Below, in pieces: positions 1-64,000 of a stretch of 64,000 nt of DNA (position 1 is the first letter of the stretch; each line of letters starts with the position of its first letter). The DNA lies in NCBI GenBank assembly GCA_043797125.1, contig JAZDPX010000006.1:70921-134920 (forward strand), given 5' to 3'. The notes below the pieces were generated by a model. That model saw only the letters and a program-made list of their open reading frames with translations, was not told the origin of the DNA and ran no database searches. This stretch comes from Candidatus Omnitrophota bacterium (GTDB lineage Bacteria; Omnitrophota; Gorgyraeia; JABMRG01; JAFGKX01). The position numbers and the translations under genes are program-made.

Positions 1-602
1 TCTATCATAACCTGAGGCGTTCGCATATCCAGCTTCGCAAGCGTAGCTTCTATTAAAGAGAAATCCGAGGGCACGGATGTTACAATAAGGCTGTTTGTTC
101 TTTGGTCTATCAACACCTCGCCAAAAGTTTTCCCACCGCTGTCTTTGGCAAGCAACTTTTCCATGATAGACTTTATATCCCCGCCTTGCTGGCTGCCTGC
201 ACCGCCTGTGCCTGTATTGACCTTCGCATAATTAAGGTTATAGACTTTGGTAACCATCTTTATCCGCGGCGTAGTTGCCTCCTTTACGATAAAAACAGAG
301 CTGTTTGGCTTCTGCTCATAGGTAAGGTTGTTTGCGTCTATTATAGAATCCAAAGCATCTTGCACAGTAACGCCGTCTAAATAAAGGGTAAGTTGTTTGT
401 TCTCAATTTCCCTGGTTGCTACAAAGTTTAAGCCTGCCTGTTGAGAAAATATCTTAAGCACGTCTTTAAGCGCGGCTTGCTGAAAATCCATCGAAATAAG
501 CCTTTGTTCGTCTTGCGCGTAATTTAAATTCGGATAAAAGACAAAACAGATAACGCATAAAAATACAGTGAAACCCCTAATCCCACCGATTATATTCTTC
601 AT
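1..602 (-). CDS. pilQ: Secretin PilQ/GspD, N-terminal part; the gene continues past the window start
   Basis: Minus-strand translation from the ATG at 600-602 gives MKNIIGGIRGFTVFLCVICFVFYPNLNYAQDEQRLISMDFQQAALKDVLKIFSQQAGLNFV..., i.e. a signal peptide followed by a secretin N-domain pattern. The frame stays open to position 1. It sits immediately downstream of pilP. The ORF track does not list it because it is truncated. Confidence 0.7.
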   Translation of the reverse strand, partial: MKNIIGGIRGFTVFLCVICFVFYPNLNYAQDEQRLISMDFQQAALKDVLKIFSQQAGLNFVATREIENKQLTLYLDGVTVQDALDSIIDANNLTYEQKPNSSVFIVKEATTPRIKMVTKVYNLNYAKVNTGTGGAGSQQGGDIKSIMEKLLAKDSGGKTFGEVLIDQRTNSLIVTSVPSDFSLIEATLAKLDMRTPQVMI

Positions 603-626
603 TTTTTCTCCTCGCCCGCAGGCGGG

Positions 627-1118
627 CTACTTCTTTACGAAAAACTCTATACCTTTATATTCTACAGTTATCCCGTTTTTATCCACCGAAAGGAGCTTTG
701 CGCCTTCTATCTGGTCTCCAACTGAAAATACCTTGCCGTTTGCAATTACCTGCGGCCTATCTGAATTCCACACAAGCCCGCTTATGCTAATCTTGGGCGG
801 CTCGACACCTTGAGCCTTTAATAACTTTGTTTGCATATTCGGAAGCATGCCGACCATATAAACAAAAAACTGGTCTTTTAGAGGATCAATGGCATCAAGC
901 GCTTTATATTCTGCCTTTTTAAGCTCTGCTTTTATTTTCTCCAATGTCTTCTGTTCTTCTTCTATAAACGGTTGAGCCTGCGCGGAAGAGGCCGCTTCTA
1001 AAGTTTCGGGTGCGGGGGCTTTTTTAAAACTGCCTATAAACTTCGATGCCAAACCTAAAGCAAAAATAGGTAAAAGGACTATAAGTATTAGCTTTTCTGC
1101 TTTTTGTTTTTCCATCAT
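627..1118 (-). CDS. pilP: Pilus assembly protein PilP-like (the secretin-associated protein GspC/PilP)
   Basis: 163 aa with an N-terminal TM/signal segment and a Lys/Glu-rich linker. The C-terminal beta-domain reads ...ISGLVWNSDRPQVIANGKVFSVGDQIEGAKLLSVDKNGITVEYKG. It lies between pilO and the secretin. Confidence 0.55.
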   Translation of the reverse strand: MMEKQKAEKLILIVLLPIFALGLASKFIGSFKKAPAPETLEAASSAQAQPFIEEEQKTLEKIKAELKKAEYKALDAIDPLKDQFFVYMVGMLPNMQTKLLKAQGVEPPKISISGLVWNSDRPQVIANGKVFSVGDQIEGAKLLSVDKNGITVEYKGIEFFVKK

Positions 1119-1708
1119 TGCCTCGATGAATAAGTTTCCAATACAATATTTACTCCCGCAACCGCCGGAGCATTAATATCGGTGGAAGCCTGTTGAGATT
1201 CCCATCTTTGCGCTTGAGGCTGCGGGCCCGTAGCCTCGAAGCTAATGCTTTTTATCTCAATGCGCGGTTTCGCATTTTCGATTATTTCTACAAATTTACC
1301 AAGTTGATCATAGGTGCATTCTAACTGCATCGTTGTGGAAAATACTACATATTTATCTGCGCCGTACTCTCTTGTTGAACTTATAGACACAACCTTCACC
1401 TTCGACTCCGATGCCAGCTTTGATAGTTGCCTCCTGATTGCATCAGCATCTTTGCTTTGAAGAACGATATCTTCATAACCCTTACTTATACTGCCTAACT
1501 TGCTTATTTCTTCGCGTAGGTTATTTTTTGTCGTCTGTTCCTGGCACTGTTTATTATACTGCGCCACATTATTAGCTCCCTTTTGATATATGCCCTTATA
1601 ACATATAAAAAGTGCCAACACTAAAACAATGCCGCCAATTATATAGTCTCTTTGTTTTTGATCAATCGCGCTAAGAAATTCAAGAATTTTCATTTTTCCC
1701 CGCCGCAT
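1115..1708 (-). CDS. pilO: Pilus assembly protein PilO-like (related to GspM)
   Basis: 197 aa with one N-terminal TM helix (IIGGIVLVLALFICY), a coiled-coil, and then a periplasmic domain. The start overlaps the upstream pilM/N gene by 19 bp. Confidence 0.55.
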   Translation of the reverse strand: MRRGKMKILEFLSAIDQKQRDYIIGGIVLVLALFICYKGIYQKGANNVAQYNKQCQEQTTKNNLREEISKLGSISKGYEDIVLQSKDADAIRRQLSKLASESKVKVVSISSTREYGADKYVVFSTTMQLECTYDQLGKFVEIIENAKPRIEIKSISFEATGPQPQAQRWESQQASTDINAPAVAGVNIVLETYSSRQ

Positions 1709-3204
1709 TGAATTGTGTAATTTGTTACCTCATATGAAGCTGTATTGTATGAGCTAACATTTTCTTTCCTAATATCCCCGAGCTTGCAACTACTAAATCC
1801 CTGCATAAACAGCTTATCCTGTTTAAGCGTTTCTAAAAATTTATTTACAGCGTCTATCTGGTTTGTGCCTTCCTGAAAAAATGCCTTTCCTTTAAGCAGC
1901 ATTGTGATTTCAGCCTCAAAAAGATTCTCTGCCCTGACCATATTAATCCATACGCCTTGAGGCAAATCCGCGGCAATGCGATTCAGTTTATCTGTTAAAA
2001 ATATCTTTTTTGTAATCAATGATTTTAAAAACTCGATTGTTTTTGTTTCTTTGTCCTTTAATTGCAAAAGCCCGTCAATTCCAAGATTCCCAGTCTGCGC
2101 AGGCAGGGTCCTTGCTTTATCCATTACTGCGTTTAAGCGCGTCTTGGCGGAGATAACTGTTCCAATGCTGTAAAAAAGCGTAAGTAAAATAAGCGCTGCC
2201 GCAATGCCGGCTGCAACAAAAAGCTGCCTGCTTAACTTGAACTCTCTAACTCTTGTTTTAGGAGGCAGAATATTTACCGAATACACATCCTTTCCTAAGC
2301 CGACCATTGCCGCCCCTGCGGCAATAATCGCGCCGAGTGAATGAACCTTTTCGCCTTTAATTACTTTACTAAAATCCACTGTCTCTATAGCCATATTAAG
2401 GTCCTCTGCCAACTTTTTTCTTAAATCAGAGGCATCCTCTTTTGCGCATATGATTAATTTCTTAATTTCTTTTGACGCGGGTTTTCTCTTATAATAATCA
2501 AATGATAACCTCATCTCGCTGACTAATTTCTCTATAAGGGCGTCTTTGTCTTTGGGTATCGCAATACCCCTGTTTATGGTGGGGCAATTTTCTTCGATGA
2601 TGCTTATGCTTGCCACATCCTCCGCGACGCTAAGCTGCAGCAGGGCTATTGTATCCTTTTCTTTAAAAAACCTCTTGTTCTGATTAATAACCCTCAACAA
2701 GGCAAACGGAACAATATCCATTATGCCTGTTTTTAGCCCCGCGTCGGAAAATAGTTTTAATTCTGATTCTACGTCGGCTTTTTGCGCGGCAACAAAAAAT
2801 ACGCGCATTGTCTTGTGCTCTCTATTGGTATCTATTACTCTAAAATCCGAGTAAATATTCTCTATCTTAAAAGGAACATATTTTCTGGCCTCAAAATTAA
2901 TTGCCTGCCCTTGCTCTGATTTAGGCAAAAGAGGCATATCAAAATGCCTGATCATCACCCCTTCTTCAGACAGAACAGAATAAACGATATCAGAGCTTAT
3001 CTTAAGCTTGCCAATGGAGGATTTTATCGCTGCGACTATCTTGGCGCGCTGTTTTTGGTCGGAAGAAGGAACCTGTTCGTTTTGCGGCAGAGTAATATCC
3101 TCTCTTATGTGATCCACCAAGAAGGGCTTGTTAATAGCTCCTGTAACTGCCGCCACATCCACAAAATTTTTGCCTACATATATGCCGATGCCTTTGTTAG
3201 CCAT
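1690..3204 (-). CDS. pilM: PilM (actin-like ATPase fold) fused to PilN (TM + periplasmic) pilus assembly protein
   Basis: 504 aa. The N-terminal ~330 aa is a PilM/FtsA-like domain (GIGIYVGKNFVDVAAV...). It is followed by a TM helix (LFVAAGIAAALILLTLFYSIG) and a PilN-like C-terminal region. Confidence 0.6.
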   Translation of the reverse strand: MANKGIGIYVGKNFVDVAAVTGAINKPFLVDHIREDITLPQNEQVPSSDQKQRAKIVAAIKSSIGKLKISSDIVYSVLSEEGVMIRHFDMPLLPKSEQGQAINFEARKYVPFKIENIYSDFRVIDTNREHKTMRVFFVAAQKADVESELKLFSDAGLKTGIMDIVPFALLRVINQNKRFFKEKDTIALLQLSVAEDVASISIIEENCPTINRGIAIPKDKDALIEKLVSEMRLSFDYYKRKPASKEIKKLIICAKEDASDLRKKLAEDLNMAIETVDFSKVIKGEKVHSLGAIIAAGAAMVGLGKDVYSVNILPPKTRVREFKLSRQLFVAAGIAAALILLTLFYSIGTVISAKTRLNAVMDKARTLPAQTGNLGIDGLLQLKDKETKTIEFLKSLITKKIFLTDKLNRIAADLPQGVWINMVRAENLFEAEITMLLKGKAFFQEGTNQIDAVNKFLETLKQDKLFMQGFSSCKLGDIRKENVSSYNTASYEVTNYTIQCGGEK

Positions 3205-3396
3205 TTATATACCTCTGCCCATAATCTTTTTAAGGGCCGCAATATCTCTTTCCGTATATTCCCTCCAACCGTTGAGTTTATTTCTCACCGCCTTCGGGAA
3301 TATGCCTTTGATTTCATATCTAATAAGCGTCTGCTTGGAGATATCCAGTATTTCAGCGACTTCATTAACTGAATAATATTTTTCCGCGCGCATCAT
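3205..3396 (-). CDS. Small excisionase/MerR-family HTH DNA-binding protein
   Basis: 63 aa with ...YSVNEVAEILDISKQTLIRYEIKGIFPKAVRNKLNGWREYTERDIAAL, which matches the excisionase-family HTH_17 pattern. Its stop abuts the pilM start. Confidence 0.6.
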   Translation of the reverse strand: MMRAEKYYSVNEVAEILDISKQTLIRYEIKGIFPKAVRNKLNGWREYTERDIAALKKIMGRGI

Positions 3397-3427
3397 TATA
3401 TATTTCTCCTACTCGTAACGGTCGAAT

Positions 3428-3453
3428 GTAGCGCAGGCTTAAGCCTGCGCTAC
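3428..3453. repeat. Family A perfect palindrome GTAGCGCAGGCTTAAGCCTGCGCTAC (copy 1)
   Basis: 26-bp perfect hairpin. Identical copies are at 42733-42758 and 61727-61752. Confidence 0.8.
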
Positions 3454-3613
3454 ATCTGTGTCGCAATACCTTACAAACTTGGTTATAGCATCAGGCGGCA
3501 TCTGATAGCGTCTGATATACTTTGATATGAGTATATACTACCTGAGTGTATGTGTCAAGTATTTTTGGAATTTTTTTGAAATATTTATATCTGTAGGAAA
3601 AGGGGGGTTCTGG

Positions 3614-3997
3614 TTACGCTGCGCTTCTGATTGCTTCTGATGCCTTTTTTGCGCTCTTGAGTGTGAATGATTGAATATCGTAATAGCAGTGTTTAGAGGT
3701 GTACGAAAAATCTGCGTTGAAAGGGCGGCCCCATGAAGTCATATCTATTATTTTAAGTGGCGAAGTTTTCAGTAAAAAGTTTTTTATGCCCCTTCTGCCG
3801 TAAAAATCTGATCCGCTATTGATGTTTTTTGGATAGATTCCCCATGAAGCAGGCACTATTTTAAAAATGTCTTTCCAGGATTTTATTTCCAGCAATCTTT
3901 GCATATCTATTATATTTCCCGACTTTACATCCGCCATAAAGACAATGCCTTTGGATATTAAAATTCTAGATACATCATCCATAATAACCCTGGCCAT
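3614..3997 (-). CDS. Hypothetical protein
   Basis: 127-aa ORF with no recognisable motifs. It lies downstream of the LRP-protein pair. Confidence 0.3.
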   Translation of the reverse strand: MARVIMDDVSRILISKGIVFMADVKSGNIIDMQRLLEIKSWKDIFKIVPASWGIYPKNINSGSDFYGRRGIKNFLLKTSPLKIIDMTSWGRPFNADFSYTSKHCYYDIQSFTLKSAKKASEAIRSAA

Positions 3998-4033
3998 TGC
4001 CAGCTGAATAGAATGTGAAAATTTGTGCCAGCC

Positions 4034-5443
4034 TTACTCCAAAAGCTTATTCTGTTCTTCATCAAGCGGAAACCACTGCTTCCATAAATCTACATAATCT
4101 TTTATTGAGTGCGCAAAATCCTGAATAGCCATTGAAAATACCACAAAATTAGCGGAATTATCTTCAAAAAGCCTTTTATCGATAGGCAAAACGTAATTGA
4201 TTATCTTCTTGGGGTCGCTTATTTCCTCATACAAATCCAACACTTTCTGGATAGGAAATTCTTTTCCAAGCATAGCTTTTTCTTCAATGCCGGATTTCAT
4301 TAATTCATCAATTTTTTTGGCTGCCCTATCGAGAATAAGAGTTGCATCTGCTTTAATAATCTCGACCCGCCCAGCTTCATCATGTGTAATTTCATGTTTA
4401 TCGACCAATTTCTTAAGCGCCCTCTCGGAAAGCCCCCTAGCCAATTCTATTAAAACAATCTTTCTGTATTTAATCGAACCATCGGGAAGCGTTTCTCTTA
4501 GCATCTTTTTCAAAGGCAGACCCGAGAAGTGGCCGCCGCCTAAAACAACCGCCGCGCCTTGCTGTTTTACCCTATTCGATGCCCGCATAATCTCTTGTTT
4601 TACTTTTTCAAAATGCGCATTCAGTCTCCTGCTATGCTCTGTATCCTGCGAAATCATTGATGGATAAATCTCTGCTGCGTAGTTGTGGGTTTCGGCAAGT
4701 ACGGGGCCCAAAACTTCAGGGCCTCTTTCACCTTTAACCCAAAGATTCAAGCCCTCTATGCCCCGCGCAAAATCATCCGGTAAAAAACGCGTTGGCTGCT
4801 CGATGGTAAAAAAACTTAATCCTAATCTATACAGAAAATATGCTCTGTCAAAATCTATGCAGCCCATTCTGTAAATTCTTTCAGCCAAAAAATAAAAAAC
4901 ATCGCTTGGCATGTATAAATCGAAAATTAAATATTCGTATAGGCCTCTTAATGTAAGATCCTCTGCAGCTCCGAGCGCTTCATCATAAGCCTCTATTGCT
5001 TGCTTAGTTTTCCCCTGTGAATGAAAATATATACTTTGCAATATGTGCATAATAGGCCACAAGTTAATTCTAATAATAGTAGTGGCTTCTTCCTGATTAA
5101 TTCCTCTTTTTAGCATTTCGTTAGCAATCATCGTATCTAAAAATTCCGGCATCTTTTCATCCTCTAAAAAGAAAAATTCATCATAGTATTCGGGGGCATA
5201 TTTTATTATCAGGGCCACCAGCTGCTTTCCATCCTTCCATTTAGATTTAAAATACGCTATATTTGCGGTTCTAATTGCAGCTTTATCACGGTTCGGATCC
5301 AGCTCAAAGCCTGTTTTTTCTCTATCTCTATCAAAATTAACTTTGCTGACAGGCCGCAATCCGTCTTCGGCAAAAGCAGGGACTGTCCCTATTTTTGATG
5401 TTGCCAATATAATGGCTATTGCTATGGCGAGGAGTTTTCCCAT
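4034..5443 (-). CDS. Exported hypothetical protein; member of the 'LRP' N-terminal motif family
   Basis: 469 aa. The N-terminus MGKLLAIAIAIILATSKIGTVPAFAEDGLRPVSK has a signal peptide followed by GLRPV. Confidence 0.5.
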   Translation of the reverse strand: MGKLLAIAIAIILATSKIGTVPAFAEDGLRPVSKVNFDRDREKTGFELDPNRDKAAIRTANIAYFKSKWKDGKQLVALIIKYAPEYYDEFFFLEDEKMPEFLDTMIANEMLKRGINQEEATTIIRINLWPIMHILQSIYFHSQGKTKQAIEAYDEALGAAEDLTLRGLYEYLIFDLYMPSDVFYFLAERIYRMGCIDFDRAYFLYRLGLSFFTIEQPTRFLPDDFARGIEGLNLWVKGERGPEVLGPVLAETHNYAAEIYPSMISQDTEHSRRLNAHFEKVKQEIMRASNRVKQQGAAVVLGGGHFSGLPLKKMLRETLPDGSIKYRKIVLIELARGLSERALKKLVDKHEITHDEAGRVEIIKADATLILDRAAKKIDELMKSGIEEKAMLGKEFPIQKVLDLYEEISDPKKIINYVLPIDKRLFEDNSANFVVFSMAIQDFAHSIKDYVDLWKQWFPLDEEQNKLLE

Positions 5444-5471
5444 TTTAACCTTTTGTTCTTATCTCAAAATG

Positions 5472-6332
5472 CTATGCGCTTGCTTCTATAGCTCCTGGAA
5501 GATCCAGCAAGGTGGCAGGGCAGGTAAAGTTATCCTGGCCGCCCATAAAAAACTTTAACACTATCGGCACCTCTATATCTGTTTCATCAACAAAGCCCAT
5601 TTTTAGCAAGAATTTTTTCATTTCACGAAAATTATCGCTTCTTCCCTGAGGTGCTCTCCACCTAAAATCCTCGTCAAAAATTATATATTGAAATTCATCT
5701 ATTTCAGGTGGAAATATATTTCCCCTCTTTGCTATAATCATAAGCGCTGCTAATGCCTCTGGGCCATAACCCTTTCTTGAGAAATCGTGAACATGCGCAG
5801 TATGCGGCCGACCATGAATAGAGTATCTAAAAAATACTGTATGTGGAGTATCTATAGAATACGTTAATATGCCATGGCCAACTATTTCCTGTTTTTTATT
5901 TTCAATTGACAAAACATATGCTTTATCAAAAAATTTCTCATCGGGATTCGTACTAAAACACTGGGCATAACCTGTAGTTTGTGGGAGTTCGGGACGCGCC
6001 TCAAAACAGATTACTCTCAATCTTCCTATTTTGAATATGATACATTCATCGGTGTTTAAGCTTTCTGGCGTATAGGCTTTTGCTAATATTGAGTCGTACT
6101 CATAGCCGGCATCTACCTTATCTCTGTAAGCTATATTTATCAAAGGCGTTACCTTCTTTCGCCTTTTTACTCTTTCAACGCTAAAATCCAATTCATGTAT
6201 AGATTTTTCTAAAGATGCGGAGATAATTTTGCTAGGTGTTTTTCCTTTTGTAGCTGCCGGACGCAGCGCAAGGCTCTGCTGTGGTAAAATTAGTGTTGTT
6301 AGTATTACGAATAGAACTAGTTTCTTTAGCAT
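5472..6332 (-). CDS. Exported hypothetical protein with the LRP motif; the C-terminal half may adopt a GNAT-like fold (weak)
   Basis: 286 aa. The signal peptide ...LPQQSLALRPAATKG is followed by the motif. The C-terminal region has RKGYGPEALAAL, which fits a Q/RxxGxG/A acetyl-CoA motif. Confidence 0.45.
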   Translation of the reverse strand: MLKKLVLFVILTTLILPQQSLALRPAATKGKTPSKIISASLEKSIHELDFSVERVKRRKKVTPLINIAYRDKVDAGYEYDSILAKAYTPESLNTDECIIFKIGRLRVICFEARPELPQTTGYAQCFSTNPDEKFFDKAYVLSIENKKQEIVGHGILTYSIDTPHTVFFRYSIHGRPHTAHVHDFSRKGYGPEALAALMIIAKRGNIFPPEIDEFQYIIFDEDFRWRAPQGRSDNFREMKKFLLKMGFVDETDIEVPIVLKFFMGGQDNFTCPATLLDLPGAIEASA

Positions 6333-6574
6333 TTCCCTTTATATCCCCATTAATTAAATGTTTTATCCTTCGGCTTGCTCAGGATAACCCTGAGCAAGCG
6401 AAGCGTGTCGAAGGGTTAATTTAGCCCAAAATAATGAAACCCCGAAGGTAGACTCTTATGAAGTTCTACATTCGGGGCCCTTTTCATTTACTAATTATAT
6501 AGTGTAACACATAGATATGGGCATTACAAGGAAATTAAGCCTTAAGGCCACCAAGTCACAAGTGAACGTATAAA

Positions 6575-6775
6575 ACGTATAATAAGTGAGGTTTTTGCAA
6601 TGTGAGGTGCATTAGAAATTTTTTTCCAAATGTCTTTTTAGAACTTACGACGAGGGAACGGCTAAGTTTGGATGTTTGGGAAAGTGACCGAGTCGTAAGT
6701 TCAAAAAGACGGAAAAAAATTTCAGCACCGAACATTGCGAAAACCGAACTATGACAGAGATTGCTTCGTCGCCTG
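6575..6775. repeat. Long-hairpin element with conserved termini (family D, copy 1; MITE-like)
   Basis: The 5' end GTGAGGTTTTTGCAATGTGAGGT and the 3' end TTCAGCACCGAACATTGCGAAAACCGAAC are partially inverted (TTTTGCAATG / CATTGCGAAAA). The interior is self-complementary (GAAATTTTTTTCCAAATGTCTTTTTAGAACTTACGACGAG / GAGTCGTAAGTTCAAAAAGACGGAAAAAAATTTC). Confidence 0.6.
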
Positions 6776-6830
6776 GAATAGGCAAAGGCTCCTCGCAATG
6801 ACGGCGATGTGGAAGCTTTAGCGGGATTTG

Positions 6831-7481
6831 TTACAACTTCAGCTTTTCGATATTCACGGCCTTCCCGATAACTACGAAAGCGCTGTCTGCTTTTATTACG
6901 TAGCTTGGCTCGGGAACCAGGTAAAATTCATCGTGAAGCACATCTTTAATAGCTATTATTTCAACGCCGTATTTGTTGCGCAGTTTAAGTTCGCTTAACT
7001 TCTTTCCTATCAGATTTTCAGGGATGGCTATTTCAACAATGCTGTATTCATCTGCCATGGGAATGTGCTCTATAAGATTCTTTGTAGTCAGCTTTATAGC
7101 CAGCGCGATAGCCCTGTCCCTTTGAGGATAGATAACTTCCGTGGCGCCTGTTAGCTCCAGTATCCTGCCGTGGTTTTTATTAATTGCTTTTGCTATAATA
7201 TCTTTAATTCCTAAGCTCTGCAGATTAAGCACCGCCAATACGCTTGACGCTATATCGCTGCCAAGGCTTACTATTACAGCGTCGGCAAAATCCTCAACAA
7301 GTTTAGCTAAAACCTTTTCGTCCCTGGCGTCGGCTATTACCGCCACGCTTACCTTATCGCTTATATCCTGTATTTTTTTTTCATCTTTGTCTATAACCGT
7401 TACCTTATGCTGGCGCTGCGCTAAAGCCAGCGCTAAATTATATCCGAATTTATCCATTCCTATTATTATATAATGTTTCAT
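6831..7481 (-). CDS. TrkA/KtrA-type K+ transport regulatory protein with RCK_N and RCK_C domains
   Basis: MKHYIIIGMDKFGYNLALALAQRQHKVTVIDKD is a Rossmann GxGxxG motif. The domain order is TrkA-N followed by TrkA-C. Confidence 0.75.
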   Translation of the reverse strand: MKHYIIIGMDKFGYNLALALAQRQHKVTVIDKDEKKIQDISDKVSVAVIADARDEKVLAKLVEDFADAVIVSLGSDIASSVLAVLNLQSLGIKDIIAKAINKNHGRILELTGATEVIYPQRDRAIALAIKLTTKNLIEHIPMADEYSIVEIAIPENLIGKKLSELKLRNKYGVEIIAIKDVLHDEFYLVPEPSYVIKADSAFVVIGKAVNIEKLKL

Positions 7482-8611
7482 TTTTTAGCTCCTTTATACA
7501 CTCTCGGCACTCTCGAACTAATCCAGCAAACCACCTCATAGGGAATAGTGCCGCAAATAAAAGCAATCTCTTCTGCTGTTATGCGCTCCTTGCCCTTCGC
7601 GCCGATTAAAACTACTTCATCGTCTACTGCGGCATCCTTAATATGGCCGACATCCACCATAATCTGGTCCATGCATACCCTGCCTACTATGGGGGCTCTT
7701 TGGCCTCTTACAAGAACCGAGCCTTTGTTTGAAAGCAGCCTGTTATACCCGTCAGCATACCCGATAGGCAAAACAGCAATCTTAGTATTCCTTTTTGTAA
7801 TATACGTACCGCCGTAACTTATCTGCCTGCCCGAAGGAGTGTCTTTTATGTAGCAAATTTTACTTTTTAATGTTAATGCAGGGCGAAGCGTAATTGTTTT
7901 CTTAAGTTCCATATTGGGGTAAAGCCCGTAAATCATGATTCCGGGCCTTATAATATTAAAATGCGCGTCTTTACATGTAACGGCACCTGCGCTGTTGGCG
8001 GTATGCTTATATTTTATATATACCCCTTTCTGCTCCAATTCATTAAGCAAATTTATAAAATTCTCTATCTGTTCACCGGTAAAATCGATATTATCGTCTG
8101 CGGAGGCAAAATGCGTAAAGATGCCCTCAACAGCTAAATGTTTCATACCTAATACCTCTTCCGCAAAATGCACTGCCTCGCTGTGCCACACTCCTAATCT
8201 GCCCATTCCCGTGTCTATTTTAAGATGGATCTTTACCTTTGTTTTCTTTTTTTCCGCAACGCGGTTAATGGCCTTTGCCAATTTTAATCCGGGAACTGTT
8301 TGTATTATTCTGCTATCCAGAAGGGCCGGTATTTCCTTTTCTGTGATTGCGGTGAGATTTAAAATAGGAACTCCCAGGTTAAACTTTTTTAATTCTATTG
8401 CCTCATCAATACTTCCGACGCCAAAATAATCAACGCCGCAGGCCTCTAGCGCCCTACATACGCCAAGCATTCCATGGCCGTAAGCATTTGCCTTTACGGC
8501 AACGAGTATTTTAACAGAGCTGCCAGCCAGTTTCCTGAATTGCAAAAAATTATGTCTTATCGCTGACAGGTCTATCTCTGCATATGTCGGCCGGTACGTA
8601 GGTATTTTCAT
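7478..8611 (-). CDS. alr: Alanine racemase
   Basis: ...KILVAVKANAYGHG... carries the PLP-lysine motif; the protein is 377 aa with a C-terminal beta domain. Confidence 0.85.
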   Translation of the reverse strand: MKIPTYRPTYAEIDLSAIRHNFLQFRKLAGSSVKILVAVKANAYGHGMLGVCRALEACGVDYFGVGSIDEAIELKKFNLGVPILNLTAITEKEIPALLDSRIIQTVPGLKLAKAINRVAEKKKTKVKIHLKIDTGMGRLGVWHSEAVHFAEEVLGMKHLAVEGIFTHFASADDNIDFTGEQIENFINLLNELEQKGVYIKYKHTANSAGAVTCKDAHFNIIRPGIMIYGLYPNMELKKTITLRPALTLKSKICYIKDTPSGRQISYGGTYITKRNTKIAVLPIGYADGYNRLLSNKGSVLVRGQRAPIVGRVCMDQIMVDVGHIKDAAVDDEVVLIGAKGKERITAEEIAFICGTIPYEVVCWISSRVPRVYKGAKK

Positions 8612-8617
8612 ATCAAC

Positions 8618-8735
8618 TTTATCCGCCTTCCTTGCTTTTGAACTTCGTGGTAGATAACGTACGGCGGATAACCCGCCGTAGGCTATCTACTCCGAACTGC
8701 CCAATACACGAAGGCGGGCTATCTGGCATTCCTTC
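8618..8735. repeat. Family C composite GC-hairpin repeat (GGCGGATAACCCGCCGTAGGCTATCTAC ... ACACGAAGGCGGGCTATCT), copy 1
   Basis: It shares TTATCCGCCTTC, GAACTTCGTGGTAGATA, GGCGGATAACCCGCCGTAGGCTATCTAC and GAACTGCCCAATACACGAAGGCGGGCTATCT with 15378-15580. It overlaps the tsaB 3' end. Confidence 0.75.
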
Positions 8736-9391
8736 GGATATATATAAAGCGGCAGCAGTTTATAGGGTGAATCCTTATATCCTGCCTTATATCTTACCAA
8801 TGCCAGCTTTCCTAATACATCAGCCTTCGGATAACACGACTCCTCGGGCGCAAAAAAGACAAGCCCCTTTTTTGCCTTTAAAATCTTTTCCTTGTGCTGT
8901 TTGATTATGTCGCCGGCTATAATAGTCGGCTGTTTTATCAAATCCAGAATATCTTCTAACGGCTTTAAAATAAAATCTGTATACGGTTCTGCAGATGCCT
9001 CTTTTTGTTTATAAAAGCGCGCATAGGCATTATTCTGCCTGGCATCAAACAAGATACAAACATCGGTATTGGCCTGCCCTGTAAAATTATTTGCAATTAC
9101 ATCGAAACTCGAAACCCCGACCAAAGGCCTCTTTAGCGCTATGCTAAAAGTTCGTATGGCAGCAAGAGATGTCCTTAATCCTGTAAATGAACCCGGCCCT
9201 GTGCCTGCGCAAAAAAGCTCTATTTCTTCTATGCGCCAATTGATATTTTCCAGCAGTTTCTTAACTTCAGAAACAACTGCTGAGCCCTGGCTTCTTAAAA
9301 AATTCTTGTGCAACAGCGCCATGGGCTTTTCATCGCTTAAAAGGGCTATGCTAATTGTTTTTGTTGATGTATCTACCGCTAATATCTTCAT
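8687..9391 (-). CDS. tsaB: tRNA t6A biosynthesis protein TsaB (YeaZ); the C-terminal ~16 aa are encoded by a family-C repeat element
   Basis: MKILAVDTSTKTISIALL... is an inactive Kae1 paralog. The C-terminal PKECQIARLRVLGSSE* lies inside the repeat at 8687-8735. Confidence 0.75.
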   Translation of the reverse strand: MKILAVDTSTKTISIALLSDEKPMALLHKNFLRSQGSAVVSEVKKLLENINWRIEEIELFCAGTGPGSFTGLRTSLAAIRTFSIALKRPLVGVSSFDVIANNFTGQANTDVCILFDARQNNAYARFYKQKEASAEPYTDFILKPLEDILDLIKQPTIIAGDIIKQHKEKILKAKKGLVFFAPEESCYPKADVLGKLALVRYKAGYKDSPYKLLPLYIYPKECQIARLRVLGSSE

Positions 9392-9864
9392 CCCGCACCT
9401 TTTTTATATTCATTTTTAAATTGTTCAAAGGTGCGGGATTCATATCTTTTTCCGAAACCCTGCAACTCTATTTCTCTTGAATTTTCATCTAAAATTTTTA
9501 TTTTAATCTCCAAGTACTGCTTGGGCAGCAGGGCCTTTATTTTCTGCGCCCATTCTATCACGCAAACGCCGTCATTATAAAGATATTCTTCAATGCCCAA
9601 CGATTCTGCGCCTGTTAAATTATCTAGGCGGTATAAATCAATGTGATAAAGCTGGAGCCTGCCCTCATACTCTCTTATTAAAACAAAGGACGGGCTATTT
9701 ACATAGTCGGAATTTTTTACGCCAAGGCCCTCGGCAATGCCTTTTGTTAAAGTGGTCTTTCCGCTGCCGAGTTCGCCTGTCAACGCTATAACATCTCCGG
9801 CGTTAAGGCAAGTTGAGAGTTCTTTGCCGAAATCTATTGTATGCTTTGCAGTTCGAGTAATCAT
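9388..9864 (-). CDS. tsaE: tRNA t6A biosynthesis ATPase TsaE (YjeE)
   Basis: GDVIALTGELGSGKTTLTKGIAEGLG is a P-loop; the size and context next to tsaB fit. Confidence 0.8.
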   Translation of the reverse strand: MITRTAKHTIDFGKELSTCLNAGDVIALTGELGSGKTTLTKGIAEGLGVKNSDYVNSPSFVLIREYEGRLQLYHIDLYRLDNLTGAESLGIEEYLYNDGVCVIEWAQKIKALLPKQYLEIKIKILDENSREIELQGFGKRYESRTFEQFKNEYKKGAG

Positions 9865-9867
9865 ACT

Positions 9868-9965
9868 TATGGGGACGTTTCACTCCCAAGATTGGGAAGT
9901 GTCCCCTTTACCCCACTTCTATGCTCTGGGGACACTTTCCACGCTTGGGAGTGAAACGTCCCCTT
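9868..9965. repeat. About 95-bp nested inverted repeat between thiL and tsaE
   Basis: GGGGACGTTTCACTCCCAAG ... CTTGGGAGTGAAACGTCCCC forms a 20-bp outer stem around GGGAAGTGTCCCC / GGGGACACTTTCC. Confidence 0.75.
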
Positions 9966-9977
9966 TTTTTCTTTTTT

Positions 9978-10874
9978 TTAAAAGTGTTCATATCCTTCAG
10001 GCTCAAGCCGGCTTTCCTTGCCCCTTCTATCAACCAAAACCATCCTTCCTGCATTATTCGTTATCTCGCCTATCGCGGTTATCTTTATTTTTCTTTTTTT
10101 GGAACTTGAAAGCAGCCTTTTGGCGTCTTTTTTCGCTGTCGTAAAAAGGAGCTCAAACTGCTCGCCTGTTGTAAGCGCTCTTTTTACGGATGCGCCTTCA
10201 TAAGGAATTAAAGACTCGTAAATTTTAGCGCCTTTTTTGCTTTCAGATAAAATGCGCCATAGGTCAAGCGCAAGTGAGTCAGATATATCTATCATGGAAT
10301 TTATCTTAAAATTATCCGCCAAAAACTGCGCTTCTTTAATCCTGGGAGAAAAACCTAAATCATTAGGATAAGGCCTTAAAGCCCCTGTTATAAATATCAC
10401 ATCTTGATCCTTCGCGCCGCTGCGAAGGGCAAGCCTTTTCTTGGATACTTCACCGATTAGAGTAACGGATAAAACCATTTTTTTTGAAAAATTTGTATCG
10501 CCGCCTACTATGGATATGCCGAATTCAGAAGCTGTCTTATGCATGCTAAGATAGAGCCTTTTAATAAAATCGACACTAATGTCCTTTGGCAGGCCTACTG
10601 AAACAAGCGCCCATTTTGCCTTGCCGGCGCATGCTGCTATATCGCTTATGTTCACCGCCATTGCCTTATGGCCTATCTGTTCCGGGGATGCCTTATCCAG
10701 CCTAAAATGCGCATCTTCAATTATCATATCGGTAGTAACAAGAAGATATTTGTCTTTAGTATATTTAAGCACGGCGCAGTCATCGCCAATGCCTTTAAAC
10801 ACCGAAGGGGGAGTCTTTGTAAGTGCGGCTATTTTATTTATTAGAGCTATTTCGCCTATGTCGCGTAGTTTCAT
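9978..10874 (-). CDS. thiL: Thiamine-monophosphate kinase
   Basis: The AIR-synthase-related fold shows in ...GDDCAVL...LLVTTDMIIEDAHF. Confidence 0.75.
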   Translation of the reverse strand: MKLRDIGEIALINKIAALTKTPPSVFKGIGDDCAVLKYTKDKYLLVTTDMIIEDAHFRLDKASPEQIGHKAMAVNISDIAACAGKAKWALVSVGLPKDISVDFIKRLYLSMHKTASEFGISIVGGDTNFSKKMVLSVTLIGEVSKKRLALRSGAKDQDVIFITGALRPYPNDLGFSPRIKEAQFLADNFKINSMIDISDSLALDLWRILSESKKGAKIYESLIPYEGASVKRALTTGEQFELLFTTAKKDAKRLLSSSKKRKIKITAIGEITNNAGRMVLVDRRGKESRLEPEGYEHF

Positions 10875-11907
10875 GTTTTAATCTGTTTAAACTTTCTCGA
10901 TACGGCTTCCTGTACGTCCCCTTCTCCGTAACAAACGCTGTAACCAATTCCCCCGGCGTAACATCAAATGCCGGATTATATACTTTTACATTTTTCGGCG
11001 CTATATAAACAGGCCCGACCTTTCTTACTTCATCTGGGCCTCTCTGTTCTATCGGAATATTTTTACCGTCGCTTAAGCTAAAATCGAAGCTTGAGCTCGG
11101 GGCACAGACATAAAACGGTATTTTATGAAATTGCCCCAGCAGCGCTAAATTATAAGTGCCTATCTTATTTGCAAAATCGCCGTTTGCAGTTATTCTGTCT
11201 GCGCCGACTATTATCTTGCTTACCTTACGCGCCTTCATCAGGGAAGCTGCCATATTATCGCAGATTAACGTAACATCAATTCCCTTCCTCATAAGCTCCC
11301 ATGTAGTGAGCCTGGCTCCCTGCAAAAGCGGCCTTGTTTCATCCGCGTATACCTTTATTCTCTTGCCCCTTTTTTTTGCCGCGTAAATAACCGATAGCGC
11401 AGTCCCGTCGCCTGCTGTGGCCAATGCCCCGGCATTGCAGTGGGTAAGCACAACATCTTTATTCTTTAAAAGCCTTTGGCCGAATTCACCGATTTTTCTG
11501 CACATGGCCTCGTCCTGCGAATGAATCCATTTTGCTTCCTTAAGTAAAATGGAACATATTTGCTCTACGGATTTATTTTTATTTTTACAGGCTTTTGCCT
11601 TTATCCTTTCCATGGCCCAGGACAGATTCACGGCTGTGGGCCGCGCAGCTTTCATCTTTTCTACTATTTCATACAATTTCTTAAAAAAATCTTTTCTTTT
11701 CTTAAATTTCAAATTTCGGATTGATACATACACTCCGTATGCGGCGCAAACTCCAATGGCCGGCGCGCCTCTGACTGAAAGCGCCTTTATAGCGCGCGTT
11801 ACGTCTTTTAAGGACCCCAAGGTTTTATAGGTAGTGTTGTTTGGAAGCCTGCGCTGGTCTATAATCTTTAGTTTACCGTTTCTATATTCTACTGTTTTTA
11901 CTCTCAT
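10834..11907 (-). CDS. mtnA: Methylthioribose-1-phosphate isomerase, or an eIF-2B-family isomerase
   Basis: ...GKLKIIDQRRLP...RGAPAIGVCAAYG... is the eIF-2B alpha/beta/delta family signature. Confidence 0.7.
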   Translation of the reverse strand: MRVKTVEYRNGKLKIIDQRRLPNNTTYKTLGSLKDVTRAIKALSVRGAPAIGVCAAYGVYVSIRNLKFKKRKDFFKKLYEIVEKMKAARPTAVNLSWAMERIKAKACKNKNKSVEQICSILLKEAKWIHSQDEAMCRKIGEFGQRLLKNKDVVLTHCNAGALATAGDGTALSVIYAAKKRGKRIKVYADETRPLLQGARLTTWELMRKGIDVTLICDNMAASLMKARKVSKIIVGADRITANGDFANKIGTYNLALLGQFHKIPFYVCAPSSSFDFSLSDGKNIPIEQRGPDEVRKVGPVYIAPKNVKVYNPAFDVTPGELVTAFVTEKGTYRKPYRESLNRLKHETTRHRRNSSNK

Positions 11908-11909
11908 AT

Positions 11910-12965
11910 TTAACCTGCTTGAGCCATTACGCTTTTGACAAAAAACATAATCGATGCCAATGCGGCATTATGCGTAATATGGACGATGATAGACGGAATA
12001 AGCGAGCCTGTCTTTTCCCTTAAATATGCCAAAAAGATGCCGAGGCCGAGTATCGGGAAAAATCCAATTATATTCGTATGAAGCGCGGAAAAAATCAACG
12101 CAGTAATAATTATAGAGGCTGCCGCGCTTAGAGTCTTTTTTAAGGCGGGATATAAAAACCCCCTGAAGAAAATCTCTTCTATTACAGGCCCGATAAAGGC
12201 CGCCATAACCGATACTACCATCAACACAGAGAATCTGCGCTCTTTAAATATCAATTCGTATATCGGTTGGGGTTGCGGCATATAGTTGAGCAGCTTGGCA
12301 ATAAATACTACGCATAAAAATGTCGCGGCCAAAACCGGCAAAAATGCCAAATATCCATAAACCGCTACACCTATATTTTTTGCAACGGCTTTTAATGAAA
12401 TGCCTAATGCGGTTATCTTCTGTTTATATTTTACCGATACAAAATAAATAACTACTATGAGCATAAGCATATCCATCAGCGTAGTATCCAAAATCATAGA
12501 TAGCCTTTCATCCAGTAAAGGTTTGTTAAAAAAGCCTGCCAGAACATTCCCAAGCGCAAAAACCAGATGATTAAAAAATAAAAATATTATTACAATCTTT
12601 ACAGCATCTTTCCAGCTCCAGAGGGCCGGATCTTCATCAAGCATCTTTGGAATTAAATCTTTGCCTTTTGCCTTATTAACAATGAAGGTGGCAAGAAAAA
12701 TAATCCCCAAAACAAACAATACAAATACAATGAAACAAATATAAGCGAACCTTGTGGCAATTTTAGGATTTTCAGCAAGCGCCTTTTCAAAAAGGCCTTT
12801 GTCTTCATCGAGCTGCTGTTTGAAACTCTGCGCCTTTTGCGGCCTGGCCTTCAAGCTTTGTTTAGGGTCTTGCGCATGAATAAAAATGCCGTGTGCCTGA
12901 ATAAGCAATATCCCTACAATCAGCCATACGTAGAATTTATTATTGGCGTAAGCCCCGCGTATCAT
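11910..12965 (-). CDS. CPBP-family (CAAX) intramembrane metalloprotease
   Basis: Multi-TM protein with an EEIFFRG...HITHNA motif arrangement. Confidence 0.65.
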
Positions 12966-14491
12966 ATCCTTGGAAAAAGCGGCACAGGCTTTGATACTGT
13001 ATGGCCCTTTTTGATATAACCTTTATTCAATATCAGCCCTGCGCAATCTGTTATATCCTCTTTTATTCCAAGCTGCAAGGCCATCTTACTGCTTGTAGAC
13101 GGCATGGACGGGTATATTAATACGGCGATCGTCTCCAACGCCTTTAACAGCGACATTATGAATGCTGCCAGCCTTTGGGCGTCGCCTGACTTGGCAATAT
13201 TCCACGGTTTTGAATCCTCTATATATTTATTAGCGGCATTTATAAGCGCCCAGATGCCTGCCAGGGCCTTGCTTATCTGCAGCTCGCCCATCTGCTTGTC
13301 GACTTCTTTAATAGTATCGTTCCTTAGTTTAAGCAGCTGTTTTTCCTCGTCTGACATAAGCCCTTCTGAAACTATTTTCCCGTCGAAATATTTATGCACC
13401 ATATTCAGGGTTCTGTTCAGCAAATTACCTAAATCATTTGCCAGGTCCGCGTTGTATCTTTCTATAAACAAGGCCTGATTAAAATTGCCGTCTAAGCCCA
13501 TTGTCACCTCCCTTAACAAAAAAAGGCGCAAGGGGTCTGCCCCGTATTTTTCTATTAAAGGTTTTGGATCTACCACGTTGCCCTTTGACTTAGACATTTT
13601 CTCTCCTGACATAATCCACCAGCCGTGCGCCAAAACGCATTTTGGCGGTTCGATATCCAAGGCATGCAGCATTATGGGCCAGTAGACCGCGTGAAAACGC
13701 AGTATATCCTTGGCCATTACATGTATATCCGCGGGCCATATCTTTTTAAAATTATCAGGATTGCCGGCAAAGCCTGGGGCGCTTATATAATTTAACAACG
13801 CATCAATCCACACATAGGCTACATATTCCGGAGCAAAAGGCATCTCGATGCCCCACGAAAGCCTCTTGCGCGGCCTGGAAACGCAAAGATCAGGCAGCGG
13901 TTCCTTTAAAAGGCCCAGAACTTCGTTTTTTCTGAAATCCGGCTTAATAAAATCAGGGTGCGCGAGTATGTGGTCTTTCAGCCAGCCCTGATATTTTGAA
14001 AGCTTAAAAAAATAATTTTTCTCGCTTATATATTCCGTATCGCGGGCGCAATCAGGGCAGAGCTTATCCTGAACAAGTTGAGTTTTCTGCCAGAATGTTT
14101 CGCAAGGCACGCAGTAATAACCGTCATATGTATCCTGGAAGATATCGCCTTTTTCATAAAGTATCTTCAGGGCCTTTCCCACAGCCTGCATGTGACGGGG
14201 CTCTGTCGTCCTTATAAAATCATCGTAGGAAATATCCAGGGCCTTCCAAAGCTCTTTAAATTTCAAGACTATTTCGTCGACAAATTCCAGCGTATCCTTA
14301 CCTGAGGCTTCCGCGCAGGTTTTAACCTTCTGGCCATGCTCATCCGTGCCTGTCAAAAAGTATACCTTCTCGCCCTTTAGCCTTTTATATCGCGCTATAC
14401 AATCGCAGATAATCTGCGTGTAGGAATGGCCTATATGAGGGGAGGAATTGACGTAATATAACGGAGTAGTTATGTAAAATATCTTTTTCAT
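12962..14491 (-). CDS. metG: Methionyl-tRNA synthetase
   Basis: HIGH (PHIGHSY) and KMSKS motifs are present, together with zinc-knuckle cysteines. Confidence 0.9.
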
Positions 14492-14496
14492 AATTT

Positions 14497-14580
14497 AGTC
14501 TATGGTCTATGGTCGATGGTCGATGGTTGATGGTCGATGGTTGATTACCGACTATAGACTATCGACTATTGACCATCGAC
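14497..14580. repeat. Family E repeat (GGTCGATGG / GACTATCGAC direct and inverted units), between ricT and metG
   Basis: TCTATGGTCTATGGTCGATGGTCGATGGTTGATGGTCGATGGTTGATTACCGACTATAGACTATCGACTATTGACCATCGACTATT. A related copy lies at 29470-29545. Confidence 0.7.
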
Positions 14581-15368
14581 TATTTATTATAATCCACCTT
14601 CACGTGCCTGCCGTCTTCAAGCTCAACCGTAACAACGCGTTTTAAAAAATTAACATCCACTACCTTCCCTGTTTCGTTCTGATATTTTATCTTTTGCCCC
14701 GGGTGCGGCAGGCCCTTGGAAAGTTTCTTGTAATGGGTATGTTCGTATGACAGGCAGCACATAAGCCTGCCGCAAAGCCCTGAAATTTTTGCCGGGTTTA
14801 GGGGAAGGTTCTGGTCCTTTGCCTGTTTTATCGAAACAGGTTCAAAGTCCCTCAAGAAACTTCTGCAGCAAAGCATCCTGCCGCAAGGCCCGAAACCTCC
14901 GAGGATCTTCGCTTCGTCGCGCACGCCGACCTGCTTTAATTCAATCCTGGCCTTGAACATCTTTGCTAAGTCTTTGACTAATTCCCTGAAATCTATTCTT
15001 TCCTCAGCTGTAAAATAAAATATGATCTTGCTGCAGTCAAAAGAGAATTCCCCCTTGATCAACTTCATGTTAAGTTTATGCTGGATTATTTTACCGTCGC
15101 AGGTCTTCATGACCTCTTTTATTTTTTCGCGGTTTTCTTTTATTTTGTTTATGTCTGCCTGGTCGGCGATTCTAACTGCTCTTGGAAGCTCCTCTTTAAG
15201 CTTTTTTTCATCCAACACCAGCTCTGCCTCTGATAAAATCTGCCCGTAATCAAGGCCCCTGTCCGCTTCGATAATAACATACGCTCCGGGAAAAACATTT
15301 AAATCGCCTATGTCATAAACCTCTATCTTGCCGAATTCTCTCTGTCTTATCTGTATCGCTCTCTTCAT
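14580..15368 (-). CDS. ricT: PSP1 C-terminal domain protein RicT/YaaT
   Basis: Strong similarity pattern to B. subtilis YaaT: ...IFYFTAEERIDFRELVKDLAKMFKARIELKQVGVRDEAKILGGFGPCGRMLCC. Confidence 0.8.
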   Translation of the reverse strand: MKRAIQIRQREFGKIEVYDIGDLNVFPGAYVIIEADRGLDYGQILSEAELVLDEKKLKEELPRAVRIADQADINKIKENREKIKEVMKTCDGKIIQHKLNMKLIKGEFSFDCSKIIFYFTAEERIDFRELVKDLAKMFKARIELKQVGVRDEAKILGGFGPCGRMLCCRSFLRDFEPVSIKQAKDQNLPLNPAKISGLCGRLMCCLSYEHTHYKKLSKGLPHPGQKIKYQNETGKVVDVNFLKRVVTVELEDGRHVKVDYNK

Positions 15369-15377
15369 TGTCTATCC

Positions 15378-15580
15378 TTTATCCGCCTTCGCTGTTAATA
15401 AGAACTTCGTAGTAGATATGCTTCGGCGGATAACCCGCCGTAGGCTATCTACCTTCGCCAAGCAGCTTTCGCGCTTGGCTTCGGCGGATACGCCCGCCGA
15501 AGGCTATCTACACCGAACTGCCCAATACACGAAGGCGGGCTATCTACTACGAACCCACCCGATACACGAAGGCGGGTTAA
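15378..15580. repeat. Family C composite repeat, copy 2 (longer, with internal duplication), between holB and ricT
   Basis: Same modules as copy 1, with extra units GGCGGATACGCCCGCCGAAGGCTATCTAC and CACGAAGGCGGG repeated. Confidence 0.75.
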
Positions 15581-16428
15581 CCTTTTAAGCCAACTATTCT
15601 ATCAAGCAAATAGTCCGCAACCAGTTTCGAATTGACATTAGCCTGCACTAATGTTTTTGACTTAAAAACTTCCTTCATAAGCTCGAGTGTGCCCTCGGCT
15701 GAATAACGCTGCGATATCTTTTGTATATCCTCTTGTTTTGCTTTACTGATAAAATTTATTTTATCCTCCAAAAATCTATGAATAAGGGCATCTCTAAAAT
15801 ATAGAAGCAATAAATCAATTACCCGCAGCTGTCGTTGCCTGCTTGAGCCTGTAAACTCGAGGCTTTCGGCAGAAAATCTGTCCGGGGCATTTAAAAGTTC
15901 GTTTGCCAGCGCTATTTCCTTTTCGGAAAAATTCATATATTCCGCTTCGGAAAATTTTATAACCTGGCAGCGGGAGATTATCGTCGCCAGAAAAACGCTT
16001 AAATTCGAGCTTATTAAAATAATAATAACATCTTTAGGCGGCTCTTCCAAAGTCTTAAGCAGGCAGTTGGAAGCCTCCTCAGTCATGGTATCAGCATCGT
16101 ATAATATGTAAACCTTTTTGCGCGCCTCTATCGCCTTCAGGTGCGCGTGCCTTTGAAGGCTCCTTATTTGCTCAATCTTTATCTGCCGCGAATCCTCTTC
16201 GGCGCGTATGTGCATTATATCAGGATGATTAAAATGCCCGATCTTTGTGCAGGATATGCATTTTCCGCAGCCGCAGAGGCTGTCTTTTTTTTCAAGGCAG
16301 TTTAAGCAAGCCGCGAGTTTAAGCGCCGTCTTTTCCGTTGCTGCCTTATCCTGACCTGAAAAGATGTATGCGTGAGGCAGGCTGCCTGATTTAACCGCAT
16401 TATCTAATATATTGTCTGCTAATTGCAT
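15577..16428 (-). CDS. holB: DNA polymerase III delta-prime subunit
   Basis: LPHAYIFSG... together with a Zn-module CxxC...C and an AAA+ lid; it lies next to tmk as in Firmicutes. Confidence 0.75.
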   Translation of the reverse strand: MQLADNILDNAVKSGSLPHAYIFSGQDKAATEKTALKLAACLNCLEKKDSLCGCGKCISCTKIGHFNHPDIMHIRAEEDSRQIKIEQIRSLQRHAHLKAIEARKKVYILYDADTMTEEASNCLLKTLEEPPKDVIIILISSNLSVFLATIISRCQVIKFSEAEYMNFSEKEIALANELLNAPDRFSAESLEFTGSSRQRQLRVIDLLLLYFRDALIHRFLEDKINFISKAKQEDIQKISQRYSAEGTLELMKEVFKSKTLVQANVNSKLVADYLLDRIVGLKG

Positions 16429-17056
16429 CTTTTGCTGCTTTCTGTATAAGCGCCTGTATCTGGTGGATACTGTTCTTTTGCGCTGAAAATACCATTATGC
16501 GCTTTTTGTCTTTTCTTGCAAGCGCCAGGTATCCGTTTCTTACCTTACAATGAAAAGATACAGGCCTTTTTTCTATTCTGTCAATAAAACCTTTGGCTGT
16601 TTTTGAACGTCCCAGGCCCAAGCGCGCCTCAATATCCAAGATAAACGTAATATCCGGCTTTATATTTCCGACACTAAAATTATTAATATTATCCAGAGCC
16701 TTTATGTCAAGGCCTAAGCCATATCCCTGATAAGCCAGTGTGGCGTCTGCAAACCTGTCGCATACAACTATCCTGCCGGATTCAAGGGCAGGTATTATTT
16801 TTTCCGATACAAGCTGTGCCCTTGCCGCGATATAAAGAAACGCTTCTGCCTTTGAGTCAATAGCTATGTTTTTTGATTTTAACAAAATAGTCCTTATAAG
16901 CTCGCCTAATTTTGTAGCGCCGGGCTCCCTAAGGTGCAGCACATTAAGCCTGCGCCTTTTTAAAAATGCGCAAAGCAGCTTCGAGTGCGTGGATTTCCCG
17001 CTTCCCTCCGGCCCCTCGAATGTAATAAATACGCCTTTTTTCATGCCGGCCGCCAA
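16400..17056 (-). CDS. tmk: Thymidylate kinase
   Basis: GVFITFEGPEGSGKST is a P-loop; the LID DRF motif is present. Confidence 0.85.
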   Translation of the reverse strand: MAAGMKKGVFITFEGPEGSGKSTHSKLLCAFLKRRRLNVLHLREPGATKLGELIRTILLKSKNIAIDSKAEAFLYIAARAQLVSEKIIPALESGRIVVCDRFADATLAYQGYGLGLDIKALDNINNFSVGNIKPDITFILDIEARLGLGRSKTAKGFIDRIEKRPVSFHCKVRNGYLALARKDKKRIMVFSAQKNSIHQIQALIQKAAKDAISRQYIR

Positions 17057-18441
17057 ACTGTACCCTCCTTAGTATCTTCTATTGCTATGCCTTTGGCCTT
17101 TAATTCCTGCCTTATCAAATCTGCCTTTTTAAAATCTTTGGAGTTTCTTGCTTTATTGCGTTCGCTTATCTTTGACTCAACATAAGTCTCTAGTTGTGCG
17201 TCTATCTGTTTGCCCCTTAAAAATAGGCCGAATATGCCGCCCAACTCTTTTATCAACGTCGCTGCATATAGCATGTTTTCATCCGATGATTTATTTGCCT
17301 CTCTAAGCATATCAAATAAACAAGCCAATGCCTGCGGGGTGTTGAAATCGTCGTCCATTGCCTCTATAAATTTTTCTTTAAGCGCGTCTATTTGGGCTGC
17401 CTGCCCCGCACCTGAACGAAGTGAATGGTGCGGGGTGGGCTCTAGTCTATTTACTTTATCAAATAATATATAAAACCTCTCAAGCGCTGCCTTAGCCTCA
17501 TTCATCCTCTCGTCGCTAAAATCTATGGGCTGGCTGTAATGGCTGCTGATCATAAAAAATTTGATTGTTTCCGCGTCGTATTTTTTCAAAGCAGCCTTAA
17601 TTGTTATAAAATTCCCTAAAGACTTTGCCATCTTTTGGCCGTTTATGGTCAACAGGCCGTGGTGTATCCAGTATTTTGCAAATGGTTTACCTGTGCGCGC
17701 CTCTGCCTGCGCAATCTCGTTTTCGTGGTGAGGAAATATCAGGTCCCTGCCGCCTGCGTGTATATCAAGCGTATCTGTCTTTAAAAACTTCTGGCTCATT
17801 ACAGAACATTCTATATGCCAGCCTGGCCTGCCGCCCCCCCAGGGGCTATCCCATGAAGGCTCGCCTTCCTTTGAAGTCTTCCATAACGCAAAATCCAGCG
17901 CATCCTGTTTTTTCTCATCAGGCTCAATGCGCACTCCCTCACGCATCTGGTCTATATTCTGCCCTGAGAGCTTGCCGTAACCGGAAAACTTCTTTACATT
18001 AAAATACACATCCCCGCCTGCTTTATAAGCATAGCCTTTGTCTATCAATACCTTTATATATTCGATAATATCAGCAATAGTCTTGGTTGCCCTTGGTTCC
18101 TCTTTATCTTTATCTAATATGCCTTTACGTATATTCAACAACCCTAAATCTTTGTTATAGCTTTCAATGTATTTACTAACAAGTTCTTTCCAATCAACTT
18201 TCAGCTCTTTGGCGCGGTTTATTATTTTATCGTCGATGTCTGTAATGTTGCGCACAAAATTAACCTTATAACCTCTATATTCTAAATACCGTCTCATTAC
18301 ATCGAAAACATAAAGGCTCCTGGCATGGCCTACATGAGACTCGTCATATACGGTTACCCCGCACGTATACATATTCACCGTCTTCGGCTTTATCGTCTCG
18401 AACTCTTCTTTCTTGTTTGTAAGCGAATTATATATTTTCAT
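17041..18441 (-). CDS. cysS: Cysteinyl-tRNA synthetase; carries an in-frame palindromic repeat insertion (family F)
   Basis: HIGH (HVGHARS) and KMSKS (KMAKSLGN) motifs are present. The insertion peptide LEPTPHHSLRSGAGQAAQ is encoded by the element at about 17395-17450. Confidence 0.9.
   Translation of the reverse strand: MKIYNSLTNKKEEFETIKPKTVNMYTCGVTVYDESHVGHARSLYVFDVMRRYLEYRGYKVNFVRNITDIDDKIINRAKELKVDWKELVSKYIESYNKDLGLLNIRKGILDKDKEEPRATKTIADIIEYIKVLIDKGYAYKAGGDVYFNVKKFSGYGKLSGQNIDQMREGVRIEPDEKKQDALDFALWKTSKEGEPSWDSPWGGGRPGWHIECSVMSQKFLKTDTLDIHAGGRDLIFPHHENEIAQAEARTGKPFAKYWIHHGLLTINGQKMAKSLGNFITIKAALKKYDAETIKFFMISSHYSQPIDFSDERMNEAKAALERFYILFDKVNRLEPTPHHSLRSGAGQAAQIDALKEKFIEAMDDDFNTPQALACLFDMLREANKSSDENMLYAATLIKELGGIFGLFLRGKQIDAQLETYVESKISERNKARNSKDFKKADLIRQELKAKGIAIEDTKEGTVWRPA
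17395..17450. repeat. Family F hairpin element inserted in-frame in cysS
   Basis: GGGCTGCCTGCCCCGCACCTGAACGAAGTGAATGGTGCGGGGTGGGCTC, with stem CCCCGCACC / GGTGCGGGG. It is flanked by GTCTATTT ... AGTCTATTT, a possible 8-bp direct duplication. Confidence 0.7.
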
Positions 18442-18467
18442 TATCTTTTACCAACCAAACTCTTCTC

Positions 18468-18700
18468 ACGGGTGAGGTTTTTGCGATGTGAGGTACTTAA
18501 AAAGCTTTTGTGTGTGTTGCCGGAGCGACTGTCAAAAATTGCGAAAACCCGGCGAGCAGTGAGCAATTTTTGCCACAGCGAGCAAAAAGCGCCTTTCGCC
18601 GAAGGCGAAAAATCCTTTTTGCGAGCGGCAAGCGAAGGCAACCACACAAAAGCTTAAAATTTCAGCACCGAGCATTGCAAAAGCCGAACTTTGGTAATAG
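18468..18700. repeat. Family D long-hairpin element, copy 2, between cysE and cysS
   Basis: Same termini (GTGAGGTTTTTGCGATGTGAGGT ... TTCAGCACCGAGCATTGCAAAAGCCGAAC). The interior is a different perfect inverted repeat (AAGCTTTTGTGTGTGTTGCC / GGCAACCACACAAAAGCTT). Confidence 0.6.
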
Positions 18701-19372
18701 CTATTTTTTCTCCTCCAGCTCCTTAACCCTTCTCTCCAAATCCTCAAGCGTCTGCTTCAGCGGATCCAACACATGGATATGATCCATCGTAGAGTCTATT
18801 CTTCTTCCGTCCTGCTTTGTTACTCTTCCTGGCACACCCACTACAGTTGAATTTGACGGAACATCCTTTAGCACCACCGCGTTTGCGCCTATGTATGAAT
18901 TATCGCCAATATTGATATTTCCCAATACTTTCGCGCCTGTGCCTACAACAACATTATTTCCTATGTTTGGGTGGCGCTTGCCTTTTTCCTTGCCTGTCCC
19001 GCCCAGGGTAACGCCCTGGAATAATGTAACATTATCCTTTATAACTGTTGTCTCGCCAATGACCACGCCCATGCCATGGTCTATAAAAAACCCTTTGCCT
19101 ATTTGGGCGCCGGGGTGTATCTCAACCCCCGTAAGAAATTTTGCAAATTGCGATAAAAACCTCGGCAAAAAAGGAATCTTCATTTTGCGCAAAACGTGCG
19201 TTACCCGGTACATCATAATCGCGTGCAGGCCTGAATACGTAAGCAAAACCTCAAGAAAATTCGTAGCCGCAGGATCCCTGTCAAACGCCGCTTTTATTTC
19301 GTCTTTAAAAACCACAGTTATTATCGCCATAAAAAATATTATTATGCCTGATATAACTAACAAGGTAATCAT
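18701..19372 (-). CDS. cysE: Serine O-acetyltransferase
   Basis: Has the N-terminal SAT helical domain and C-terminal hexapeptide repeats. Confidence 0.8.
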   Translation of the reverse strand: MITLLVISGIIIFFMAIITVVFKDEIKAAFDRDPAATNFLEVLLTYSGLHAIMMYRVTHVLRKMKIPFLPRFLSQFAKFLTGVEIHPGAQIGKGFFIDHGMGVVIGETTVIKDNVTLFQGVTLGGTGKEKGKRHPNIGNNVVVGTGAKVLGNINIGDNSYIGANAVVLKDVPSNSTVVGVPGRVTKQDGRRIDSTMDHIHVLDPLKQTLEDLERRVKELEEKK

Positions 19373-19385
19373 CTTTATTCTCCTG

Positions 19386-19844
19386 TTATTTCAGCAAAAC
19401 AACGGCATATGCTGCGATTGCTTGCGAATTGCGCGTTCCCTCTTCGGTTGTTGCTTTTATGTTGATATTATCCAAATCTATGCTTAGCGTCTTTGCAATA
19501 TTTTCCTTCATTTTATTTTTAAAGGGGAGCATCTTCGGCTCCTCTGCTATTATCACGGCATCTATATTATGTATGGTGTAGCGCTTGCTGCTTATGATAG
19601 ATAGGGTCTCTTTTAGGATCTTAAGGCTGGATATGCCTTTGTAGCGGCTGTCTGTATTCGGAAAATGCTCGCCTATATCGCCGCAGGCTGCCGCGCCTAA
19701 AAGCGCGTCGCATATTGCGTGTATAAGTACATCCGCGTCGGAATGGCCTAGCAGGCCTTTTGTATGAGGAATCCTCACCCCGCCAATAATCAGCTTGCGC
19801 TTTTCTACAAGCTTGTGTATGTCGTAGCCTATTCCTATTCTCAT
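19386..19844 (-). CDS. ispF: 2-C-methyl-D-erythritol 2,4-cyclodiphosphate synthase
   Basis: [12 protein letters not shown]...[19 protein letters not shown]. Confidence 0.9.
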
Positions 19845-20530
19845 CTTCTCGCCAGAGCCTGCGCTATCTTCAAATCTTCTCTCGTCGTTATCTTAATGTT
19901 TCTATAATCCCCGGGTATTACCTTAACCTTTATGCCGCATGCTTCAGCAAGCGAAGCATCGTCGTTAAACCTCCATGCCCTCACATTTAATTTTTCATAA
20001 GCTGCGAGTAGCTGCTTTCTGTTAAAAGCCTGGGGGGTCTGCGCCTCCCACAAAGAGTTGCGGTCCGGCGTATTTAATACGTATCTGTTTTTTAAATTTA
20101 TTTTTTTTATCGTGGCTTTAACTCCGACTGCTAAAAGGCAGTTGGTGCCCTTTGAAACCGTGTCGGCGCATTTTTTTATTAAAGAAGGCGCTATAAACGG
20201 CCTTGCCGCATCGTGTATCAAAACATAAAAAGAATCTTTGCAGGCGCATAATCCATTATAAACAGAACGCGCGCGCGTTGAACCGCCTGAAACTATACGG
20301 CTTATCTTTTTATACTTTCTTTTTTCAATAAGGCCTTTTGCCTTTTTTAAAAAATACCTTGCTGCGACAAAAACAATATCATCTACGAATTTTGATTTTT
20401 CAAATGCATCGAGCGAGTAAAATAAAAGTTTCCTGTCGCCGATTTTAATTAACGGCTTAGGCGTGGCAAGGCGCATCCTCTTGCCCGTGCCGCCGGCCAC
20501 TATTATTGCTGTTATCTTTTTCTTATCCAA
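19841..20530 (-). CDS. ispD: 2-C-methyl-D-erythritol 4-phosphate cytidylyltransferase
   Basis: ...[12 protein letters not shown]... is a nucleotidyltransferase fold; the gene is adjacent to ispF. Confidence 0.85.
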
Positions 20531-21556
20531 TTATTTCTGTTTCGGATAATACACGTTTGAAACCTTGGCAAATATCATCCTGCCTGCCGCGGTCTGCAAA
20601 ACGCTGGTGACCACCACGCTTTTGGTCTGGCCGATAAGCTGCCTTCCGCTTTCAACCACTATCATGGTGCCGTCATCCAAATAGCCAATGCCCTGATTTT
20701 GCTCTTTGCCTTCCTTTATGACCTTTACCTCGACTATCTCGCCCGGCAGCATAACAGGCTTTAACGCGTTAGCAAGCTCATTAATATTAAGCACTGTAAC
20801 ACCCTGCAGCTCCGCTACCTTGTTAAGATTATAGTCATTGGTAAATATCCTGGCATTTAATATCTTTGAAAGCTTTACCAGCTTTGAATCCACCTCGGGT
20901 ATATCAGCGAAATCCTCTTCATGTATCTTAACGTCAACATGAGGCTTTTTCTGCATCCTATTAAGTATATCCAGCCCCCTGCGCCCGCGGTTTCGCTTTA
21001 AAGAATCCTGCGAGTCCGCAATCTGCTGAAGTTCCTTAAGCACAAACCTCGGTATGATAAACCTGCCGTGTATAAAATGCGTGTCGCATATATCCGCGAT
21101 TCTTCCGTCAATTATTACGCTGGTGTCCAATATGATTATCTCTTCATCTTTATCCTGCCTCGAAAATTTAACATAAGGTATGACAAGGCTGAACTCATCC
21201 TTGCCCCTTATGGCAATGGTCATCCCTAGATAACAAAATATCAATGTCAATACAACCTGCATTATCAATGCCAGCGTTTCATTAAGCTGGTCTATGGACC
21301 TTAATATAAAGGAATCTGTAAGGATCTTTGACATAAGCAGTCCGAACAAAAGGCCAAACACCCCGGCGGAAAGCCCTCTTATAGATATCCGTCTTAAGCT
21401 AAACTCCGCAAAAATAATGAGCAGCGCAACTACAGCCCCTCCTACCATTCCTACAAAAGGCCAGTAACTATTATATTGCTCGAATATAAGCCCTATCTGA
21501 TAACCAACCGCCGTACTTATAACCGCAAAAAATATGCGTATGAAAAAAATTGTCAT
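20531..21556 (-). CDS. yacL: YacL-like membrane protein with PIN and TRAM domains
   Basis: N-terminal TM helices, then a PIN domain ([13 protein letters not shown]), then a C-terminal TRAM-like beta domain. Positioned radA-yacL-ispD as in Bacillus. Confidence 0.7.
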
Positions 21557-21575
21557 TTGCGCTCCTTTCTATGAA

Positions 21576-22937
21576 CTAAAAACTAATATCTGCCGCTTCC
21601 TGAATATTTTTAACTCCTAAAAGCTTTATTTGTTTATGCGCTTTTATATGAGTCATGTCCTGCTTGGGCAAAATGCATCTTTTAAAACCTAAGCGGCTTG
21701 CTTCATTAACCCTTAGCTCTATTTGCCCAACGCCGCGTATTTCTCCCCCAAGGCCTATCTCGCCTATAAATATGGTTTCATTATCAACCGGCTTGTTTTT
21801 AAAGCTGGAGGCGATTGCGACAGTTACCGCTAAATCGCAGGCCGGCTCAGCTATCTTTATTCCTCCTGCTACATTTACAAATACATCGTGGTTTACCAAA
21901 TTTAAACCAAGCCTTTTCTCCAGGACAGCTATTAACAGCAACAGCCTGTTTAAGTCATATCCTATGGCGCGCTGCCTGCTCATAGAAAAATTAGAGGCTG
22001 TTACCAAAGCCTGTATCTCAACAAGGATAGGCCTTGTCCCTTCTATAGTCGAAACAACCGTGCTGCCGGAAATATTTTCACCGCGCGCTGAAAGGAAAAC
22101 TTCAGAAGGGTTTTCGACCTCTATTAACCCTTTCTGCGTCATGTGAAATACCCCTATCTCGTTAGTGGGGCCGAATCTGTTTTTTGTGCTCTTTAGTATC
22201 CTGAACGCTGTCAGGTTTGCGCTTTCAAAATATATCACGCAATCAACCATATGCTCCAATATTTTCGGTCCGGCTATCGAGCCTTCCTTTGTAACATGGC
22301 CCACAATAAACAGAGAAAATCCTTTGTATTTTGCCAGGGCGGTTAATGCGCCGGCTGATTCCTTTATCTGCGTAACGCTTCCCGCTGTCTGGGAAAAATC
22401 CTTATTATACAAAACCTGTATTGAGTCTATAACTACTATATCGGGGTTTAGACTTTCAATGTGCTCCGCGATGGACGAGACCTCGATATCATTAATCACG
22501 TATAGGTTATCTGACGAAATACCCAGCCTTTCCGAGCGCATTTTAGTCTGCGTGATGGATTCCTCGCCGCTGACATAAAGCACTCTTTTCTCTTTTGCCA
22601 GAATATTGGAAACCTCGAGCAAAAGAGTGGATTTGCCTATTCCGGGTTCGCCCCCGATTAAAATAACGGAGCCGGCTACTATGCCTCCTCCGAGGACTCT
22701 GTCTAATTCATTTATATTTGTTTTTGTTCTTATGCAGTCGTTCTGTTTTACATCTTTAAGCCTTTGCGGCGGCATATTTGAAGAATAAGACCTTCTTGTA
22801 ATGCTCTCGGAAACAGCGCCTTGCGCCATCTCTTCCATTAAGCTGTTCCACTTCTGGCAATCAGGGCAGCGGCCCAGCCATTTCGGGCTTTGGCACCCGC
22901 ATTCCTGACAGATAAATATAGTCTTCGTAGTAGTCAT
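21576..22937 (-). CDS. radA: DNA repair protein RadA/Sms. The true start is probably the ATG at 22937, not the ORF-track start at 22979
   Basis: MTTTKTIFICQECGCQSPKWLGRCPDCQKW is the N-terminal Zn finger. It is followed by a RecA-like P-loop (GGEPGIGKST), a KNRFG motif and a Lon-like C-terminal domain. The 14 codons upstream of 22937 are encoded by an AT-rich family-B repeat. Confidence 0.85.
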   Translation of the reverse strand: MTTTKTIFICQECGCQSPKWLGRCPDCQKWNSLMEEMAQGAVSESITRRSYSSNMPPQRLKDVKQNDCIRTKTNINELDRVLGGGIVAGSVILIGGEPGIGKSTLLLEVSNILAKEKRVLYVSGEESITQTKMRSERLGISSDNLYVINDIEVSSIAEHIESLNPDIVVIDSIQVLYNKDFSQTAGSVTQIKESAGALTALAKYKGFSLFIVGHVTKEGSIAGPKILEHMVDCVIYFESANLTAFRILKSTKNRFGPTNEIGVFHMTQKGLIEVENPSEVFLSARGENISGSTVVSTIEGTRPILVEIQALVTASNFSMSRQRAIGYDLNRLLLLIAVLEKRLGLNLVNHDVFVNVAGGIKIAEPACDLAVTVAIASSFKNKPVDNETIFIGEIGLGGEIRGVGQIELRVNEASRLGFKRCILPKQDMTHIKAHKQIKLLGVKNIQEAADISF

Positions 22938-22940
22938 GGA

Positions 22941-23048
22941 TTTAATTAAAAATTCAAAATTAAAAATGCAAAATTGCAATTAAAAATTTAAAATTTAAAA
23001 TTTTGAATTTTTAATTGTAATTTTTAATTTTACATTTTTAATTTTTAA
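22941..23048. repeat. Family B AT-rich palindromic repeat (AATTAAAAAT..AAAATTGCAATT..), copy 1, between mlaD and radA
   Basis: Long AT-rich dyad built from AATTAAAAATT / AATTTTTAATT and GCAAAATTGCA units. Related copies are at 30440-30556 and 44884-44960. Confidence 0.7.
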
Positions 23049-23049
23049 T

Positions 23050-23730
23050 TTATCTAATGCCTTTATCCTTATCCTCTTCTGTCTTCCTCGGCTCTCTTGG
23101 CTTGCTCAAAAGCTTCCAGGGGTTTTGCCTTATATCCTTGATCATCGCTTTTATATCTTCCGATATCTCTTCTATATTATTATATAATTTATCATCCATA
23201 AGCAGCTTGCCGACCGTACCTTCTTTTGCCTTTACCTTATCCAGGATGCCATTTATAGAATCCAGCATTGTTTCTATTTTAAGTATGACATCATAACCTT
23301 TTTGCGTCATCTTCTGCATCGAAACGGAATCAAATCCTATGATAACATCTCCGTCCTGCAAAACAGGGCTCTCGGGCGTGCCGGGAATTATCTCAACATA
23401 TTTTTCTCCTATAAGCCCCAATGTGTTTATAAGCACTGTGGCGTCCTTCTCAATCTTGGCATCATCAGTAAGCCACACCATTAATTCAACTTTTGTCTTT
23501 TTGGTCTCGGGGTCCTTAAATATACTAGTGCTTTTTACTTCTCCTACTTCGACACCGGCAACTCTGACAGGAGCCGCTATCTGAACGCCGTCGGCAAAAT
23601 TCAGGTGTATTTTTATATTGTATCCTGTTTTAAAGAGAAAATCCCCTATTGAAAAAACTACCATGGCAAGAAGTATAATGCCTACAAATACGAATATACC
23701 TATTCTTATTTCAAAACTATTCTCTTTCAT
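23050..23730 (-). CDS. mlaD: MlaD (MCE domain) phospholipid transport substrate-binding protein
   Basis: An N-terminal TM segment is followed by an MCE domain. Confidence 0.75.
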   Translation of the reverse strand: MKENSFEIRIGIFVFVGIILLAMVVFSIGDFLFKTGYNIKIHLNFADGVQIAAPVRVAGVEVGEVKSTSIFKDPETKKTKVELMVWLTDDAKIEKDATVLINTLGLIGEKYVEIIPGTPESPVLQDGDVIIGFDSVSMQKMTQKGYDVILKIETMLDSINGILDKVKAKEGTVGKLLMDDKLYNNIEEISEDIKAMIKDIRQNPWKLLSKPREPRKTEEDKDKGIR

Positions 23731-24490
23731 TTTCCCCCCTGTCAGCTTCCTTAGTAATCGGGCCTATGGCCGCTCCTGTTATGAATTGTTTTACAACCGG
23801 ATTTTTCGTATTTTTTATTTCATCCGGAGTGCCTGTTTCAATTATTTTGCCTTTATAAAGCATAGAAATCCTGTCGGCAATCTTGTAAGCGCTCACCATG
23901 TCGTGCGTAACAACTATTGACGTTATCTCAAGCTTGTTTTGTAAATCCATAATAAGTTCATTTATCGCATCCGCCATTATCGGGTCAATGCCTGTTGTCG
24001 GCTCATCATACAATATAAACTTCGGCCTCATGCATATAGCCCTTGCCAGGCCGACCCTTTTTTTCATCCCACCCGAAAGCTCGGCAGGCCTTAAATCCTG
24101 TATGCCTTCAAGCCCGACTAATGCCAATGACTCTTTTACCCTCTTTGCTATTGTCTGCGAATCCAGATCCGTGTGCTCAATCAAGTTAAATCCGACATTT
24201 TCGTATACTGTAAGCGAATCAAAAAGGGCAGCCCCCTGAAAAAGCATTCCGAAATTAAGCCTCAATTTATTTAGTTCTTTAGGAAGCAGCTTTGTAACAT
24301 CTAACCCATCCACAATAACCTGCCCTGAATCAGGCTTCAAGATACCTATTATATGCTTAAGAAAAACACTCTTTCCGCAGCCTGAACGGCCTATAATAAC
24401 CTCTGTGATATTGCTGTCTATCTTAAGGTTTAAATCCCTTAATACCTTATTGCCTCTGAAAGTTTTATTCAAATTTATCGCTTCTATCAT
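23717..24490 (-). CDS. mlaF: MlaF ABC transporter ATP-binding protein
   Basis: Walker A (GRSGCGKS), ABC signature (LSGGMKKRV) and Walker B are present. Confidence 0.8.
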   Translation of the reverse strand: MIEAINLNKTFRGNKVLRDLNLKIDSNITEVIIGRSGCGKSVFLKHIIGILKPDSGQVIVDGLDVTKLLPKELNKLRLNFGMLFQGAALFDSLTVYENVGFNLIEHTDLDSQTIAKRVKESLALVGLEGIQDLRPAELSGGMKKRVGLARAICMRPKFILYDEPTTGIDPIMADAINELIMDLQNKLEITSIVVTHDMVSAYKIADRISMLYKGKIIETGTPDEIKNTKNPVVKQFITGAAIGPITKEADRGENERE

Positions 24491-24492
24491 TT

Positions 24493-25278
24493 TTACCTTC
24501 CTATAAAATAAAACAGCGCGGTAAACAGGCAGTTTGCCGCGATAATCAGGATAAACGCTGTTACAACGCTGGTTGTGGTGGAATATCCCACTCCTTCGGC
24601 GCCGCCTTCTGTTCTGAAACCCTCGTAACAGCCTATTATTGTTATAATAACGGCAAATATCGAACTTTTAAACAGGCCGCTAAACACATCCTTTAAATCC
24701 AAAGGATTGGTAGTCATATTCATATATATGTTCGGGCTTAAGTGAAGTTTAAAAACGCCCACAATATATCCGCCGAAAATTCCTATGCAATCCGCGTATA
24801 ATGTAAGCAAAGGCAGCATAATAAACAATGCCAGCATGCGCGGCACCACAAGATATTTTATCGGATTTGCCGCGAGCGTTTCCAACGCATCGATTTGCTC
24901 GGTGACCTTCATTGTCCCTAATTCGGCTGTTATCGAGGCCCCGACCCTGCCTGCAACTACAAGGCCTGTTAATACAGGCCCTAGCTCTCTGGTCATTGAC
25001 AACGCGACAAGGCTCGGGATGTATATCTCGGCCGAGACCCTTTGCATCTGATTGGCGCTCTGCAGCGCCAAAACCATACCTGTAAACAGGCTTGTTAAAA
25101 ATACTATCGGCAAAGAATCCACGCCTGTCCTTTTCATCTGCAAAAATATCTGCTTGATCTTTAATGGAGGGGTAAAGCACAAAAATAAAGTTCTAATAAA
25201 TAATAATGTTGCTCCGCCCATATAAGAAAGCAGGTCTTCAAACTTTCCTGCTGCCATTGATTTAATATTCTGTTTCAT
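24493..25278 (-). CDS. mlaE: MlaE ABC transporter permease
   Basis: Multi-TM permease of the MlaE/YrbE family. The start was chosen at the internal Met (MKQNIKSMAAG) to avoid a 40-bp overlap with clpC. Confidence 0.7.
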   Translation of the reverse strand: MKQNIKSMAAGKFEDLLSYMGGATLLFIRTLFLCFTPPLKIKQIFLQMKRTGVDSLPIVFLTSLFTGMVLALQSANQMQRVSAEIYIPSLVALSMTRELGPVLTGLVVAGRVGASITAELGTMKVTEQIDALETLAANPIKYLVVPRMLALFIMLPLLTLYADCIGIFGGYIVGVFKLHLSPNIYMNMTTNPLDLKDVFSGLFKSSIFAVIITIIGCYEGFRTEGGAEGVGYSTTTSVVTAFILIIAANCLFTALFYFIGR

Positions 25279-27722
25279 TTTTGCGCCTTTGTAAAGGTAA
25301 GCCTGTCGTTCTGGCAATCAATCTTTATCTTCTTGGCGTCTTTTATGCCGCCTGCTATAATCTCCTCTGCTAACGGATCCTCTAAGTGGCTTTGTATTGT
25401 CCTTTTTAAAGGCCTTGCACCGTATATTTTATCAAAACCCTTTTCAATTAAAAAGTCTTTTGCCTTTTTGGTAAGCTCTATGTCTATATTCTGCTCGGCT
25501 AACCTCACCTTTACATAACCGACTTCTATCTCTATGATGCTTTGCAAATCTTCCATGGTAAGCGGATGAAATACTATTGTTTCATCTACCCTGTTTAGAA
25601 ATTCCGGCTTAAATGTCTTTTTCAAAACATCAAGCACTTGTTCTTTTGCCTGTTCGTAGGTTACGTCCTCTTTTTGGGCCTTAAACCCGAGAGCGCCCTG
25701 TTTCTTCCATAAATCAGCGCCGACATTAGAGGTCATAATAACAACGGTATTTCTGAAGTTTACTCTCCTGCCGTATGAATCAGTAAGTCTTCCTTCCTCA
25801 AATATCTGCAATAACATATTAAAAACATCCGGGTGCGCCTTTTCAATTTCATCCAGCAAAACCACCGAATAAGGCTTTCGCCTTACCTTTTCCGTAAGCT
25901 GGCCTCCTTCTTCATACCCTACATATCCCGGAGGCGCGCCAACTAATCTTGATACGTTGAATTTTTCCATATATTCGGACATATCCAGTTGTATCAGGGC
26001 CTCTTCATTGCCGAATAAAAATTCGGCTAAAACACGCGCAAGCAAAGTCTTTCCCACTCCTGTGGGGCCAAGGAATAAAAACGAACCTACCGGGCGTCGT
26101 TGATCCTTTATTCCGGCTCTGGAGCGTCGGACTGCCCTGGCTATGGCCTTTATCGCTTCTTCCTGGCCGATTATGCGCCTGTGCATTTCTTCTTCCATCT
26201 TAAGCAGCTTCTCGGATTCTTTTTCCTCAAGGCGAACGAGCGGGATATTGGTCCATTTAGAGACTATACGCGCGACTTCTTCAACGCCGACTTCAGGGAT
26301 GCTTTCTTTGGTTGTCTCTTTCCATTTATTTTTTTGTTTTTCTATTTCTATTTTTGCCTGCCTCTCTTTATCCCTAATTTTGGCAGCCTGCTCAAAATCC
26401 TGGGCCCTTACAGCCAGCTCTTTTTCCTTCCTTATCTCTTCAAGTTTTTTCTCTAAATCTTTTACATCAGGAGGGGCTGTCATCACATCAAGCCTGGCGC
26501 GCGAACCTGCCTCATCTATGACATCCACTGCCTTATCCGGAAGAAACCTGTCGCTTATGTATCTGTCTGAAAGCTTAGCCGCCGCATCTATTGCAGCATC
26601 TGTAATCTTGATTTTATGATGCGCCTCATACCTGCTTCTTAAGCCCTTTAATATTTCCACTGTCTCAAGCACTGTTGGAGGATTGACCATTATGGTCTGG
26701 AATCTTCTTTCCAGCGCCGCGTCTTTTTCTATAAATTTCCTGTATTCATCAAGCGTGGTTGCGCCTATGCATTGTATCTCCCCGCGGGAAAGCGCGGGTT
26801 TTAATATGTTTGAAGCGTCAATGGCGCCTTCCGCGCCGCCGGCCCCCACTAATGTGTGCAATTCGTCGATAAAAACTATTATATTCGCGGAGCGTTTTAT
26901 TTCATCCATTACAGCCTTTATTCTTTCTTCAAATTGCCCGCGATATTTTGTTCCTGCAACCATAAGCGCAAGATCAAGCGTAATCACTCTTTTGTCGCGC
27001 AGGACCTCAGGGATATCGCTGACTATTATCTTCTGCGCCAGGCCTTCAACAATTGCGGTTTTTCCTACGCCGGCCTCGCCTAATAACACGGGATTATTTT
27101 TGGTGCGGCGGCTTAATATCTGTATAACCCTTTCTATTTCTTCTTTTCTTCCGATAACAGGATCGAGTTTATTGTCTTTGGCAAGCTCGGTTAAGTCCCT
27201 GCCAAAGGCATCCAGCGCCGGAGTCTTGCTTTTTTCTTTTGGCTTTTTTGAAACATCGGGTTGCTCAATTCCCGCTCCGGGAATGGCTGAACCCAGCAAA
27301 GACATGATCTCAACCCTGACCCTTTCAAGGTCAAGGCCTAAATTCAGCAGCACCTGGCTGGCGATACCTTCGCCTTCCCTTAGCAAGCCTAAAAGCAGGT
27401 GCTCTGTCCCGATATAATTATGCCCGAGATGCCTGGCCTCATCCATGGCAAGCTCTATCACCTTTTTCGCTTTTGGCGTAAATGGTATATCGCCGGATAT
27501 TACCGTTGACGGGCCCGGCTTTACCAATTTTTCCACTTCAAATCTTATGACATCCAGGCTTAAGCCTAAATTCTGCAATACGGCTGCCGCTACGCCTTCG
27601 CCTTCCTTTATCAGGCCCATAAGCAAATGCTCGGTCCCGATATAATCGTGATTTAACCTCTTTGCTTCGTCCTTCGCCAGAATAACAACTTTTCTGGCCC
27701 GTTCCGTAAATCTGTTAAACAT
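25275..27722 (-). CDS. clpC: ATP-dependent Clp protease ATP-binding subunit ClpC
   Basis: Two Clp_N repeats, two AAA+ modules (GEAGVGKT; GPTGVGKT) and a UVR motif between them; 815 aa. Confidence 0.9.
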   Translation of the reverse strand: MFNRFTERARKVVILAKDEAKRLNHDYIGTEHLLMGLIKEGEGVAAAVLQNLGLSLDVIRFEVEKLVKPGPSTVISGDIPFTPKAKKVIELAMDEARHLGHNYIGTEHLLLGLLREGEGIASQVLLNLGLDLERVRVEIMSLLGSAIPGAGIEQPDVSKKPKEKSKTPALDAFGRDLTELAKDNKLDPVIGRKEEIERVIQILSRRTKNNPVLLGEAGVGKTAIVEGLAQKIIVSDIPEVLRDKRVITLDLALMVAGTKYRGQFEERIKAVMDEIKRSANIIVFIDELHTLVGAGGAEGAIDASNILKPALSRGEIQCIGATTLDEYRKFIEKDAALERRFQTIMVNPPTVLETVEILKGLRSRYEAHHKIKITDAAIDAAAKLSDRYISDRFLPDKAVDVIDEAGSRARLDVMTAPPDVKDLEKKLEEIRKEKELAVRAQDFEQAAKIRDKERQAKIEIEKQKNKWKETTKESIPEVGVEEVARIVSKWTNIPLVRLEEKESEKLLKMEEEMHRRIIGQEEAIKAIARAVRRSRAGIKDQRRPVGSFLFLGPTGVGKTLLARVLAEFLFGNEEALIQLDMSEYMEKFNVSRLVGAPPGYVGYEEGGQLTEKVRRKPYSVVLLDEIEKAHPDVFNMLLQIFEEGRLTDSYGRRVNFRNTVVIMTSNVGADLWKKQGALGFKAQKEDVTYEQAKEQVLDVLKKTFKPEFLNRVDETIVFHPLTMEDLQSIIEIEVGYVKVRLAEQNIDIELTKKAKDFLIEKGFDKIYGARPLKRTIQSHLEDPLAEEIIAGGIKDAKKIKIDCQNDRLTFTKAQK

Positions 27723-27759
27723 CTCTTACCTCCTGTTATCAATAAAATAGAACGTTATA

Positions 27760-27880
27760 AAACTCATTCTTTTGCTTTGCGCAGATTAGCACAGATTAAA
27801 GGATGCAAGATGATCACAGATATTTTCCTAAAGAATCTGCGATCATCTGTTTCTTTTGATCTGCGATTATCTGTGTAATC
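27760..27880. repeat. Inverted-repeat cluster (GATCACAGAT / ATCTGTGATC, GATCTGCGATTATCTGTG) between mcsB and clpC
   Basis: CAGATTAGCACAGATTAAAGGATGCAAGATGATCACAGATATTTTCCTAAAGAATCTGCGATCATCTGTTTCTTTTGATCTGCGATTATCTGTGTAATCATC. This is the position where a CtsR-type operator would sit in Firmicutes, but it is not a CtsR heptad. Confidence 0.5.
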
Positions 27881-28934
27881 ATCTATCTTTTTTTAACTTA
27901 GCTCTGATTATCTTTGCCCTTTCAATATCTCTTTCTGAAGCTGATAGTTTTTTCTTTTTTAATTTTTGCAAATGCGCCGGTTGAATAATAATAAAAAGCT
28001 CGTTAAGCACCGAGCTGTCTACATCGGTTATTACATTTGTCTCAACGCCTAATCTAACCAGAGAGAGAAGCTCAAGCGCTTCCTCGCTGCTTATAACATG
28101 GGCATTTTTAAATGTAGCGTAAGCCCTTGAAATCCTGTCCTCGACAACTTCTCTTTTCTTGGCCATAAGAAAATTGCGGGAATTTTCTTCCTGGGATATC
28201 AGCTGCTGTATGACCCTTTCCAAGCTATTTATTATATCCTGCTCTCTGTGCCCGAGTGTAACCTGATTTGACACCTGGAAAAAGTTGCCGCTGGCCTGCG
28301 TGCCCTCTCCGAAAAAACCGCGCACGGTAAGCCCGAGCCTTGATATGGCCTTTATAACTTCTTTAATCTGGCCTGTCATGACTATTGCCGGAAGATGCAT
28401 CATTACCGAAGCGCGCATGCCTGTGCCGACATTGGTGGGGCATGCGGTTAAATACCCTAATTGTTCTGAATAGGCAAAATCAAAATTTTTCTCCAAATCT
28501 TTATCAAAACCTTCCAGGATATCCCATGCGCCTGTTAAATTAAGGCCCGCCTGAAGGACTTGAATTCTTAAATGGTCTTCCTCGTTTATCATAATACTTA
28601 TTATCTCTTTCTCGCTTATAAACACGGCCTTATGCGCCGTGTCCTGAAGATGCTCTCTGCTTACCATGTGCCTTTCAAGAAGAAATTGCCTGTCTATCGG
28701 GCTTACCTTATCCATCTCTAGGTAAAGAGAGTTTTTCATGAAATTCAAAGAAGAGATTTTCTCTTTAGCAATGGTTTTTATCTTTTCTTTTACAGCGTCA
28801 TCCGCCCAGTTAAAAAAAGCGAAACCCTTTATATTCCTTGCCAGCCTGACCCTGCTGGATACAACAACTCCGGCGCCCGGGCTTGCACCTTTATACCATT
28901 CACCGGTCTGATTTAGCAGATCATCGAGCGTCAT
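27879..28934 (-). CDS. mcsB: Protein-arginine kinase McsB
   Basis: ATP:guanido phosphotransferase signature (CPTNVGTGMRASV). Confidence 0.85.
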   Translation of the reverse strand: MTLDDLLNQTGEWYKGASPGAGVVVSSRVRLARNIKGFAFFNWADDAVKEKIKTIAKEKISSLNFMKNSLYLEMDKVSPIDRQFLLERHMVSREHLQDTAHKAVFISEKEIISIMINEEDHLRIQVLQAGLNLTGAWDILEGFDKDLEKNFDFAYSEQLGYLTACPTNVGTGMRASVMMHLPAIVMTGQIKEVIKAISRLGLTVRGFFGEGTQASGNFFQVSNQVTLGHREQDIINSLERVIQQLISQEENSRNFLMAKKREVVEDRISRAYATFKNAHVISSEEALELLSLVRLGVETNVITDVDSSVLNELFIIIQPAHLQKLKKKKLSASERDIERAKIIRAKLKKDR

Positions 28935-29455
28935 TTAGGTTCCTTCTCAAGATCTCTTATTCTATCCCTTAGCGCTGCTGCCTTTTCATAATCTTCCGAT
29001 CTAATAGCCTGTTGCAGTTTTTGTTTTAAGTGCTGGATCTTTTCATAGCTTGTCAACTCCTTAATTTCCTCAGGGTGTTCGGTTTCACCGCCGGCTGGCA
29101 ATGCCTTGGGCTCTTTGCCTGTATGATGGGTTGAGCCATGTATGTTCTTGAGCAAAGGCAGCAATGCCTTGTTAAATGCCATGTAACAATCGCTGCAGCC
29201 GAGCCTTCCTATTTTTCTGAAATCAGAGTAAGTCATGCCGCAGGAGGGGCATTTTAAATATTGCTCCTTTTCCTCGGCTAAGGTCGGAAAATCCACTAAA
29301 CCGGAAAGCAAATCAGCAATGCCGAAACTCTGCTGCGCCTTAATACTCTCTGCTTCCGCGCAGCTCTGGCACACATGCAGCTCGCTTGCCTCGCCGTTGA
29401 CTATTTCCGTTATGTGTATCGTGGCTTCTTTTTTATGGCATATATCGCATATCAT
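28931..29455 (-). CDS. mcsA: McsA, activator of protein-arginine kinase
   Basis: CxxC zinc fingers are present at the N-terminus and in the middle (MICDICHKK...CQSC...CPSC...CSDC). The C-terminal UVR motif reads YEKAAALRDRIRDLE. Confidence 0.8.
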   Translation of the reverse strand: MICDICHKKEATIHITEIVNGEASELHVCQSCAEAESIKAQQSFGIADLLSGLVDFPTLAEEKEQYLKCPSCGMTYSDFRKIGRLGCSDCYMAFNKALLPLLKNIHGSTHHTGKEPKALPAGGETEHPEEIKELTSYEKIQHLKQKLQQAIRSEDYEKAAALRDRIRDLEKEPK

Positions 29456-29469
29456 CGAAACTCCCTAAT

Positions 29470-29545
29470 TTGGTCCATAGTCTATGGCCAATGGTCTATA
29501 GTAAATTATCGACCATAGACTATCGACTATTGACTATCGACTAAA
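29470..29545. repeat. Family E repeat, copy 2, between ilvE and mcsA
   Basis: GGTCCATAGTCTATGGCCAATGGTCTATAGTAAATTATCGACCATAGACTATCGACTATTGACTATCGACT uses the same units. Confidence 0.7.
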
Positions 29546-30428
29546 TATCATACCTCACCCCAACCTTTTTTGTCACCTTATGAAACTCTTCCGTTAGCAT
29601 CTTCGTCATGGGCCCTGGTTTTCCCGAACCTATCTTTCTGTCATCCACCTTTACTACCGGTATAACTTCGGCCGCTGTCCCGGTGAGAAAACATTCATCT
29701 GCTTTGTAAACTTGGCCTAACTTAAATTTCTTATGGGAAAATGAGATCTTCTTTTTTCCGGCAATCCCGATAATTGTCTCACTGGTAATACCTTCTAATG
29801 CGCCTATATCATAGGGCGGGGCAAAAAGCTTACCCTCTTCGGCAATAAAAATATTATCTCCGCTGCATTCGGCAACATAGCCTCTATAATCCAGCATGAT
29901 TGCCTCTTCCGAACCGGCATTTATAGCGTCGGTTTTAGCCAATATATTATTAAGATAATTAAGGGATTTTATCCTCGGGTCCAGCGCATGGGGAAGATTT
30001 CTCCTTGTCTTGGCAGTAATAATATTCAAGCCCTTTTGATAAAATTCCTGGGGATAAAGCTTTATCTTGTCGGTTATTATAATAATACGCCCTTTTCCGC
30101 ATTTTCGAGGATCAAGCCCTAAATCACCCGTACCTCTGGTTATAATAAGCCTGATATAAGCGTCTTTTAGCTTGTTTTCTTTTAATGTTCTTATAGTTTC
30201 TTTTATTAACTCAGGCCTGTCTAAAGGTATTTTGAGCCCTATTGCCTTGGCTGATTTAAACAACCTGTCTATATGTTCGTCTAATTTAAACACAAGGCCG
30301 TCATAGGACCTTATGCCTTCAAATACGCCATCGCCGTATAATAACCCGTGGTCAAAAACAGAAACCTTGGCATCCTGCTTCTTGAAAAATTCACCGTCTA
30401 TGTAGACCTTTGGCGGCATAATATTCAA
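29541..30428 (-). CDS. ilvE: Class IV aminotransferase (branched-chain amino acid or D-amino-acid aminotransferase)
   Basis: ...FDHGLLYGDGVFEGIRSY... shows the PLP fold type IV pattern. Confidence 0.7.
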   Translation of the reverse strand: MNIMPPKVYIDGEFFKKQDAKVSVFDHGLLYGDGVFEGIRSYDGLVFKLDEHIDRLFKSAKAIGLKIPLDRPELIKETIRTLKENKLKDAYIRLIITRGTGDLGLDPRKCGKGRIIIITDKIKLYPQEFYQKGLNIITAKTRRNLPHALDPRIKSLNYLNNILAKTDAINAGSEEAIMLDYRGYVAECSGDNIFIAEEGKLFAPPYDIGALEGITSETIIGIAGKKKISFSHKKFKLGQVYKADECFLTGTAAEVIPVVKVDDRKIGSGKPGPMTKMLTEEFHKVTKKVGVRYDI

Positions 30429-30439
30429 ATCCTCTCTAG

Positions 30440-30556
30440 TGTTTAATTAAAAATTTAAAATTAAAAATGTAAAATTGCAGTTCAAAATTAAAAATTGTTT
30501 TAAATTTTGAATTTTTAATTGTAATTTTGAATTTTGCATTTTTAATTTTTAATTAT
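30440..30556. repeat. Family B AT-rich palindromic repeat, copy 2, between lolD and ilvE
   Basis: TTCAAAATTAAAAATTG ... CAATTTTTAATTTTGAA dyad centred on GTTTTAAA. It shares AAAATTGCA and TTTTAATTGTAATTTT with copy 1. Confidence 0.7.
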
Positions 30557-31274
30557 TCTCCAGCTTTCCATTAGCTAAATACTTGACATTCTTAAATAAT
30601 TTAGCATATTCACGCTCATGTGTCACTATAATAAAAGAACAATTTTTCTTACTGTTAAGCTCTTTAATCAACTCAAATACAGCCACAGAATTATCGTGGT
30701 CTAAATTACCCGTAGGCTCATCGCATAATACTATATCGGGTTTATTCATCAATGCCCTTGCTATTGCCACCCTCTGAGACTCCCCGCCTGAAAGTTGCGA
30801 CGGCCGGTGGCTGGTTCTCTTTTCGAGCCCAACCGCGCTTAAAAGCTCCTGCGCCCTTTGCTTTGGGCTTTGGGCTCTGTGCTGTGGGCTGCCTGCCCCG
30901 TATCCGAGCGAAGCGAGTGGTGCGGGGTGGGCTCCAATCAGCGCGGGCATCATAACATTTTCCAAAGCGGTAAATTCGCCAAGCAGGTTGTAAAACTGGA
31001 ATACAAATCCAATGCGTTCATTGCGTATCCTGCTTATCTTTGCATCATTCATCTTATATACAGAGGCGCCGTCTAGCAGGACCTCGCCTTTAGTCGGTGA
31101 ATCCAAAGCGCCGAGTATATGAAGCAGCGTGGACTTGCCGCAGCCTGATGGCCCGAATACCAGCATTATCTCGCCGGCACAAAGAGAAAGATCTATTCCG
31201 TTCAATACATGCAACTTGCGGCTTCCGTCCTGATATACCCTGTGCACGTTTTTCGCGGCTAAAATTTCACTCAT
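30549..31274 (-). CDS. lolD: Lipoprotein-releasing ABC transporter ATPase LolD; carries an in-frame repeat-derived insertion
   Basis: Walker A (GPSGCGKST), signature (LSGGESQRVA) and Walker B are present. The insertion GAHPAPLASLGYGAGSPQHRAQSPKQ is encoded by the heptamer tract plus family-F hairpin at about 30858-30945. Confidence 0.8.
   Translation of the reverse strand: MSEILAAKNVHRVYQDGSRKLHVLNGIDLSLCAGEIMLVFGPSGCGKSTLLHILGALDSPTKGEVLLDGASVYKMNDAKISRIRNERIGFVFQFYNLLGEFTALENVMMPALIGAHPAPLASLGYGAGSPQHRAQSPKQRAQELLSAVGLEKRTSHRPSQLSGGESQRVAIARALMNKPDIVLCDEPTGNLDHDNSVAVFELIKELNSKKNCSFIIVTHEREYAKLFKNVKYLANGKLENN
30858..30947. repeat. Heptamer tract plus family F hairpin inserted in-frame in lolD
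   Basis: CTTTGGGCTTTGGGCTCTGTGCTGTGGGCTGCCTGCCCCGTATCCGAGCGAAGCGAGTGGTGCGGGGTGGGCTCC. The GCTGCCTGCCCCG...GGTGCGGGGTGGGCTC part matches the cysS insertion. Confidence 0.7.
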
Positions 31275-32445
31275 ATTTTAAAGCCTGAACAGGGTCTAAT
31301 CTTGATGCCTGATAAGCAGGGTATACAGAAGCCAACAGGCTGATTATCAATGCTGCCAGCGCTATTACAACAGAATCAAGAATATTAAACTTTACCGGTA
31401 TGTAATCTATATAATATATATCGGGCGGCAGCTTAAAAAATTCCTTTAATAAAAATGATACTCCAACGCCTCCCAGAAACCCGAGGCCCGTGCCTATCGA
31501 TCCGATAATAAGGCCCTGCAATGAAAATATTGCGAGAATCCCCTTCTTGGACGCGCCTATGGATTTTAATATGCCTATATCCTTGGCCTTTTCAAGCACC
31601 ATCATAACCAGCACAGCCACTATACTAAAACACGCGACAACAACTATCAACGTCAATATCACAAACATGGCAAGCTTCTCAAGCTTTATAGCGGAAAATA
31701 AATTTCTATTTCTATCAGCCCATGTGGTTATGGAAAAATTCCCCTTCAATGATTCTTGCAGCGCGCGCTTTATCTTATCACAATTTGCCGGCAACAGACA
31801 ATCAACGCCAATACCGCTTACAACTGCCTTTCCTTCAAATATGGCGGACATTTTATTTAAGCCTATATACGCGATATTGGAATCATAATCATACATGCCT
31901 GATTTAAATATCCCGGTCACCTTTATCTTTTTAGGCCCGTTTGACTCCGGAGTGACCAAAACAACTTCATCGTCAATATAAACACCCAGCAAAGACGCTA
32001 TTTCGCTTCCCATTATCAGGCCGTCTTCGATATCAGCATCAGCTGCGGAAGATACAATGTGAGGCAACAGCTTCGAAGCGTCAATCTCATTTTTGGTATC
32101 CACGCTTCTTAATACAATGCCCCTTTTCCTGTTGCGAAACTCTACTATCCCCTGGCTCCATATATATGGGAAAGAACCTTTAACGCCTTCTATGCTGTTT
32201 ATCGCCTCTGACAAACCCTGCGGATTCTGTATTCCAAACTCGCTTTCAATAAAAATATGCGGATTTGAACCTATTACCCGCGCCTGCAATTCGCTGCTAA
32301 ACCCGCTCATAACAGCTAAAGTGGCTATTAACGCGCCTACTCCGACAGCAACTCCCAGAATAGAGATAATCGTGATTATAGAAATAAATTTTTCTTTGCG
32401 TCTGGTGAACAGGTAACGCAGCGCTATAAAAAGTTCGTATCGCAT
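31267..32445 (-). CDS. lolE: LolC/LolE lipoprotein-releasing permease with FtsX-like and MacB periplasmic domains
   Basis: Four-TM topology with a large periplasmic loop; it is adjacent to lolD. Confidence 0.75.
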   Translation of the reverse strand: MRYELFIALRYLFTRRKEKFISIITIISILGVAVGVGALIATLAVMSGFSSELQARVIGSNPHIFIESEFGIQNPQGLSEAINSIEGVKGSFPYIWSQGIVEFRNRKRGIVLRSVDTKNEIDASKLLPHIVSSAADADIEDGLIMGSEIASLLGVYIDDEVVLVTPESNGPKKIKVTGIFKSGMYDYDSNIAYIGLNKMSAIFEGKAVVSGIGVDCLLPANCDKIKRALQESLKGNFSITTWADRNRNLFSAIKLEKLAMFVILTLIVVVACFSIVAVLVMMVLEKAKDIGILKSIGASKKGILAIFSLQGLIIGSIGTGLGFLGGVGVSFLLKEFFKLPPDIYYIDYIPVKFNILDSVVIALAALIISLLASVYPAYQASRLDPVQALKYE

Positions 32446-33881
32446 TATTCCGGCTTAAGCTGCGGGAATAAAATAACTTCCCTGATTGATTCCTCGCCTG
32501 TAAAAATCATTACAAGCCTGTCAATTCCGATACCCAGGCCGCCTGCAGGGGGCATGCCGTATTCTAGCGCCCTTACATAATCCTCATCCACCATGCCTTC
32601 GGGCTCAACTTCAAGCTGTTGTTGGAATCTTCGTTTTTGCTGAATAGGGTCATTTAATTCAGAATACGCATTCGCCACTTCCATGCCTCCCATGTAAAGT
32701 TCAAACCGCTCGGATATGGCGGGGTTGTCTTTTCTTGTCTTGGCAAGCGGGCAAAGTTCGCTGTAATAATCTATAACAAATGTCGGCTTGTTGCTCGCCT
32801 GGTCTTCCTTGGGCTCTAATACATCGCCGATTATATTTATAAGTTTTGTCCTGCTTATGTCGCCTTCTTCAACTTCAATGCCTTTTGCCTTTAACTTCTT
32901 TGCCCAGCTTGTGTGTTCGTCCTGCGGGGTGATTCCGAAATTTTCCTTCATCACCTGCGCGAATGAAACTCTTCTCCATGGCGGAGTAAGATCAATTGTT
33001 TTGCCTTTATATGATATTTCAAGCGTGCCTAATAATTCCTTTGCAAGGAAACTTATGAGTGTTTCAGTAAGCTGTATGATGTCATTATAATCTGCATAAG
33101 CTGTGTATGCCTCGAGCATTGTAAATTCAGGATTATGCCTGGGGGAGATACCCTCGTTTCTGAATGATTTGTTTATCTCGTAAACCTTATCCATCCCTCC
33201 GACTAAAAGCCTTTTTAAGTATAACTCCGGAGCTATTCTCATAAACAGGTCTATATCGTAAATATTATGGCGCGTCTTAAACGGCCTTCCGGCAGCTCCT
33301 CCCGGTATAGGATGAAGAATCGGCGTTTCAACTTCCAGGTATCCTCTTTCGTCAAAAAATGAGCGCATCTTATTTATAAGCTTGCTGCGCAATAAAAAAA
33401 TCTCTCTTGTCTTTTCATTTGCAATAAGGTCCAAATACCTTTGCCTGTACCTTGCCTCAAGATCTTTTAGCCCGTGCCACTTTTCCGGCAACGGGCGCAA
33501 TGCCTTCGCCAGCACTGTAAATGAAAGCGCGTTTATGGTGATCTCGCCCCTTTGAGTCTTAAAAGCCTCGCCGTTAACGCCGATTATATCGCCTATATCC
33601 ATCTCCTTAACCTGGTTAAAAAGCTCATCACCTATGATGTTTTTCCTAAAATAAAGCTGTATTTTACCGGTAAAGTCTTTTATGTCGCAGAACATGCTCC
33701 CGCCATGAGCCCTTATGGTGGTAACCCTGCCTGCTGTTGAGAACCTTTTGCCTTCTTCATACGCGTCAGCCGTGGCTTTTATAGTCAGCGGTTTGTCATA
33801 TTTATAGGCATAGGGCAGAACGCCTGCCTTCTCCATGGCCTTAATCTTATCCAGTCTTATATTTAATATATCATCTTCCAT
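32445..33881 (-). CDS. lysS: Lysyl-tRNA synthetase (class II)
   Basis: An OB-fold anticodon-binding N-terminus is followed by class II motifs (...FRNEGISPRHNPEFTMLEAY...GGLGIGIDRL). Confidence 0.9.
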   Translation of the reverse strand: MEDDILNIRLDKIKAMEKAGVLPYAYKYDKPLTIKATADAYEEGKRFSTAGRVTTIRAHGGSMFCDIKDFTGKIQLYFRKNIIGDELFNQVKEMDIGDIIGVNGEAFKTQRGEITINALSFTVLAKALRPLPEKWHGLKDLEARYRQRYLDLIANEKTREIFLLRSKLINKMRSFFDERGYLEVETPILHPIPGGAAGRPFKTRHNIYDIDLFMRIAPELYLKRLLVGGMDKVYEINKSFRNEGISPRHNPEFTMLEAYTAYADYNDIIQLTETLISFLAKELLGTLEISYKGKTIDLTPPWRRVSFAQVMKENFGITPQDEHTSWAKKLKAKGIEVEEGDISRTKLINIIGDVLEPKEDQASNKPTFVIDYYSELCPLAKTRKDNPAISERFELYMGGMEVANAYSELNDPIQQKRRFQQQLEVEPEGMVDEDYVRALEYGMPPAGGLGIGIDRLVMIFTGEESIREVILFPQLKPE

Positions 33882-33957
33882 AATATTGCACCTTTTTGGT
33901 TTAACATATAAGGCGTATTATATAGTAATACTATTACACTGTCAATTGTAATTCGTG

Positions 33958-34626
33958 TTACTCTTTTGCTATTTTTTGGGCTAAGTTATAGAGGGCGGTG
34001 TTTGCTAAAGCTAAAACTTTCTTTTTAACACGGCGGGAAAAATACTCGCGCTCTGTCTTTGTAAATTTTTCTCCTTTAAGCCTTTTCAGAAACAGCTCTT
34101 TTTGTTTCTTTGAAAACAGCTGCGATAAAGCATATTCAAGGTCAAACTCATCCTTCATTTGCGTATATTCTGTCAAACTGGCTTTTTTCTCCTTAAAGTA
34201 GCTTTCAAAAACATTAACTACTCTTACCGAAGACAGTTTCAATGTCGTCCCTTTTAAGTCATCTTTGCTCTTAAAGCTTTTAAGAAATGCCTCAAATGCC
34301 TTTTTGTTAAAAAAATCCATATTATACAACTGATCGACAAAAGACAATTTTAACCCCAGATAATCATACAGCGCAAGCGACATAACAACTAAGCCTTCAA
34401 AACTGCTTTTTTCAGGCTTTGCCTTTAAATATTTTTTGGCCGCTGTGTAATCGAAGAGCCCTTTTTCCATGCTGTTTACAAGCAACAACGGAAAACCTTC
34501 ATGCAGGCGGGAGTCTTTGCTCTTTACAACTTCCGCCAATGTCTTATTCGCATTGGTGGTTTCCCATTTTCCCAGCAAAGGATATCCTAATTCTCTCAAG
34601 TTTTTTAATAGCTCTTGCTTTTTCAT
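33958..34626 (-). CDS. Hypothetical protein; probable partner of the upstream nucleotidyltransferase in a two-gene module
   Basis: 222 aa, Lys-rich, with a 4-bp overlap with the NTase gene. No recognisable catalytic motif. Confidence 0.35.
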   Translation of the reverse strand: MKKQELLKNLRELGYPLLGKWETTNANKTLAEVVKSKDSRLHEGFPLLLVNSMEKGLFDYTAAKKYLKAKPEKSSFEGLVVMSLALYDYLGLKLSFVDQLYNMDFFNKKAFEAFLKSFKSKDDLKGTTLKLSSVRVVNVFESYFKEKKASLTEYTQMKDEFDLEYALSQLFSKKQKELFLKRLKGEKFTKTEREYFSRRVKKKVLALANTALYNLAQKIAKE

Positions 34627-35207
34627 ATATTAAACCCCTCTTTTTCTAAAATATGCAAAAAAAGCCTGAAATTCCTTTTATTCCTTTCATCAGAAACATC
34701 ATAGGAAGAGGTTTCATAAAATCTTTCTTTTAATTTCTCGATATCTATCTCTTTGCGCTTGGCTTTAAATAAAACCAAGCAATCTTCCATATCCACAGAA
34801 GTAAATCTAAAAATTTTACTTATCAGTAAATCGTAATAATTCAAAATCCCTAAATATATATACGAAAACTCTTTAAATAAAGTATTGTTGCCCTCTTCCA
34901 ACGAAGATTCAAGTAGTTCTGTTGTAAATATTTTCTTTCCAACAAATAAATCGAACTCAAAACCCTTACCCCTTCTCCACGATGTGCCGGTTTTCGGTTC
35001 ATACCCTAATCCTTCTAAGGCTTTTATCAAATATTTATACTCTGCTTCATCAGGTATAAGAAAATCAACGTCTTTCGTAGATTCCTTTAGATCCAATAAA
35101 GTCAGCGCTGTCCCGCCGCACGCTACAAGACACACCTTTCTCTTTATATGGCTATTCCATATAGAGAGTATATCCAGTAGTTGTGCCTTGTCTATTCTAT
35201 ATTCCAT
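34623..35207 (-). CDS. Nucleotidyltransferase, AbiEii/DUF1814-like
   Basis: ...VCLVACGGTALTLLDLKESTKDVDFLIPDE resembles the GGTAL ... DxD NTase motif. TACAA/TTGTA palindromes lie directly upstream. Confidence 0.45.
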   Translation of the reverse strand: MEYRIDKAQLLDILSIWNSHIKRKVCLVACGGTALTLLDLKESTKDVDFLIPDEAEYKYLIKALEGLGYEPKTGTSWRRGKGFEFDLFVGKKIFTTELLESSLEEGNNTLFKEFSYIYLGILNYYDLLISKIFRFTSVDMEDCLVLFKAKRKEIDIEKLKERFYETSSYDVSDERNKRNFRLFLHILEKEGFNI

Positions 35208-35213
35208 ATTATA

Positions 35214-35250
35214 TACAATTTATTGTATCTATTTATACAACTCCTTGTAT
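35214..35250. promoter_or_regulatory. Tandem palindromic operator-like sites (TACAATTTATTGTA; ATACAACTCCTTGTAT) upstream of the AbiEii-like NTase gene
   Basis: Two TACAA…TTGTA dyads lie within 45 bp of the start codon at 35207. Confidence 0.5.
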
Positions 35251-35319
35251 TTAAATATACAACACAAGCACCAAAAAGTCAAGGGTTTTCTATGCTCTAT
35301 GCACTATGCTCTTTGCTGA

Positions 35320-37437
35320 TTACGCTGCCTGGTCTAAGGCCTGGAGGGATTTTTTCTCTTTTATCTGCTCGAGGACATTAAGGAAAGATGCCTTTGTATC
35401 AATTTCATACTGCTTTTTGAATTTGATTTTCTGGAGCGTATCAACTAATTTTTGCGGCAGTTTATCCGCTTGTTCCTTCAAATCTATCCATTCAAGGGTT
35501 TTTAAATAATATTTATATAACTTGGAATCCTCGGACGTAATATCTCCATGGAGAACTTTCGTAATTTCAGAATCTTCAAAATCATCCGCTGTTAAATCTT
35601 TATAAATATATCCTGTGTTTCCGTCAAGCGTAATAGCCTCTCCCGCATTAAGTCTTGCGATTTCTTTTTTGTCATTATCTTGTATACTAAGGATGCCTTT
35701 TTCTGGTATCTCTCCGTATAACACAACATAAGGTATTCGTTTATTACTCTTTCTAATACCCTCTGCTACGTGGTCAAAGAGCCCCCCCCTCAAAGATATA
35801 ATTCCCGGAATATTATATTTCAAAATGCGTTCCTGGTATGGACCGATCATTGCTTCTGCTATGTGTGCGGTTACGTCTCTGCCGCTGCTTTCGGCTTCAT
35901 TAATCAAAAGCATTAAACAAATATGATCAGGTAATAAATCCATTCCCTCATTCTTTTTCGCGCCAATTCCTTCAAAAGGGTTTGGAATAACCGGGATGCA
36001 GCCTTTTAATAGTAATTCGTTTCTATCATCTCCTATGCTAACCTCAGCGGTCGCTATGCCCGGAAAAAGCGACGCGCCCCAAGCGATTGCCTTACCCTGA
36101 CTTTCTTTTTTAACAACAGGCTGCTCAAAGTAACTCTTAAGCCACTCCAAATCAGCTAATGAGATTTTTTCAAAAGCCTCTGATTCGTTCAGTATGCCTT
36201 CTTCTGCTAAATCAACTAAAGTGCGCGCTTGCGCCAATGGCGTTGTTGTATCCAAAGCATCTCGTGTCTGAACAATCCATAATTTGCCGGCAGATACAAC
36301 TATTTCAACATGCTGAATGCTCTTTTGATGTGCTTCTAATATTTTTATATAATTCAGGAGTTGTTTATAAATTTCAGGATGGCTATTTTCTAAATCCTTA
36401 TATTGCTTTTCTATTTCTCGTCTTACTCCTCTGGCCCCGTCTCCTAACTCAGCATATGGGGTAACGATAGAACTTCCGTCTACTGCAAATTCATAGTTTC
36501 CAACAATCCCCGGCTCTCCTGTAAAAGGGCTTCTGGTGCATAAGACGCCGCTTAACGACTTACCATCGTTTATATTGCCGAAAACCTGCCATTGGACATT
36601 AATTCCTCCTGTCAACTCATCGGTGTCCGTGTATATAAATGTATACTTGCCCCTGTTTTTTGTATATGAATTAGCGACCGCTGTTATTGCCTCTTTTAAT
36701 TGCTGCTTTGGATCCGAGAAATCGTGTTTAGTCATCTTTTTATATTCTTCTTCCACTTTTAATAATACCTCTTGTAATTTTTCAAAATTGATACGTTTTT
36801 TAAGCCCTTTACAAGCAGCGCAATTTAAATCACTATAATAGATTTTGTTGTTAGTTAATATTTTAAAAATTGAATCCGATTCTCTGTGGTTATCAACACA
36901 ACTTATGTAATCATAAATATATCTGATATATTCCAAATATGCCTGGTAACGGTCTCCTAATATCTGCGCATATGCATCAATATTGCTTCTATGCAGCCCT
37001 ACTTTATTTATTGTACGATATTCACCTGGTTTTGATTTTACAGCGCCCGCCCTGACTGCCAAAAGCATAAAATTATCCGAAGAACCATATTTTAATTTTT
37101 TACCTTCTTGCCGGGATGCTTTTTCCTCAATCCTTACCAGCCCACTTTCTATGTGTGGCCATAATGCTTGGTTAATTTCGTGATTTTCAATAATATCTTC
37201 TACCTCTTCATACGGTATCGTAAAACCCGCAGGCACAGGAAGCCCTAGATTAGTCATCTCCGCCAAATTAGCGCCTTTATTCCCTAAAATGTCCTTCATG
37301 TCTATTGAGCCGTCTGTATGGTCGCCGCCAAAATCATAGACGCGCTTGCCGCATTCTTCTGCTATCGGGCGCAAGGCATAACCCGGCTGAGACATCGCCA
37401 ACACAATCACTATTAATATCGTTATTATTTTTCTCAT
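35320..37437 (-). CDS. Signal-peptide-bearing PPDK/PEP-synthase-like dikinase (ATP-grasp plus phosphohistidine swivel domain) that lacks the PEP/pyruvate TIM-barrel domain; LRP motif family
   Basis: The N-terminus is MRKIITILIVIVLAMSQPGYALRPIAE. GNKGANLAEMTNLGLPVPAGFTI, AVRAGA...KPG and INVQWQVFGN match PPDK N-terminal motifs. RGGLFDHVAEG...AITLDGNTGYIY matches the PPDK phosphohistidine segment, with the His retained. The protein ends about 80 aa later. Confidence 0.6.
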   Translation of the reverse strand: MRKIITILIVIVLAMSQPGYALRPIAEECGKRVYDFGGDHTDGSIDMKDILGNKGANLAEMTNLGLPVPAGFTIPYEEVEDIIENHEINQALWPHIESGLVRIEEKASRQEGKKLKYGSSDNFMLLAVRAGAVKSKPGEYRTINKVGLHRSNIDAYAQILGDRYQAYLEYIRYIYDYISCVDNHRESDSIFKILTNNKIYYSDLNCAACKGLKKRINFEKLQEVLLKVEEEYKKMTKHDFSDPKQQLKEAITAVANSYTKNRGKYTFIYTDTDELTGGINVQWQVFGNINDGKSLSGVLCTRSPFTGEPGIVGNYEFAVDGSSIVTPYAELGDGARGVRREIEKQYKDLENSHPEIYKQLLNYIKILEAHQKSIQHVEIVVSAGKLWIVQTRDALDTTTPLAQARTLVDLAEEGILNESEAFEKISLADLEWLKSYFEQPVVKKESQGKAIAWGASLFPGIATAEVSIGDDRNELLLKGCIPVIPNPFEGIGAKKNEGMDLLPDHICLMLLINEAESSGRDVTAHIAEAMIGPYQERILKYNIPGIISLRGGLFDHVAEGIRKSNKRIPYVVLYGEIPEKGILSIQDNDKKEIARLNAGEAITLDGNTGYIYKDLTADDFEDSEITKVLHGDITSEDSKLYKYYLKTLEWIDLKEQADKLPQKLVDTLQKIKFKKQYEIDTKASFLNVLEQIKEKKSLQALDQAA

Positions 37438-37480
37438 GTTAATCTGGCCTTTCTAACCAGGTTGGATAATACAAACAATA

Positions 37481-38980
37481 CTATGCAGCAGCTCCAAATG
37501 CTAACATTATATTATATGAATTGTTCAATTCTTCAAATTTGAATCTGCCACACCCATCCTCAGTTCTAAGCGATGAAGCAATATCGTTCCATTTCAGTTT
37601 TTTCAGATTATCAATTGCGGCGCACACTTCATTTTTATTATTATCGAATTGTGCTTCCGCCCGCACCATGACTCTTATCCAATCTTCATATGCGCCTTTA
37701 TCCAACAATTCAATATAGCCTTTCAATTTGTTGGCAATTGTTTCATTCGCTTTGTATATATGCTGAATGTCGCCTGTTTTTGCATACTCTAAAAAAGCAG
37801 GTAAAAACTCCCATGTCAGTTTTTCTCTTTCTTTAATAACAGGGTTCTTTCTGTCAAGATACTTAGCAAAATTTAAACATAATATCCCAAAGCAAACGTC
37901 TCTATCCAGCTCGGCCACAGCACTGTACCTGCCTTTAATTTTTCTGTATACTATTGTATCGGCTATTGCATCAGCTAAGGCATGTGCAAAATACTCCAAC
38001 TCTCTATATTGCTCTTTCATTGAATATTCCAGGGCCTTAACATATATCTTTTTTGGTAAGGGTTTTTTAAATTGCGCAATATGACCATTTTCGTGTGCTA
38101 ATGGCTCTTCTAACAACAGCCTTGCCGCCTTTTTAACCTTTTGTGCCATCTCTTCAGGCTTCGCCGTAAGCATTTCTTGCTCTGTCATGCCTAATAATTT
38201 TTCCAGGCCTAACCTCGCCAAAAACTCGCTATAGGTGTTTCTTGACTTGTCATTTTTGTATATATAAATTTGACGCCACATAAAAAACTCGGATGCTTTT
38301 TCACGACCGACAACAATTTTTCTATCCGGCTGCATAAATGCTTGCACACTTATATTGTGGTTACTAACCGCTTCTTCTCCGATAGTGTATGCGGTATACC
38401 CGTTAATGTGTCTTTTACTTATTATCTTTCCCAATATGTACAAAGTTTTGCCGCCGTTGCCTACACTTCTGCTATACAGCCACCCTTGCGGTATAAGATA
38501 TTTATTGATTTTTTTTATATTAGTTGCTGATACTTGCATCTTTTTGCCTTTTGAGGTGACTACGGTTAGGCATTGATTAGGACTGGGGGATTTAAACATC
38601 TGCATGAGTTTGTTTACACGCAACAAATCTAATTGCGTTTCAAGATCAGATTTTTCCGCAAAAAAATATAATGGTTTAAACCGGTAATATCTAGCCAGGG
38701 GAGTGCCATTTAAATCCCTCCAGTATGGGTCGTCTAAAAATTTTATATCCTCCTGTTCCGCTAACTCATTTAACTGGTCTGCGAACAATTTGAGAGAATC
38801 GGGTAGAGTGCCATAATGACGTTTAGGATATAGGTTATTTAAAGAAGATTCAACAGAAAAAGATTCAAAGCTATCTGAATTATCAGATGCTACCGGCCGC
38901 AGACAGAAAGCTTCATTAGGCATTATTATAGTAATACATAGAATAATAAAAATTATAGTAATCGGATAGTATCGTTTCAT
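37481..38980 (-). CDS. Exported HExxH protein (putative zinc metallopeptidase); LRP motif family
   Basis: The N-terminus ...IIMPNEAFCLRPVASD carries the motif. The HExxH site is LAHENGHIAQ, with a downstream Glu (ALEYS). Confidence 0.5.
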   Translation of the reverse strand: MKRYYPITIIFIILCITIIMPNEAFCLRPVASDNSDSFESFSVESSLNNLYPKRHYGTLPDSLKLFADQLNELAEQEDIKFLDDPYWRDLNGTPLARYYRFKPLYFFAEKSDLETQLDLLRVNKLMQMFKSPSPNQCLTVVTSKGKKMQVSATNIKKINKYLIPQGWLYSRSVGNGGKTLYILGKIISKRHINGYTAYTIGEEAVSNHNISVQAFMQPDRKIVVGREKASEFFMWRQIYIYKNDKSRNTYSEFLARLGLEKLLGMTEQEMLTAKPEEMAQKVKKAARLLLEEPLAHENGHIAQFKKPLPKKIYVKALEYSMKEQYRELEYFAHALADAIADTIVYRKIKGRYSAVAELDRDVCFGILCLNFAKYLDRKNPVIKEREKLTWEFLPAFLEYAKTGDIQHIYKANETIANKLKGYIELLDKGAYEDWIRVMVRAEAQFDNNKNEVCAAIDNLKKLKWNDIASSLRTEDGCGRFKFEELNNSYNIMLAFGAAA

Positions 38981-39139
38981 AAATTCTTTATAAAAGGTTT
39001 ATAGAGATAAATATTTTAACACTCTGCTCCTGCTAAGTCAAGAAAATATCGGACTTTTTTTGAATTAGATCCCCGCTCCCCGTTTTCACGGGGACAAGTT
39101 TCGCGGGGATGACAAAAGAAGCTTTGTGTGCGTTGCCAA

Positions 39140-39372
39140 AATTATTTTTTACAAGGTGAGGCTTTTGCAATAGCACATTACAATTTGCTTAAGGCCTGTG
39201 GCAAGCCGAGCAGGGCTTGCGAGGCCGAGCGGGCATGGTTCGCCCTTGTTTCCATACAGGCGAGAGCGAAGGCCGAGGTCAGAGCACAAAAATCCACGCT
39301 GGGGATTTTTGTGCGTCCCTGCGAGAATTGCCACAAGCCTTAAGCAAAACAGCATCAAGTATTGCAAAAGCC
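39140..39372. repeat. Family D long-hairpin element, copy 3, upstream of the AsmA-like gene
   Basis: Termini GTGAGGCTTTTGCAATAGCAC ... GTATTGCAAAAGCCGAGCC. The interior inverted repeat is GCTTAAGGCCTGTGGCAA / TTGCCACAAGCCTTAAGC. Confidence 0.55.
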
Positions 39373-39430
39373 GAGCCTATGCCCCGAGGCTTTTTGTTGT
39401 TGCAGGTTTGCGCATTGCGGGGTATAATTT

Positions 39431-42142
39431 GTGTCTGTGAATAAGATGAATAAGATATTAAAGATTGGCATAGTGATATATGTAATTATAGTAATAGTCT
39501 ACCTTTCTGTTTGGTATATCAACCGCACCCTTGTTCCCTATAAACTGCAGGACTATATCGTAAGCTCAATCGCTCAAAAAACGCCTTACGCCATAACAAT
39601 AGAAAAAACCACCTTCAGCTTATCTAAAGGCATTGCGCTAAAAAATATTCAAATCACCGACAAACTTAACCCCTCGAAGCCTATTCTTTCAGCAGCAGGC
39701 GCGCATTTCAGAGTGATACCGATTCCAAGCCTGCGCGGAATAAAAATACTCATCCCTTCTATTTCTCTTGAATCACCTCAAGCGTCTATTGAAAGAACCG
39801 CCGACGGGCTGTGGCAATTTCTTCCTGCGGATGAAATGCCGGCAAAGGCTAACGGCAATTTATCTGTGCTGGGCATAACTTTTACAGATGCGAGCGTATC
39901 TTTTGTTGATAATTACAAAGAATTAAATTTTCGCCGCAATATTAACGGCTTAAAAGGCAGAATAAGGTTATCGCTGCCTAATTCCGTAAGTTTCGCGGTT
40001 TCTGGAATTATCAACGACTTAAAAAAACATGATGAGGAATTCAGCGCCTCGGGAGGCTATCATTTTATTCAAAAGAGGATAATAGCCAACGTGGATATAA
40101 AAAATGCTTCTCTCGCAAACTACACAAACGCATATTTAAATCTTGAGAATTTCAAAATCTCATCCGGAATTTTTGATATTAACGCAAGATTTACCCTTAA
40201 CGACAAAAAACAATTACTATCAAACGTTAAATTTGACTTTAAAGATGCTAAAGCTACTATGGGGACTGCTGGTATAAACGGCGCAGGCAAAGTAAGCGGG
40301 ACCTTTTCGTATGAACTCGGGCATATAGATACATTGAATTATAATTTCGACTACGATGTAAAAAATTTACAATTAGTCGCGCCGCACCCTATTGTTGACA
40401 GCTTTTTTATAAGAGAATCCTCGGGAAACCTAAACAACGAGTTGTGGAAAATAAAAAATCTGATAGGCAACGTTTATGACGGGCCGATAATTTTAAGCGG
40501 CACGATCACCAGCCCTTTAAAAGACCCGAAAGCGAAATTAAGAATTACTTCCGAGGTAAAGCTTAAAAAAATCAAGGGTTCTTCTGCGGCCGGCGTTAAG
40601 GACGGCATTGCCAAAATCAGCGCTGATATAGCGCCAAAAGGCGAGAACGGCCATCTTATTAGAGGGACTGTAAATATAAAGGCGCTTAAGTTTGAAAAAG
40701 AGGGGCGCCTTCTTGAAGGGGATTTTGATATATATGGCCACATGGAAATAGGCGCCCAGGCCAAAAGCATATCCGACTACAAAGGCAATATTGTATTCAA
40801 TAACGCAAAGATACGCATATCAGAAATACTGCCCCTAATCTATGGCGCAAAAGGTAAAGTGCTTTTCTCGACCAATGCATTGTTAATAAAAGATCTCACG
40901 GGATACGCCGGGGATGCAAAAATAACTTCTGACGGAAAACTGGATTATTCCCTCCAGCCACCTGCCATAGAGATAAATGCCTATACAGAAAAGATGGTTC
41001 TAAGCAAGTTGCTGGAAAGCCTGCCCGAATCCATGAAGCAAAGATTATCAAAAATAGAAATAGCCGGCTTTGGCGACTTAAATTTGAGCATACGTAATTC
41101 TAAAGATGACCCTGATACACTGGTATATCAGGGTGAATTAAAAATTGAAGATGCCGTCGTCGGCATGCCATGGCTAAAGGAAAAAATAAACGGCATAAAC
41201 TGCGAATTGATTTTTGAAAAGGATGCTTTGACGTGGAATAAATTAACCTGCATGTATAAAAACGAACAATACATATCAAGCGGTACTGTCGTAGAACTAA
41301 ATTCTCCCTTGATAAACGCTGCCTTGGAATCTAAAGATTTTAACCTAAAAACTACATTAAAAATTCATGATGACTACCTGGATATACAAAAACTGGATGC
41401 TACATATAAAAAATATTCTTTTTTTGCAAAAGGCTATGTGCAGGACTTCAAAAAACAGCCCATTGCAAACCTGCTCATCAATGCTTATGACGGAACCGCA
41501 GAGGTAAATGCAAAGGTAAACCTGGAATCTGAAGACAAGCCGTATCTTGTAAGCATAGCCGCAAAAGATATCAATATTGAAAAACTGATTCCGAATGAAA
41601 ACCCGAACCAGCCCAGTAAAATGAGCGGAAACCTCGCATTAACCGCTACTCTAAACGGGTATCTGAATGACAGAAATTCTCTTAAAGGCGGCGGCTGGCT
41701 GCAGGTAAGCGGCGGCTATCTTGGCAGGTTTCCTGTTATTTTTGCTTTTTTAGACGCGATTCTCGGCATACCGCCTGAATACCTTATACTTACAGATGCG
41801 TTTGGAAATTTTTCAATTTTCGATAACAGGATTCATACAAACGATTTTAAGGTATTAAGCCAGAAGGCCGCGCTTCTGTGGCAGGGGTCTTTAGGCTTCG
41901 ACGGGACGCTCGATTTTAATGTAACGGGAAGATTCGCGGGAGATATAATAAAAATGACGAATTCATTAGGCAAGATTGCATCTGCGGTCCTTGACGAGGC
42001 AGGCGCGTATATTGTTGAGGCAAAACTGACTGGCACGCTGAAGGAGCCAAAATACAGCATTGTGCCTTTTCCGATAAAAAAGATTTTAAACGAGAAGGTC
42101 GTTGATAAGGTTAAAGATATATTCGGAGATATTTTCCAATAA
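39431..42142 (+). CDS. AsmA-family / TamB-like outer-membrane biogenesis protein
   Basis: 903 aa with one N-terminal TM anchor and a long beta-rich periplasmic region with AsmA-like repetitive composition. It is the only substantial plus-strand gene. Confidence 0.55.
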   Translation: MSVNKMNKILKIGIVIYVIIVIVYLSVWYINRTLVPYKLQDYIVSSIAQKTPYAITIEKTTFSLSKGIALKNIQITDKLNPSKPILSAAGAHFRVIPIPSLRGIKILIPSISLESPQASIERTADGLWQFLPADEMPAKANGNLSVLGITFTDASVSFVDNYKELNFRRNINGLKGRIRLSLPNSVSFAVSGIINDLKKHDEEFSASGGYHFIQKRIIANVDIKNASLANYTNAYLNLENFKISSGIFDINARFTLNDKKQLLSNVKFDFKDAKATMGTAGINGAGKVSGTFSYELGHIDTLNYNFDYDVKNLQLVAPHPIVDSFFIRESSGNLNNELWKIKNLIGNVYDGPIILSGTITSPLKDPKAKLRITSEVKLKKIKGSSAAGVKDGIAKISADIAPKGENGHLIRGTVNIKALKFEKEGRLLEGDFDIYGHMEIGAQAKSISDYKGNIVFNNAKIRISEILPLIYGAKGKVLFSTNALLIKDLTGYAGDAKITSDGKLDYSLQPPAIEINAYTEKMVLSKLLESLPESMKQRLSKIEIAGFGDLNLSIRNSKDDPDTLVYQGELKIEDAVVGMPWLKEKINGINCELIFEKDALTWNKLTCMYKNEQYISSGTVVELNSPLINAALESKDFNLKTTLKIHDDYLDIQKLDATYKKYSFFAKGYVQDFKKQPIANLLINAYDGTAEVNAKVNLESEDKPYLVSIAAKDINIEKLIPNENPNQPSKMSGNLALTATLNGYLNDRNSLKGGGWLQVSGGYLGRFPVIFAFLDAILGIPPEYLILTDAFGNFSIFDNRIHTNDFKVLSQKAALLWQGSLGFDGTLDFNVTGRFAGDIIKMTNSLGKIASAVLDEAGAYIVEAKLTGTLKEPKYSIVPFPIKKILNEKVVDKVKDIFGDIFQ

Positions 42143-42716
42143 GGCGCCTGGCCTTTCTAAAGGCCCTGGCCCTGTGGCTGATTTTATTTTTAAACGACGC
42201 ACTCATCTGCGCAAACGTCTTTTTATATCCCGCCGGAACAAATACGGGGTCATACCCGAAACCGCTTTCCCCAAGCGCGTTCCTTATTATGTTTCCAAAA
42301 ACTTTTCCTTCGCAGGCAGCTAAAATTTTATTTTCCATGGCTATGGCAACGGTGCAGATAAAAAAGGCTTTTCTCTTTTTTGCCCTTGCCATGTTTTTTA
42401 ATAATTTAGCGATATTATTTTTGTCAATTTGCGCAGCCCCCGCGTACCTGGCTGAATTAACTCCGGGTGAACCTTTTAAATAATCGACGCAAAGCCCGGA
42501 GTCATCGGCAAGGACAAGCGCATCTTTATATATCCCGGAAATTGCAAGCGCCTTTTTCGCTGCGTTTCCCGCAAACGTCTTTCTGTCCTCTTTAACCTGC
42601 GGGATTTTCTTACTAAGATCATCGAGCCCGAGCACTTCTACGGGCAAACCCTTAAGCAAAGTTTTTATTTCTCTCAACTTATTATTATTTCTCGTCGCAA
42701 TTATTAGTTCCAACAC
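42111..42716 (-). CDS. rdgB: Non-canonical purine NTP pyrophosphatase (RdgB/HAM1)
   Basis: MLELIIATRNNNKLREI...FGYDPVF. Confidence 0.85.
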   Translation of the reverse strand: MLELIIATRNNNKLREIKTLLKGLPVEVLGLDDLSKKIPQVKEDRKTFAGNAAKKALAISGIYKDALVLADDSGLCVDYLKGSPGVNSARYAGAAQIDKNNIAKLLKNMARAKKRKAFFICTVAIAMENKILAACEGKVFGNIIRNALGESGFGYDPVFVPAGYKKTFAQMSASFKNKISHRARAFRKARRLIGKYLRIYL

Positions 42717-42732
42717 AATATGTTCCTATCAG

Positions 42733-42758
42733 TAAGATAGTAGCGCAGGCTTAAGCCT
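42733..42758. repeat. Family A palindrome (copy 2), between rph and rdgB
   Basis: Identical 26-mer. Confidence 0.8.
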
Positions 42759-42789
42759 GCGCTACTACTATACGCTATCGACCATCTTT

Positions 42790-43512
42790 TTACAGTTCCA
42801 GCCTCAACACATCTTTCTGCTTCTTAACCAGGCTCGCGATCCCCAACTTTGCAAGTTCAAGCATCTGCTCCATCTGCATCTTAGTAAATAGCGCGCCTTC
42901 CGCAGTGCCCTGAATTTCCACGAATTTTCCGCTTTGCGTCATAACTATATTCATATCAACATCAGCCTTAGAGTCTTCCTCGTAGGTCAAATCCAGCATA
43001 GGTTTACCCTGCACAATGCCTACGCTTATCGCGGCAACATAATCTATAAGCGGTATATTTTTAATAAGCCCGTCTTTCTGCATTTTTTTAAGCGCTAAAG
43101 CCAGGGCCACAAATGCGCCAGTAATGCTGGTTGCGCGGGTACCGCCGTCGCCCTGGACCACGTCGCAATCTAACCATATGGTGCGCTCGCCCAAACAAGA
43201 AGCATCAACTACTGATCTTAAGCTTCTGCCGACTAACCTTTGTATTTCCTGGGTCCTGCCTCCTATTTTGCCACGCGAGGATTCGCGCGAGATACGCTCC
43301 CTGCATGAACGCGGCAGCATGGCATATTCAGCTGTAATCCATCCCTTGCCTAAGTTCCTCATAAAAGGCGGCACGCCATCCTCAACCGATGCCGAACATA
43401 CCACTTTCGTATTTTCCGCTTCGATTAAGCAGGAGCCTTCCGCGTATTTTAAGAAATCCTTTTTTATAGTAACTTTTCTTATTCCGTTGTTTGTGCGCCC
43501 GTCAGCTCTCAT
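42790..43512 (-). CDS. rph: Ribonuclease PH
   Basis: [16 protein letters not shown]... has a 3'-exoribonuclease domain 1 and 2. Confidence 0.9.
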
Positions 43513-44026
43513 ATATGTTCCTCCCTTTGGTATCTATTCCCACAATTACCGGAAAATCCTCAACCTTCAACTTGTAAATTGCTTCCGGGCCAAGGTCTGT
43601 GTACGCTATTTGTTTGGCAGACTTCACCCTTAACGCCAGATATGCGCCTGCTCCTGCAGGCGCGACAAAATATACGCCCCTGTATCTTTTTATGGCATTT
43701 AGCACTTCCTTGGAGCGATTTCCCTTTCCTATCATGCCAAGCAGGCCTTTGGATAAAAGCATTGGGGTAAATTCATCCATTCTTTTGGACGTGGTTGGCC
43801 CGCATGCGCCTATTGGTTTTCCCTTTGGCGCAGAAGTCGGGCCGCAGTAGTAAATTATTTGCTCTTTTATATCTATGGGCAACTTTTTTTTCTTAATAAT
43901 GCATTCGCACGCTCTTTTATGAGCAGCATCGCGCGCTGTGTATATAACCCCTGAAAGCAAAACCTCGTCTCCCGCTTTAAGTTTCGCGGCATCTTTCCTT
44001 GTAATCGGCAGCATTATCCTTTTCAT
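43502..44026 (-). CDS. Class I fumarate (or L-tartrate) hydro-lyase beta subunit
   Basis: Fe-S hydro-lyase beta-type subunit pattern (...[20 protein letters not shown]...); it pairs with the alpha subunit upstream. Confidence 0.75.
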
Positions 44027-44877
44027 ATTATAACCTCTGCGCTACGGAGAGCATGGCAGCATACATTCACGCAAACCGGCAGACCAGCAATGTGCGTCGG
44101 ATATGTTAATATGTTGACTCCAAGGCAGGTTGTCCTACCGCCTAAGCCCATGGGGCCGATGTTTAGACGGTTGATTTCCGTCAACAAATCTTTCTGTAAT
44201 TTTGCTGTGAGCTTTGAGCTGTGGGCTGTGGGCTGTGGGCTGTGGGCTGTGGGCTCAAGGAGCGCTTTCTTTGCCAATAGACAGGCGTAATCTGCGGTCC
44301 CGCCTATGCCTACGCCTATGATATACGGCGGGCAGGCATCCGCGCCTGCGCATTTAACAACTTCGACAATAAATTTTTTAATCTCGCCGATTCCAACAGT
44401 TGGATTAAACATCTTTAGCTTAGTCTTGTTCTCGCTTCCAAAACCTTTTGGCATTACTGATATTTTTATTTTATCGCCGGATATGATATCGTAGTGTATG
44501 ACTGCCGGCGTATTGGTGTTTGTATTTTTTCTTACCAAGGGATCATCCACTACAGATTTTCTTAAACATCCCTGTTTATACGCTGCTTTTATGCCATTAT
44601 TTATTGCCTTGCTTACATCGCCTATGATCTGTACCTTATTGCCTATTTGACAAAATACTACTACCATACCTGTATCTTGGCATATCGCTATTTTTTGGCA
44701 CCTAGCAATACAGGCATTCTCAATTAATATCTTAAGCATCTTTTTAGCAACAAGCTTTGTTTCGGTTTTAACCGCTTTTTTTAAAGCAGATAAAACATCG
44801 CCGCGTAAATTAAAATTCGCCTTTAACGCCGCCTCACACACCTTTTTTTCTATCTCTTTCACCTTTATTTTTCTCAT
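44023..44877 (-). CDS. Class I fumarate (or L-tartrate) hydro-lyase alpha subunit; contains an in-frame (GCTGTGG)n-derived insertion
   Basis: Fe-S hydro-lyase alpha region (...CQDTGMVVVF...). The PTAHSPQPTAHS insertion is encoded by a heptamer tract at 44205-44260. Confidence 0.75.
   Translation of the reverse strand: MRKIKVKEIEKKVCEAALKANFNLRGDVLSALKKAVKTETKLVAKKMLKILIENACIARCQKIAICQDTGMVVVFCQIGNKVQIIGDVSKAINNGIKAAYKQGCLRKSVVDDPLVRKNTNTNTPAVIHYDIISGDKIKISVMPKGFGSENKTKLKMFNPTVGIGEIKKFIVEVVKCAGADACPPYIIGVGIGGTADYACLLAKKALLEPTAHSPQPTAHSSKLTAKLQKDLLTEINRLNIGPMGLGGRTTCLGVNILTYPTHIAGLPVCVNVCCHALRSAEVII
44205..44260. repeat. Heptanucleotide tandem repeat: GCTGTGG x5 perfect, 7-mer periodicity over 8 units, inside the fumarate hydratase alpha gene
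   Basis: GCTGTGAGCTTTGAGCTGTGGGCTGTGGGCTGTGGGCTGTGGGCTGTGGGCTCAAG. Confidence 0.8.
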
Positions 44878-44883
44878 TTTTTA

Positions 44884-44960
44884 CCTATTTTTAATTTTTA
44901 ATTGTAATTTTGCATTTTGCATTCCTGCCTGCCGGCAGGCAGGTTTAATTTTGAATTTTT
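44884..44960. repeat. Family B repeat, copy 3, plus GC palindrome CCTGCCTGCCGGCAGGCAGG; overlaps the queF 3' end
   Basis: TTTTTAATTGTAATTTTGCATTTTGCATT shared with the other copies. It supplies the queF C-terminus and stop. Confidence 0.6.
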
Positions 44961-45350
44961 TATATATTCTCTCTCCAGCGTCGTCTTAATCCCTCCCCTT
45001 ACATTAAACTCACACATTATCTGCGCCCAGCGCGGCTTGCAGCAGGATATAAAGTCATCTAATACCTTGTTCGCTATATGCTCATGAAATATGCCTACAT
45101 TCCGATAGCCGTACAAATACAGTTTAAAGGATTTAAGTTCCACGCATAATTTATCCGGAATATATCTTAAGACAACGCGCGCAAAATCAGGCAGCCCTGT
45201 CTTGGGGCACACGCAGGTAAACTCCGCGGTCTCTAAGGTCACAACATACTCTTTATCGGAATATTTATTTTCGATAGTATCTATCTTCGGAGTTTTCAGC
45301 TTTCTTATATTCTCCTGTAGGCCTTTATAGGATTTATTTATTTTTTTCAT
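44898..45350 (-). CDS. queF: NADPH-dependent 7-cyano-7-deazaguanine reductase QueF; the C-terminal tail and stop come from a family-B repeat
   Basis: ...FTCVCPKTGLPDFARVV... matches the QueF active-site Cys motif. The last ~19 aa (NSKLNLPAGRQECKMQNYN*) are encoded by the repeat at 44884-44960. Confidence 0.8.
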   Translation of the reverse strand: MKKINKSYKGLQENIRKLKTPKIDTIENKYSDKEYVVTLETAEFTCVCPKTGLPDFARVVLRYIPDKLCVELKSFKLYLYGYRNVGIFHEHIANKVLDDFISCCKPRWAQIMCEFNVRGGIKTTLEREYIKNSKLNLPAGRQECKMQNYN

Positions 45351-46024
45351 CTCACTCCCAGCGCTTTGTGCACCTGCGGAATTACCAGTACGGTGTCTAA
45401 ATGTTTCAAGGCATAATTCTGTAATTTGCGCAAATGATTAATTCCTATTTTAATTTTTTTGCCGTCGGTCTGCGGCTGTATTATAAGCGGTATTTTATCG
45501 CTTATCTTTTCTACTAAAGAAACCCCCCTCCTAAAATCGTTCATTTTTAATTTATCAGACACAACTATTTTTATGAAAATATTTTTTTTGCAGCCGACCT
45601 TAATAAAATCCGAATGCGCCTTCCAAAAGCCTTTTTCTTTGGTAACGCTCGGAAGCTTAATATCCGCGGCAATTATATCTACATATTTTAAAATTGCCTT
45701 TAAATTCCTGGGTAATGTGGCGTTTGTTTCTAAATAAACCATGAATTTAAGGCTTTTCAGCTTAGGCAGCAGGATTTTTAAAAAATCTATTTGCAAAAGC
45801 GGCTCTCCGCCTGTTAAGGAAACTGTTTGCGCTTTTAGCTTTTTTATTTGAGAAATAATTCTGCCGCAGCTTTGTCTGATTGCCTTTTTATTCTTCGGCA
45901 CATCGCAATATGAGCAGGCTAAATTGCAATCCGCAAATCTTATAAATGCCTGCCTTTGGCCAACGTAAGGCCCTTCTCCCTGAATCGATGAGAATATCTC
46001 GATGATATTTGCTTTGGTTACCAT
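45347..46024 (-). CDS. queE: 7-carboxy-7-deazaguanine synthase (radical SAM)
   Basis: ...GEGPYVGQRQAFIRFADCNLACSYCD is a CxxxCxxC-type cluster motif. Confidence 0.85.
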   Translation of the reverse strand: MVTKANIIEIFSSIQGEGPYVGQRQAFIRFADCNLACSYCDVPKNKKAIRQSCGRIISQIKKLKAQTVSLTGGEPLLQIDFLKILLPKLKSLKFMVYLETNATLPRNLKAILKYVDIIAADIKLPSVTKEKGFWKAHSDFIKVGCKKNIFIKIVVSDKLKMNDFRRGVSLVEKISDKIPLIIQPQTDGKKIKIGINHLRKLQNYALKHLDTVLVIPQVHKALGVR

Positions 46025-46686
46025 AATCTTAGCGTAGGAGCGATATCTTTTACTCCCGCTTCCCTGAACCCCTTCTTACGAATGATACACGAGGGACATT
46101 CGCCACAGGGTTTTGGTCCACCCATATAGCACGACCATGTTAACCTAATTGGCGCGCCTAACTTTACGGCAAGCTTTATTATCTGCGCCTTTGTCTTATT
46201 AAGCAAAGGCGCTATAATTCGAAGGCTGTTGCCCATCACGCCTGATCTCGTGCCTTTTTTTACGGCATCCTGAAATGCTTTTAAAAATTCTAAACGGCAA
46301 TCGGGGTAATTACTGTAATCAAGCTGGTTCGCGCCGATAATAATAGTATCGGCTTTTATTGACTCGGCGTATGATGCGGCAAAACTTAAAAATATAATAT
46401 TGCGCCCCGGCACATAAGTTGAAGGAATGGCTTTCGCGCCAATCTTCTTTGGCACCGCCATATTTTTGTCAACGAGCGAACTCCCGCAGCCTGAAAGGCC
46501 AATCTTCAATGTTTTGTGCAGGCATTTTGCCCTTTTCGCTATCAGGCGCGCTCTTTTTATTTCTTTTTTATGGCGCTGGTTGTAATCAAATACCAGGCAG
46601 AAGCACTTATAGCCTTTTGAAAGAGCCCAGTATAGTGACGTGGCAGAATCAAGGCCGCCGGATAATAAAACAACAGCTTTCTTCAT
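46018..46686 (-). CDS. queC: 7-cyano-7-deazaguanine synthase
   Basis: VVLLSGGLDSAT is a PP-loop; C-terminal Zn cysteines are present. Confidence 0.9.
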   Translation of the reverse strand: MKKAVVLLSGGLDSATSLYWALSKGYKCFCLVFDYNQRHKKEIKRARLIAKRAKCLHKTLKIGLSGCGSSLVDKNMAVPKKIGAKAIPSTYVPGRNIIFLSFAASYAESIKADTIIIGANQLDYSNYPDCRLEFLKAFQDAVKKGTRSGVMGNSLRIIAPLLNKTKAQIIKLAVKLGAPIRLTWSCYMGGPKPCGECPSCIIRKKGFREAGVKDIAPTLRLW

Positions 46687-46687
46687 T

Positions 46688-47056
46688 TTACCGACTATAA
46701 CTAGCGCACGACGTAGGCGTTTCCCAAACTGAAACTTTTTCTAATCTCGCTTTGTTCGCGACAGCTTTTTCTATTTTTTTGAACACAAATTTCGCGATGA
46801 GTTCGGATGTAGGATTGCACTTCTTAAAAACCCCTATCTTATTTATATCTTTATGATCAAGTTCAAATAGCGCCTGCTCCAGGATTTTTTTTGCATCATT
46901 AAAATCCATAACCAGGCCTATTTTGTCCAAGGACTTTTTGGTAAAGGTTGCTTGAATGCGCCAGTTATGCCCGTGGAGGTTTTCGCATTTACCTTTATAG
47001 CCTTTTAAGCGGTGCGCTGCGCTGAAACTCGATTCGACTGTTATTTCGTATGTCAT
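46688..47056 (-). CDS. queD: 6-carboxy-5,6,7,8-tetrahydropterin synthase
   Basis: ...FSAAHRL...CENLHGHNWRI. Confidence 0.85.
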   Translation of the reverse strand: MTYEITVESSFSAAHRLKGYKGKCENLHGHNWRIQATFTKKSLDKIGLVMDFNDAKKILEQALFELDHKDINKIGVFKKCNPTSELIAKFVFKKIEKAVANKARLEKVSVWETPTSCASYSR

Positions 47057-47058
47057 TT

Positions 47059-47865
47059 TTAATCCACCTTAGCCCGATAAACGCAATCTATCCTTTGCCC
47101 GAGAAACTGTTGCGCCAATTTTTTAAAATTATGCGGTTGGTCAGTCAAATAGAACCTTACCCTGCCTTTTCTTTTCGCATTAGCGCAGATAGCCTTTTGC
47201 TGCATTAATCTTTTGCAATTCAGGGCAACTTCTCTCGCTGAATCGACCAGGTTTATTCCCGGGCCCATTGCCCTTGCTATAGATGTCTTCAATAAGGGAT
47301 AGTGCGTGCATCCTAATATTAACGTGTCTATCTTCTGTTTTTTTAAGGGCTTGAGATACCTTTGAATCACTTCAAACGTCACTTTATCATTAAGCCAGCC
47401 CTCTTCTGCTAATGGCACAAATAGGGGACAGCTTTTTGTAAAGACCTTTATTGACGGGTTTTGCCTTTTTATTTTATCCTGATAGGCGTTACTTTCTATT
47501 GTGGCGTTGGTGCCTATTACACCGATACGAGAGTTTTTGGTTATCTCCAATGCCTTTTTAACTCCCGGCTCTATCACTCCTATTATCGGAATCTGAAAAT
47601 ATCTTTTAAGCTGTGGCAAGGCCAGGCTTGAAGATGTATTGCACGCGATAACTATGAGCTTGACCTTGAACTTGAATAAATAAAGCGCGTTCTGGACGGA
47701 AAATTTTATTATAGTGTCTTTAGATTTATTTCCGTACGGGACGCGGGCAGTGTCTCCGAGATAGATAATATCCTCGTTGGGCAGGAATTTAATCAACTGT
47801 CTTACAGAAGTAAGCCCGCCTGCGCCTGAATCAAATACGCCTATAGGCCTGTTAACATAACTCAT
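47059..47865 (-). CDS. murI: Glutamate racemase
   Basis: IGVFDSGAGGLTS ... CTHYP are the two-Cys racemase motifs. Confidence 0.9.
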   Translation of the reverse strand: MSYVNRPIGVFDSGAGGLTSVRQLIKFLPNEDIIYLGDTARVPYGNKSKDTIIKFSVQNALYLFKFKVKLIVIACNTSSSLALPQLKRYFQIPIIGVIEPGVKKALEITKNSRIGVIGTNATIESNAYQDKIKRQNPSIKVFTKSCPLFVPLAEEGWLNDKVTFEVIQRYLKPLKKQKIDTLILGCTHYPLLKTSIARAMGPGINLVDSAREVALNCKRLMQQKAICANAKRKGRVRFYLTDQPHNFKKLAQQFLGQRIDCVYRAKVD

Positions 47866-49037
47866 TTGGTGAAACCTTCTGTCCGCTCATATTTGTCTTT
47901 ATATAAAAGAATTCCATCCGCTATGGACCTTGCCAGCTTTTCCTGGTAAACAGGGTCTTTCAGCTTCATTGCCTCTTCCTGGTTTGAAAGGAAACCTATT
48001 TCAACAAGAACATCCGGCATCTGGGCGCCTTTCAGTACATAAAATTTGGCAGGCTTGGCGCCCCTGTTTTTGGCGTCCAGGTCTTCGGAGACTCCCTTGG
48101 ATATGCACTCAGCTAATTCTACGGACTCTGCCCTGTTTTCCGTGCAAAGCATATCCCATAATGTGGCTGCAAGAGCTGATTTTGGCCCATGGATCCCAAA
48201 AGACGAGGTTTCATATTCCAATGCCGCGTTTTCCGCATCCGCTGTCTTTCTTGCAAAATCATCGACAGCGTCGGATAAATAAAATACCTCTATGCCGCTT
48301 GCGTATTTTGCCCTGCAGGCATTTGCGTGTATGCTTACAAAAAAATCCGCTTCTATCCTGTTTGCTATTTTGGGCCTTTCGCCAAGCGTTATAAACCTGT
48401 CTCTGTCTCTTGTTAGAATCACTTCAATGCCGTAATCCTGCAGATACTGTTTTGTCTTTTTTGCGACGCTTAAAACAATATCCTTTTCTCTTATCTTTTT
48501 CGCAGACATTGCCCCCGGGTCTTTGCCGCCGTGGCCGGGATCAAGCACTATTCTGCGTATGGCGTATTTGCCTTGCGCCGGGGCATACTTTATCCTCTTA
48601 GCTGTAGCTGCAAAGGGCGCGAATAGTTTTTTTAATTCAGAAGCCGCAAACGCGGCAGGGATCATGACCTCGCCCGATTGCATCCGTATTGCTTCGGGCA
48701 TTTTTACCACGCTTCCGTCTACAAGGGCAGTATCGGAGCCTACGCAAAATACTACCTCCTTGCCTTGCCTGCTTATTGAAAGCGAGCGCGTAACAGGGTC
48801 CCACGCGGACTGCGCGTTGTAGCTTTTGGCTATTGCGCCGAAGGGAATATATTGTGCGCCTTCTATCTCAAGAGACGGTATCTCTATTAACGCGACATCC
48901 GAGACACCCACGCCTTTTTTCGGAACGTCCGCGCATCCGGATACTAATATAAATAAGAATACTATAGGTATAAGTTTTTTCATAATATTTAGTATTAAAA
49001 CACCACTACTTATACCAAACTTTTCCTGAAAAAGCAA
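47862..49037 (-). CDS. N-acetylmuramoyl-L-alanine amidase (Amidase_3) with an N-terminal signal/AMIN-like domain
   Basis: ...IVLDPGHGGKDPGA... together with a Zn-binding His/Glu pattern of the AmiC/CwlD type. Confidence 0.8.
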   Translation of the reverse strand: MLFQEKFGISSGVLILNIMKKLIPIVFLFILVSGCADVPKKGVGVSDVALIEIPSLEIEGAQYIPFGAIAKSYNAQSAWDPVTRSLSISRQGKEVVFCVGSDTALVDGSVVKMPEAIRMQSGEVMIPAAFAASELKKLFAPFAATAKRIKYAPAQGKYAIRRIVLDPGHGGKDPGAMSAKKIREKDIVLSVAKKTKQYLQDYGIEVILTRDRDRFITLGERPKIANRIEADFFVSIHANACRAKYASGIEVFYLSDAVDDFARKTADAENAALEYETSSFGIHGPKSALAATLWDMLCTENRAESVELAECISKGVSEDLDAKNRGAKPAKFYVLKGAQMPDVLVEIGFLSNQEEAMKLKDPVYQEKLARSIADGILLYKDKYERTEGFTK

Positions 49038-49081
49038 CTGGAAAAAATAGGGCGGGACAGGAACAGAAATTTTAAATGACT

Positions 49082-49531
49082 TTATATGTTTTTACAGTAT
49101 TTGGAAAATTCTTTCTCGAGCTTACCTTTAACATAAACTACGAAAGACCTGGTTTCTTTAAGCAGCTCATTGAATTCTGCTTCACTGACAACATCTGTGT
49201 GGTCATAAAACGCATTGCCTCTTTTTTGTCTTGCGTCATCGAATAACATAATTATGCCTTTTATATAAGAATCTTCCATATTCCTCAATGCTTCCCATGT
49301 CATGTAATGATAGCTCTCTCTCGGGGCTTTATATCCCCGGCAAGCCAAAAGGCATTCTGCGGCAGCTAATGCGGCCTGATATGTTGAAATAAATCTTAAA
49401 TCCAAGGAAATGTTTGTCTGCGCCGCGTCTTTTAAGCATCTTTTTATCACATCAAAACGATCCCCTACTTCTTCCGGGTTTGTTTTATGTTTTTTTAGTT
49501 TTCCGAACCTGTATAAATCCTCTAAACTCAT
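49082..49531 (-). CDS. HEPN domain protein, partner of the MNT
   Basis: 149 aa, alpha-helical, with a candidate Rx6H motif (RGNAFYDH). It overlaps the 3' end of the MNT gene by 47 bp. Confidence 0.5.
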   Translation of the reverse strand: MSLEDLYRFGKLKKHKTNPEEVGDRFDVIKRCLKDAAQTNISLDLRFISTYQAALAAAECLLACRGYKAPRESYHYMTWEALRNMEDSYIKGIIMLFDDARQKRGNAFYDHTDVVSEAEFNELLKETRSFVVYVKGKLEKEFSKYCKNI

Positions 49532-50099
49532 CCTCGGTTCCTTTCAGAAATATTTTAGGCTCTTTTATTATGCTGCTTATAAAATGATTTTTGTCCTTCA
49601 GTTTTTTTAAAAATTCGCCTTCGGTATAAATAATGCTGTTTATTTCTCTGCCTACTGCGGATTGGTAGTTATACAAATCGGATTTTATATCTTTTAAACC
49701 TGCTTCCGCTATTATCACAATATCTATATCGCTTAAGCCTCTCTCCTGGCCTTTCGCAAACGATCCATATATAAAAGCAAATTGAATCTGCTTGTGTTTG
49801 GCCGCAATGCTTCTGAGCGCGCCTTCTATGCTGACAGTTTTTCTTATCACGCCCTTAATCTCCATATATAGCGGATAATCCAAGTTTAGTTTATAAAGCT
49901 TTATCCTCCCAAGCATTCTATGCGTAAATAGGCCTCCGGATTCAAGGGCCGCCATTTCCCTTCTAATGTTGCCTACCGAATAACCCGACAGCTTTTCAAT
50001 CTGCCTTAGATAATACTCTTTCTCGGGATCGTTAAAAAACAACTCCAGCATGGCGACTCTTGTTTTAGACTTGGTAATGTGGAATATCTCTTTTCCCAT
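49485..50099 (-). CDS. wHTH plus minimal nucleotidyltransferase (MNT)
   Basis: An N-terminal winged-helix is followed by ...FAFIYGSFAKGQERGLSDIDIVII, which is a GSx(n)...DxD Pol-beta NTase motif. A perfect palindrome GACTACAATTGTAGTC lies 14 bp upstream of the start. Confidence 0.65.
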   Translation of the reverse strand: MGKEIFHITKSKTRVAMLELFFNDPEKEYYLRQIEKLSGYSVGNIRREMAALESGGLFTHRMLGRIKLYKLNLDYPLYMEIKGVIRKTVSIEGALRSIAAKHKQIQFAFIYGSFAKGQERGLSDIDIVIIAEAGLKDIKSDLYNYQSAVGREINSIIYTEGEFLKKLKDKNHFISSIIKEPKIFLKGTEDEFRGFIQVRKTKKT

Positions 50100-50128
50100 T
50101 GTAGTCCTTTTTGACTACAATTGTAGTC
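50100..50128. promoter_or_regulatory. Perfect 16-bp palindrome GACTACAATTGTAGTC, plus an extra half-site TGTAGTCC abutting the MNT start codon
   Basis: 50113-50128 is a perfect dyad. The core TACAA/TTGTA is the same as at 35214-35250. Confidence 0.55.
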
Positions 50129-50194
50129 TATTATGAATACAACGTCAAGAAGATTTTTTTAGAAAAATGGGCAGGTGTTTGGGAAATTTGGGAC

Positions 50195-50232
50195 AACAAC
50201 GATTCGGTAAACGGTACCGGTTTTACGCTGCC
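50195..50232. repeat. Family J shared 3' element (…CGATTCGGTAAACGGTACCGGTTTTACGC[T/C]GCC) at the end of the 998-aa gene
   Basis: The 30-bp core is identical to 53421-53450. It contains the CGGTACCG palindrome and supplies the …AA* stop. Confidence 0.7.
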
Positions 50233-53219
50233 TGCGCTATTACATTTTCATTACGGCTGTTTTTGTTGAGCTTCTCCGTCTGGTTATAATATATAAGCGG
50301 ATCCTTAAGATATTTCGTATAATATTCCGGGCCAAACTTTACAGGTTCTGCCGGTTCTAAAATATCATTAATAAGCTGCTCTATAAATTGCGGATTGGGA
50401 ATCTTGTCGCCGTTTGCGGCAATAAATTTTATAATTTTTCCCATTTCACTATTTATAATGCTTCCGTGTTTTTTCATTACAAAATGCACAACCATATGAT
50501 AGTACCAATCAGCGTACATGTAGCGGATGGGCAAATAAACCGTAAACCATATATAATGAATGAGCGCGCAATACCTCGGGTATTTTCTAAGTTCAGCCGG
50601 TGCGGGAAATTTTTTCACTTCGTCAAGATTATCCCATTGCAGCTTTTTTAGGGCTTCGAGCTCAGGGACATCGAGGCTGCCGAACATTTCTTTATATTTT
50701 TCTGGTTCATATTTTTTTACATCCGATATCATATATAAAAGCTCATCTATATTCATGTCGGCAAAGTAATCAGCCTTACTTCTGTATCCGACAAGGTCCT
50801 CCAAACGGTGGGCGATTAAAAACTTTTTTATTAACTCGAGCGGCATTTGTTCGCCTTTGGAATTCCGGGGATATTTTGCCAGCCATTCTGGGGTATAAAG
50901 CATATTTTCAATAAATCTTGCCATACCCTCCTTCATTCTTGTGTCGCACGAAGCAAACGTCGGCCCCTCTCTGTAATCAGAATAGAGATGGTCAATCGCG
51001 TGTCCCGACTCATGAAACATCACCCATGCGGTTAACCGACCACCTGAGGCAAGCGTAATTATAATTCGCGTATCTTTCTCGCCAAGCGCGCAGCATACTC
51101 CGGGATGTTTAAACCTCCCTGTCTCCGTTTTTCTTGAGTCTGAGGGGTTTGTATCAAAGTATATCATTTCCGCGTCTAAACCGAGGTCTTTTAAAGTTTC
51201 CAGAAACATACCCATAAGTTTGTTCGCGGGAAGATATTCATCCACCTCTTTATAAACATCTCGCAGGGCCCAACTTGTGTTCCAGGGCGCCGGTTCAAGC
51301 TCAGCACTTTCTTTTTTAAGAAGATCGGCAATCTCTTGGTCAGCTCGCTTTATGTCATCTTTCAAATCAACTTTCATCTGCTTCATAAAACGCTTATACT
51401 CATCGAAATCAGCTCTTTGAACTCGAGCTTGTAATTGATGATAATTGGTAAGAGACGGGATATTGTACTTTTCAGCCACCAACTTGGTTGCCTCATTTTG
51501 CAAATCTTTCACTTGTTCTTTTCGCGGTTCAAATGCCTCTGCGCGCCACATCCAAAGCATATATGCCCATTCTCTCAACTCTTCTTTAGGTTCAGTTTCG
51601 AATATCTCAAGTATGTTATTATCGCCTACCGGCCTTGCTTTAAATGCCGTGGATATCACATTATATATCGCGTCTTTCTTTTTCCAATCTTTTTCCTCAT
51701 TTAATATACTAAGAACTTTTTTATCATCCGCGATTTCCTTTTTCCCCTTGTAGATATTCGATATTGATGTATACAATTTTTGCTTTTTTTTTGCATCGTT
51801 ATTGCTTGCAAGCGTCTCGCTGGCCTCATCATTATCCACGACTGTCCCGCTAGCCCGGGATAAGAGCAGATATGCTTCTCTTTTTTTGATTTTGTCTTTT
51901 GCCTTATCCAATACATTGAATGCCATAGAATTGTTTTTAATATATTTGCCTCTGAAAAATGTCGATATATACATATATGCTTTGCACTTTTTCACTTTAT
52001 CAGGGTCATCTGATAACAAAGAAAGCGTGTCTTTCTTATATATGGCCTTCCCATAGAGCTTGTATAAAAAATCATATATCTTTCCTAGTTCTTTCCTCCT
52101 GCCCTCTTTTTGCAACTCCTCCATCGCCTGGTTTGCCGCGACAGGACTATTAATTCTTTTAGTGCCCGTAAGCCAGGATATAATTTTATACATTTCCCAT
52201 TTTTTTATCTCGCTGGTTTCGGCTGTTAACAGCTTTTTAACATCGTTGTCGTCATAAATAAGCGGGCCGCCATAAATCATAGGGAAACTCATATAATCTG
52301 CATCCATTGTGTTTTTAAACGTCGATACTGGAGGGCTTTCCTCAACCTGGCTTAGCAAAAGCGAGTCGAAAAGATCCTCATACTTTCTTTTAAGATAATA
52401 TTCGCTAACCAGCTTTGAATACGCTAAGACCTTTTTAGATAAGGTTTCGTCTGTAACTATTTTTAATATTTCCTTTCCGATTTCAGCGTATTTCTTAGCG
52501 GTAGCCTGCGCCAACTCTTTATCACAAGTAAACATGGGCTGTTCTTCGTATAACCTGCTTTCACGCCAGGTTTCACCCCAGTTGGCACCGAAACGCTTTC
52601 TTTGAAGGAGCATCTCCTTTTCTTCCTCGCTCAATGTGGCTAAATATTTTTCATACTCCTGTTTACTTCCTTCAAATTCCCCGATAGCGCTCATTAACCG
52701 AAACTGAACAATACCATGCTCTATACCTTTATTGTATAATGGCAGGTAAGCCTCATCAAAAAATTTGCGCGCGGATTTTTCCAAATCTCTTTTCTTGAGT
52801 ATGCCGTTTGGAAATATATCTTTAATGCACTGGGCATATTGCAGGATATCTTGCTGTTTTTCTTTTTCCTTTATTGCTCTGCTCTTAAAAAACTTCGACA
52901 CATTGCTGTTTTTTAGTGATATTTCTTGCTTTAATGGCTCGCCCTTTTTTCTCGGCAGTTTCGACAGCGCGACAATCAACTCCTGCGCCAAGGCAATATT
53001 CTCCGCTTTTTGCTGGTCGGGCGCCTCTTGGCGCATATCATCATATTTCTTTTTCAGCATATCATATGTTATAGAATCTTTGATAAACGATATGGGCCGC
53101 AAAGCGGAAGAATCGCTGTTTGTTCTGGTGCATATTTGCGACTTTTGGAAAGCTAGCTGGTTGGATAAAAAGACAGTTGCTAATAATAATGATGATATTC
53201 TCTTTATAAGTATTTTCAT
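50223..53219 (-). CDS. Large exported HExxH protein (putative gluzincin-type metallopeptidase); LRP motif family
   Basis: 998 aa with a signal peptide followed by ...SDSSALRPISF. The HExxH site is MFHESGHAIDHLY with a downstream Glu (MKEGMARF). The C-terminal ...QAA* and the stop are contributed by the family-J repeat. Confidence 0.55.
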   Translation of the reverse strand: MKILIKRISSLLLATVFLSNQLAFQKSQICTRTNSDSSALRPISFIKDSITYDMLKKKYDDMRQEAPDQQKAENIALAQELIVALSKLPRKKGEPLKQEISLKNSNVSKFFKSRAIKEKEKQQDILQYAQCIKDIFPNGILKKRDLEKSARKFFDEAYLPLYNKGIEHGIVQFRLMSAIGEFEGSKQEYEKYLATLSEEEKEMLLQRKRFGANWGETWRESRLYEEQPMFTCDKELAQATAKKYAEIGKEILKIVTDETLSKKVLAYSKLVSEYYLKRKYEDLFDSLLLSQVEESPPVSTFKNTMDADYMSFPMIYGGPLIYDDNDVKKLLTAETSEIKKWEMYKIISWLTGTKRINSPVAANQAMEELQKEGRRKELGKIYDFLYKLYGKAIYKKDTLSLLSDDPDKVKKCKAYMYISTFFRGKYIKNNSMAFNVLDKAKDKIKKREAYLLLSRASGTVVDNDEASETLASNNDAKKKQKLYTSISNIYKGKKEIADDKKVLSILNEEKDWKKKDAIYNVISTAFKARPVGDNNILEIFETEPKEELREWAYMLWMWRAEAFEPRKEQVKDLQNEATKLVAEKYNIPSLTNYHQLQARVQRADFDEYKRFMKQMKVDLKDDIKRADQEIADLLKKESAELEPAPWNTSWALRDVYKEVDEYLPANKLMGMFLETLKDLGLDAEMIYFDTNPSDSRKTETGRFKHPGVCCALGEKDTRIIITLASGGRLTAWVMFHESGHAIDHLYSDYREGPTFASCDTRMKEGMARFIENMLYTPEWLAKYPRNSKGEQMPLELIKKFLIAHRLEDLVGYRSKADYFADMNIDELLYMISDVKKYEPEKYKEMFGSLDVPELEALKKLQWDNLDEVKKFPAPAELRKYPRYCALIHYIWFTVYLPIRYMYADWYYHMVVHFVMKKHGSIINSEMGKIIKFIAANGDKIPNPQFIEQLINDILEPAEPVKFGPEYYTKYLKDPLIYYNQTEKLNKNSRNENVIAQAA

Positions 53220-53344
53220 AACAACTCCAAATCTATATTGCTTAATCCTTTATCAGTATCTTATAAAAGGTATAATTATTTTAACATAAAAAAAGCCGAA
53301 GTCAAATAAAATTTCCAGGAACGGCCTTAGGCCTTAGAGACGTT

Positions 53345-53452
53345 TTCGAAGTTATTCGGGACAGTGTCCTGTTTCTGTTCGGGTAGCTGTTTCCCGAACA
53401 GCTTTGGGACAGCTTCCCGAACGATTCGGTAAACGGTACCGGTTTTACGCCG
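53345..53452. repeat. Family J element, copy 2, at the end of the MFS gene, with adjacent GTTCGGGAAACAGC / GCTGTTTCCCGAAC-type inverted repeats
   Basis: AACGATTCGGTAAACGGTACCGGTTTTACGCCGCCCGC. Upstream of it is TTCGGGTAGCTGTTTCCCGAACAGCTTTGGGACAGCTTCCCGAAC. Confidence 0.65.
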
Positions 53453-54644
53453 CCCGCATTTTCCTGGAGTATATAAGCGTCGCTATTATGCAGCATACGC
53501 CGCCGAAAAACAGGGTACTGGGCGCGCCGATTTTGCCTGCTAAAAATCCCGCTAACAAGCTGCCGAACGGCGCCATGCCTATAAACGCCATGGTAAAAAG
53601 GCTCATGATCCTGCCGCGCTTATCTTCCTCCACGACAGTCTGTAAAACCGTATTGCTCGCCGCCATCTGAACCATTAACGCGAAGCCTGCGGCGAATATA
53701 ACCGCCATTGAAAACCACAAAACTTTTGATAAGGCAAACACAATAATCCCCAATCCGAAAATTCCCGAGGCTATCGCTATTATTTTATGTAAACCTGCAA
53801 CGCCTTTTCTGCGGGCAAGGTAAATGGCGCCCGTCAAAGCGCCTGCGCCGGCTGCTGCCATAAGAAAGCCGAGTGTTTCAGGCCCTTTGTGAAAAATATC
53901 CTTCACAAAGACAGGCATTAATAACTGGTAAGGCGCGCCTAATAAACTCGCCGCGCCAAGCAGAATAAGAACTGCCCTTATAGGGACGAAGTTAAAGGCG
54001 TAAACAAAGCCTTCTTTCAAATCCTGCAGTATATGCTTATCAGATGGTATTATTGCCCTGGGGGTAACATTCATCGCCAATAAAGCTATAATAGCGGCTA
54101 TATAGCTTGCTGCATTTAACAAAAAACATGGGCCCTCGCCAAATGCCGCGATTATTATGCCCGCGATTGAAGGGCCTAGAAGCCGAGCGACATTGACCAT
54201 CGAAGAATTTAACGCTATGGCATTGCCCAGGTCTTCCTTTTTCCCTATCATCTCAACGGTAAAAGCCTGCCTTATAGGCATGTCAAAGGAATTCACCACG
54301 CCAAGAATTACGCTTAGCGCTATAATATGCCATATCGCCACGATATCCGCCAGCACAAGCACTGCCAATACCAGCGCCTGGATCATCGCAAGTATCTGCG
54401 TAACTACCAGAATACGGTGCCGGTTGTATCTGTCGGCTATAACTCCCGCCAAAGGCATCAATAAAAAAGCAGGCAGCTGGCCCATAAACCCAACGATACC
54501 CAGCAGCAATGCGGAGTTCGTAAGCCTGTAAACCAGCCAGCTCATGGCAATCTGCTGCATCCATGTGCCGATTAAGGATATACCCTGGCCTATAAAAAAT
54601 AAGCGGTAGTTTCTATATCGCAATGCCCTAAATAAAAATTTCAT
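53445..54644 (-). CDS. MFS transporter (EntS/YbdA-like efflux family)
   Basis: 12-TM pattern with ...LFFIGQGISLIGTWMQ... Confidence 0.7.
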   Translation of the reverse strand: MKFLFRALRYRNYRLFFIGQGISLIGTWMQQIAMSWLVYRLTNSALLLGIVGFMGQLPAFLLMPLAGVIADRYNRHRILVVTQILAMIQALVLAVLVLADIVAIWHIIALSVILGVVNSFDMPIRQAFTVEMIGKKEDLGNAIALNSSMVNVARLLGPSIAGIIIAAFGEGPCFLLNAASYIAAIIALLAMNVTPRAIIPSDKHILQDLKEGFVYAFNFVPIRAVLILLGAASLLGAPYQLLMPVFVKDIFHKGPETLGFLMAAAGAGALTGAIYLARRKGVAGLHKIIAIASGIFGLGIIVFALSKVLWFSMAVIFAAGFALMVQMAASNTVLQTVVEEDKRGRIMSLFTMAFIGMAPFGSLLAGFLAGKIGAPSTLFFGGVCCIIATLIYSRKMRAA

Positions 54645-54720
54645 TTTTTTCCGTGAAGCTCTAAACTACTCACTTGCCCCAAACCACTCGCTGCTTCGCA
54701 GCTCGGGTTCAGGGCACTTA

Positions 54721-54791
54721 CCACTCACAAAAATTTGGAATGGCCTGCCACGAACCCGAACAAAAATTTAAAAAAGAAATTTTTGTGAGTG
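54721..54791. terminator. Long hairpin immediately 3' of the tmRNA (CCACTCACAAAAATTT … AAATTTTTGTGAGTGG)
   Basis: Perfect 16-bp inverted repeat, 40 bp apart, directly downstream of the tmRNA CCA end on the transcribed strand. Confidence 0.45.
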
Positions 54792-54796
54792 GTTCG

Positions 54797-55233
54797 TGGT
54801 GGAGGCGAGGGGAATTGAACCCCTGTCCTTGAGCGTTCAGCAATAGGCGCTACATGCTTGTCCTGTGCTTTGAATTCGCCCCGATAATCTTGCATAGGCA
54901 CAATCTCATCGGGACTAGCTTTTAAAAATCTCATCCTGCTCTCTAAAAGCTAAAAAAGCGGGACCAGCCTATTAATGACGCCAGACCCGGGCTAAATAGG
55001 CAAACCCGGCTGACGGTAGCCGCGTATTAGGCGGCTAGCGGCATCATGGAAACCATTCCTGTGTTAACAGGAACAACTTCCATGACTTTAGCGCGAATTG
55101 TATCCGCACTTATCATGTAGTCGGCTTTTGCTCCTCGCTTTCGCTCGGAGTCCCTTACGGGACAAGGCCAACCGACCAACCTTGGCATGCTCCTAGTTGC
55201 CCAATCGCATCAAGTCGAACCCTGTTCGCCCCC
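54797..55233 (-). ncRNA. ssrA: tmRNA (SsrA)
   Basis: The minus-strand 5' end GGGGGCGAACAGGGTTCGACTTGATGCG pairs with the 3' end ...GGACAGGGGTTCAATTCCCCTCGCCTCCACCA to give a tRNA-like acceptor/T-arm with CCA. It lies immediately downstream of smpB. A candidate tag ORF ends ...MMPLAA-UAA at about 55026. Confidence 0.8.
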
Positions 55234-55239
55234 ATTTGT

Positions 55240-55305
55240 GTATTGAGTATTGAGTCGTGAGTATTGAGCACTCAATACTCAATACACACGACTCACGACT
55301 AAACA
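55240..55305. promoter_or_regulatory. Imperfect palindrome of GTATTGAG / CTCAATAC units between smpB and ssrA
   Basis: GTATTGAGTATTGAGTCGTGAGTATTGAGCACTCAATACTCAATACACACGACTCACGAC. It could be the smpB terminator and/or ssrA promoter region. Confidence 0.4.
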
Positions 55306-55311
55306 CCTAAT

Positions 55312-55767
55312 CTATTTGCTTCCGCGAGACTTAAACGAGCGTTGTATCTCGCGTTCAACTTGCTTCTCGCGCAACTTTTCTCTCTTATCAAAGAACCTTT
55401 TGCCCTTTGCAACCGCAATCTCTAATTTTACTTTTCCTTTTTTAAAATAGGCCTTTATCGGAATTACCGTATAGCCTTTTTGCGATGTTAAACTTGCAAG
55501 TTTTTGTATCTGCGCTTTATGAAGCAGAAGTTTTCTTGTTCTTGTTGGATCAGGCGCAAACTGGCCGCTTTGCTTATAAGGGCTTATATGCATACCATAC
55601 ACGTAAGCCTGATTATCTGTTATCCTGACGAAACTATCTTTCAGGTTGGCTTCTGCCTGCCTTATGGATTTTACTTCAGCGCCCTTTAGTTCTATGCCTG
55701 CTTCAATGCTGTCAAAAAGAACATAATCAAACGCGGCTTTTCTGTTTGTGATAACTGGGTTTTTCAT
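55312..55767 (-). CDS. smpB: SsrA-binding protein SmpB
   Basis: ...NRKAAFDYVLFDSIEAGIELKGAEVKSIR... Confidence 0.9.
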   Translation of the reverse strand: MKNPVITNRKAAFDYVLFDSIEAGIELKGAEVKSIRQAEANLKDSFVRITDNQAYVYGMHISPYKQSGQFAPDPTRTRKLLLHKAQIQKLASLTSQKGYTVIPIKAYFKKGKVKLEIAVAKGKRFFDKREKLREKQVEREIQRSFKSRGSK

Positions 55768-55777
55768 AGAAGCAGGC

Positions 55778-56263
55778 TTACTTTTTCCTTTTTACCGCGG
55801 CCTTCCTTATAACTCTGAATTTGTTTAAGTCTTGAGCTATTGCTTCATTCAGCGCAACATAATAAGTCGATAACACCTCAATATAAATCTCCGAGGTTGA
55901 CTCTATAGCCTGCTTCGAAAATTTTTTCAGGCTCTCGATATTCAACTCGTTATTAGTCTTTATCTTGTTAAGCCATTTTTCAGGATAATCAATAGCGGCT
56001 TCATTTAAATCCTGCTCCTTTATCATGTTAAAAACCCCTAAAATCGAAGAATACGCCTCAAGCTGCGTCATGGTTATAATACAGGAATCCCACAGGCTGC
56101 TCAATAAAAGTATGTCTTTTGATACTTTCATCAGCGGCTTTATCTCTTTTGCCGTCTCGTACACCTTTGTGTACATCTTAGCCAAGTCGCTATCTACGGC
56201 ATAGATATTAGAGCTGGCAAATATGGCCGAAATAATAATTACAGCTGCCAACATTTTCTTCAT
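55778..56263 (-). CDS. Exported hypothetical protein, the last gene of the T2SS-like cluster
   Basis: 161 aa with a signal peptide (MKKMLAAVIIISAIFASSNIYA). A conserved hairpin-plus-RBS element lies upstream. Confidence 0.4.
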   Translation of the reverse strand: MKKMLAAVIIISAIFASSNIYAVDSDLAKMYTKVYETAKEIKPLMKVSKDILLLSSLWDSCIITMTQLEAYSSILGVFNMIKEQDLNEAAIDYPEKWLNKIKTNNELNIESLKKFSKQAIESTSEIYIEVLSTYYVALNEAIAQDLNKFRVIRKAAVKRKK

Positions 56264-56299
56264 CTTACCCTCCCTGTCTCGCCCGCAGGCGGGCTTTTG

Positions 56300-56860
56300 T
56301 TATTTCGGTATAACGGTTTTTGACACGGTCATGGAGCAAACAGCAAGGCTTGAATCTTTAGATTTCGGGGTTATCCGGTATTTTTCAACCGTAAGCAAGC
56401 TGTCCGAGCTCTCTATATTATACATAAAATCTACCATCTGCTCCATCTGCGCTTCGCAGTTTAAATTTAACACGTACCTCATAGCTCCTTCCTGAAGCTC
56501 CAGTTTGCCCGGCTTCATATCAACAAGATAAACGGAAGATTTATTCGCTATCTTCTCTACCTCTTTTAAGAAAGACGCTATTGCCTCTTCCTCTGACTCT
56601 GCCTTGCTGAAAAAAGTGGAATACTTTTGCATCTTTGTCCCTATTTTGTCCTTTTGCGATAATATATGCAAATTCCTTTTGATGCCTGACTGCCTGTCTT
56701 GAATCTGTTCGTTAAGCGATTTTATTTTTGATAAAATCGGATTTATTATAAGCCTGTCTAAAAGCGCTAATGAAATAATAATGGCTGCCCCGTAAAAAAT
56801 AATCTTTTCTCTTTTTGATAAACGCGACAGATAGTTATAAATATTCTGCACTTTAAACAT
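56300..56860 (-). CDS. gspM: GspM/PilO-like assembly-platform protein
   Basis: 186 aa with a single N-terminal TM helix and a periplasmic alpha/beta domain; it follows the gspL-like gene. Confidence 0.5.
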   Translation of the reverse strand: MFKVQNIYNYLSRLSKREKIIFYGAAIIISLALLDRLIINPILSKIKSLNEQIQDRQSGIKRNLHILSQKDKIGTKMQKYSTFFSKAESEEEAIASFLKEVEKIANKSSVYLVDMKPGKLELQEGAMRYVLNLNCEAQMEQMVDFMYNIESSDSLLTVEKYRITPKSKDSSLAVCSMTVSKTVIPK

Positions 56861-58341
56861 TAGCTGCCTTTTTCCTTATTTATTAAACTGATTATTTCAA
56901 AATCTGCCACATCTACATCGCCTTTTTTTCTTTTTGTGGTATACCTATTCTTTACATCCTTAAAATATCGTGATTTTTCCATCTCCTCAACAAAGGAAAA
57001 GACCGCTGCCATGGAATCTGCCGTGCCCTTTATGGAAAATATATCTGTTATGTCAAATTTTATATCTGTCAGCTGCACATTTTCAGGAAGGACACTATAA
57101 AGGTCAGCTAAAACCTCTAAGGAATAACCGCGTTTGTAAAGATAAGCTTTTGTTGCCTGGACCTTTAAAAAGGAGTTTTCCAGATTTTGCACATCCGGAA
57201 GCTGCGATTGGTATTTTTCATCCAGCTTGCTTAAGTAAGCGCTTTGAAAATAAATTTTGCTTGTAAGCATAATGCAAACAAAAACAAAGATGACCAACGC
57301 GAGAAAGCCGGTTTTAATAATCTCTTTGCTTTTCTCCTCAAAGGCCCTTTTTAATTTTACTTCCTCCGGAACAAGCGCAAGCCTTAATTCGTTTTGCACA
57401 AAAAGCACGGATATAACATCCAAAAAAGATACGGCGCTGCCCGGGCTTGTGGATTTTAACACTTCCTGCGATAATGGCAGATTTTTAAGATAATCAAACG
57501 TCCTCACGGGCTTCTGCATGCTGCTTGTAAAAATTGACTCCAAATTCTTAACCCGTTCAAAAGCGCCTGTTAGGATAATACCGTCGGGCTTTTGCTCAAT
57601 ATCTTCAGCCTCATATGCCTCCAATGAACTTTTTACCTCATCAACAAATCTATTCTGCGGCGCTAAAATTTGGCTTGCTAAGCTCTCTATTTCTGTAGGA
57701 ATGCTTCTTACATATATTACCTTGCCTTTAAATACAACGGTAAAATCCGTAAAACCTTCATCCACATGGACTATGCAGGTAGGCATGGCCTTGTTCTCAA
57801 GTTTCATCATTTTAGAAACAAACTTGCTTACACTCTCTGGTGAAAAAATAATCTGCTCCAGTTTAAAGCCTGCCTTGTTCAATATCGCGGAGTGCCTTTT
57901 TATAACATCGCGCGACACAATAACCAGCAACACTTTGGTATAGCTGCGTTTGAAAGTGCCGAGCTCTACATAATCAACAACTATCTCCTCGCGTGAATAG
58001 GGAGTGTGCCTTCCGGCCTGAAGGTTTATTATTTCTTTTATCTCTGACGGGTCAAGAGACGGTATTTCTATGTTTTTGGTTATGCTTAAATGCGACGGTA
58101 TCATACTTATGATATCCGTAGGCCTTAAGCCCTGCTCATTTAAAGAGGCCTTGATAGCCTTAGAGATATCCTCGTCGCGCAGGCCCCTTATGTTTTTGCT
58201 TGAGAAACCTATTCTTTTAACCGCATGCCCGACAACCTGCGCGTGGGCAAGTTTTAAATTGTTGCCGCTAAAATCCACGGAAACAATCACCCTGCTGTTT
58301 AAGGCGCCTAACAATTTAATTTGCGCTAAGATTCCTGCCAA
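56860..58341 (-). CDS. gspL: GspL-like (PilM-fold cytoplasmic domain, TM helix, periplasmic domain) assembly-platform protein
   Basis: 493 aa with an actin-like N-domain, a TM helix (GFLALVIFVFVCIMLTS) and a periplasmic C-terminal region. It is a paralog of the architecture at 1690-3204. Confidence 0.55.
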   Translation of the reverse strand: MAGILAQIKLLGALNSRVIVSVDFSGNNLKLAHAQVVGHAVKRIGFSSKNIRGLRDEDISKAIKASLNEQGLRPTDIISMIPSHLSITKNIEIPSLDPSEIKEIINLQAGRHTPYSREEIVVDYVELGTFKRSYTKVLLVIVSRDVIKRHSAILNKAGFKLEQIIFSPESVSKFVSKMMKLENKAMPTCIVHVDEGFTDFTVVFKGKVIYVRSIPTEIESLASQILAPQNRFVDEVKSSLEAYEAEDIEQKPDGIILTGAFERVKNLESIFTSSMQKPVRTFDYLKNLPLSQEVLKSTSPGSAVSFLDVISVLFVQNELRLALVPEEVKLKRAFEEKSKEIIKTGFLALVIFVFVCIMLTSKIYFQSAYLSKLDEKYQSQLPDVQNLENSFLKVQATKAYLYKRGYSLEVLADLYSVLPENVQLTDIKFDITDIFSIKGTADSMAAVFSFVEEMEKSRYFKDVKNRYTTKRKKGDVDVADFEIISLINKEKGS

Positions 58342-59348
58342 TATAAAACCTTTCCTTTTTTATCAACTACGCATAAAATGCGCATTTTGCTCTTTTTATT
58401 ATTCAGCTTGGCGTTGCATTGAATCGTAAAATTTTCAGAATACACAACTAAATCCTTTTCAGAAACCGCGGCGGTAAGCTGCGCTGCCTCAAAATCCCCG
58501 AGATTAAAGACCTGGCTTAAAGTCAGCACTATCCCTTCGCTAGATTCAAAGACAAAGTCATCCTCGGTCCCCTCCAGCTTATCCGCGCCGCAGCGAAAAG
58601 CCAGAATCTTTTGCACGACATCATTATTTAAACCCAATGAATATAATACCGCTGCGGGAGCGGTATTTATATTCATTTTACCTTCCCCGTAAACAGTGAT
58701 ATAATCGCGCACCCTGTCAAATATTTCGTTGGTCATACCTTTGACCAGCAAGACCTCTTCAAGCGCCTCAAAATCGCCGTCCTTCGCCTCATAGGGATGC
58801 GAAAGATACCTGTAGTAAGAATCCTCGGCGCTGCCTATGGGTATAGATAGGTTTCCGTCGCCGTCCTGCCAGTCAATAATAGAAGCGGCTAATTCTTGGG
58901 CTTGAGTTTCCTCAAGGCCGAGCACACTTTTAAAAAGCTTCTGTATCATTGGCCTGGACGCCTTGTTTAAATTTATCTTTCTCTCCTCGTCAATAAGCCC
59001 GTATCTTGTTTTTATGGAACGCGTCTTTTTATCAACATAATTGTACGAGATAGAAAAAGTCCCGTCGCCAAGCCTTACGTTTTTAAACTGTGCCGCATTA
59101 TCGCTCCAGTCGCTTCTCAGACAATCGTATGAGGCCGCCTCTGCCCCTTCAGAATTACGGTCTGCCCTTATTTTCGAGTGCGCGTATTTTACACCGGCCT
59201 CGGCTATAGCCCGCAACTTGGCTTTGTCATTAAGCCTATAGACAAGGGTGGTTCTTTGCCTCACCTGGTAGCCTAAAATCAAGGCAAACGCGGATAAAAG
59301 AGAAAGCGCCCAGAGCGTAACCAACAATATGCTTGCTGTCTTTTTCAT
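58326..59348 (-). CDS. gspK: Minor pseudopilin GspK
   Basis: The N-terminus reads ...SILLVTLWALSLLSAFALIL; the size and position after gspJ fit. Confidence 0.6.
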   Translation of the reverse strand: MKKTASILLVTLWALSLLSAFALILGYQVRQRTTLVYRLNDKAKLRAIAEAGVKYAHSKIRADRNSEGAEAASYDCLRSDWSDNAAQFKNVRLGDGTFSISYNYVDKKTRSIKTRYGLIDEERKINLNKASRPMIQKLFKSVLGLEETQAQELAASIIDWQDGDGNLSIPIGSAEDSYYRYLSHPYEAKDGDFEALEEVLLVKGMTNEIFDRVRDYITVYGEGKMNINTAPAAVLYSLGLNNDVVQKILAFRCGADKLEGTEDDFVFESSEGIVLTLSQVFNLGDFEAAQLTAAVSEKDLVVYSENFTIQCNAKLNNKKSKMRILCVVDKKGKVLYWQES

Positions 59349-59352
59349 AAGA

Positions 59353-59949
59353 TCATCCGCCCGCCGGAATGTTCACCGTTCTTGTGAGCTTTTCCTCTGT
59401 AGCGCCGTTTTTAAGCTCTAATATTATCCTGACAGCCAGAGGCAGCTTTTCGTCGCGCCAGTCTTGCGCCCAGTTATACTTTTTCGCTGTCTCGTCGTAA
59501 AAATAATATTCAAACTTCAGATACTTAACTTTGGCAATGGCCTGTTTTGAACTTGAGCCCTTTCTCTGATAAGCTAAAGAGTAATCAGCCTCTTGCCTGT
59601 TAAGGATGTTTTTATAAGCATCATAGGAATAGGTTATCCTGCCCACACTCCTTTTGCCTAAGGCCGGGCTGTTAACAAGCGCGGCAAATTCAAGGCCCTG
59701 GCTTTTGCCCTTAAAATCAATGCCTGTAAATTTGAAACTTGTTTTTATGTCCGAGGAAAATCTCTCAAAAAATATCACTAAGTCCTCTTCCTCAACGGGC
59801 TTATTCAGCTTGTGCCATATCTTAAGCCCGCTGCTTAAGGTGCTGTATATTGCCGTAGAAATAACAGATAATATTATTGTGACAATAAGCATCTCCATCA
59901 AGGTCATGCCAGAACTTGTGACTTTATTATGCCTTTTCTCTGTTCTCAT
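59353..59949 (-). CDS. gspJ: Minor pseudopilin GspJ-like
   Basis: Prepilin-type N-terminus SSGMTLMEMLIVTIIL (G|MTLxE). Confidence 0.6.
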   Translation of the reverse strand: MRTEKRHNKVTSSGMTLMEMLIVTIILSVISTAIYSTLSSGLKIWHKLNKPVEEEDLVIFFERFSSDIKTSFKFTGIDFKGKSQGLEFAALVNSPALGKRSVGRITYSYDAYKNILNRQEADYSLAYQRKGSSSKQAIAKVKYLKFEYYFYDETAKKYNWAQDWRDEKLPLAVRIILELKNGATEEKLTRTVNIPAGG

Positions 59950-60349
59950 ACGCTATGTAAGTAGTCCTTGTAACGCTTATGCCTCTTTGCGCTTCTTGCC
60001 AAAAAACAGATAAATTAATTTTATACAACCCTTGGTTTGCGTCTATGGCAGAACTTGACAGCTCCCACTGAAAATATTTTCCCTTTTTTTCAAACCCCCC
60101 TGTTTCGCCGACTCCCTCCAAAGTCCCGGCCTGATTTAAATAATCTTCGGCCTGCCAGGCCTTTTCATCCATCCATGGTAGGACGCTTAAATAATGTATA
60201 GAATAATTATACAGGTCAAAAAATAAAAAATACGCCTCGTGAATCAAAACAGCGCCCATCGATAGAATTGCTGTTGTTACAATCACCTCCAAGAGGGTAA
60301 AACCAGCTATGAATTGCTTACACCTTTTACTGCCAATTCGCGATATCAT
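59927..60349 (-). CDS. gspI: Minor pseudopilin GspI-like
   Basis: Prepilin N-terminus AGFTLLEVIVTTAIL. Confidence 0.6.
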   Translation of the reverse strand: MISRIGSKRCKQFIAGFTLLEVIVTTAILSMGAVLIHEAYFLFFDLYNYSIHYLSVLPWMDEKAWQAEDYLNQAGTLEGVGETGGFEKKGKYFQWELSSSAIDANQGLYKINLSVFWQEAQRGISVTRTTYIAYENREKA

Positions 60350-60752
60350 CGGAGCTTTCTGTTCCGTCTTTGCCTAACGAATACAAATCATAATCCTGCC
60401 TATTTTCTCCGGGAGATTTGTACTCATATCTTTTCCCCCACGGGTCTAACGGCTCTTTCTCTAAATACGGGCCATTCCATTGCTGCGCGGACGGCGGCCT
60501 CTTAAGCAAAGCTTCCAACCCTTCGTCTGTGCTGGGAAAATTACCATTATCCAGTTCGTAAATTTTTAACGCTGTGGCAATATTTGTATTTATGTCCGCT
60601 CTGGCTACGGCGACGCGCGCCTGCTCGCCCCGGCCTGTAAGCCTCGGCATTACCATCGCCACCAGCGCTCCAATAATAATAACTACAAGCATTAGTTCAA
60701 TTAAGGTAAATGCCCTAAGCTCTAAACCATAAACTCTAAATTGTTTTTTCAT
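60327..60752 (-). CDS. gspG: Major pseudopilin GspG
   Basis: ...RAFTLIELMLVVIIIGALV... with the C-terminal DPWGKRYEYKSPG...YDLYSLGKDG signature of GspG. Confidence 0.85.
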   Translation of the reverse strand: MKKQFRVYGLELRAFTLIELMLVVIIIGALVAMVMPRLTGRGEQARVAVARADINTNIATALKIYELDNGNFPSTDEGLEALLKRPPSAQQWNGPYLEKEPLDPWGKRYEYKSPGENRQDYDLYSLGKDGTESSDDIANWQ

Positions 60753-61687
60753 TTTTCCTCCCCGTGCCTGTACGAACGCAAAATACCGGTTATATATTCT
60801 TCGCTCATATCGCTGTCATCCTTTATGCTTGCCTCAAGGTATTTTCTCCAGCCTTCAGCAAGCTCTTCCTTATTGCGTATATACGATGGATAGGCAAAAC
60901 TTAGCGCTTCTTCAGCGGTTTTTCCGTCGCGCAGCTGCCTGCAGAATTCCGAAAACATTTCCGCGCCATATCTTTCTATTAAAAAATCTACCAAAGAAAA
61001 AGACCCTATATAAAATACGTCAACAAGCGCTTCTGTATCCAAAAACAGCACTCCGTCCTCGCCCTCTCTTGTTACTGCCGGGCGTATAAATAATCTATTT
61101 TCGCGCTTAAAGTGGGCGCTGTTAATACGCATTAAATCTTTTATTGAAAGCATCTTCCCTTTTTTATGCAACTGGGTGGATATATGCCTTCTTTTATCCC
61201 TTCTTAATTCTTCTGCCCATTGCGCTACGCCCTCATACAGCCAAAGCGGCACCTTACCATTAGCCTGGCCAAGATAGCCCAAGAAAATCATGTGAGCTAT
61301 TTCGTGCGGAAGGATTGATTCAGTAAATTCGGCGTTTAAATTATATCCCGCTATTTCTTTTATATCATAAAAAGCGACGCCGTCAGACCATTGCGGCTGG
61401 TTTGTCCCTTTTATATAAGAGTCGTGATCAGGATAAATGGTAATCTTCACCCTGCTGTTCCACGACCAGAATTTCGAATATTTCGCGTATCCAAACTCAT
61501 CGCCGATATTTCTGTAATAATACTCTGCCTTATCCAATACTTCTTTTGCAAAATTTTTATCGCCGGTGAAACTTACCTTAAAATGCTCGCTTGCGAGCTC
61601 TTCCTGAAAAGCAAGCGCCGTCGCGCTTACGGCAAACAAAACAATCCCCACTAAAAAAAATAAAAATCCCTTAATTTTTTTATACAT
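60749..61687 (-). CDS. Exported HExxH protein (peptidase MA-like) embedded between gspF and gspG
   Basis: A signal peptide is followed by ...ILPHEIAHMIFLGYLG...LWLYEGVAQWAEE, i.e. HExxH plus a downstream Glu. Confidence 0.55.
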   Translation of the reverse strand: MYKKIKGFLFFLVGIVLFAVSATALAFQEELASEHFKVSFTGDKNFAKEVLDKAEYYYRNIGDEFGYAKYSKFWSWNSRVKITIYPDHDSYIKGTNQPQWSDGVAFYDIKEIAGYNLNAEFTESILPHEIAHMIFLGYLGQANGKVPLWLYEGVAQWAEELRRDKRRHISTQLHKKGKMLSIKDLMRINSAHFKRENRLFIRPAVTREGEDGVLFLDTEALVDVFYIGSFSLVDFLIERYGAEMFSEFCRQLRDGKTAEEALSFAYPSYIRNKEELAEGWRKYLEASIKDDSDMSEEYITGILRSYRHGEEK

Positions 61688-61726
61688 TTCTTCTCTTCTG
61701 TTTCTGCGTAAGTATATCGACTCGGA

Positions 61727-61752
61727 CGTAGCGCAGGCTTAAGCCTGCGCTA
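61727..61752. repeat. Family A palindrome (copy 3), between gspF and the HExxH gene
   Basis: Identical 26-mer with flanking CG. Confidence 0.8.
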
Positions 61753-61772
61753 CGTTTATAGATGATCGACCA

Positions 61773-63017
61773 TTAATGCGCCATCACATTTATTTCAAAC
61801 ACAGGCAGCAATATCGCCATCACGATAAATCCGACAATCAGGCCCATCACTAAAATCATCAAAGGTTCAAGCAGCGAAACCATCAGCCTTATTGCCTCAT
61901 CCGTATCGCGTTCATAGTAATCCGCTACTTCTGCAAAGGCCTCGTGTAGTTTGCCGGATTCTTCGCCGACGATTACGAGACTGCTCATAAAAGAAGGTAT
62001 GACCTTCGAGCCTTTCAGGCTTTTGCCGAAAGAGCCGCCTGCTTCCAGTTCTTTGCGGCTTGAGCTTAATTTTGTTTTTATAATCTCGTTTCCCAAAACA
62101 GGAATAGATATATCAATGGCCTTAAGTACCGGGGTACCGCTTTTTATAAGAAGCTCCATGGTCCTGCCAAAACAGGCAAGTTCCGCCTTAAGCGCAAATT
62201 TTCCATATATGGGCATGTGCAATTTAAGCATGCTTAATAAAAGCCTCCCCGGCCTTGTTTTGTTCTGGGCCTTAATAATTAAAATAAAAGCTGCTAAAAA
62301 CAAGGCTATTGCCGGCCAGCCCTGTTGAAGATAGGAGCTTGTGGAAATTAAAATACGCGTCGGTAAAGGAAGCTTTTGGCCCATATTGGCAAAAATTCCC
62401 ATAAGCCTCGGCATTACATATGTGAGCATAAAAATCACCGTAGAAAGCCCTACAAGAGCCATAAGAACCGGGTATGCCATTGCCATGCGGAAACGCGAAA
62501 CAATATCTTCTTGCTGCGAACGGTATTCAAAAACACGCATAAGCGCGTCGTGCAAAGAACCGCTGTCTTCTCCCGCGCGTATAACAGCTCCATAAATAGA
62601 AGGAAAAACCTTTGGATAACGCTCAAGGGTAGATGAAAAGGTGGCGCCGTCCTTTATGGCATTGTGCATATCCAAAAGCAAGGCCCTTAGTTTAAGGTTG
62701 TCGGTTTGTTCTGAAATTATATTAAGCCCGTCTAATATAGGGACCCCTGATTTTAATAAGCTTGCCAATTGCCTGCTAAAAATGGTAATCTCGCGATTTC
62801 TTATCCTGCCTGATGGCAGTTTAAAAGAAACAGGCTTACGATAAGCGTTATGATAAACAGGCGCTATAATTTCCTCAGCGGTAATTTCTTCTATAGACAC
62901 GGGCAGATAACCCATCCGGCTGATTTTATCAATGGCCTCTGCTTCTGACTGGGCATGTATCCGGTCTTCTCTTACATCCTGCGGCCCTTTTTTAGCTTTG
63001 TATTTATATATCGGCAT
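61773..63017 (-). CDS. gspF: Type II secretion / type IV pilus platform protein GspF/PilC
   Basis: Two T2SSF repeats and a polytopic membrane pattern; 414 aa. Confidence 0.85.
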   Translation of the reverse strand: MPIYKYKAKKGPQDVREDRIHAQSEAEAIDKISRMGYLPVSIEEITAEEIIAPVYHNAYRKPVSFKLPSGRIRNREITIFSRQLASLLKSGVPILDGLNIISEQTDNLKLRALLLDMHNAIKDGATFSSTLERYPKVFPSIYGAVIRAGEDSGSLHDALMRVFEYRSQQEDIVSRFRMAMAYPVLMALVGLSTVIFMLTYVMPRLMGIFANMGQKLPLPTRILISTSSYLQQGWPAIALFLAAFILIIKAQNKTRPGRLLLSMLKLHMPIYGKFALKAELACFGRTMELLIKSGTPVLKAIDISIPVLGNEIIKTKLSSSRKELEAGGSFGKSLKGSKVIPSFMSSLVIVGEESGKLHEAFAEVADYYERDTDEAIRLMVSLLEPLMILVMGLIVGFIVMAILLPVFEINVMAH

Positions 63018-63039
63018 ATGTAGTCTCCGTCTATTTCAG

Positions 63040-63185
63040 CATAGCTGAAGTTAGAGTATCAGATGATCAGATTACCAGAACAGGATTATCAGAGTATCAG
63101 AGTATCAGATTATCAGAATTTTATCTGATACTCTGATTCTCTGATGTTCTCGTTCTGATACTCTGATTCTCTGATGTTCTAATAC
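63040..63185. repeat. ATCAGA/TCTGAT-rich direct and inverted repeat region between gspE and gspF
   Basis: ATCAGAGTATCAGAGTATCAGATTATCAGAATTTTATCTGATACTCTGATTCTCTGATGTTCT...GATACTCTGATTCTCTGATGTTCT. It contains a dyad and a 24-bp direct duplication. Confidence 0.7.
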
Positions 63186-64000
63186 CTATATCTTATCCTT
63201 GCACAGCCTTCTTAACCTAACCCTCTCTGAAGCGCTTATATCCATAAAACATACACCAATCTCATATGTTGCCAGCATTGTCTTTTCCAATATCCTCACC
63301 GCTCTCCCTAAACATTCCATTGGTTTTGAGCCGTCAGGCAGTTTCAGGCTTAACTCCAAGAATGAACCTATATCCAACGGTTCATTCGATACAAATGACA
63401 TGCCGCCGGCGCTTATATTTTTTGTAACATTAGCGTAAGTATAGGCGTCCTTGCGGTCGCGCAGATCCTGTTTAGACCTATAAACCTTATAAGTAAAATC
63501 TATATTATAATTTATGCGCACGTAGTCCCTTCTATCAGAAAAATCTTCTTCAGCTTCTTCTTTTTTAACAACGCCTTCGGCTAAGGGTTTAGGAATTTCA
63601 GCTGCGGGCCCACCAAGCGCTATTTCTTCAATTTGAGTCACCCTCATAACTTCTTCGGGCGTGGTTATACCGTCAATAACCTTACGCCAGCCGTCCTGAC
63701 GAAGCGTGCGCATTCCCGAAGCTAAAGCTGTCTTTTTAATCTCGCCGGCAGCAGCCCTTCTTACGATTAAATCTTTTATCTTATCGTCTATCACCAAAAT
63801 TTCATATATAGCGGTCCTGCCGAAAAACCCGGTGAAATTACATTCGTTGCAGCCCTTGCCCCTGTATATCTTGATATCCTTTTCAAGTTTTATTCCTGAT
63901 TCGCCGCTTATCTGCTTTATAAGCTCCTTGCTGTGCTGGCTATCTTCGTATTTGCAATGCGGGCATATAACCCTTACCAAGCGTTGTGCTATGAAAGCCT
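63186..64000 (-). CDS. gspE: GspE/PilB-family secretion ATPase, C-terminal part (the gene continues beyond the window end), with a fused C-terminal PilZ domain
   Basis: The reading frame stays open to the window edge (…AFIAQRLVRVICPHCK...). The C-terminal Zn motif CPHCK...GCNECNFTGFFGRTAIYEIL is typical of GspE. It is followed by DRRDYVRINY ... NISAGGMSF, which is the RxxxR + D/NxSxxG PilZ signature. Confidence 0.7.
   Translation of the reverse strand, partial: AFIAQRLVRVICPHCKYEDSQHSKELIKQISGESGIKLEKDIKIYRGKGCNECNFTGFFGRTAIYEILVIDDKIKDLIVRRAAAGEIKKTALASGMRTLRQDGWRKVIDGITTPEEVMRVTQIEEIALGGPAAEIPKPLAEGVVKKEEAEEDFSDRRDYVRINYNIDFTYKVYRSKQDLRDRKDAYTYANVTKNISAGGMSFVSNEPLDIGSFLELSLKLPDGSKPMECLGRAVRILEKTMLATYEIGVCFMDISASERVRLRRLCKDKI

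Follow-up and report, generated by a model that had tools for sequence, protein, structure and literature searches.

Selfish palindromes lying in frame within essential genes are best documented in Rickettsia. A second kind of very small repeat, the cyanobacterial small dispersed repeats (SDRs) that Elhai et al. 2008 (Genome Res 18:1484) are said to have described, reportedly has units of 21-27 nt that lie in or beside tandem heptamer (STRR) arrays and occasionally inside conserved genes; these repeats are said to be possibly mobile, without a known enzyme. SDRs have been reported only in Nostocaceae (PMC5861425). The Rickettsia palindromic elements (RPEs) are 105-146 bp long with a long stem-loop and ~12-bp TIRs, each family encodes one conserved peptide, and they are also found in the tmRNA gene (PMC2229807, PMC10969869). 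Intragenic MITEs (ERIC/IRU, the 107-bp Correia element, YPAL) measure ~100-200 bp and have TIRs; a TA target duplication is usual, a parent IS is presumed, and forms with stop codons stay intergenic (PMC2229807). REP/REPIN sequences, mobilised by RAYT, are imperfect palindromes of 20-40 nt that occur in many copies, form strand-specific single-stranded hairpins and in some cases are paired as inverted doublets (PMC3116915, PMC3733652). REPs lie outside genes, one end being tagged with GTAG or CGTC (PMC3733652).

The element described here, found in the window (the whole 64-kb stretch of DNA that was analysed), resembles RPEs in its behaviour but does not belong to them, being set apart by size, frame use and phylum. 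As in RPEs, palindromic repeats lie in frame in conserved housekeeping genes, are tolerated as loop peptides and have intergenic copies too, and there is an association with tmRNA, as a diverged copy adjoins the tmRNA 3' end. In contrast to RPEs, it has a core of 38 nt (~50 nt including the flanks), it is translated in two frames, it is a GC-rich sequence within an AT-rich genome, its host belongs to Omnitrophota, not Rickettsia, and codons in cysS were replaced and not added. The earlier suggestion of an RPE-like element thus holds for a dispersed palindromic repeat in frame in housekeeping genes (also in rfbD and tgt, and missing from the cysS site of three relatives), whereas size, frames and phylum speak against membership in the RPE family. 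Compared to MITEs, there are no TA ends, no parent IS in view and no consistent TSD; a direct repeat on both sides is seen at the cysS copy alone (8 nt, 59 nt apart), and there is no duplication of constant length. The core (stem of 9 bp, loop of 14 nt) resembles REPs as an imperfect palindrome within 20-40 nt, and the pair beside the tmRNA gene is an inverted doublet, but five of the eight known copies are inside genes and not extragenic, and GTAG or CGTC next to the stem is absent in every aligned copy. A separate, GTAG-tagged palindrome occurs in the window at 3428, 42740 and 61728. The likeness to SDRs is that the hairpin is bracketed by heptamers and runs into a five-unit heptamer array in lolD; the difference is its length of 38-50 nt and its occurrence in another phylum. 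Taken together, we consider it likely, with a probability of about 0.7, that these palindromic repeats, very small and GC-rich, form a family restricted to a lineage and behave as non-autonomous selfish or mobile DNA.

The repeat and its reading frames

17041..18441, minus strand: host gene cysS, cysteine--tRNA ligase, 466 aa (E = 1e-136 to solved CysRS)
17394..17443, minus strand: element copy 1, inside cysS (repeat family D10; covariance model 64.3 bits)
30549..31274, minus strand: host gene lolD, LolCDE-type ABC ATPase, 241 aa (E = 6e-62 to E. coli LolD)
30886..30935, minus strand: element copy 2, inside lolD (covariance model 60.6 bits)

The DNA similarity between cysS and lolD that the earlier note had described was reproduced on alignment as a direct repeat of 55 nt (17393-17447 and 30885-30939) with 47/55 identical positions (85%), and all eight differences are transitions. 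The stem that it had named, CCCCGCACC/GGTGCGGGG, is present in both copies, and both lie in intact ORFs (17041-18441 and 30549-31274, minus strand). Each hairpin arm has exactly two matches in the 64 kb, the shuffle expectations being 0.85 and 0.08. The hairpin is 50-55 nt long with a GC content of 68-74%, in a genome of 42% GC. In gene sense, copy 1 reads GAGCCCA / CCCCGCACC-ATTCACTTCGTTCA-GGTGCGGGG / CAGG / CAGCCCA; the conserved 38-nt core is A-CCCCGCACC-ACTCACTTCGTTCG-GGTGCGGGG-CAGGC and reaches ~50 nt if the heptamers on either side, GAGCCCA and CAGCCCA, are counted. The eight known copies, five of them inside protein-coding genes, are not a genome-wide census.

The element starts in codon phase 1 in cysS and in phase 2 in lolD, and is translated as LEPTPHHSLRSGAGQAA and GAHPAPLASLGYGAGSP, respectively, copy 2 being one base out of register (frame b) compared to copy 1. 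As the frames of the two copies differ, the similarity is purely at the DNA level and the peptides are not homologous; what had been taken for similar peptides is one DNA translated in two frames. Frame a is used in cysS and in the first unit of tgt, and frame b in lolD, rfbD and the second unit of tgt, indicating two sense frames and not one conserved peptide. All three sense frames are open in the four sequenced in-gene copies (4/4), for which the chance is 0.39 at the composition of the element and 0.055 at that of the genome, and a high GC content, which keeps every sense frame open, explains how one DNA sequence can be tolerated in two frames. Both peptides are rich in Pro, Gly, Ala and Ser and superficially alike, as would be the case for a conserved peptide module under protein-level selection. 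Such a module is nevertheless very improbable, as the peptides are the same DNA in different frames, which rules out homology at the protein level, and both frames stand side by side in Tgt. Moreover, a frame-b peptide profile of 23 positions, on which known carriers score 45-50 bits, did not pick up a true carrier from 1.84 billion cluster representatives, matching only unrelated repeat translations; the carriers are hidden behind cluster representatives without the element.

Beyond the two window genes, RfbD P0123 (MFH0732526) contains AHPAPFTSFRCGAGSP, which corresponds exactly to the cysS copy of the DNA translated in the frame of lolD, with a net insertion of ~+20 aa compared to a solved homologue. 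The rfbD copy is very probably in the same MAG as the window, its accession being in series with MFH0731427 and MFH0731440 of the window. In the tgt gene of another metagenome organism (L013; host GC 52.5% vs 42% in the window genome), two 43-nt units lie in tandem, so that the frame shifts by one between the units, and Tgt has 45 aa in place of 4 compared to a solved homologue. The tgt core is identical to that of cysS at 36/38 positions between the two genomes, compared to 32/38 within one genome. In all four genes (cysS, lolD, rfbD and tgt), the ORF runs through the element without interruption. As repeats are known to cause misassembly in MAGs, an artefact of assembly or binning, for example chimeric repeat joins, has to be considered. 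However, this explanation is hardly credible, as three host ORFs are open and align with homologues end to end on both sides of the element, and the same core is found in tgt of an independent JGI assembly.

54738..54807, minus strand: diverged copy past the tmRNA gene, its left arm starting with the tmRNA CCA end (nhmmer E = 3e-4 before inclusion in any model)
54669..54724, plus strand: more diverged copy in inverted orientation (nhmmer E = 0.16)

These two copies, ~15-20 nt apart, form the inverted doublet beside the tmRNA gene (54797-55233, minus strand). The first reads CCACGAACC-ACTCAC, a 24-nt AT-rich insert and TTCG-GGTTCGTGG-CAGGC, and compared to the in-gene copies, its stem has two changes from C-G to A-T, each affecting both sides. 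Integration of an island at the tmRNA gene was considered and rejected, as the next gene is an MFS transporter and no integrase was found among the 10 window ORFs scanned. A pattern scan of JGI metagenomes gave one related intergenic hairpin (L005/L009), and in this L009 copy both arms are kept and the AT loop is unrelated. Other JGI pattern matches were GC-rich DNA (GC 0.52-0.70) having only the arm bases of the pattern in common, and L008 and L012 have a hairpin variant of their own, common to both.

Gain and replacement of codons

In cysS, copy 1 encodes CysRS residues ~333-349 (EPTPHHSLRSGAGQAAQ) in sense frame a. In the AlphaFold model of CysRS (mean pLDDT 89.8), the element residues form the coil 332-344 between two helices, the sole poorly modelled stretch of that region (pLDDT block means 63 and 71). 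The linker at this position is variable among 59 Omnitrophota orthologues and similar in length in most of them; it has 18 residues in the closest orthologue on a long contig, and 18 native linker codons have been replaced by 18 element codons with no net gain. LolD, on the other hand, has gained ~15-16 residues net compared to E. coli LolD and other solved homologues, and these sit in the loop after PALIG in the ABC helical subdomain. The claim that the canonical enzymes have nothing at these positions is thus correct for LolD but not for CysRS, with its variable linker, and a simple insertion in cysS was not borne out.

17386-17393 and 17445-17452 (span 17386..17452), no strand: two GTCTATTT 8-mers, proposed target-site duplication, 59 nt apart

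The 8-mers in which the earlier note saw an 8-bp target-site duplication do exist, and such a pair is found by chance in 0.07-0.14% of random 49-nt segments. However, a simple duplication was rejected because of the 59-nt spacing, which is not a multiple of 3: deleting 59 nt gives ...AAT AGA CGC GCT TAA, a premature stop. Both 8-mers encode orthologue-conserved residues (N-R and I-D), in different frames, and no equivalent flanking direct repeat was found at the lolD or tgt copies.

30857..30891, minus strand: heptamer tract continuing copy 2 in lolD (repeat family D4; TRF period 7, 4.4 copies)
44201..44263, minus strand: in-frame heptamer array in a class I fumarate hydratase-like gene, 44023-44877 (TRF period 7, 7.4 copies, 93% matches)

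GAGCCCA and CAGCCCA bracket both copies in the two window genes. In gene sense, the five units of the lolD tract are CAGCCCA CAGCACA GAGCCCA AAGCCCA AAGCAAA, and the array in the fumarate hydratase-like gene is GAGCCCA, four times CAGCCCA, CAGCTCA, AAGCTCA and CAGCAAA, its first unit being the GAGCCCA with which the hairpin copies also start. The two tracts are 86% identical, with start and end in common. The genome is rich in heptamer-built hairpins. The foreign DNA in lolD amounts to 78 nt, yet the net gain is only the 15-16 residues, and the fumarate hydratase-like array, 56 nt, has a net gain of only 5 residues compared to the solved homologue 7xky. Replacement of native codons by foreign DNA, as in cysS and the fumarate hydratase tract, is not predicted by a simple insertion model.

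An alternative is that the hairpin and heptamer modules spread by copying and overwriting native loop-coding DNA without a transposase, through template switching, microhomology-mediated repair or gene conversion from other copies, with no fixed ends. The even exchange of codons in cysS and the small gains relative to foreign DNA in lolD and the fumarate hydratase tract are consistent with this, as are the unit lengths of 43, 50 and 56 nt, which are not multiples of 3 while every net change is, the improbable 8-nt microhomology around the cysS copy, and the common start and end of the lolD and fumarate hydratase tracts. However, the same end state would result from insertion and later selection for shorter loops, and RfbD and Tgt resemble plain net insertions. 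Junctions cannot be placed to the base from loop alignments, and neither a donor-recipient pair nor an intermediate was observed. We regard this route as rather unlikely, compared to mobile palindromic DNA, as the general account of the family.

Pairing on the antisense strand

The two copies in cysS and lolD fold with z = -5.6 and -4.4 as RNA of the plus strand, and fold energies are -35.9 and -44.5 kcal/mol on this strand and -25.1 and -23.0 kcal/mol on the minus strand. Read on the sense strand, the stem has 9 bp; on the strand antisense to the host genes, where G.U pairs contribute, it extends to 14 bp. On the antisense strand, 10/11 inner pairs hold in 7/7 copies, every one-sided change gives a G.U wobble, and a tandem U.G/G.U step is kept in six of the seven copies and is U-A/G-C in the seventh. 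Altogether, 89.8% of the cells pair on the antisense strand vs 73.5% on the sense strand, and 40-53% in a control with slid partners. Diverged copies keep the stem, with three pairs changed on both sides, and in the 14-nt loop two genomes hardly differ. The asymmetry of pairing between the strands is a hint of a single-stranded intermediate and, together with the between-genome identity and the conserved loop, could be a sign of functional constraint.

These data could also be explained by a functional single-stranded cis-element on the antisense strand, either an antisense RNA structure or an ssDNA site for a HUH/tyrosine recombinase-type protein, for which the location within genes would be secondary. 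The asymmetry in pairing and fold energy, the retained tandem step and the loop would all agree with such an element, as would the single orientation relative to the host gene of all five in-gene copies (5/5). On the other hand, the asymmetry comes from only seven one-sided changes, all of them G-to-A on the sense strand, and mutation bias could yield the same, while five copies in one orientation are not statistically decisive. The related hairpin of L009 keeps the arms with another loop, and relatives are without the element at the same sites. No Rfam family was matched: the only match in the window was the tmRNA, and permissive scans of both copies gave a 15-bit miRNA match (threshold 69 bits). 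An intrinsic terminator was rejected for lack of a T-run after the stem, on both strands of the in-gene copies. We find a cis-element of this kind doubtful, and less probable than overwriting. A CRISPR repeat was likewise rejected, as there is no array and the loop is 14 nt.

Distribution and proposed spread

In ~52 kb from three syntenic relatives there were no copies, and the cysS linkers there are AT-rich native sequence. The nearest relatives are ~70% identical in CysRS, and at this distance no polymorphism between occupied and empty sites within one species was seen. A pattern scan of 185,579 species-representative genomes, a set outside which the source MAG falls, gave four isolated matches in unrelated high-GC genomes, taken as chance, and blastn of the element against plasmids and phages gave no match. 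A Pfam scan of 10 of the 68 window ORFs gave no transposase, IS, RAYT or integrase, and there was no consistent TIR or TSD signature across copies, although the hairpin arms themselves could act as TIRs.

If the family is mobile, as is probable, copies would have landed at unlinked sites, including loop-coding parts of cysS, lolD, rfbD and tgt (two copies in the last). In-gene copies would survive because the GC-rich element has no stop codon in three sense frames, because the encoded Pro/Gly/Ala/Ser-rich coil is tolerated, and because only events with a net change in multiples of three, in length-tolerant surface loops, would be retained. The peptide would then be a passenger, read in the frame that leaves the host gene open. 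Ragged junctions are a hint of an imprecise or recombinational insertion and not of cut-and-paste with a fixed target-site duplication. A more speculative extension, which we consider improbable, is that the hairpin and the heptamer arrays are two products of one DNA-writing process by which short DNA segments, loops of essential genes among them, would be overwritten via an ssDNA intermediate of the antisense strand and without TIRs, TSDs or a conventional transposase; the same process could link STRR arrays and small dispersed repeats in Nostocaceae, and Omnitrophota would then be a second, unrelated phylum with it.

It is probable that the element represents a new family of small palindromic DNA, mobile and tolerated in coding loops. 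It would be an independent and much smaller example of in-frame selfish palindromes, from an uncultivated free-living phylum, and shows that in-frame palindromes do not require a conserved peptide. Such elements would inflate apparent protein divergence and create spurious common motifs between unrelated proteins in metagenomic databases. With its heptamer arrays, strand-asymmetric pairing and codon replacement, the family may provide a second system, besides Nostocaceae, for studying how small repeats move.

The repeat in cysS and lolD and its further copies

The palindromic repeat that an earlier note had described in cysS and lolD stands. A 55-nt direct repeat (17393-17447 and 30885-30939) is identical at 47 of 55 positions, all eight differences being transitions, and each repeat arm has exactly two matches in the 64 kb, compared with 0.85 and 0.08 in shuffled sequence. 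The two copies have a GC content of 68-74% (42% for the window) and a strong predicted hairpin fold, and both host genes are intact.

17041-18441, minus strand: cysS, intact (E = 1e-136 to solved CysRS)
30549-31274, minus strand: lolD, intact (E = 6e-62 to E. coli LolD)

The window belongs to a Candidatus Omnitrophota MAG, and its CysRS is 100% identical to MFH0731427.1, which lies on a 159.8 kb contig. Strand bias over 1-64000 is extreme: the minus strand carries 64 of the 68 window ORFs of 70 aa or more, and every 2-kb bin except 40001-42000 has a negative GC skew, placing the window within one replichore with its genes co-oriented with replication. The gene map is otherwise housekeeping-like, and the 10 window ORFs scanned against Pfam included no transposase, RAYT or integrase.

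The two inserted peptides had also been considered similar, but they are one DNA sequence translated in two different frames: the codon phase at the element start is 1 in cysS and 2 in lolD, giving GAG CCC ACC CCG and GGA GCC CAC CCC, respectively. The similarity of the element thus proves to be maintained at the DNA rather than the protein level.

Scans of sequence collections with a 22-base arm pattern returned mostly chance matches in GC-rich DNA, and a protein database search with six-frame translations of both window copies gave two new carriers. One is the dTDP-4-dehydrorhamnose reductase RfbD (MFH0732526.1), encoded on a contig of 174 kb; its accession shares the numbering series of the window proteins, so its MAG is very probably that of the window. 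It contains AHPAPFTSFRCGAGSP, which corresponds exactly to the DNA of the cysS copy translated in the frame used in lolD. The other is a queuine tRNA-ribosyltransferase (Tgt) encoded on L013, a JGI metagenome contig of 52.5% GC, where two 43-nt units lie in tandem and, since 43 mod 3 = 1, differ in frame: unit 1 is read as in cysS (TPHHSLRSGAGQA) and unit 2 as in lolD (HPAPLTSFGCGAGAA). The 38-nt core, A-CCCCGCACC-ACTCACTTCGTTCG-GGTGCGGGG-CAGGC, is shared at 36/38 positions by cysS and the second tgt unit, more than the 32/38 shared by the two window copies. A DNA profile built on the four sequenced copies and searched against the window detected two more.

54743-54803: diverged copy (E = 3e-4); the tmRNA gene's CCA end forms the start of its left arm
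about 54678-54716: more diverged copy, inverted, following the tmRNA-adjoining copy

A further copy, on contig L009, matches the window copies exactly in both 14-nt arms, has an unrelated AT-rich loop and sits in a long intergenic region with convergent genes on either side. An exhaustive covariance-model search revealed nothing more in the window, nor any copy in about 52 kb of sequence of three syntenic relatives.

Directly 5' of the tandem copies in tgt (L013, 293-335) lies a different hairpin repeat, CCTTCGACAGGCTCAGGGCCGTCCCGAGCTTTTGTCGAGGG, which is in-frame and encodes PSTGSGPSRAFVEG; the three tgt units, each of a length that is not a multiple of 3, add 41 residues altogether. In an unrelated metagenome organism of 57% GC another hairpin, TGCCTGCCCCGCC...GGCGGGGTGGGCGGC, recurs shortly before start codons (contig L008, 536-588; contig L012, 743-791 and 1244-1296), and this hairpin and the element have an arm motif in common, including the tandem wobble step.

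Host loops and the proposed target-site duplication

The suggestion that canonical enzymes have no residues at the element sites holds for LolD and fails for CysRS. In LolD the loop after "PALIG" is 15-16 residues longer than in E. coli LolD and 12-17 longer than in other solved LolD, MacB and MJ0796 homologues. Similarly, RfbD has about 20 additional residues following the "GIDVR" segment, near residue 32, and in Tgt 4 residues are replaced by 45. In CysRS, all 59 aligned Omnitrophota orthologues have a variable linker at the site, mostly of similar length (18 residues in the closest orthologue on a long contig), and the linker DNA of three relatives is AT-rich and unrelated to the element, indicating that the native cysS linker was replaced with no net gain. 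A CysRS model computed with AlphaFold from 56 sequences is confident overall (mean pLDDT 89.8) and assigns the element residues to a coil (332-344) flanked by helices 310-331 and 345-363. Block means of pLDDT over these residues are 63 and 71, which matches a tolerated surface loop.

Two GTCTATTT 8-mers bracket the cysS copy and had been taken for an 8-bp target-site duplication. Such bracketing is unusual, as a shared 8-mer within 10-12 nt brackets 0.07-0.14% of random 49-nt window segments. The 8-mers are 59 nt apart, however, and deleting the 59-nt unit gives ...AAT AGA CGC GCT TAA, a premature stop; they encode N-R and I-D in different frames, both conserved in orthologues, and no other element copy has an equivalent repeat. 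Simple insertion with duplication in cysS is therefore excluded, and the 8-mers are a real, unusual microhomology.

Heptamer arrays and strand-asymmetric pairing

In gene sense, the window copies consist of GAGCCCA, a 9-bp stem with a 14-nt loop, CAGG and CAGCCCA. In lolD the right heptamer runs on as CAGCACA GAGCCCA AAGCCCA AAGCAAA, a stretch 86% identical to the end of a heptamer array in a fumarate hydratase-like gene.

44201-44263: GAGCCCA (CAGCCCA)x4 CAGCTCA AAGCTCA CAGCAAA, in-frame in a class I fumarate hydratase-like gene

This array encodes EPTAHSPQPTAHSSKLTAK, and its first heptamer, GAGCCCA, is also that of the hairpin element. Over the 56 nt spanned it adds a net 5 residues only relative to the solved homologue 7xky, native codons having been replaced as in cysS. 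From the heptamers shared by lolD and this array, the hairpin looks like a module within a heptamer-array element.

In most intergenic gaps of more than 70 nt there is a long hairpin, one arm being a tandem array of heptamers or octamers and the other its complement. Units vary by site, e.g. (GTCGATG)n/(CGACTAT)n and (AATTAAA)n/(AATTTTT)n. Period-7/8 arrays number 13 in the 64 kb; their density is about fourfold that in the syntenic relatives L014 and L015, and similar to that in L009.

Array hairpins in the window
14498-14583
22944-23051
29471-29543
30445-30554
35289-35317
55236-55285
63053-63175

Base pairs counted over seven element copies were standard in 89.8% of cells on the strand antisense to the gene (40-53% with partners slid 1-3 columns). 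Three stem pairs have changes on both sides, all one-sided changes are G.U wobbles, and a tandem U.G/G.U step beside the stem is present in six copies, the seventh having U-A/G-C. The wobble positions become mismatches on the sense strand, where pairing is found in just 73.5% of cells. RNA fold energies are -35.9 and -44.5 kcal/mol for the plus strand and -25.1 and -23.0 for the minus strand; with DNA parameters they are -15.9 and -16.3 versus -14.1 and -10.6. Orientation relative to the host gene is identical in all five in-gene copies. Together with the conservation of the loop and the close match between copies from different genomes, this strand asymmetry leaves room for a functional single-stranded form of the element, although the evidence comes from few events and mutation bias could also produce it. 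The four sequenced in-gene copies have no stop in any of the three sense frames, as do 39% of random 50-mers at element composition and 5.5% at genome composition.

Probable spread of the element and its relation to known repeats

The reading with the most support is that these copies form a family of very small palindromic repeats, restricted to one lineage, which has spread to unlinked sites. We infer mobility from near-identical copies in unrelated genes, their absence from relatives, the occurrence of the element in another genome whose composition differs, and the indifference to frame. In-gene copies would survive only where the frame is kept, no stops arise and the loop tolerates a change in length, and the encoded peptide would be a passenger. 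As the unit lengths are not multiples of three, the junctions are ragged and native codons are often lost, an imprecise or recombinational "overwrite", or insertion followed by loop trimming, fits better than fixed-end cut-and-paste.

Other repeats also occur in the window. A 26-nt perfect palindrome, GTAGCGCAGGCTTAAGCCTGCGCTAC, lies in three intergenic gaps (3428-3453, 42740-42765 and 61728-61753) and bears a GTAG tag, as REP elements typically do, so the genome may encode a RAYT-type system at another locus. Segments of 50-53 nt, e.g. CCCGCCGTAGGCTATCTAC...CCCAATACACGAAGGCGGGCTA, are repeated at 90-96% identity at gene boundaries (8640-8724 and 15402-15579), with an additional 37-nt tandem copy at 15502-15576. 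Two minus-strand genes, one a 998-aa ORF without a Pfam match and the other an MFS transporter, share a 38-nt repeat, AACGATTCGGTAAACGGTACCGGTTTTACGC..., at their 3' ends (95% identity; 50198-50235 and 53420-53457), and an inverted repeat with 36-nt arms (92% complementary) and a 21-nt spacer occupies 9871-9963 within a 113-nt intergenic gap.

Rickettsia palindromic elements (RPEs) and intragenic ERIC and Correia MITEs are palindromic repeats that conserved genes carry as translated in-frame fusions (PMC2229807, PMC10969869), and the element resembles them in this way of working. The proposed RPE likeness is sound to that extent and does not extend to membership of the family, as RPEs are 105-146 bp with one conserved peptide per family, whereas the element is much smaller and read in two frames. 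MITEs have terminal inverted repeats and target-site duplications, and the element falls outside their families. REPs lie outside genes and are tagged with GTAG or CGTC (PMC3733652), while the element lacks either tag and five of its eight known copies are in genes. No Rfam family covers the element, phage and plasmid sequences gave no match, and no literature on such repeats in Omnitrophota was found. Small dispersed repeats of Nostocaceae, reportedly described by Elhai et al. in 2008 (cited in PMC3116915 and PMC5861425), come nearest to the element in size and in the association with heptamer arrays. The element is real but not categorically new: the family is new and the kind is known. Its unusual traits are the very small size, the translation in two frames, the replacement of native loops, the heptamer context and the strand-asymmetric pairing.

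Follow-up and report, generated by a model that had tools for sequence, protein, structure and literature searches.

Three elements with common ends among housekeeping genes

The window (the whole 64-kb stretch of Omnitrophota DNA analysed here) has a G+C content of 42% and carries nearly all of its genes on the - strand. The ~58 open reading frames scanned against Pfam belong to housekeeping functions or to type II secretion/pilus systems. A GC skew of approximately -0.14 on the + strand makes the - strand the leading and coding strand. Dispersed among the housekeeping genes are three foldback elements, with distances of 12 and 21 kb between neighbouring copies: copy 1 (positions 6585–6751; ~167 nt), copy 2 (18471–18691; 221 nt), which lies between cysE and cysS, and copy 3 (39155–39377; 223 nt), whose flanking genes are divergently oriented. 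All three copies are in the + orientation. The first-pass annotation had placed them at 6575–6775, 18468–18700 and 39140–39372, limits that are 5–25 nt too wide. Spurious ORFs of 50–110 aa overlap all of the copies, which have no coding capacity.

The three copies have in common a 5' end of ~37 nt (GTGAGGTTTTTGCAATGTGAGGTGCATTAGAAA) and a 3' end of ~40 nt (AAAATTTCAGCACCGAACATTGCGAAAACCGAAC). The 17-mer 5' consensus, GTGAGGTTTTTGCAATG, is found on the + strand at 6586, 18472 and 39156 (with 0, 1 and 2 mismatches, respectively), with two further matches, to its imperfect reverse complement, at 6733 and 18673. Together these give five matches in the window where 0.27 are expected, and five or more were obtained in 0 of 100 shuffles; the 3' end pattern likewise has matches in the window. 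BLAST of copy 1 against copy 2 returns a 35-nt match at the 3' end (E 1.4e-8) and a 23-nt match at the 5' end (E 3.4e-6), so the terminal similarity of the initial description holds up under alignment. Copies 2 and 3 have in common an exact match of 14 nt, and nhmmer profiles of both ends detect the sites of the three copies alone in the 64-kb window (E 1e-10 to 6e-6). Pattern matches, BLAST, nhmmer and the folds described below all bear out the initial description of three elements with common ends and differing, self-complementary interiors. These elements are a real, previously uncatalogued repeat family.

In copy 1, the 5' terminal arm (GTGAGGTTTTTGCAATGTGAGGTGC; 6586–6610, + strand) contains two GTGAGG units, 16 nt apart, and the 3' terminal arm (GCACCGAACATTGCGAAAACCGAAC; 6725–6749, + strand) contains two CCGAAC units. 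The corresponding arms of copy 2, at 18472–18496 and 18656–18689 (AAAATTTCAGCACCGAGCATTGCAAAAGCCGAAC; both + strand), were each identified by pattern match, BLAST and nhmmer. Copy 3 is the most diverged. The first GTGAGG unit of its 5' arm (39156–39186, + strand) is intact, while the second has decayed; the second GTGAGG/CCGAAC unit is lost, and is now an 11x11 internal loop (39173–39183 within the arm). Its 3' arm (AACAGCATCAAGTATTGCAAAAGCCGAGC; 39346–39376, + strand) was defined by flank alignment and nhmmer. Within the 25-nt arms, GTGAGGT (or CCGAAC) is directly repeated, and the only palindrome is the 6-bp TTGCAA; in the folds of the elements, no terminal arm forms a hairpin by itself.

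Ends of this kind could belong to classical MITEs derived from insertion sequences, in which case a DDE cut-and-paste transposase encoded elsewhere would recognise the 25–37 bp terminal inverted repeats as double-stranded DNA, and the differing interiors would be the result of independent internal deletions or captures. The imperfect terminal inverted repeats (25–37 nt), the size (<300 bp), the intergenic position and the lack of coding capacity are all in keeping with such an origin, and MITE families that have only their terminal inverted repeats in common are known. However, flank alignments revealed no direct repeat, and thus no target-site duplication, at the borders of copy 1, 2 or 3. 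In copies 1 and 2, the ends differ at the central dinucleotides (GA versus TC) of both repeated units, which is odd for symmetric recognition of double-stranded DNA. In addition, the interiors are palindromic, unlike IS remnants, and the window contains neither a transposase nor a parent IS with matching ends. We consider a MITE origin in this classical sense improbable.

A common basal helix carries unrelated interiors

The two ends, initially described as partially inverted, do indeed pair as imperfect inverted repeats to form a basal helix. Over 22 scored pairs, 93.8% of the scored cells are standard pairs; two tandem G.A loops, both symmetric, break up the helix where GTGAGG faces CCGAAC. 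Among the three copies, seven one-sided cells change in such a way as to give G.U on the + strand, and two pairs change on both sides. As a covariation signal this is suggestive only; with n=3 copies it does not surpass chance, as 240 of 500 shuffles scored equally well.

Inside the basal helix, each copy contains a different, strongly self-complementary interior: 6615–6720 in copy 1, 18500–18655 in copy 2, and 39187–39345 in copy 3 (all + strand). No similarity among the three was detected (Smith-Waterman against shuffles, p > 0.09), none of them has a match elsewhere in the 64-kb window, and those of copies 2 and 3 have no homologue in the sampled relatives either. The first-pass annotation took every interior to be a near-perfect long inverted repeat. 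This is correct for copy 1 only; the cores of copies 2 and 3 consist of branched sub-hairpins. In copy 2, a near-perfect outer stem (AAGCTTTTGTGTG..GTTGCC / GGCAAC..CACAAAAGCTT) is followed by two or three sub-hairpins, one of which (18594–18610) has a C(GAA)G triloop, and in copy 3 the outer stem (TTTGCTTAAGGCCTGTGGCAA / TTGCCACAAGCCTTAAGCAAA) leads into a branched core. Two candidate internal repeats were rejected as being at chance level: the module AAGCTTTTGTGTG..GTTGCC, common to the inside of copy 2 and the outside of copy 3 (E 4.3), and the recurrence of ATTGCGAAAACC inside copy 2 (E 1.1).

When folded as RNA, the + strands of copies 1, 2 and 3 reach -80.2, -95.9 and -112.6 kcal/mol, respectively (z of -11.7, -7.5 and -7.4 against shuffled controls), compared with -62.7, -85.2 and -105.3 kcal/mol for the - strands. 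The + strand is hence the more stable strand in all three copies with RNA parameters, and likewise in copies 1 and 2 with DNA parameters (-44.2 on + versus -39.1 on - for copy 1; -54.0 versus -50.0 for copy 2). This difference arises because the GA/GA loops read TC/TC on the - strand, where the one-sided, wobble-forming changes of the basal helix also appear as C.A mismatches. Mutational bias was rejected as the cause of the + strand G.U pairs: given that the GC skew makes the - strand leading and coding, a deamination bias predicts wobbles on the opposite strand.

GA/GA 2x2 loops are not restricted to the basal helix; the same loop type recurs inside the non-homologous interiors of the three copies. 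There are four such loops in copy 1, three (plus one GGA/GAA loop) in copy 2, and two in copy 3. Overall, nine of the ten 2x2 loops in the family are GA/GA on the + strand, versus zero of seven in eleven other hairpins of the window. Most of the GA/GA loops sit in a 5'-YGAR-3' context, which in nucleic-acid thermodynamics favours sheared tandem G.A pairs.

Conserved ends surrounding a variable, imperfectly palindromic centre had also been likened to integron attC sites. These sites have conserved, pairing terminal boxes and a variable imperfect palindrome, and work as a folded single strand; they are ~57–141 bp in length, carry characteristic extrahelical bases, and are arrayed downstream of intI, with every site closing a cassette that lacks a promoter. 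In line with the analogy, GTGAGGT and ACCGAAC are each one mismatch away from GTTRRRY and RYYYAAC, respectively. However, the polarity of the heptamers is reversed relative to the hairpin on both strands: the + strand reads 5' GTGAGGT...ACCGAAC 3' and the - strand 5' GTTCGGT...ACCTCAC 3', against an expected 5' RYYYAAC...GTTRRRY 3'. At 167, 221 and 223 nt the copies are longer than attC sites, and their loops (symmetric GA/GA and asymmetric CATTA/A) do not follow the attC pattern. The copies are scattered between housekeeping genes on the opposite strand, with no intI, attI or cassette array in the 64 kb and no integrase among the ~58 ORFs. That they are attC recombination sites or gene-cassette remnants is highly improbable and contradicted by these features.

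Copy 2 is a gain at the cysE-cysS junction

As originally noted, copy 2 lies between cysE and cysS, and Pfam annotation of the flanking ORFs confirms this position. One neighbour, cysE (18701–19372, - strand; serine acetyltransferase-like), carries Hexapep and SATase_N domains and is syntenic with its counterparts in relatives; the other, cysS (17041–18441, - strand; cysteinyl-tRNA synthetase), matches tRNA-synt_1e (E 2e-131). The CysS protein is 100% identical to one from an NCBI metagenome-assembled genome of Candidatus Omnitrophota, and the next relatives are only ~64–72% identical. Copy 2 is ~10 nt away from the cysE stop codon and 28 nt away from the cysS start codon. The block ispD-ispF-cysE-cysS-tmk-holB is syntenic in all recovered relatives, allowing the same junction to be compared across related Omnitrophota loci. 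In eight of these the cysE-cysS spacer is short and empty: 4 nt in each of L126, L131 and L132, 11 nt in L128, 21 nt in L122, 23 nt in L133, 39 nt in L129, and 45 nt in L123. In the window the spacer is 259 nt and contains copy 2; with copy 2 removed, ~45 nt remain, and these resemble the L123 spacer. Two further loci have long spacers, of 197 nt (L121) and 328 nt (L130), that are occupied by hairpins unrelated to copy 2. The comparison shows that copy 2 was gained here: in eight related loci the same junction measures 4–45 nt.

No promoter-like site was found between copy 2 and cysS, and so cysS is most likely transcribed through copy 2. Neither copy 1 nor copy 2 is followed by a T-run on the - (gene) strand, as an intrinsic terminator would be.

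A distal module of copy 1 recurs on a different base in another genome

The distal part of copy 1, a 116-nt module that we call X (CATTAG...TTTCAG; 6610–6725, + strand), is homologous to positions 7518–7653 of L130, a locus from another Omnitrophota genome, GCA_964570585.1 (blastn E 2e-14). The two versions have 33 base pairs in common, three of which show compensatory changes on both sides. Several unpaired motifs are identical in the two: CATTA opposite A, an AAAT bulge, and a GA/GA loop. The tips of X differ by indels. The basal stems differ altogether, being GTGAGG.../...CCGAAC in copy 1 and ATTGCGGAACGAGA/TCTCGCTCCGCAAT in L130. In L130, X is flanked by a PIN-domain gene and ispD, with a junction of 1 nt at the corresponding place in the window; the site is non-syntenic with that of copy 1. 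The stems of X are >90% identical between two genomes whose CysS proteins are 66% identical, pointing to either horizontal spread of X or strong constraint on it.

Taken together, one base bears three different tips in the window, and one tip (X) is borne by two different bases between genomes. This shows that the elements are mosaics of helical modules in differing combinations. The hairpin at the AIRS-TsaE junction (9871–9963) indicates that a second family behaves in the same way: its outer and inner stems are kept in L130, while the middle differs yet is self-complementary.

Searches for further copies, enzymes and RNA signals

No further copies were found with nhmmer end profiles in ~150 kb of relatives, and fuzzy patterns and nhmmer detected neither an uninterrupted, 'empty' basal hairpin nor diverged extra copies. 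Scans of metagenome and viral sequences with a 22-mer from the 5' end and a 27-mer from the 3' end (the latter fitting all three copies) gave 0 matches, and blastn against phage and plasmid collections returned nothing. A scan of genome contigs with the 16-mer GTGAGGYTTTTGCRAT, which is too short to be specific, gave 120 chance matches in unrelated phyla, none with the 3' end nearby. Translations of the spurious ORFs across copies 1 and 2, used as protein probes, had no match in a library of 1.84 billion proteins. Literature searches for work on the repeat content of Omnitrophota returned nothing.

The search for an enzyme was also negative. None of the ~58 window ORFs encodes a transposase, RAYT, Y1/HUH enzyme, integrase or reverse transcriptase according to Pfam, and the gene tables of relatives list no transposase, RAYT, integrase or reverse transcriptase. 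Any mobilising agent is therefore hypothetical.

With respect to RNA, the only gathering-level Rfam match in the window is the tmRNA. With E values of up to 10, the three element regions gave only sub-threshold matches resembling microRNA precursors; this is generic hairpin likeness. No promoter or terminator conserved across the three copies was found. Individual copies do have candidate signals: a promoter-like site ends 2 nt ahead of copy 1, and a small terminator-like hairpin with a T-run abuts the 3' end of copy 3 on the + strand (39373–39392). Copy 3 is apparently located upstream of both divergent promoters.

These results bear on the possibility that the elements are a structured non-coding RNA family transcribed from the + strand (antisense to the flanking operons in the case of copies 1 and 2), in which the basal G.A helix would serve as a platform for protein binding or processing and the distal rod would be a variable payload. 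An intercistronic structured RNA had been among the initial analogies. It is consistent with the better fold of the + strand in every copy, with the near-exclusive use of GA/GA among the 2x2 loops of that strand, in YGAR context and reading UC/CU on the other, and with the G.U outcome of all seven one-sided basal changes alongside the two pairs changed on both sides. The identity of the unpaired loops in copy 1 and L130 X, in the face of three covarying pairs, and the signals beside copies 1 and 3 also agree with it. Against it, the copies have no promoter or terminator in common and no Rfam match even at E 10; the element is absent from most relatives, its sites are non-syntenic, and its interior is replaced wholesale. 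Moreover, the GA-bearing strand of the L130 cysE-cysS element is the gene-sense strand, so that orientation is inconstant; covariation among three sequences does not exceed that of shuffles; and the arms of a DNA palindrome can co-evolve without RNA. Overall, the analogy survives as a minority possibility, unlikely but kept in view by the strand asymmetry and the conserved loops.

Comparison with known repeat families

REPINs, which are hairpin-forming doublets of REP sequences, have been described as two conserved, inverted ends around a less conserved, hairpin-forming spacer, with compensatory changes, and they can insert into one another (Bertels & Rainey 2011, PMC3116915). Since REPINs are described in these terms, it is an overstatement to call a variable, hairpin-forming middle between conserved ends unusual; what does exceed that description is the possession of unrelated interiors of differing length. 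As in our family, the inverted ends of REPINs form a long hairpin with the spacer (by the definition in PMC3116915). Both lie outside genes and encode no protein, both show compensatory changes between their arms and no obvious duplication of the target, and both can nest or cluster with other repeats. The two differ in four respects: (i) the ends of REPINs are short palindromes (REPs), while those of copies 1–3 are non-palindromic, (ii) REPINs have fixed spacing, such as 71 bp, while the spacers here are 105–160 nt, unrelated, and of differing lengths, (iii) REPINs occur in tens to hundreds of copies, with a RAYT gene flanked by the same repeats, while there are three copies and no RAYT in the window, and (iv) tandem G.A loops are a signature of our family that separates it from REPINs. 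Because the ends are not palindromic, the interiors are long and unrelated, G.A loops are present and no RAYT is visible, we have not filed the elements as REPINs.

A modular build is the point of likeness with E. coli BIMEs and pneumococcal BOX elements. These consist of interchangeable modules, lie between genes with which they are co-transcribed, and form hairpins; in BOX, the terminal modules boxA and boxC are conserved and able to pair, and the interior is variable. However, BIMEs and BOX draw on a few recurring interior modules, while the interiors of our copies are unique in 64 kb and only X was found again (in another genome). They also have no sequence similarity to copies 1–3. The Correia/NEMIS elements of Neisseria and the enterobacterial ERIC elements are 100–200 bp long, have terminal inverted repeats, and are inserted between genes that are transcribed together; in the RNA, these repeats pair into a hairpin that is cleaved by RNase III and changes the stability of the mRNA, and length variants arise by internal indels. 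Our elements resemble Correia and ERIC in being hairpin elements with inverted ends between co-transcribed genes, but Correia elements have a TA duplication and a recognisable body, while copies 1–3 have no duplication and unrelated bodies.

A mosaic family of foldback repeats

In sum, the elements look like a new mosaic variety of small palindromic repeats of the REP/REPIN/MITE type. The explanation that we favour, with moderate confidence, is that copies 1–3 are a small, lineage-specific family of non-coding and non-autonomous foldback repeats of the REPIN/BIME/MITE kind, which has spread into permissive gene junctions of this genome. Of the analogies in the first-pass annotation, a hairpin-type mobile element fits best, in view of the insertion relative to eight relatives, the hairpin-rich genome, and the occurrence of X at a non-syntenic site.

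Each element is built of nested helical modules, namely a common basal module and a distal hairpin module, the latter different in every copy. Under the favoured explanation, the elements would spread and recombine as DNA. The agent would probably be an enzyme that acts in trans and recognises structure, with its gene lying beyond the window; a RAYT- or TnpA-like HUH/Y1 enzyme is a plausible candidate, as it could handle single-stranded hairpin DNA ends without generating target duplications. Modules may be swapped at the A/T-rich joints between helices. In operons (copies 1 and 2), the complement of the element would be read through within the mRNA, where it is predicted to form a hairpin of -63 to -85 kcal/mol without a U-tract. 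Such a hairpin may act in the manner of REP or Correia elements, as an RNase III target or a block to 3' exonucleases, and thereby uncouple neighbouring genes. Any effect of this sort on the mRNA would presumably be a by-product rather than the reason for the existence of the element.

Several observations count against foldback repeats of this kind. Three copies are known, and the searches found none outside this genome; the terminal arms are not palindromic as REPs are; and the unrelated 105–160-nt interiors go beyond REPIN spacers. The GA/GA loops, the + strand G.U pairs and the conserved unpaired loops may point to selection acting on a single folded strand, something that a purely selfish repeat of double-stranded DNA would not require. 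In addition, the better-folding (+) strand is, by GC skew, the leading-strand template, the opposite of the strand preference of IS200/IS605-type elements, and this counts against an IS200-like mechanism. A constant antisense orientation of the GA strand was considered and rejected, being contradicted by the L130 and L121 cysE-cysS hairpins. At copies 1 and 2 and at L130 X, the GA strand runs antisense to the genes, and at the L130 and L121 cysE-cysS hairpins it is the sense strand; it therefore has no fixed relation to transcription.

A rather unlikely, more speculative reading is that the elements constitute a structure-defined class of hairpins, whose identity resides in the helix with tandem sheared G.A loops and the unpaired motifs (CATTA/A, AAAT) rather than in primary sequence, and whose whole modules (base, middle, tip) are exchanged between copies and genomes. 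If true, this would mean either that Omnitrophota possess undescribed, structure-specific machinery that inserts or swaps hairpins within hairpins, or that the elements form a family of antisense structured RNAs in which the protein-binding base is constant and the rod hypervariable.

Omnitrophota are known only from metagenomes. In some of their lineages, tightly packed housekeeping operons have been invaded by long hairpin elements, while the nearest sampled relatives (CysS 64–72% identical to that of the window) keep cysE-cysS junctions of 4–45 nt. Hairpins of 60–110 kcal/mol within operons are bound to influence how mRNA is processed, how well genomes are assembled and how genes are called. 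Should modular exchange and the G.A-loop signature prove to be genome-wide, the family would provide a handle on how REP-like elements diversify, and would aid in identifying the recognising enzyme in a phylum without a genetic system. It would gain in importance if the modular G.A-loop architecture were general in Omnitrophota.

The wider hairpin background

The three copies do not stand alone. Long hairpins, falling into several small families, crowd the spacers of this genome as well as those of L121 and L130, while compact relatives have almost no such hairpins. Since the spacers hold several other hairpin families, the family studied here is therefore one member of a wider colonisation by palindromic repeats. 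Many of the background hairpins are built of short, periodic, often heptamer-like units, and one family (Family E) has a 59-nt internal duplication or insertion.

This background raises the question of whether hairpins arise and grow locally, by template switching, palindrome extension or slippage, with the common ends of copies 1–3 spread by gene conversion or recombination. Three lineages carry three unrelated hairpins at a single cysE-cysS junction, and the periodic units suggest slippage; the differing middle of the AIRS-TsaE hairpin in two genomes and the 59-nt change in Family E speak for the same process. However, near-identical ends of 37–40 nt at three unlinked sites need a transfer of sequence, as does a 116-nt module common to genomes with 66% CysS identity. 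Copying by fold-back would also erase the conserved GA mismatches. We regard local genesis as quite unlikely to account for the family, and retain the explanation of foldback repeats that spread as DNA.

Two background features recall repeats in other bacteria. Firstly, a 55-nt hairpin repeat lies within cysS and within an ABC ATPase gene, in different reading frames. Rickettsia palindromic elements (RPEs) are inserted in-frame in genes, and the background here likewise has a palindromic repeat in-frame in two genes, although this does not apply to copies 1–3 themselves. Secondly, heptamer arrays in the spacers of cyanobacteria and Beggiatoaceae are direct repeats (PMC4679880). The background hairpins of this genome are also made of heptamer units, but these are arranged as long hairpins rather than as direct repeats.

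Heptamer-unit hairpins in intergenic spacers

The arms of long intergenic hairpins are tandem arrays of ~7-nt units (e.g., TGGTCGA, GTATTGA, TATCAGAG and CGGTTAT), and each site has a sequence of its own. Such hairpins were found in three 'invaded' Omnitrophota genomes, those with hairpin-rich spacers: in the window (14492–14600, 29456–29545, 55234–55311 and 63045–63185), and in two loci from other genomes, L121 (3671–3769, 9016–9119 and 15764–15961) and L130 (3247–3321, 6364–6464 and 13864–13966). None was found in compact relatives, in which cysE and cysS are separated by only 4–45 nt. The published heptamer arrays of cyanobacteria and Beggiatoaceae are direct repeats rather than hairpins (PMC4679880); the Omnitrophota units differ in that they form hairpins.

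One window hairpin, 55234–55311, sits between the tmRNA gene (54797–55233, - strand; Rfam 153.5 bits) and smpB, which lies just upstream of that gene (55312–55767, - strand). The predicted tag peptide of this tmRNA, ADTIRAKVMEVVPVNTGMVSMMPLAA, is unusually long.

Repeats within coding genes

Heptamer repeats of the GGGCTGT type also occur within open reading frames, namely those of an ABC ATPase (window 30857–30891) and the fumarate hydratase alpha subunit (44201–44263). Three units amount to 21 nt, or seven codons, and the reading frame is therefore preserved. In addition, a 55-nt hairpin-forming repeat is present within two unrelated coding genes: in cysS (17393–17447) it encodes EPTPHHSLRSGAGQAAQ, which falls within a variable CysS linker, and in the ABC ATPase gene (30885–30939) it encodes AHPAPLASLGYGAGSPQ. 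The two copies are 85% identical and are read in different frames; they resemble the in-frame Rickettsia palindromic elements.

Hairpins at orthologous junctions

The hairpin family at the AIRS-TsaE junction has the layout GGGGACGTTTC..GGAAAGTGTCCCC..GGGGACACTTTCC..GAAACGTCCCC, with orthologous junction copies in the window (9871–9963) and L130 (18735–18860), and further L130 copies at 12064–12134, 15509–15590, 16640–16702 and 20097–20160. The orthologous L130 copy retains the outer and inner stems, while its middle segment is different and self-complementary. Like REPINs, this four-unit layout could alternatively form a pair of short hairpins.

Long hairpins also occupy the cysE-cysS junction in two other lineages (L130 9673–9960; L121 9804–10000), each lineage having its own, unrelated sequence there. 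The L130 hairpin also contains the tandem GA/GA internal loops typical of the focal foldback family on the + strand, but on the gene-sense strand.

Two short motifs repeatedly adjoin long hairpins across different genomes: GATTGCTTCG...CTCGCAATGA (window 6765–6803; L130 9913–9953) and the hairpin CCCCGC...GCGGGGATGAC (window 39068–39112; L121 13140–13180). Strings of these kinds are presumably widespread in uncultured-bacterium assemblies, where ...APRNDG and ...FRGNDG would be examples of the spurious peptides that they yield.

Other motifs and repeat families

On the + strand, the 5' arms of two of the three focal copies, c1 (6590–6607) and c2 (18476–18493), read GAGG-N8-ATG-TGA: a Shine-Dalgarno-like motif, then a start codon followed at once by a stop. 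The 5' arm of the third, c3, does not carry the motif, and its occurrence in c1 and c2 is probably coincidental.

A perfect 26-nt palindrome, GTAGCGCAGGCTTAAGCCTGCGCTAC, has three identical copies in the window, all in spacers (3428–3453, 42740–42765 and 61728–61753); its initial GTAG recalls REP/SMAG-type repeats. Nearly pure A/T hairpins (4–14% G+C, arms of ~53 nt) lie at 22940–23055, 30440–30560 and 44887–44923, with 90% identity between two full copies. In a further family (8617–8724 and 15377–15579), one copy contains a 59-nt internal insertion, consisting of a new small hairpin and a duplicated part of the element.

What the first reader, a model, noticed from the sequence alone, without database searches (positions are those of the whole stretch)
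37481..38980. Family of exported HExxH putative metalloproteases, one of them embedded inside the T2SS operon
Three unrelated-looking exported proteins carry HExxH plus a downstream Glu: LAHENGHIAQ (37481-38980), FHESGHAIDH (50223-53219, 998 aa) and LPHEIAHMIF...EGVAQW (60749-61687). The last one lies between gspF and gspG. That is the typical position of a dedicated secreted substrate or a pilin-processing factor, yet it is not a prepilin peptidase, which would be an aspartyl protease with many TM helices. Two of the three also carry the LRP motif. This suggests a secretome of zinc hydrolases exported through the local T2SS-like machine.
Basis: partly seen in the sequence, partly recalled or inferred. 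Interest (0 to 1): 0.6.

Follow-up and report, generated by a model that had tools for sequence, protein, structure and literature searches.

The report
Zinc peptidase in Omnitrophota T2SS operon
Three unrelated zinc-protease-like genes are present, and one of them, a small exported M1-like peptidase, sits directly upstream of the main pseudopilin gene of the type II secretion cluster in about 93% of the related Omnitrophota species checked, so it is probably a working partner or dedicated cargo of that machine.

Summary
All three minus-strand ORFs exist and carry HExxH plus a downstream Glu. The window is a Candidatus Omnitrophota MAG.

They are not a family; profile comparisons find no homology between them.

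- **P3 (60749-61687)** is a genuine clan-MA gluzincin. It passes the Pfam Peptidase_MA_2 threshold, and a confident model matches M9 and M1 catalytic domains. HExxH-x18-E/WLxEG is kept in 80 of 80 relatives. It lies between gspF and gspG, and its stop codon overlaps the gspG start. gspG follows directly in 66 of 71 species loci, and gspF precedes it in 45 of 64. Its conservation equals that of machine parts. It has a Sec-type leader and is not a prepilin peptidase. I read it as a T2SS-linked exoprotease, cargo or accessory, undecided.
- **P2 (50223-53219)** is an orphan with a sub-threshold M3/M32-like active site.
- **P1 (37481-38980)** is a divergent DUF6866 protein with a family-conserved HExGH. 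It has no known fold match, and most of its relatives lack a leader.

Nothing ties P1 or P2 to the T2SS. They share a "signal peptide + LRP" leader with three non-zincin proteins in the window.

This is a new variant of a known kind, of moderate interest.

The parts
60749..61687 (-). P3: exported M1-like gluzincin (Pfam Peptidase_MA_2), 312 aa. Leader MYKKIKGFLFFLVGIVLFAVSATALA|FQ. First gene of the pseudopilin sub-operon.
   Evidence: Pfam PF13485 at 54.3 bits against a cut-off of 32.4. All 42 aligned relatives match it, and 41 of 42 also weakly match Peptidase_M1. AF2 pLDDT 87.5. Foldseek top matches are M9 collagenase and ERAP1/IRAP catalytic domains, E about 5e-6.
61292..61306 (-). P3 HEIAH zinc-binding motif (aa 128-132). 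The third ligand Glu152 in LWLYEGVAQW lies at window 61232-61234.
   Evidence: H128, E129, H132 and E152 are invariant in 42 sequences. The motif lies in predicted helix 119-139 and the Glu in helix 148-157. HExxH...WLxEG is kept in 80 of 80 loci. It aligns with the M1 HExxH-x18-E of puromycin-sensitive aminopeptidase.
60327..60752 (-). gspG, the major pseudopilin. Its ATG overlaps the P3 stop (ATGA), and a GGAGG ribosome-binding site lies inside the P3 3' end.
   Evidence: Pfam T2SSG 1.4e-32. Overlap read from the sequence. Directly downstream of the peptidase in 66 of 71 species loci.
61773..63017 (-). gspF, the inner-membrane platform protein.
   Evidence: Pfam T2SSF 7.5e-53. Directly upstream of the peptidase in 45 of 64 testable loci.
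63186..63980 (-). C-terminal part of the gspE ATPase with a fused PilZ domain. The gene continues upstream towards the window end; 63980 is only the first in-frame start codon listed.
   Evidence: Pfam T2SSE and PilZ. Full-length relatives have the layout MshEN-T2SSE-PilZ.
55778..60349 (-). Rest of the cluster: gspH/I-like pseudopilin 59927-60349, gspJ 59353-59949, gspK 58326-59348, gspL-like PilM-PilN fusion 56860-58341, gspM/PilO-like 56300-56860, and a conserved exported 161-aa protein 55778-56263.
   Evidence: Pfam hits. The same gene order is seen in the related loci.
61726..61755 (-). 13-bp perfect hairpin in the 85-nt gspF-P3 spacer, with no T-run after it.
   Evidence: Free energy -30.3 kcal/mol, z -4.9 against shuffles.
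50223..53219 (-). P2: 998-aa orphan with a leader, LRP at aa 40-42, and a C-terminal M3/M32-like active-site region (HESGH aa 736-740, Glu +24, FIEN).
   Evidence: Only a self hit among 5.8 billion clusters. The C-terminal 330 aa match Peptidase_M3 at 8.3e-5 (22.5 bits, cut-off 27) and Peptidase_M32 at 3.1e-4. Oligopeptidase A (4ka8) aligns across HExGH...E...F[MI]EN at E 0.019.
37481..38980 (-). P1: a divergent DUF6866 protein (related to, but below the cut-off of, NCBIfam Sfum_1244) with an added N-terminal leader+LRP. HENGH at aa 296-300; conserved E329, D337 and D341.
   Evidence: DUF6866_N at 32.6 bits against a cut-off of 27. Sfum_1244_fam at 57.8 bits against a cut-off of 150. 30 representative relatives. 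H296, E297, G299 and H300 are at least 90% conserved. AF2 pLDDT 83.6 with the motif in helix 291-305. No PDB fold match.
35320..37437 (-). Gene 43 nt downstream of P1: 705-aa protein with a leader+LRP and a PPDK-type N-terminal ATP-grasp domain. Probably co-transcribed with P1.
   Evidence: Pfam PPDK_N. TIGR01828 6.3e-67 over HMM positions 2-407 of 865. Leader seen.

Best explanation
The window carries three independent zincin-type genes, not a family.

P3 (shown): it is a small gluzincin with an M1-like active site, HExxH-x18/19-E within WLxEG. It has a Sec-type leader ending in AxA. It is the first gene of the pseudopilin/assembly sub-operon (P3-gspG-H/I-J-K-L-M) of the Omnitrophota Gsp cluster.

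P3 (inferred): it is translated together with the major pseudopilin, exported by Sec, and folds as an active zinc peptidase in the periplasm. There it works with the T2SS. I commit to the reading that it is the system's conserved dedicated exoprotease, handed to the pseudopilus and released to the cell surface or medium, as SslE/YghJ and StcE are in E. coli and TcpF/CofJ are in type IVb pili. A periplasmic processing role is the close rival.

P2: a lineage-specific, highly divergent M3/M32-like metallopeptidase.

P1: a DUF6866 HExGH protein, probably a metal-dependent hydrolase.

Both P1 and P2 carry this organism's 'signal peptide + LRP' leader and are probably exported by Sec. They have no demonstrated tie to the T2SS.
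For: P3 as a peptidase:
- Pfam Peptidase_MA_2 above the curated threshold.
- Catalytic H128, E129, H132 and E152 invariant in 42 sequences, and the motif kept in 80 of 80 loci.
- Confident model with both motifs on helices.
- Foldseek matches to M9 and M1 peptidase domains at E 5e-6 to 1e-3, TM about 0.5.
- Profile alignment to the M1 active site.

P3 linked to the T2SS:
- gspG directly downstream in 66 of 71 loci and gspF directly upstream in 45 of 64 loci from different species.
- 276 stretches in the one-genome-per-species collection encode a relative.
- ATGA stop/start overlap with gspG, and a ribosome-binding site inside P3.
- Median identity of 46%, equal to gspK, gspL and the gspE tail.
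- Where gspF and P3 are separated, the inserts are response regulators and histidine kinases, and P3 stays with gspG.

Precedent for a cargo protease at the head of a T2SS operon: yghJ lies directly upstream of pppA-yghG-gspC in E. coli K-12. That YghJ/SslE is an M60-like metalloprotease secreted by this T2SS is from my own knowledge. StcE and EngY are zinc-metalloprotease T2SS substrates (PMC3521999).

P2. P1.
Against: - No experiment or structure shows zinc binding, proteolysis or secretion.
- Cargo genes of T2SSs usually lie at the edge of the cluster or elsewhere, and they evolve faster than the machine. P3 lies inside the cluster and is as conserved as the machine. That pattern fits an accessory component at least as well as a cargo.
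- No secretin, GspC or prepilin peptidase lies in this cluster. The only secretin seen is about 55 kb away.
- The window's own P3 is the most divergent member, about 50% identical to all others. It has F where most relatives have D/E in the WSxG-x-A-[DE] motif.
- P2's family assignments are below curated thresholds.
- The P1 model matches no peptidase, and most DUF6866 members look cytoplasmic.
Confidence: 0.55

Rival explanations
1. P3 is not cargo but a periplasmic accessory enzyme of the machine. In this reading it trims or degrades pseudopilins (length control, or recycling in a system without a retraction ATPase), or it matures cargo before secretion.
For: Its position inside the cluster, translational coupling to the major pseudopilin, and machine-like conservation. 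It is the first gene of the pseudopilin unit even where regulators separate it from gspF. The conserved WSxG-[MVLI]-A-[DE] strand motif 25 residues before HExxH resembles the M1 GxMEN exopeptidase motif (the comparison is from my own knowledge). That would suit trimming of peptide ends.
Against: No such accessory peptidase is known in any T2SS. GspG leaders are the ordinary G|FTLIE type, cut on the cytoplasmic face by A24 peptidases, so leader removal does not need P3. The leader with AxA suggests a free soluble protein rather than a platform-bound one.
Confidence: 0.3
2. P3 is a general periplasmic housekeeping peptidase whose place in the operon is historical and carries no functional link to secretion.
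For: Five of 71 loci have the gene away from gspG. L066 and L070 show no gsp genes within 8 kb on either side. Peptidase_MA_2 is a broad family.
Against: A 93% retention of adjacency across species whose proteins share only about 46% identity, together with overlapping or short gaps, is hard to keep without selection.
Confidence: 0.1
3. P1, and possibly P2, are not proteases. In this reading the HExxH serves another metal-dependent reaction or a structural metal site, and they are not part of any secretome.
For: P1 belongs to DUF6866, of unknown function. Its confident model has no peptidase match in the PDB. Most relatives lack a leader, and one lies in an archaeal housekeeping neighbourhood. 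The NCBI gene model removes P1's leader. P2's peptidase hits are below threshold.
Against: HExGH is at least 90% conserved in the P1 family, with a conserved Glu at +29 and Asp at +37 and +41, and it lies on a helix. P2 aligns with oligopeptidase A through HExGH, the zinc Glu and F[MI]EN. Five proteins share the leader+LRP layout.
Confidence: 0.3

Closest known systems
Pfam PF13485 Peptidase_MA_2 and the catalytic domain of M1 aminopeptidases (PSA, APN, ERAP1, IRAP, LTA4H)
   Same: HExxH-x18-E with WLxEG, an active-site helix plus a Glu helix, a beta-sheet before the helix, and a score above the Pfam threshold.
   Different: Only about 285 aa, so it lacks the M1 N-terminal beta domain and the C-terminal ARM domain. 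GxMEN is replaced by G-[MVLI]-A-[DE]-Y. Peptidase_M1 scores below threshold. It has a Sec leader and a fixed place in a gsp operon.
SslE/YghJ with E. coli T2SS-beta, StcE with the Etp T2SS, and EngY with Yersinia Yts1
   Same: A zinc metallopeptidase gene encoded with the T2SS that secretes it. yghJ heads the pppA-yghG-gspC operon. StcE and EngY are described in PMC3521999.
   Different: Those are large (over 800 aa) M60 or M66 mucinase-type lipoproteins or exoproteins at the edge of the cluster, and they are restricted to a few genera. P3 is small, M1-like, lies between gspF and gspG, and is conserved across a phylum.
TcpF (V. cholerae TCP) and CofJ (ETEC CFA/III): secreted proteins encoded inside type IVb pilus operons (from my own knowledge)
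   Same: A soluble exported protein encoded among filament genes and released by that filament machine.
   Different: They are not enzymes, and they belong to a different branch of the type IV filament superfamily.
Prepilin peptidase GspO/PilD (MEROPS A24)
   Same: A peptidase encoded with type IV filament genes.
   Different: A24 enzymes are polytopic aspartyl proteases acting on the cytoplasmic face. P3 is a soluble zinc enzyme with a cleavable leader. The pseudopilins here have ordinary G|F leaders.
M3 oligopeptidases (OpdA, Dcp) and M32 carboxypeptidase Taq, as the closest known for P2
   Same: FHExGH...E(+24)...F[MI]EN aligns with oligopeptidase A. The motif sits at a similar relative position, about 0.7 of the length.
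   Different: Scores are below the family thresholds. P2 is about 300 aa longer, has a leader+LRP, and has no detectable relatives.
Pfam DUF6866 (PF21739/PF21740) and NCBIfam Sfum_1244 family, as the closest known for P1
   Same: The DUF6866_N match is above threshold, and HExGH and the LADT motif are shared with family members.
   Different: P1 has an extra 60-aa leader region and a C-terminal tail. DUF6866_C is not detected in P1 itself, and Sfum_1244 scores far below its cut-off.

Membership tests
Clan MA(E) gluzincin / Pfam Peptidase_MA_2 (P3) | Score at or above the Pfam gathering threshold | tested here: met
   54.3 bits against a cut-off of 32.4. 42 of 42 relatives match.
Clan MA(E) gluzincin / Pfam Peptidase_MA_2 (P3) | HExxH on a helix, with the third zinc ligand Glu on the next helix 18-25 residues later | tested here: met
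   H128, E129 and H132 lie in helix 119-139, and E152 in helix 148-157. All four are invariant. The motif is kept in 80 of 80 loci.
Clan MA(E) gluzincin / Pfam Peptidase_MA_2 (P3) | Thermolysin-like fold | tested here: met
   Foldseek finds 42 PDB matches at E of 1e-3 or better. All are M9, M1 or M30 peptidase domains, with TM about 0.4-0.6.
Clan MA(E) gluzincin / Pfam Peptidase_MA_2 (P3) | Zinc binding and peptide hydrolysis | not testable with these tools
   Needs biochemistry.
MEROPS M1 aminopeptidase (P3) | GxMEN exopeptidase motif, N-terminal beta domain and C-terminal helical domain, and a Pfam M1 score above threshold | tested here: not met
   The motif is G-[MVLI]-A-[DE]-Y instead, and GVAFY in the window protein. 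The protein is only 312 aa. Peptidase_M1 scores E 0.1 for P3, and at best 2.5e-5 among the relatives.
Prepilin peptidase A24 (P3) | Polytopic membrane aspartyl protease | tested here: not met
   P3 has a single N-terminal hydrophobic stretch, a soluble zincin fold, and no Peptidase_A24 hit.
Type II secretion system (the cluster around P3) | GspE, F, G, minor pseudopilins H/I/J/K, and GspL and GspM | tested here: met
   Pfam T2SSE, T2SSF, T2SSG, T2SSJ, T2SSK_1st, a PilM_2+PilN fusion, and weak T2SSM/PilO.
Type II secretion system (the cluster around P3) | Secretin GspD, GspC and prepilin peptidase GspO | tested here: inconclusive
   None lies in the cluster here or in related loci. A secretin N-terminus lies at window 1-602 behind a second PilMN/PilO/T2SSB-like set. 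No A24 peptidase was found among the window ORFs scanned. The rest of the genome was not available.
T2SS substrate (P3, P1, P2) | Sec or Tat leader, and release that depends on the T2SS | not testable with these tools
   Leader-like N-termini were read from the sequences. Dependence on the T2SS needs experiments.
MEROPS M3 / Pfam Peptidase_M3 (P2) | Pfam threshold, and HExxH plus Glu about 25 residues later | tested here: inconclusive
   The motif and Glu +24 align with oligopeptidase A. The score is 22.5 bits against a cut-off of 27, and only when the C-terminal 330 aa are scanned alone. No structure model was made.
Pfam DUF6866 / NCBIfam Sfum_1244 (P1) | Curated thresholds of the N-domain, C-domain and equivalog models | tested here: inconclusive
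   DUF6866_N is met (32.6 against 27). DUF6866_C is not detected in P1, although 14 of 23 aligned relatives have it. Sfum_1244_fam scores 57.8 against a cut-off of 150, so it is not met.
Zincin metallopeptidase (P1) | Zincin fold around HExxH | tested here: inconclusive

The most novel reading that the evidence does not exclude
The Omnitrophota Gsp system is a T2SS variant with a built-in periplasmic zinc peptidase as a core accessory component. This enzyme would be made stoichiometrically with the major pseudopilin and needed for pseudopilus turnover or cargo maturation. No such component is described for any type IV filament machine. Separately, the 'signal peptide + [A/G/C]-LRP-[V/A/I]' leader, shared by P1, P2, a PPDK-like ATP-grasp protein and two unknown proteins, would mark a lineage-specific set of exported effectors built from enzyme folds that are normally cytoplasmic.
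Probability: 0.3. Interest if true: 0.7.

Novelty: new variant of a known kind. Interest (0 to 1): 0.45.

Why it matters
Omnitrophota are uncultured, mostly ultra-small bacteria thought to depend on or prey on other cells. How they act on their hosts is unknown.

A zinc peptidase locked to the pseudopilin genes across the phylum gives a concrete, testable candidate. It could be the conserved secreted tool of their T2SS, or a new accessory step in type II secretion.

The point is directly testable. It needs recombinant enzyme, predictions of a complex with GspG and the GspK-I-J tip, and co-occurrence counts in the complete genomes that now exist.

The rest of the finding, two further HExxH proteins, is ordinary. 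Its one point of interest is the shared LRP leader.

Tried and rejected
- **One family of three:** rejected. hhalign probabilities are below 3% and BLASTP finds nothing.
- **P3 as the pseudopilin leader peptidase:** rejected. GspG leaders across the loci are canonical G|FTLIE (A in a minority at -1), the A24 type, cut on the cytoplasmic side.
- **Conserved P1 + PPDK-like gene pair:** not supported. The one P1 relative with usable context (P0124) lies in an archaeal housekeeping neighbourhood without a PPDK-like gene. Two others sit on contigs under 2 kb.
- **Relatives of the PPDK-like protein, to test the LRP leader elsewhere:** the metagenome scan returned two weak relatives (28% identity). 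The one examined, L088, is a canonical PPDK.
- **LRP leader in other Omnitrophota:** none among 337 leader-like ORFs in the 84 gsp loci. Those loci are mostly machine genes, so this says little.
- **Reading beyond the window ends:** the MAG's genes are not in the positional index.
- **Literature:** searches for Peptidase_MA_2, DUF6866 or Sfum_1244, and for Omnitrophota T2SS with a peptidase, found no description of this arrangement.
- **P2 relatives:** only itself. The full-length Pfam, NCBIfam and PDB scans were empty or spurious.
Full report
**Source and setting.** The window is part of a 159.8-kb contig of a Candidatus Omnitrophota MAG (locus tags V2A72_*). It has about 42% G+C, and nearly all genes lie on the minus strand. 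Most neighbours are housekeeping genes: aminoacyl-tRNA synthetases, queuosine genes, fumarase, LolCDE-like, Mla, ClpC and AsmA-like genes, plus smpB and tmRNA.

**Observation.**
- P1 has HENGH at aa 296-300.
- P2 has HESGH at aa 736-740, with Glu at +24.
- P3 has HEIAH at aa 128-132, with Glu at +20 in EGVAQW.

Only four HExxH motifs occur in all ORFs of at least 100 aa. P3 lies between gspF and gspG in the cluster gspE(-PilZ), gspF, P3, gspG, gspH/I, gspJ, gspK, gspL-like PilM-PilN fusion, gspM/PilO-like and a 161-aa exported protein. This cluster is followed by smpB and tmRNA. LRP follows the hydrophobic N-termini of P1 and P2.

**The three are not a family.** Profile-profile comparison of the P1 family with P2, and of the P3 family with the P1 family, gives probabilities of 0.2% and 2.2%, the latter covering only the HExxH turn. 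All-against-all BLASTP finds nothing either. The one exception is a leader-region similarity between P1 and another LRP protein.

**P3 is a real gluzincin.**
- It passes the Pfam Peptidase_MA_2 threshold.
- It has 397 detectable relatives, the best 120 at 46-54% identity, and almost all named ones are Omnitrophota.
- In an alignment of 42 sequences, H128, E129, H132, E152 and 33 other positions are invariant.
- All 42 match Peptidase_MA_2, and 41 also weakly match Peptidase_M1.
- The family profile aligns with the M1 active site of puromycin-sensitive aminopeptidase: [29 protein letters not shown] against HEIAHLIFRDFVGFKGEVPLWLDEGVAQW.
- The AlphaFold model is confident (pLDDT 87.5, pTM 0.82). 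It puts HExxH on helix 119-139 and the Glu on helix 148-157, behind a beta-sheet.
- Its 42 significant PDB matches are all MA-clan peptidase domains: M9 collagenases, ERAP1, IRAP, APN, F3 and lugdulysin.
- The N-terminus is a Sec-type leader ending in AxA, both here (ALA|FQ) and in relatives (for example VAVA|QDW).

It is not an M1 member in the strict sense. It has one domain only, scores below threshold, and carries G-[MVLI]-A-[DE]-Y instead of GxMEN. It is not a prepilin peptidase.

**P3 belongs to the gsp cluster across the phylum.**
- A scan of one genome per species found 276 stretches that encode a relative. I mapped the window's Gsp proteins onto the 80 best loci.
- gspG starts within 700 bp downstream in 66 of 71 loci that have enough flank. 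gspF ends within 700 bp upstream in 45 of 64.
- Gaps between the peptidase ORF and gspG are mostly between -50 and +60 nt. In the window the P3 stop and the gspG start overlap (ATGA), and GGAGG lies in the last P3 codons.
- Where gspF and P3 are apart, the inserted genes are response regulators (some with PilZ) and histidine kinases. So P3-gspG...gspM behaves as one unit with P3 as its first gene.
- P3 is as conserved (median 46% identity) as gspK (46%), gspL (46%) and the gspE tail (46%). It is less conserved than gspG (74%) and gspF (57%), and more than gspH/I (37%) and gspJ (41%).
- All 80 loci keep HExxH...WLxEG. In 78 of them the Glu is at +19.
- GspG leaders are ordinary G|FTLIELM, so P3 is not needed for leader removal.
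- I found no description of this arrangement in the papers searched.

**How P3 most likely works.** Shown: it is an active-site-intact exported zincin, genetically and probably translationally coupled to the major pseudopilin. Inferred: it acts in the periplasm or outside the cell, together with the T2SS.

I commit to the dedicated-cargo reading. Zinc metalloproteases are classic T2SS substrates, and some are encoded with their machine. yghJ heads the E. coli T2SS-beta operon (its M60 nature and its secretion are from my own knowledge). StcE and EngY are further examples (PMC3521999).

The rival is a periplasmic accessory peptidase for pseudopilin turnover or cargo maturation. The internal position and machine-like conservation favour it, and I rate it only a little lower. 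The data cannot separate the two readings.

**P2.** No relative was found among 5.8 billion clusters, and the full-length scans gave nothing. Scanned alone, the C-terminal 330 aa give Peptidase_M3 at 8.3e-5 and M32 at 3.1e-4, both below threshold. Oligopeptidase A aligns through FHExGH, the zinc Glu and F[MI]EN. The relative position of the motif (736 of 998) resembles M3 enzymes. I read P2 as a very divergent neurolysin-like peptidase with a leader. This is moderately supported.

**P1.**
- Exhaustive HMMER found 30 representative relatives at 26-36% identity.
- Eighteen of 23 aligned members match DUF6866_N and 14 match DUF6866_C. P1 itself passes only DUF6866_N and is far below the Sfum_1244 cut-off.
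- HExGH is at least 90% conserved. A Glu at +29 (E329) is kept in most sequences, and so are the acidic residues of [DE]xxAD[TS] (D337, D341).
- The model is good (pLDDT 83.6) with the motif on helix 291-305. It matches nothing in the PDB, and the more sensitive libraries were unavailable.
- Most relatives start about 60 residues later and have no leader. The closest one with context lies between archaeal FtsZ, Spt5, IF5A and L10P genes.
- P1 is therefore a DUF6866 core with an added leader. The NCBI gene model (start at Met20) removes that leader. A strong promoter-like site 25 nt upstream of the first ATG and the shared leader pattern favour the long form.

Peptidase function is plausible but unproven.

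**The LRP leader.** Five proteins have a leader-like stretch followed by [A/G/C]-LRP-[V/A/I]: 4034-5443, 5472-6332, 35320-37437 (PPDK-type ATP-grasp), P1 and P2. Five LRP in the first 50 residues compares with 0.49 expected (Poisson P 1.5e-4). However, three commoner tripeptides reach the same count, so the statistics alone are modest. The motif is not tied to zinc hydrolases, and P3 lacks it. I could not find it in other Omnitrophota with the material at hand.

**Verdict.** As proteins, all three are new members of known or suspected zincin groups. The phylum-wide peptidase-pseudopilin coupling is a new variant of T2SS gene organisation, of moderate interest.

Noticed in passing
window 4034-5443, 5472-6332, 35320-37437, 37481-38980, 50223-53219 (all minus strand): Five proteins share an N-terminal 'signal-peptide-like stretch + [A/G/C]-LRP-[V/A/I]' layout. 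That is 5 LRP in the first 50 aa against 0.49 expected. P1 residues 9-50 also resemble the N-terminus of the 286-aa protein (E 0.003). This may be a lineage-specific sorting signal or mature N-terminus. It was not found in 84 gsp loci of other Omnitrophota.
   Followed up: partly
window 35320-37437 (-): A 705-aa protein has a PPDK-type N-terminal ATP-grasp domain (TIGR01828 6.3e-67 over the first 407 HMM positions). It carries a leader+LRP, which is an odd combination for an ATP-using fold. It lies 43 nt downstream of P1.
   Followed up: partly
window 63018-63190 (-), between gspE and gspF: This intergenic region is built of 8-nt ATCAGA(G/A)N repeats followed by their reverse complements. As RNA it folds into one hairpin of about 55 bp (free energy -73 kcal/mol, z -10.4).
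   Followed up: partly
window 61726-61755 (-), between gspF and P3: A perfect 13-bp GC-rich hairpin without a T-run (free energy -30 kcal/mol, z -4.9). It may be a processing or stabilising element ahead of the pseudopilin unit.
   Followed up: partly
window 1-6332 (-): A second type IV filament set lies here: a PilM-PilN fusion (1690-3204), PilO (1115-1708), a T2SSB-like protein (627-1118) and the N-terminus of a secretin (1-602; Secretin_N and STN). It sits directly downstream of two LRP-leader proteins and a 127-aa ORF. This is the only secretin seen, and it is about 55 kb from the gsp cluster.
   Followed up: partly
window 63186-63980 (-); loci L003, L092: The GspE ATPase carries a C-terminal PilZ domain, and in full-length relatives also an N-terminal MshEN domain. 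This suggests control of the system by c-di-GMP.
   Followed up: no
loci L001, L011, L016, L017, L023, L026, L046 and others: In many Omnitrophota, response regulators (some fused to PilZ) and histidine kinases are inserted between gspF and the peptidase gene.
   Followed up: partly
window 54797-55233 (-): A tmRNA lies next to smpB, directly downstream of the gsp cluster. ARAGORN predicts an unusually long 26-residue tag, ADTIRAKVMEVVPVNTGMVSMMPLAA.
   Followed up: no
window 49082-50099 and 33958-35207 (-): A HEPN (SAV_6107-like) plus nucleotidyltransferase pair lies just downstream of P2. A DUF6036 nucleotidyltransferase with a 222-aa partner lies downstream of the PPDK-like gene. Both look like toxin-antitoxin-type modules beside the LRP-leader genes.
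   Followed up: no
locus L085-L087 (relative P0124 of P1): The closest P1 relative with usable context (32% identity; second-best hit overall) is encoded in an archaeal contig, between FtsZ, Spt5-NGN, IF5A, an M50 peptidase and ribosomal L1/L10 genes. This is notable given the reported archaeal prey of some Omnitrophota (predation is mentioned in the papers read).
   Followed up: no
window 4034-5443 (-): This ORF holds the fourth HExxH of the window (HEITH). It is a 469-aa LRP-leader protein with only weak TPR-like hits. The motif was not examined for conservation.
   Followed up: no
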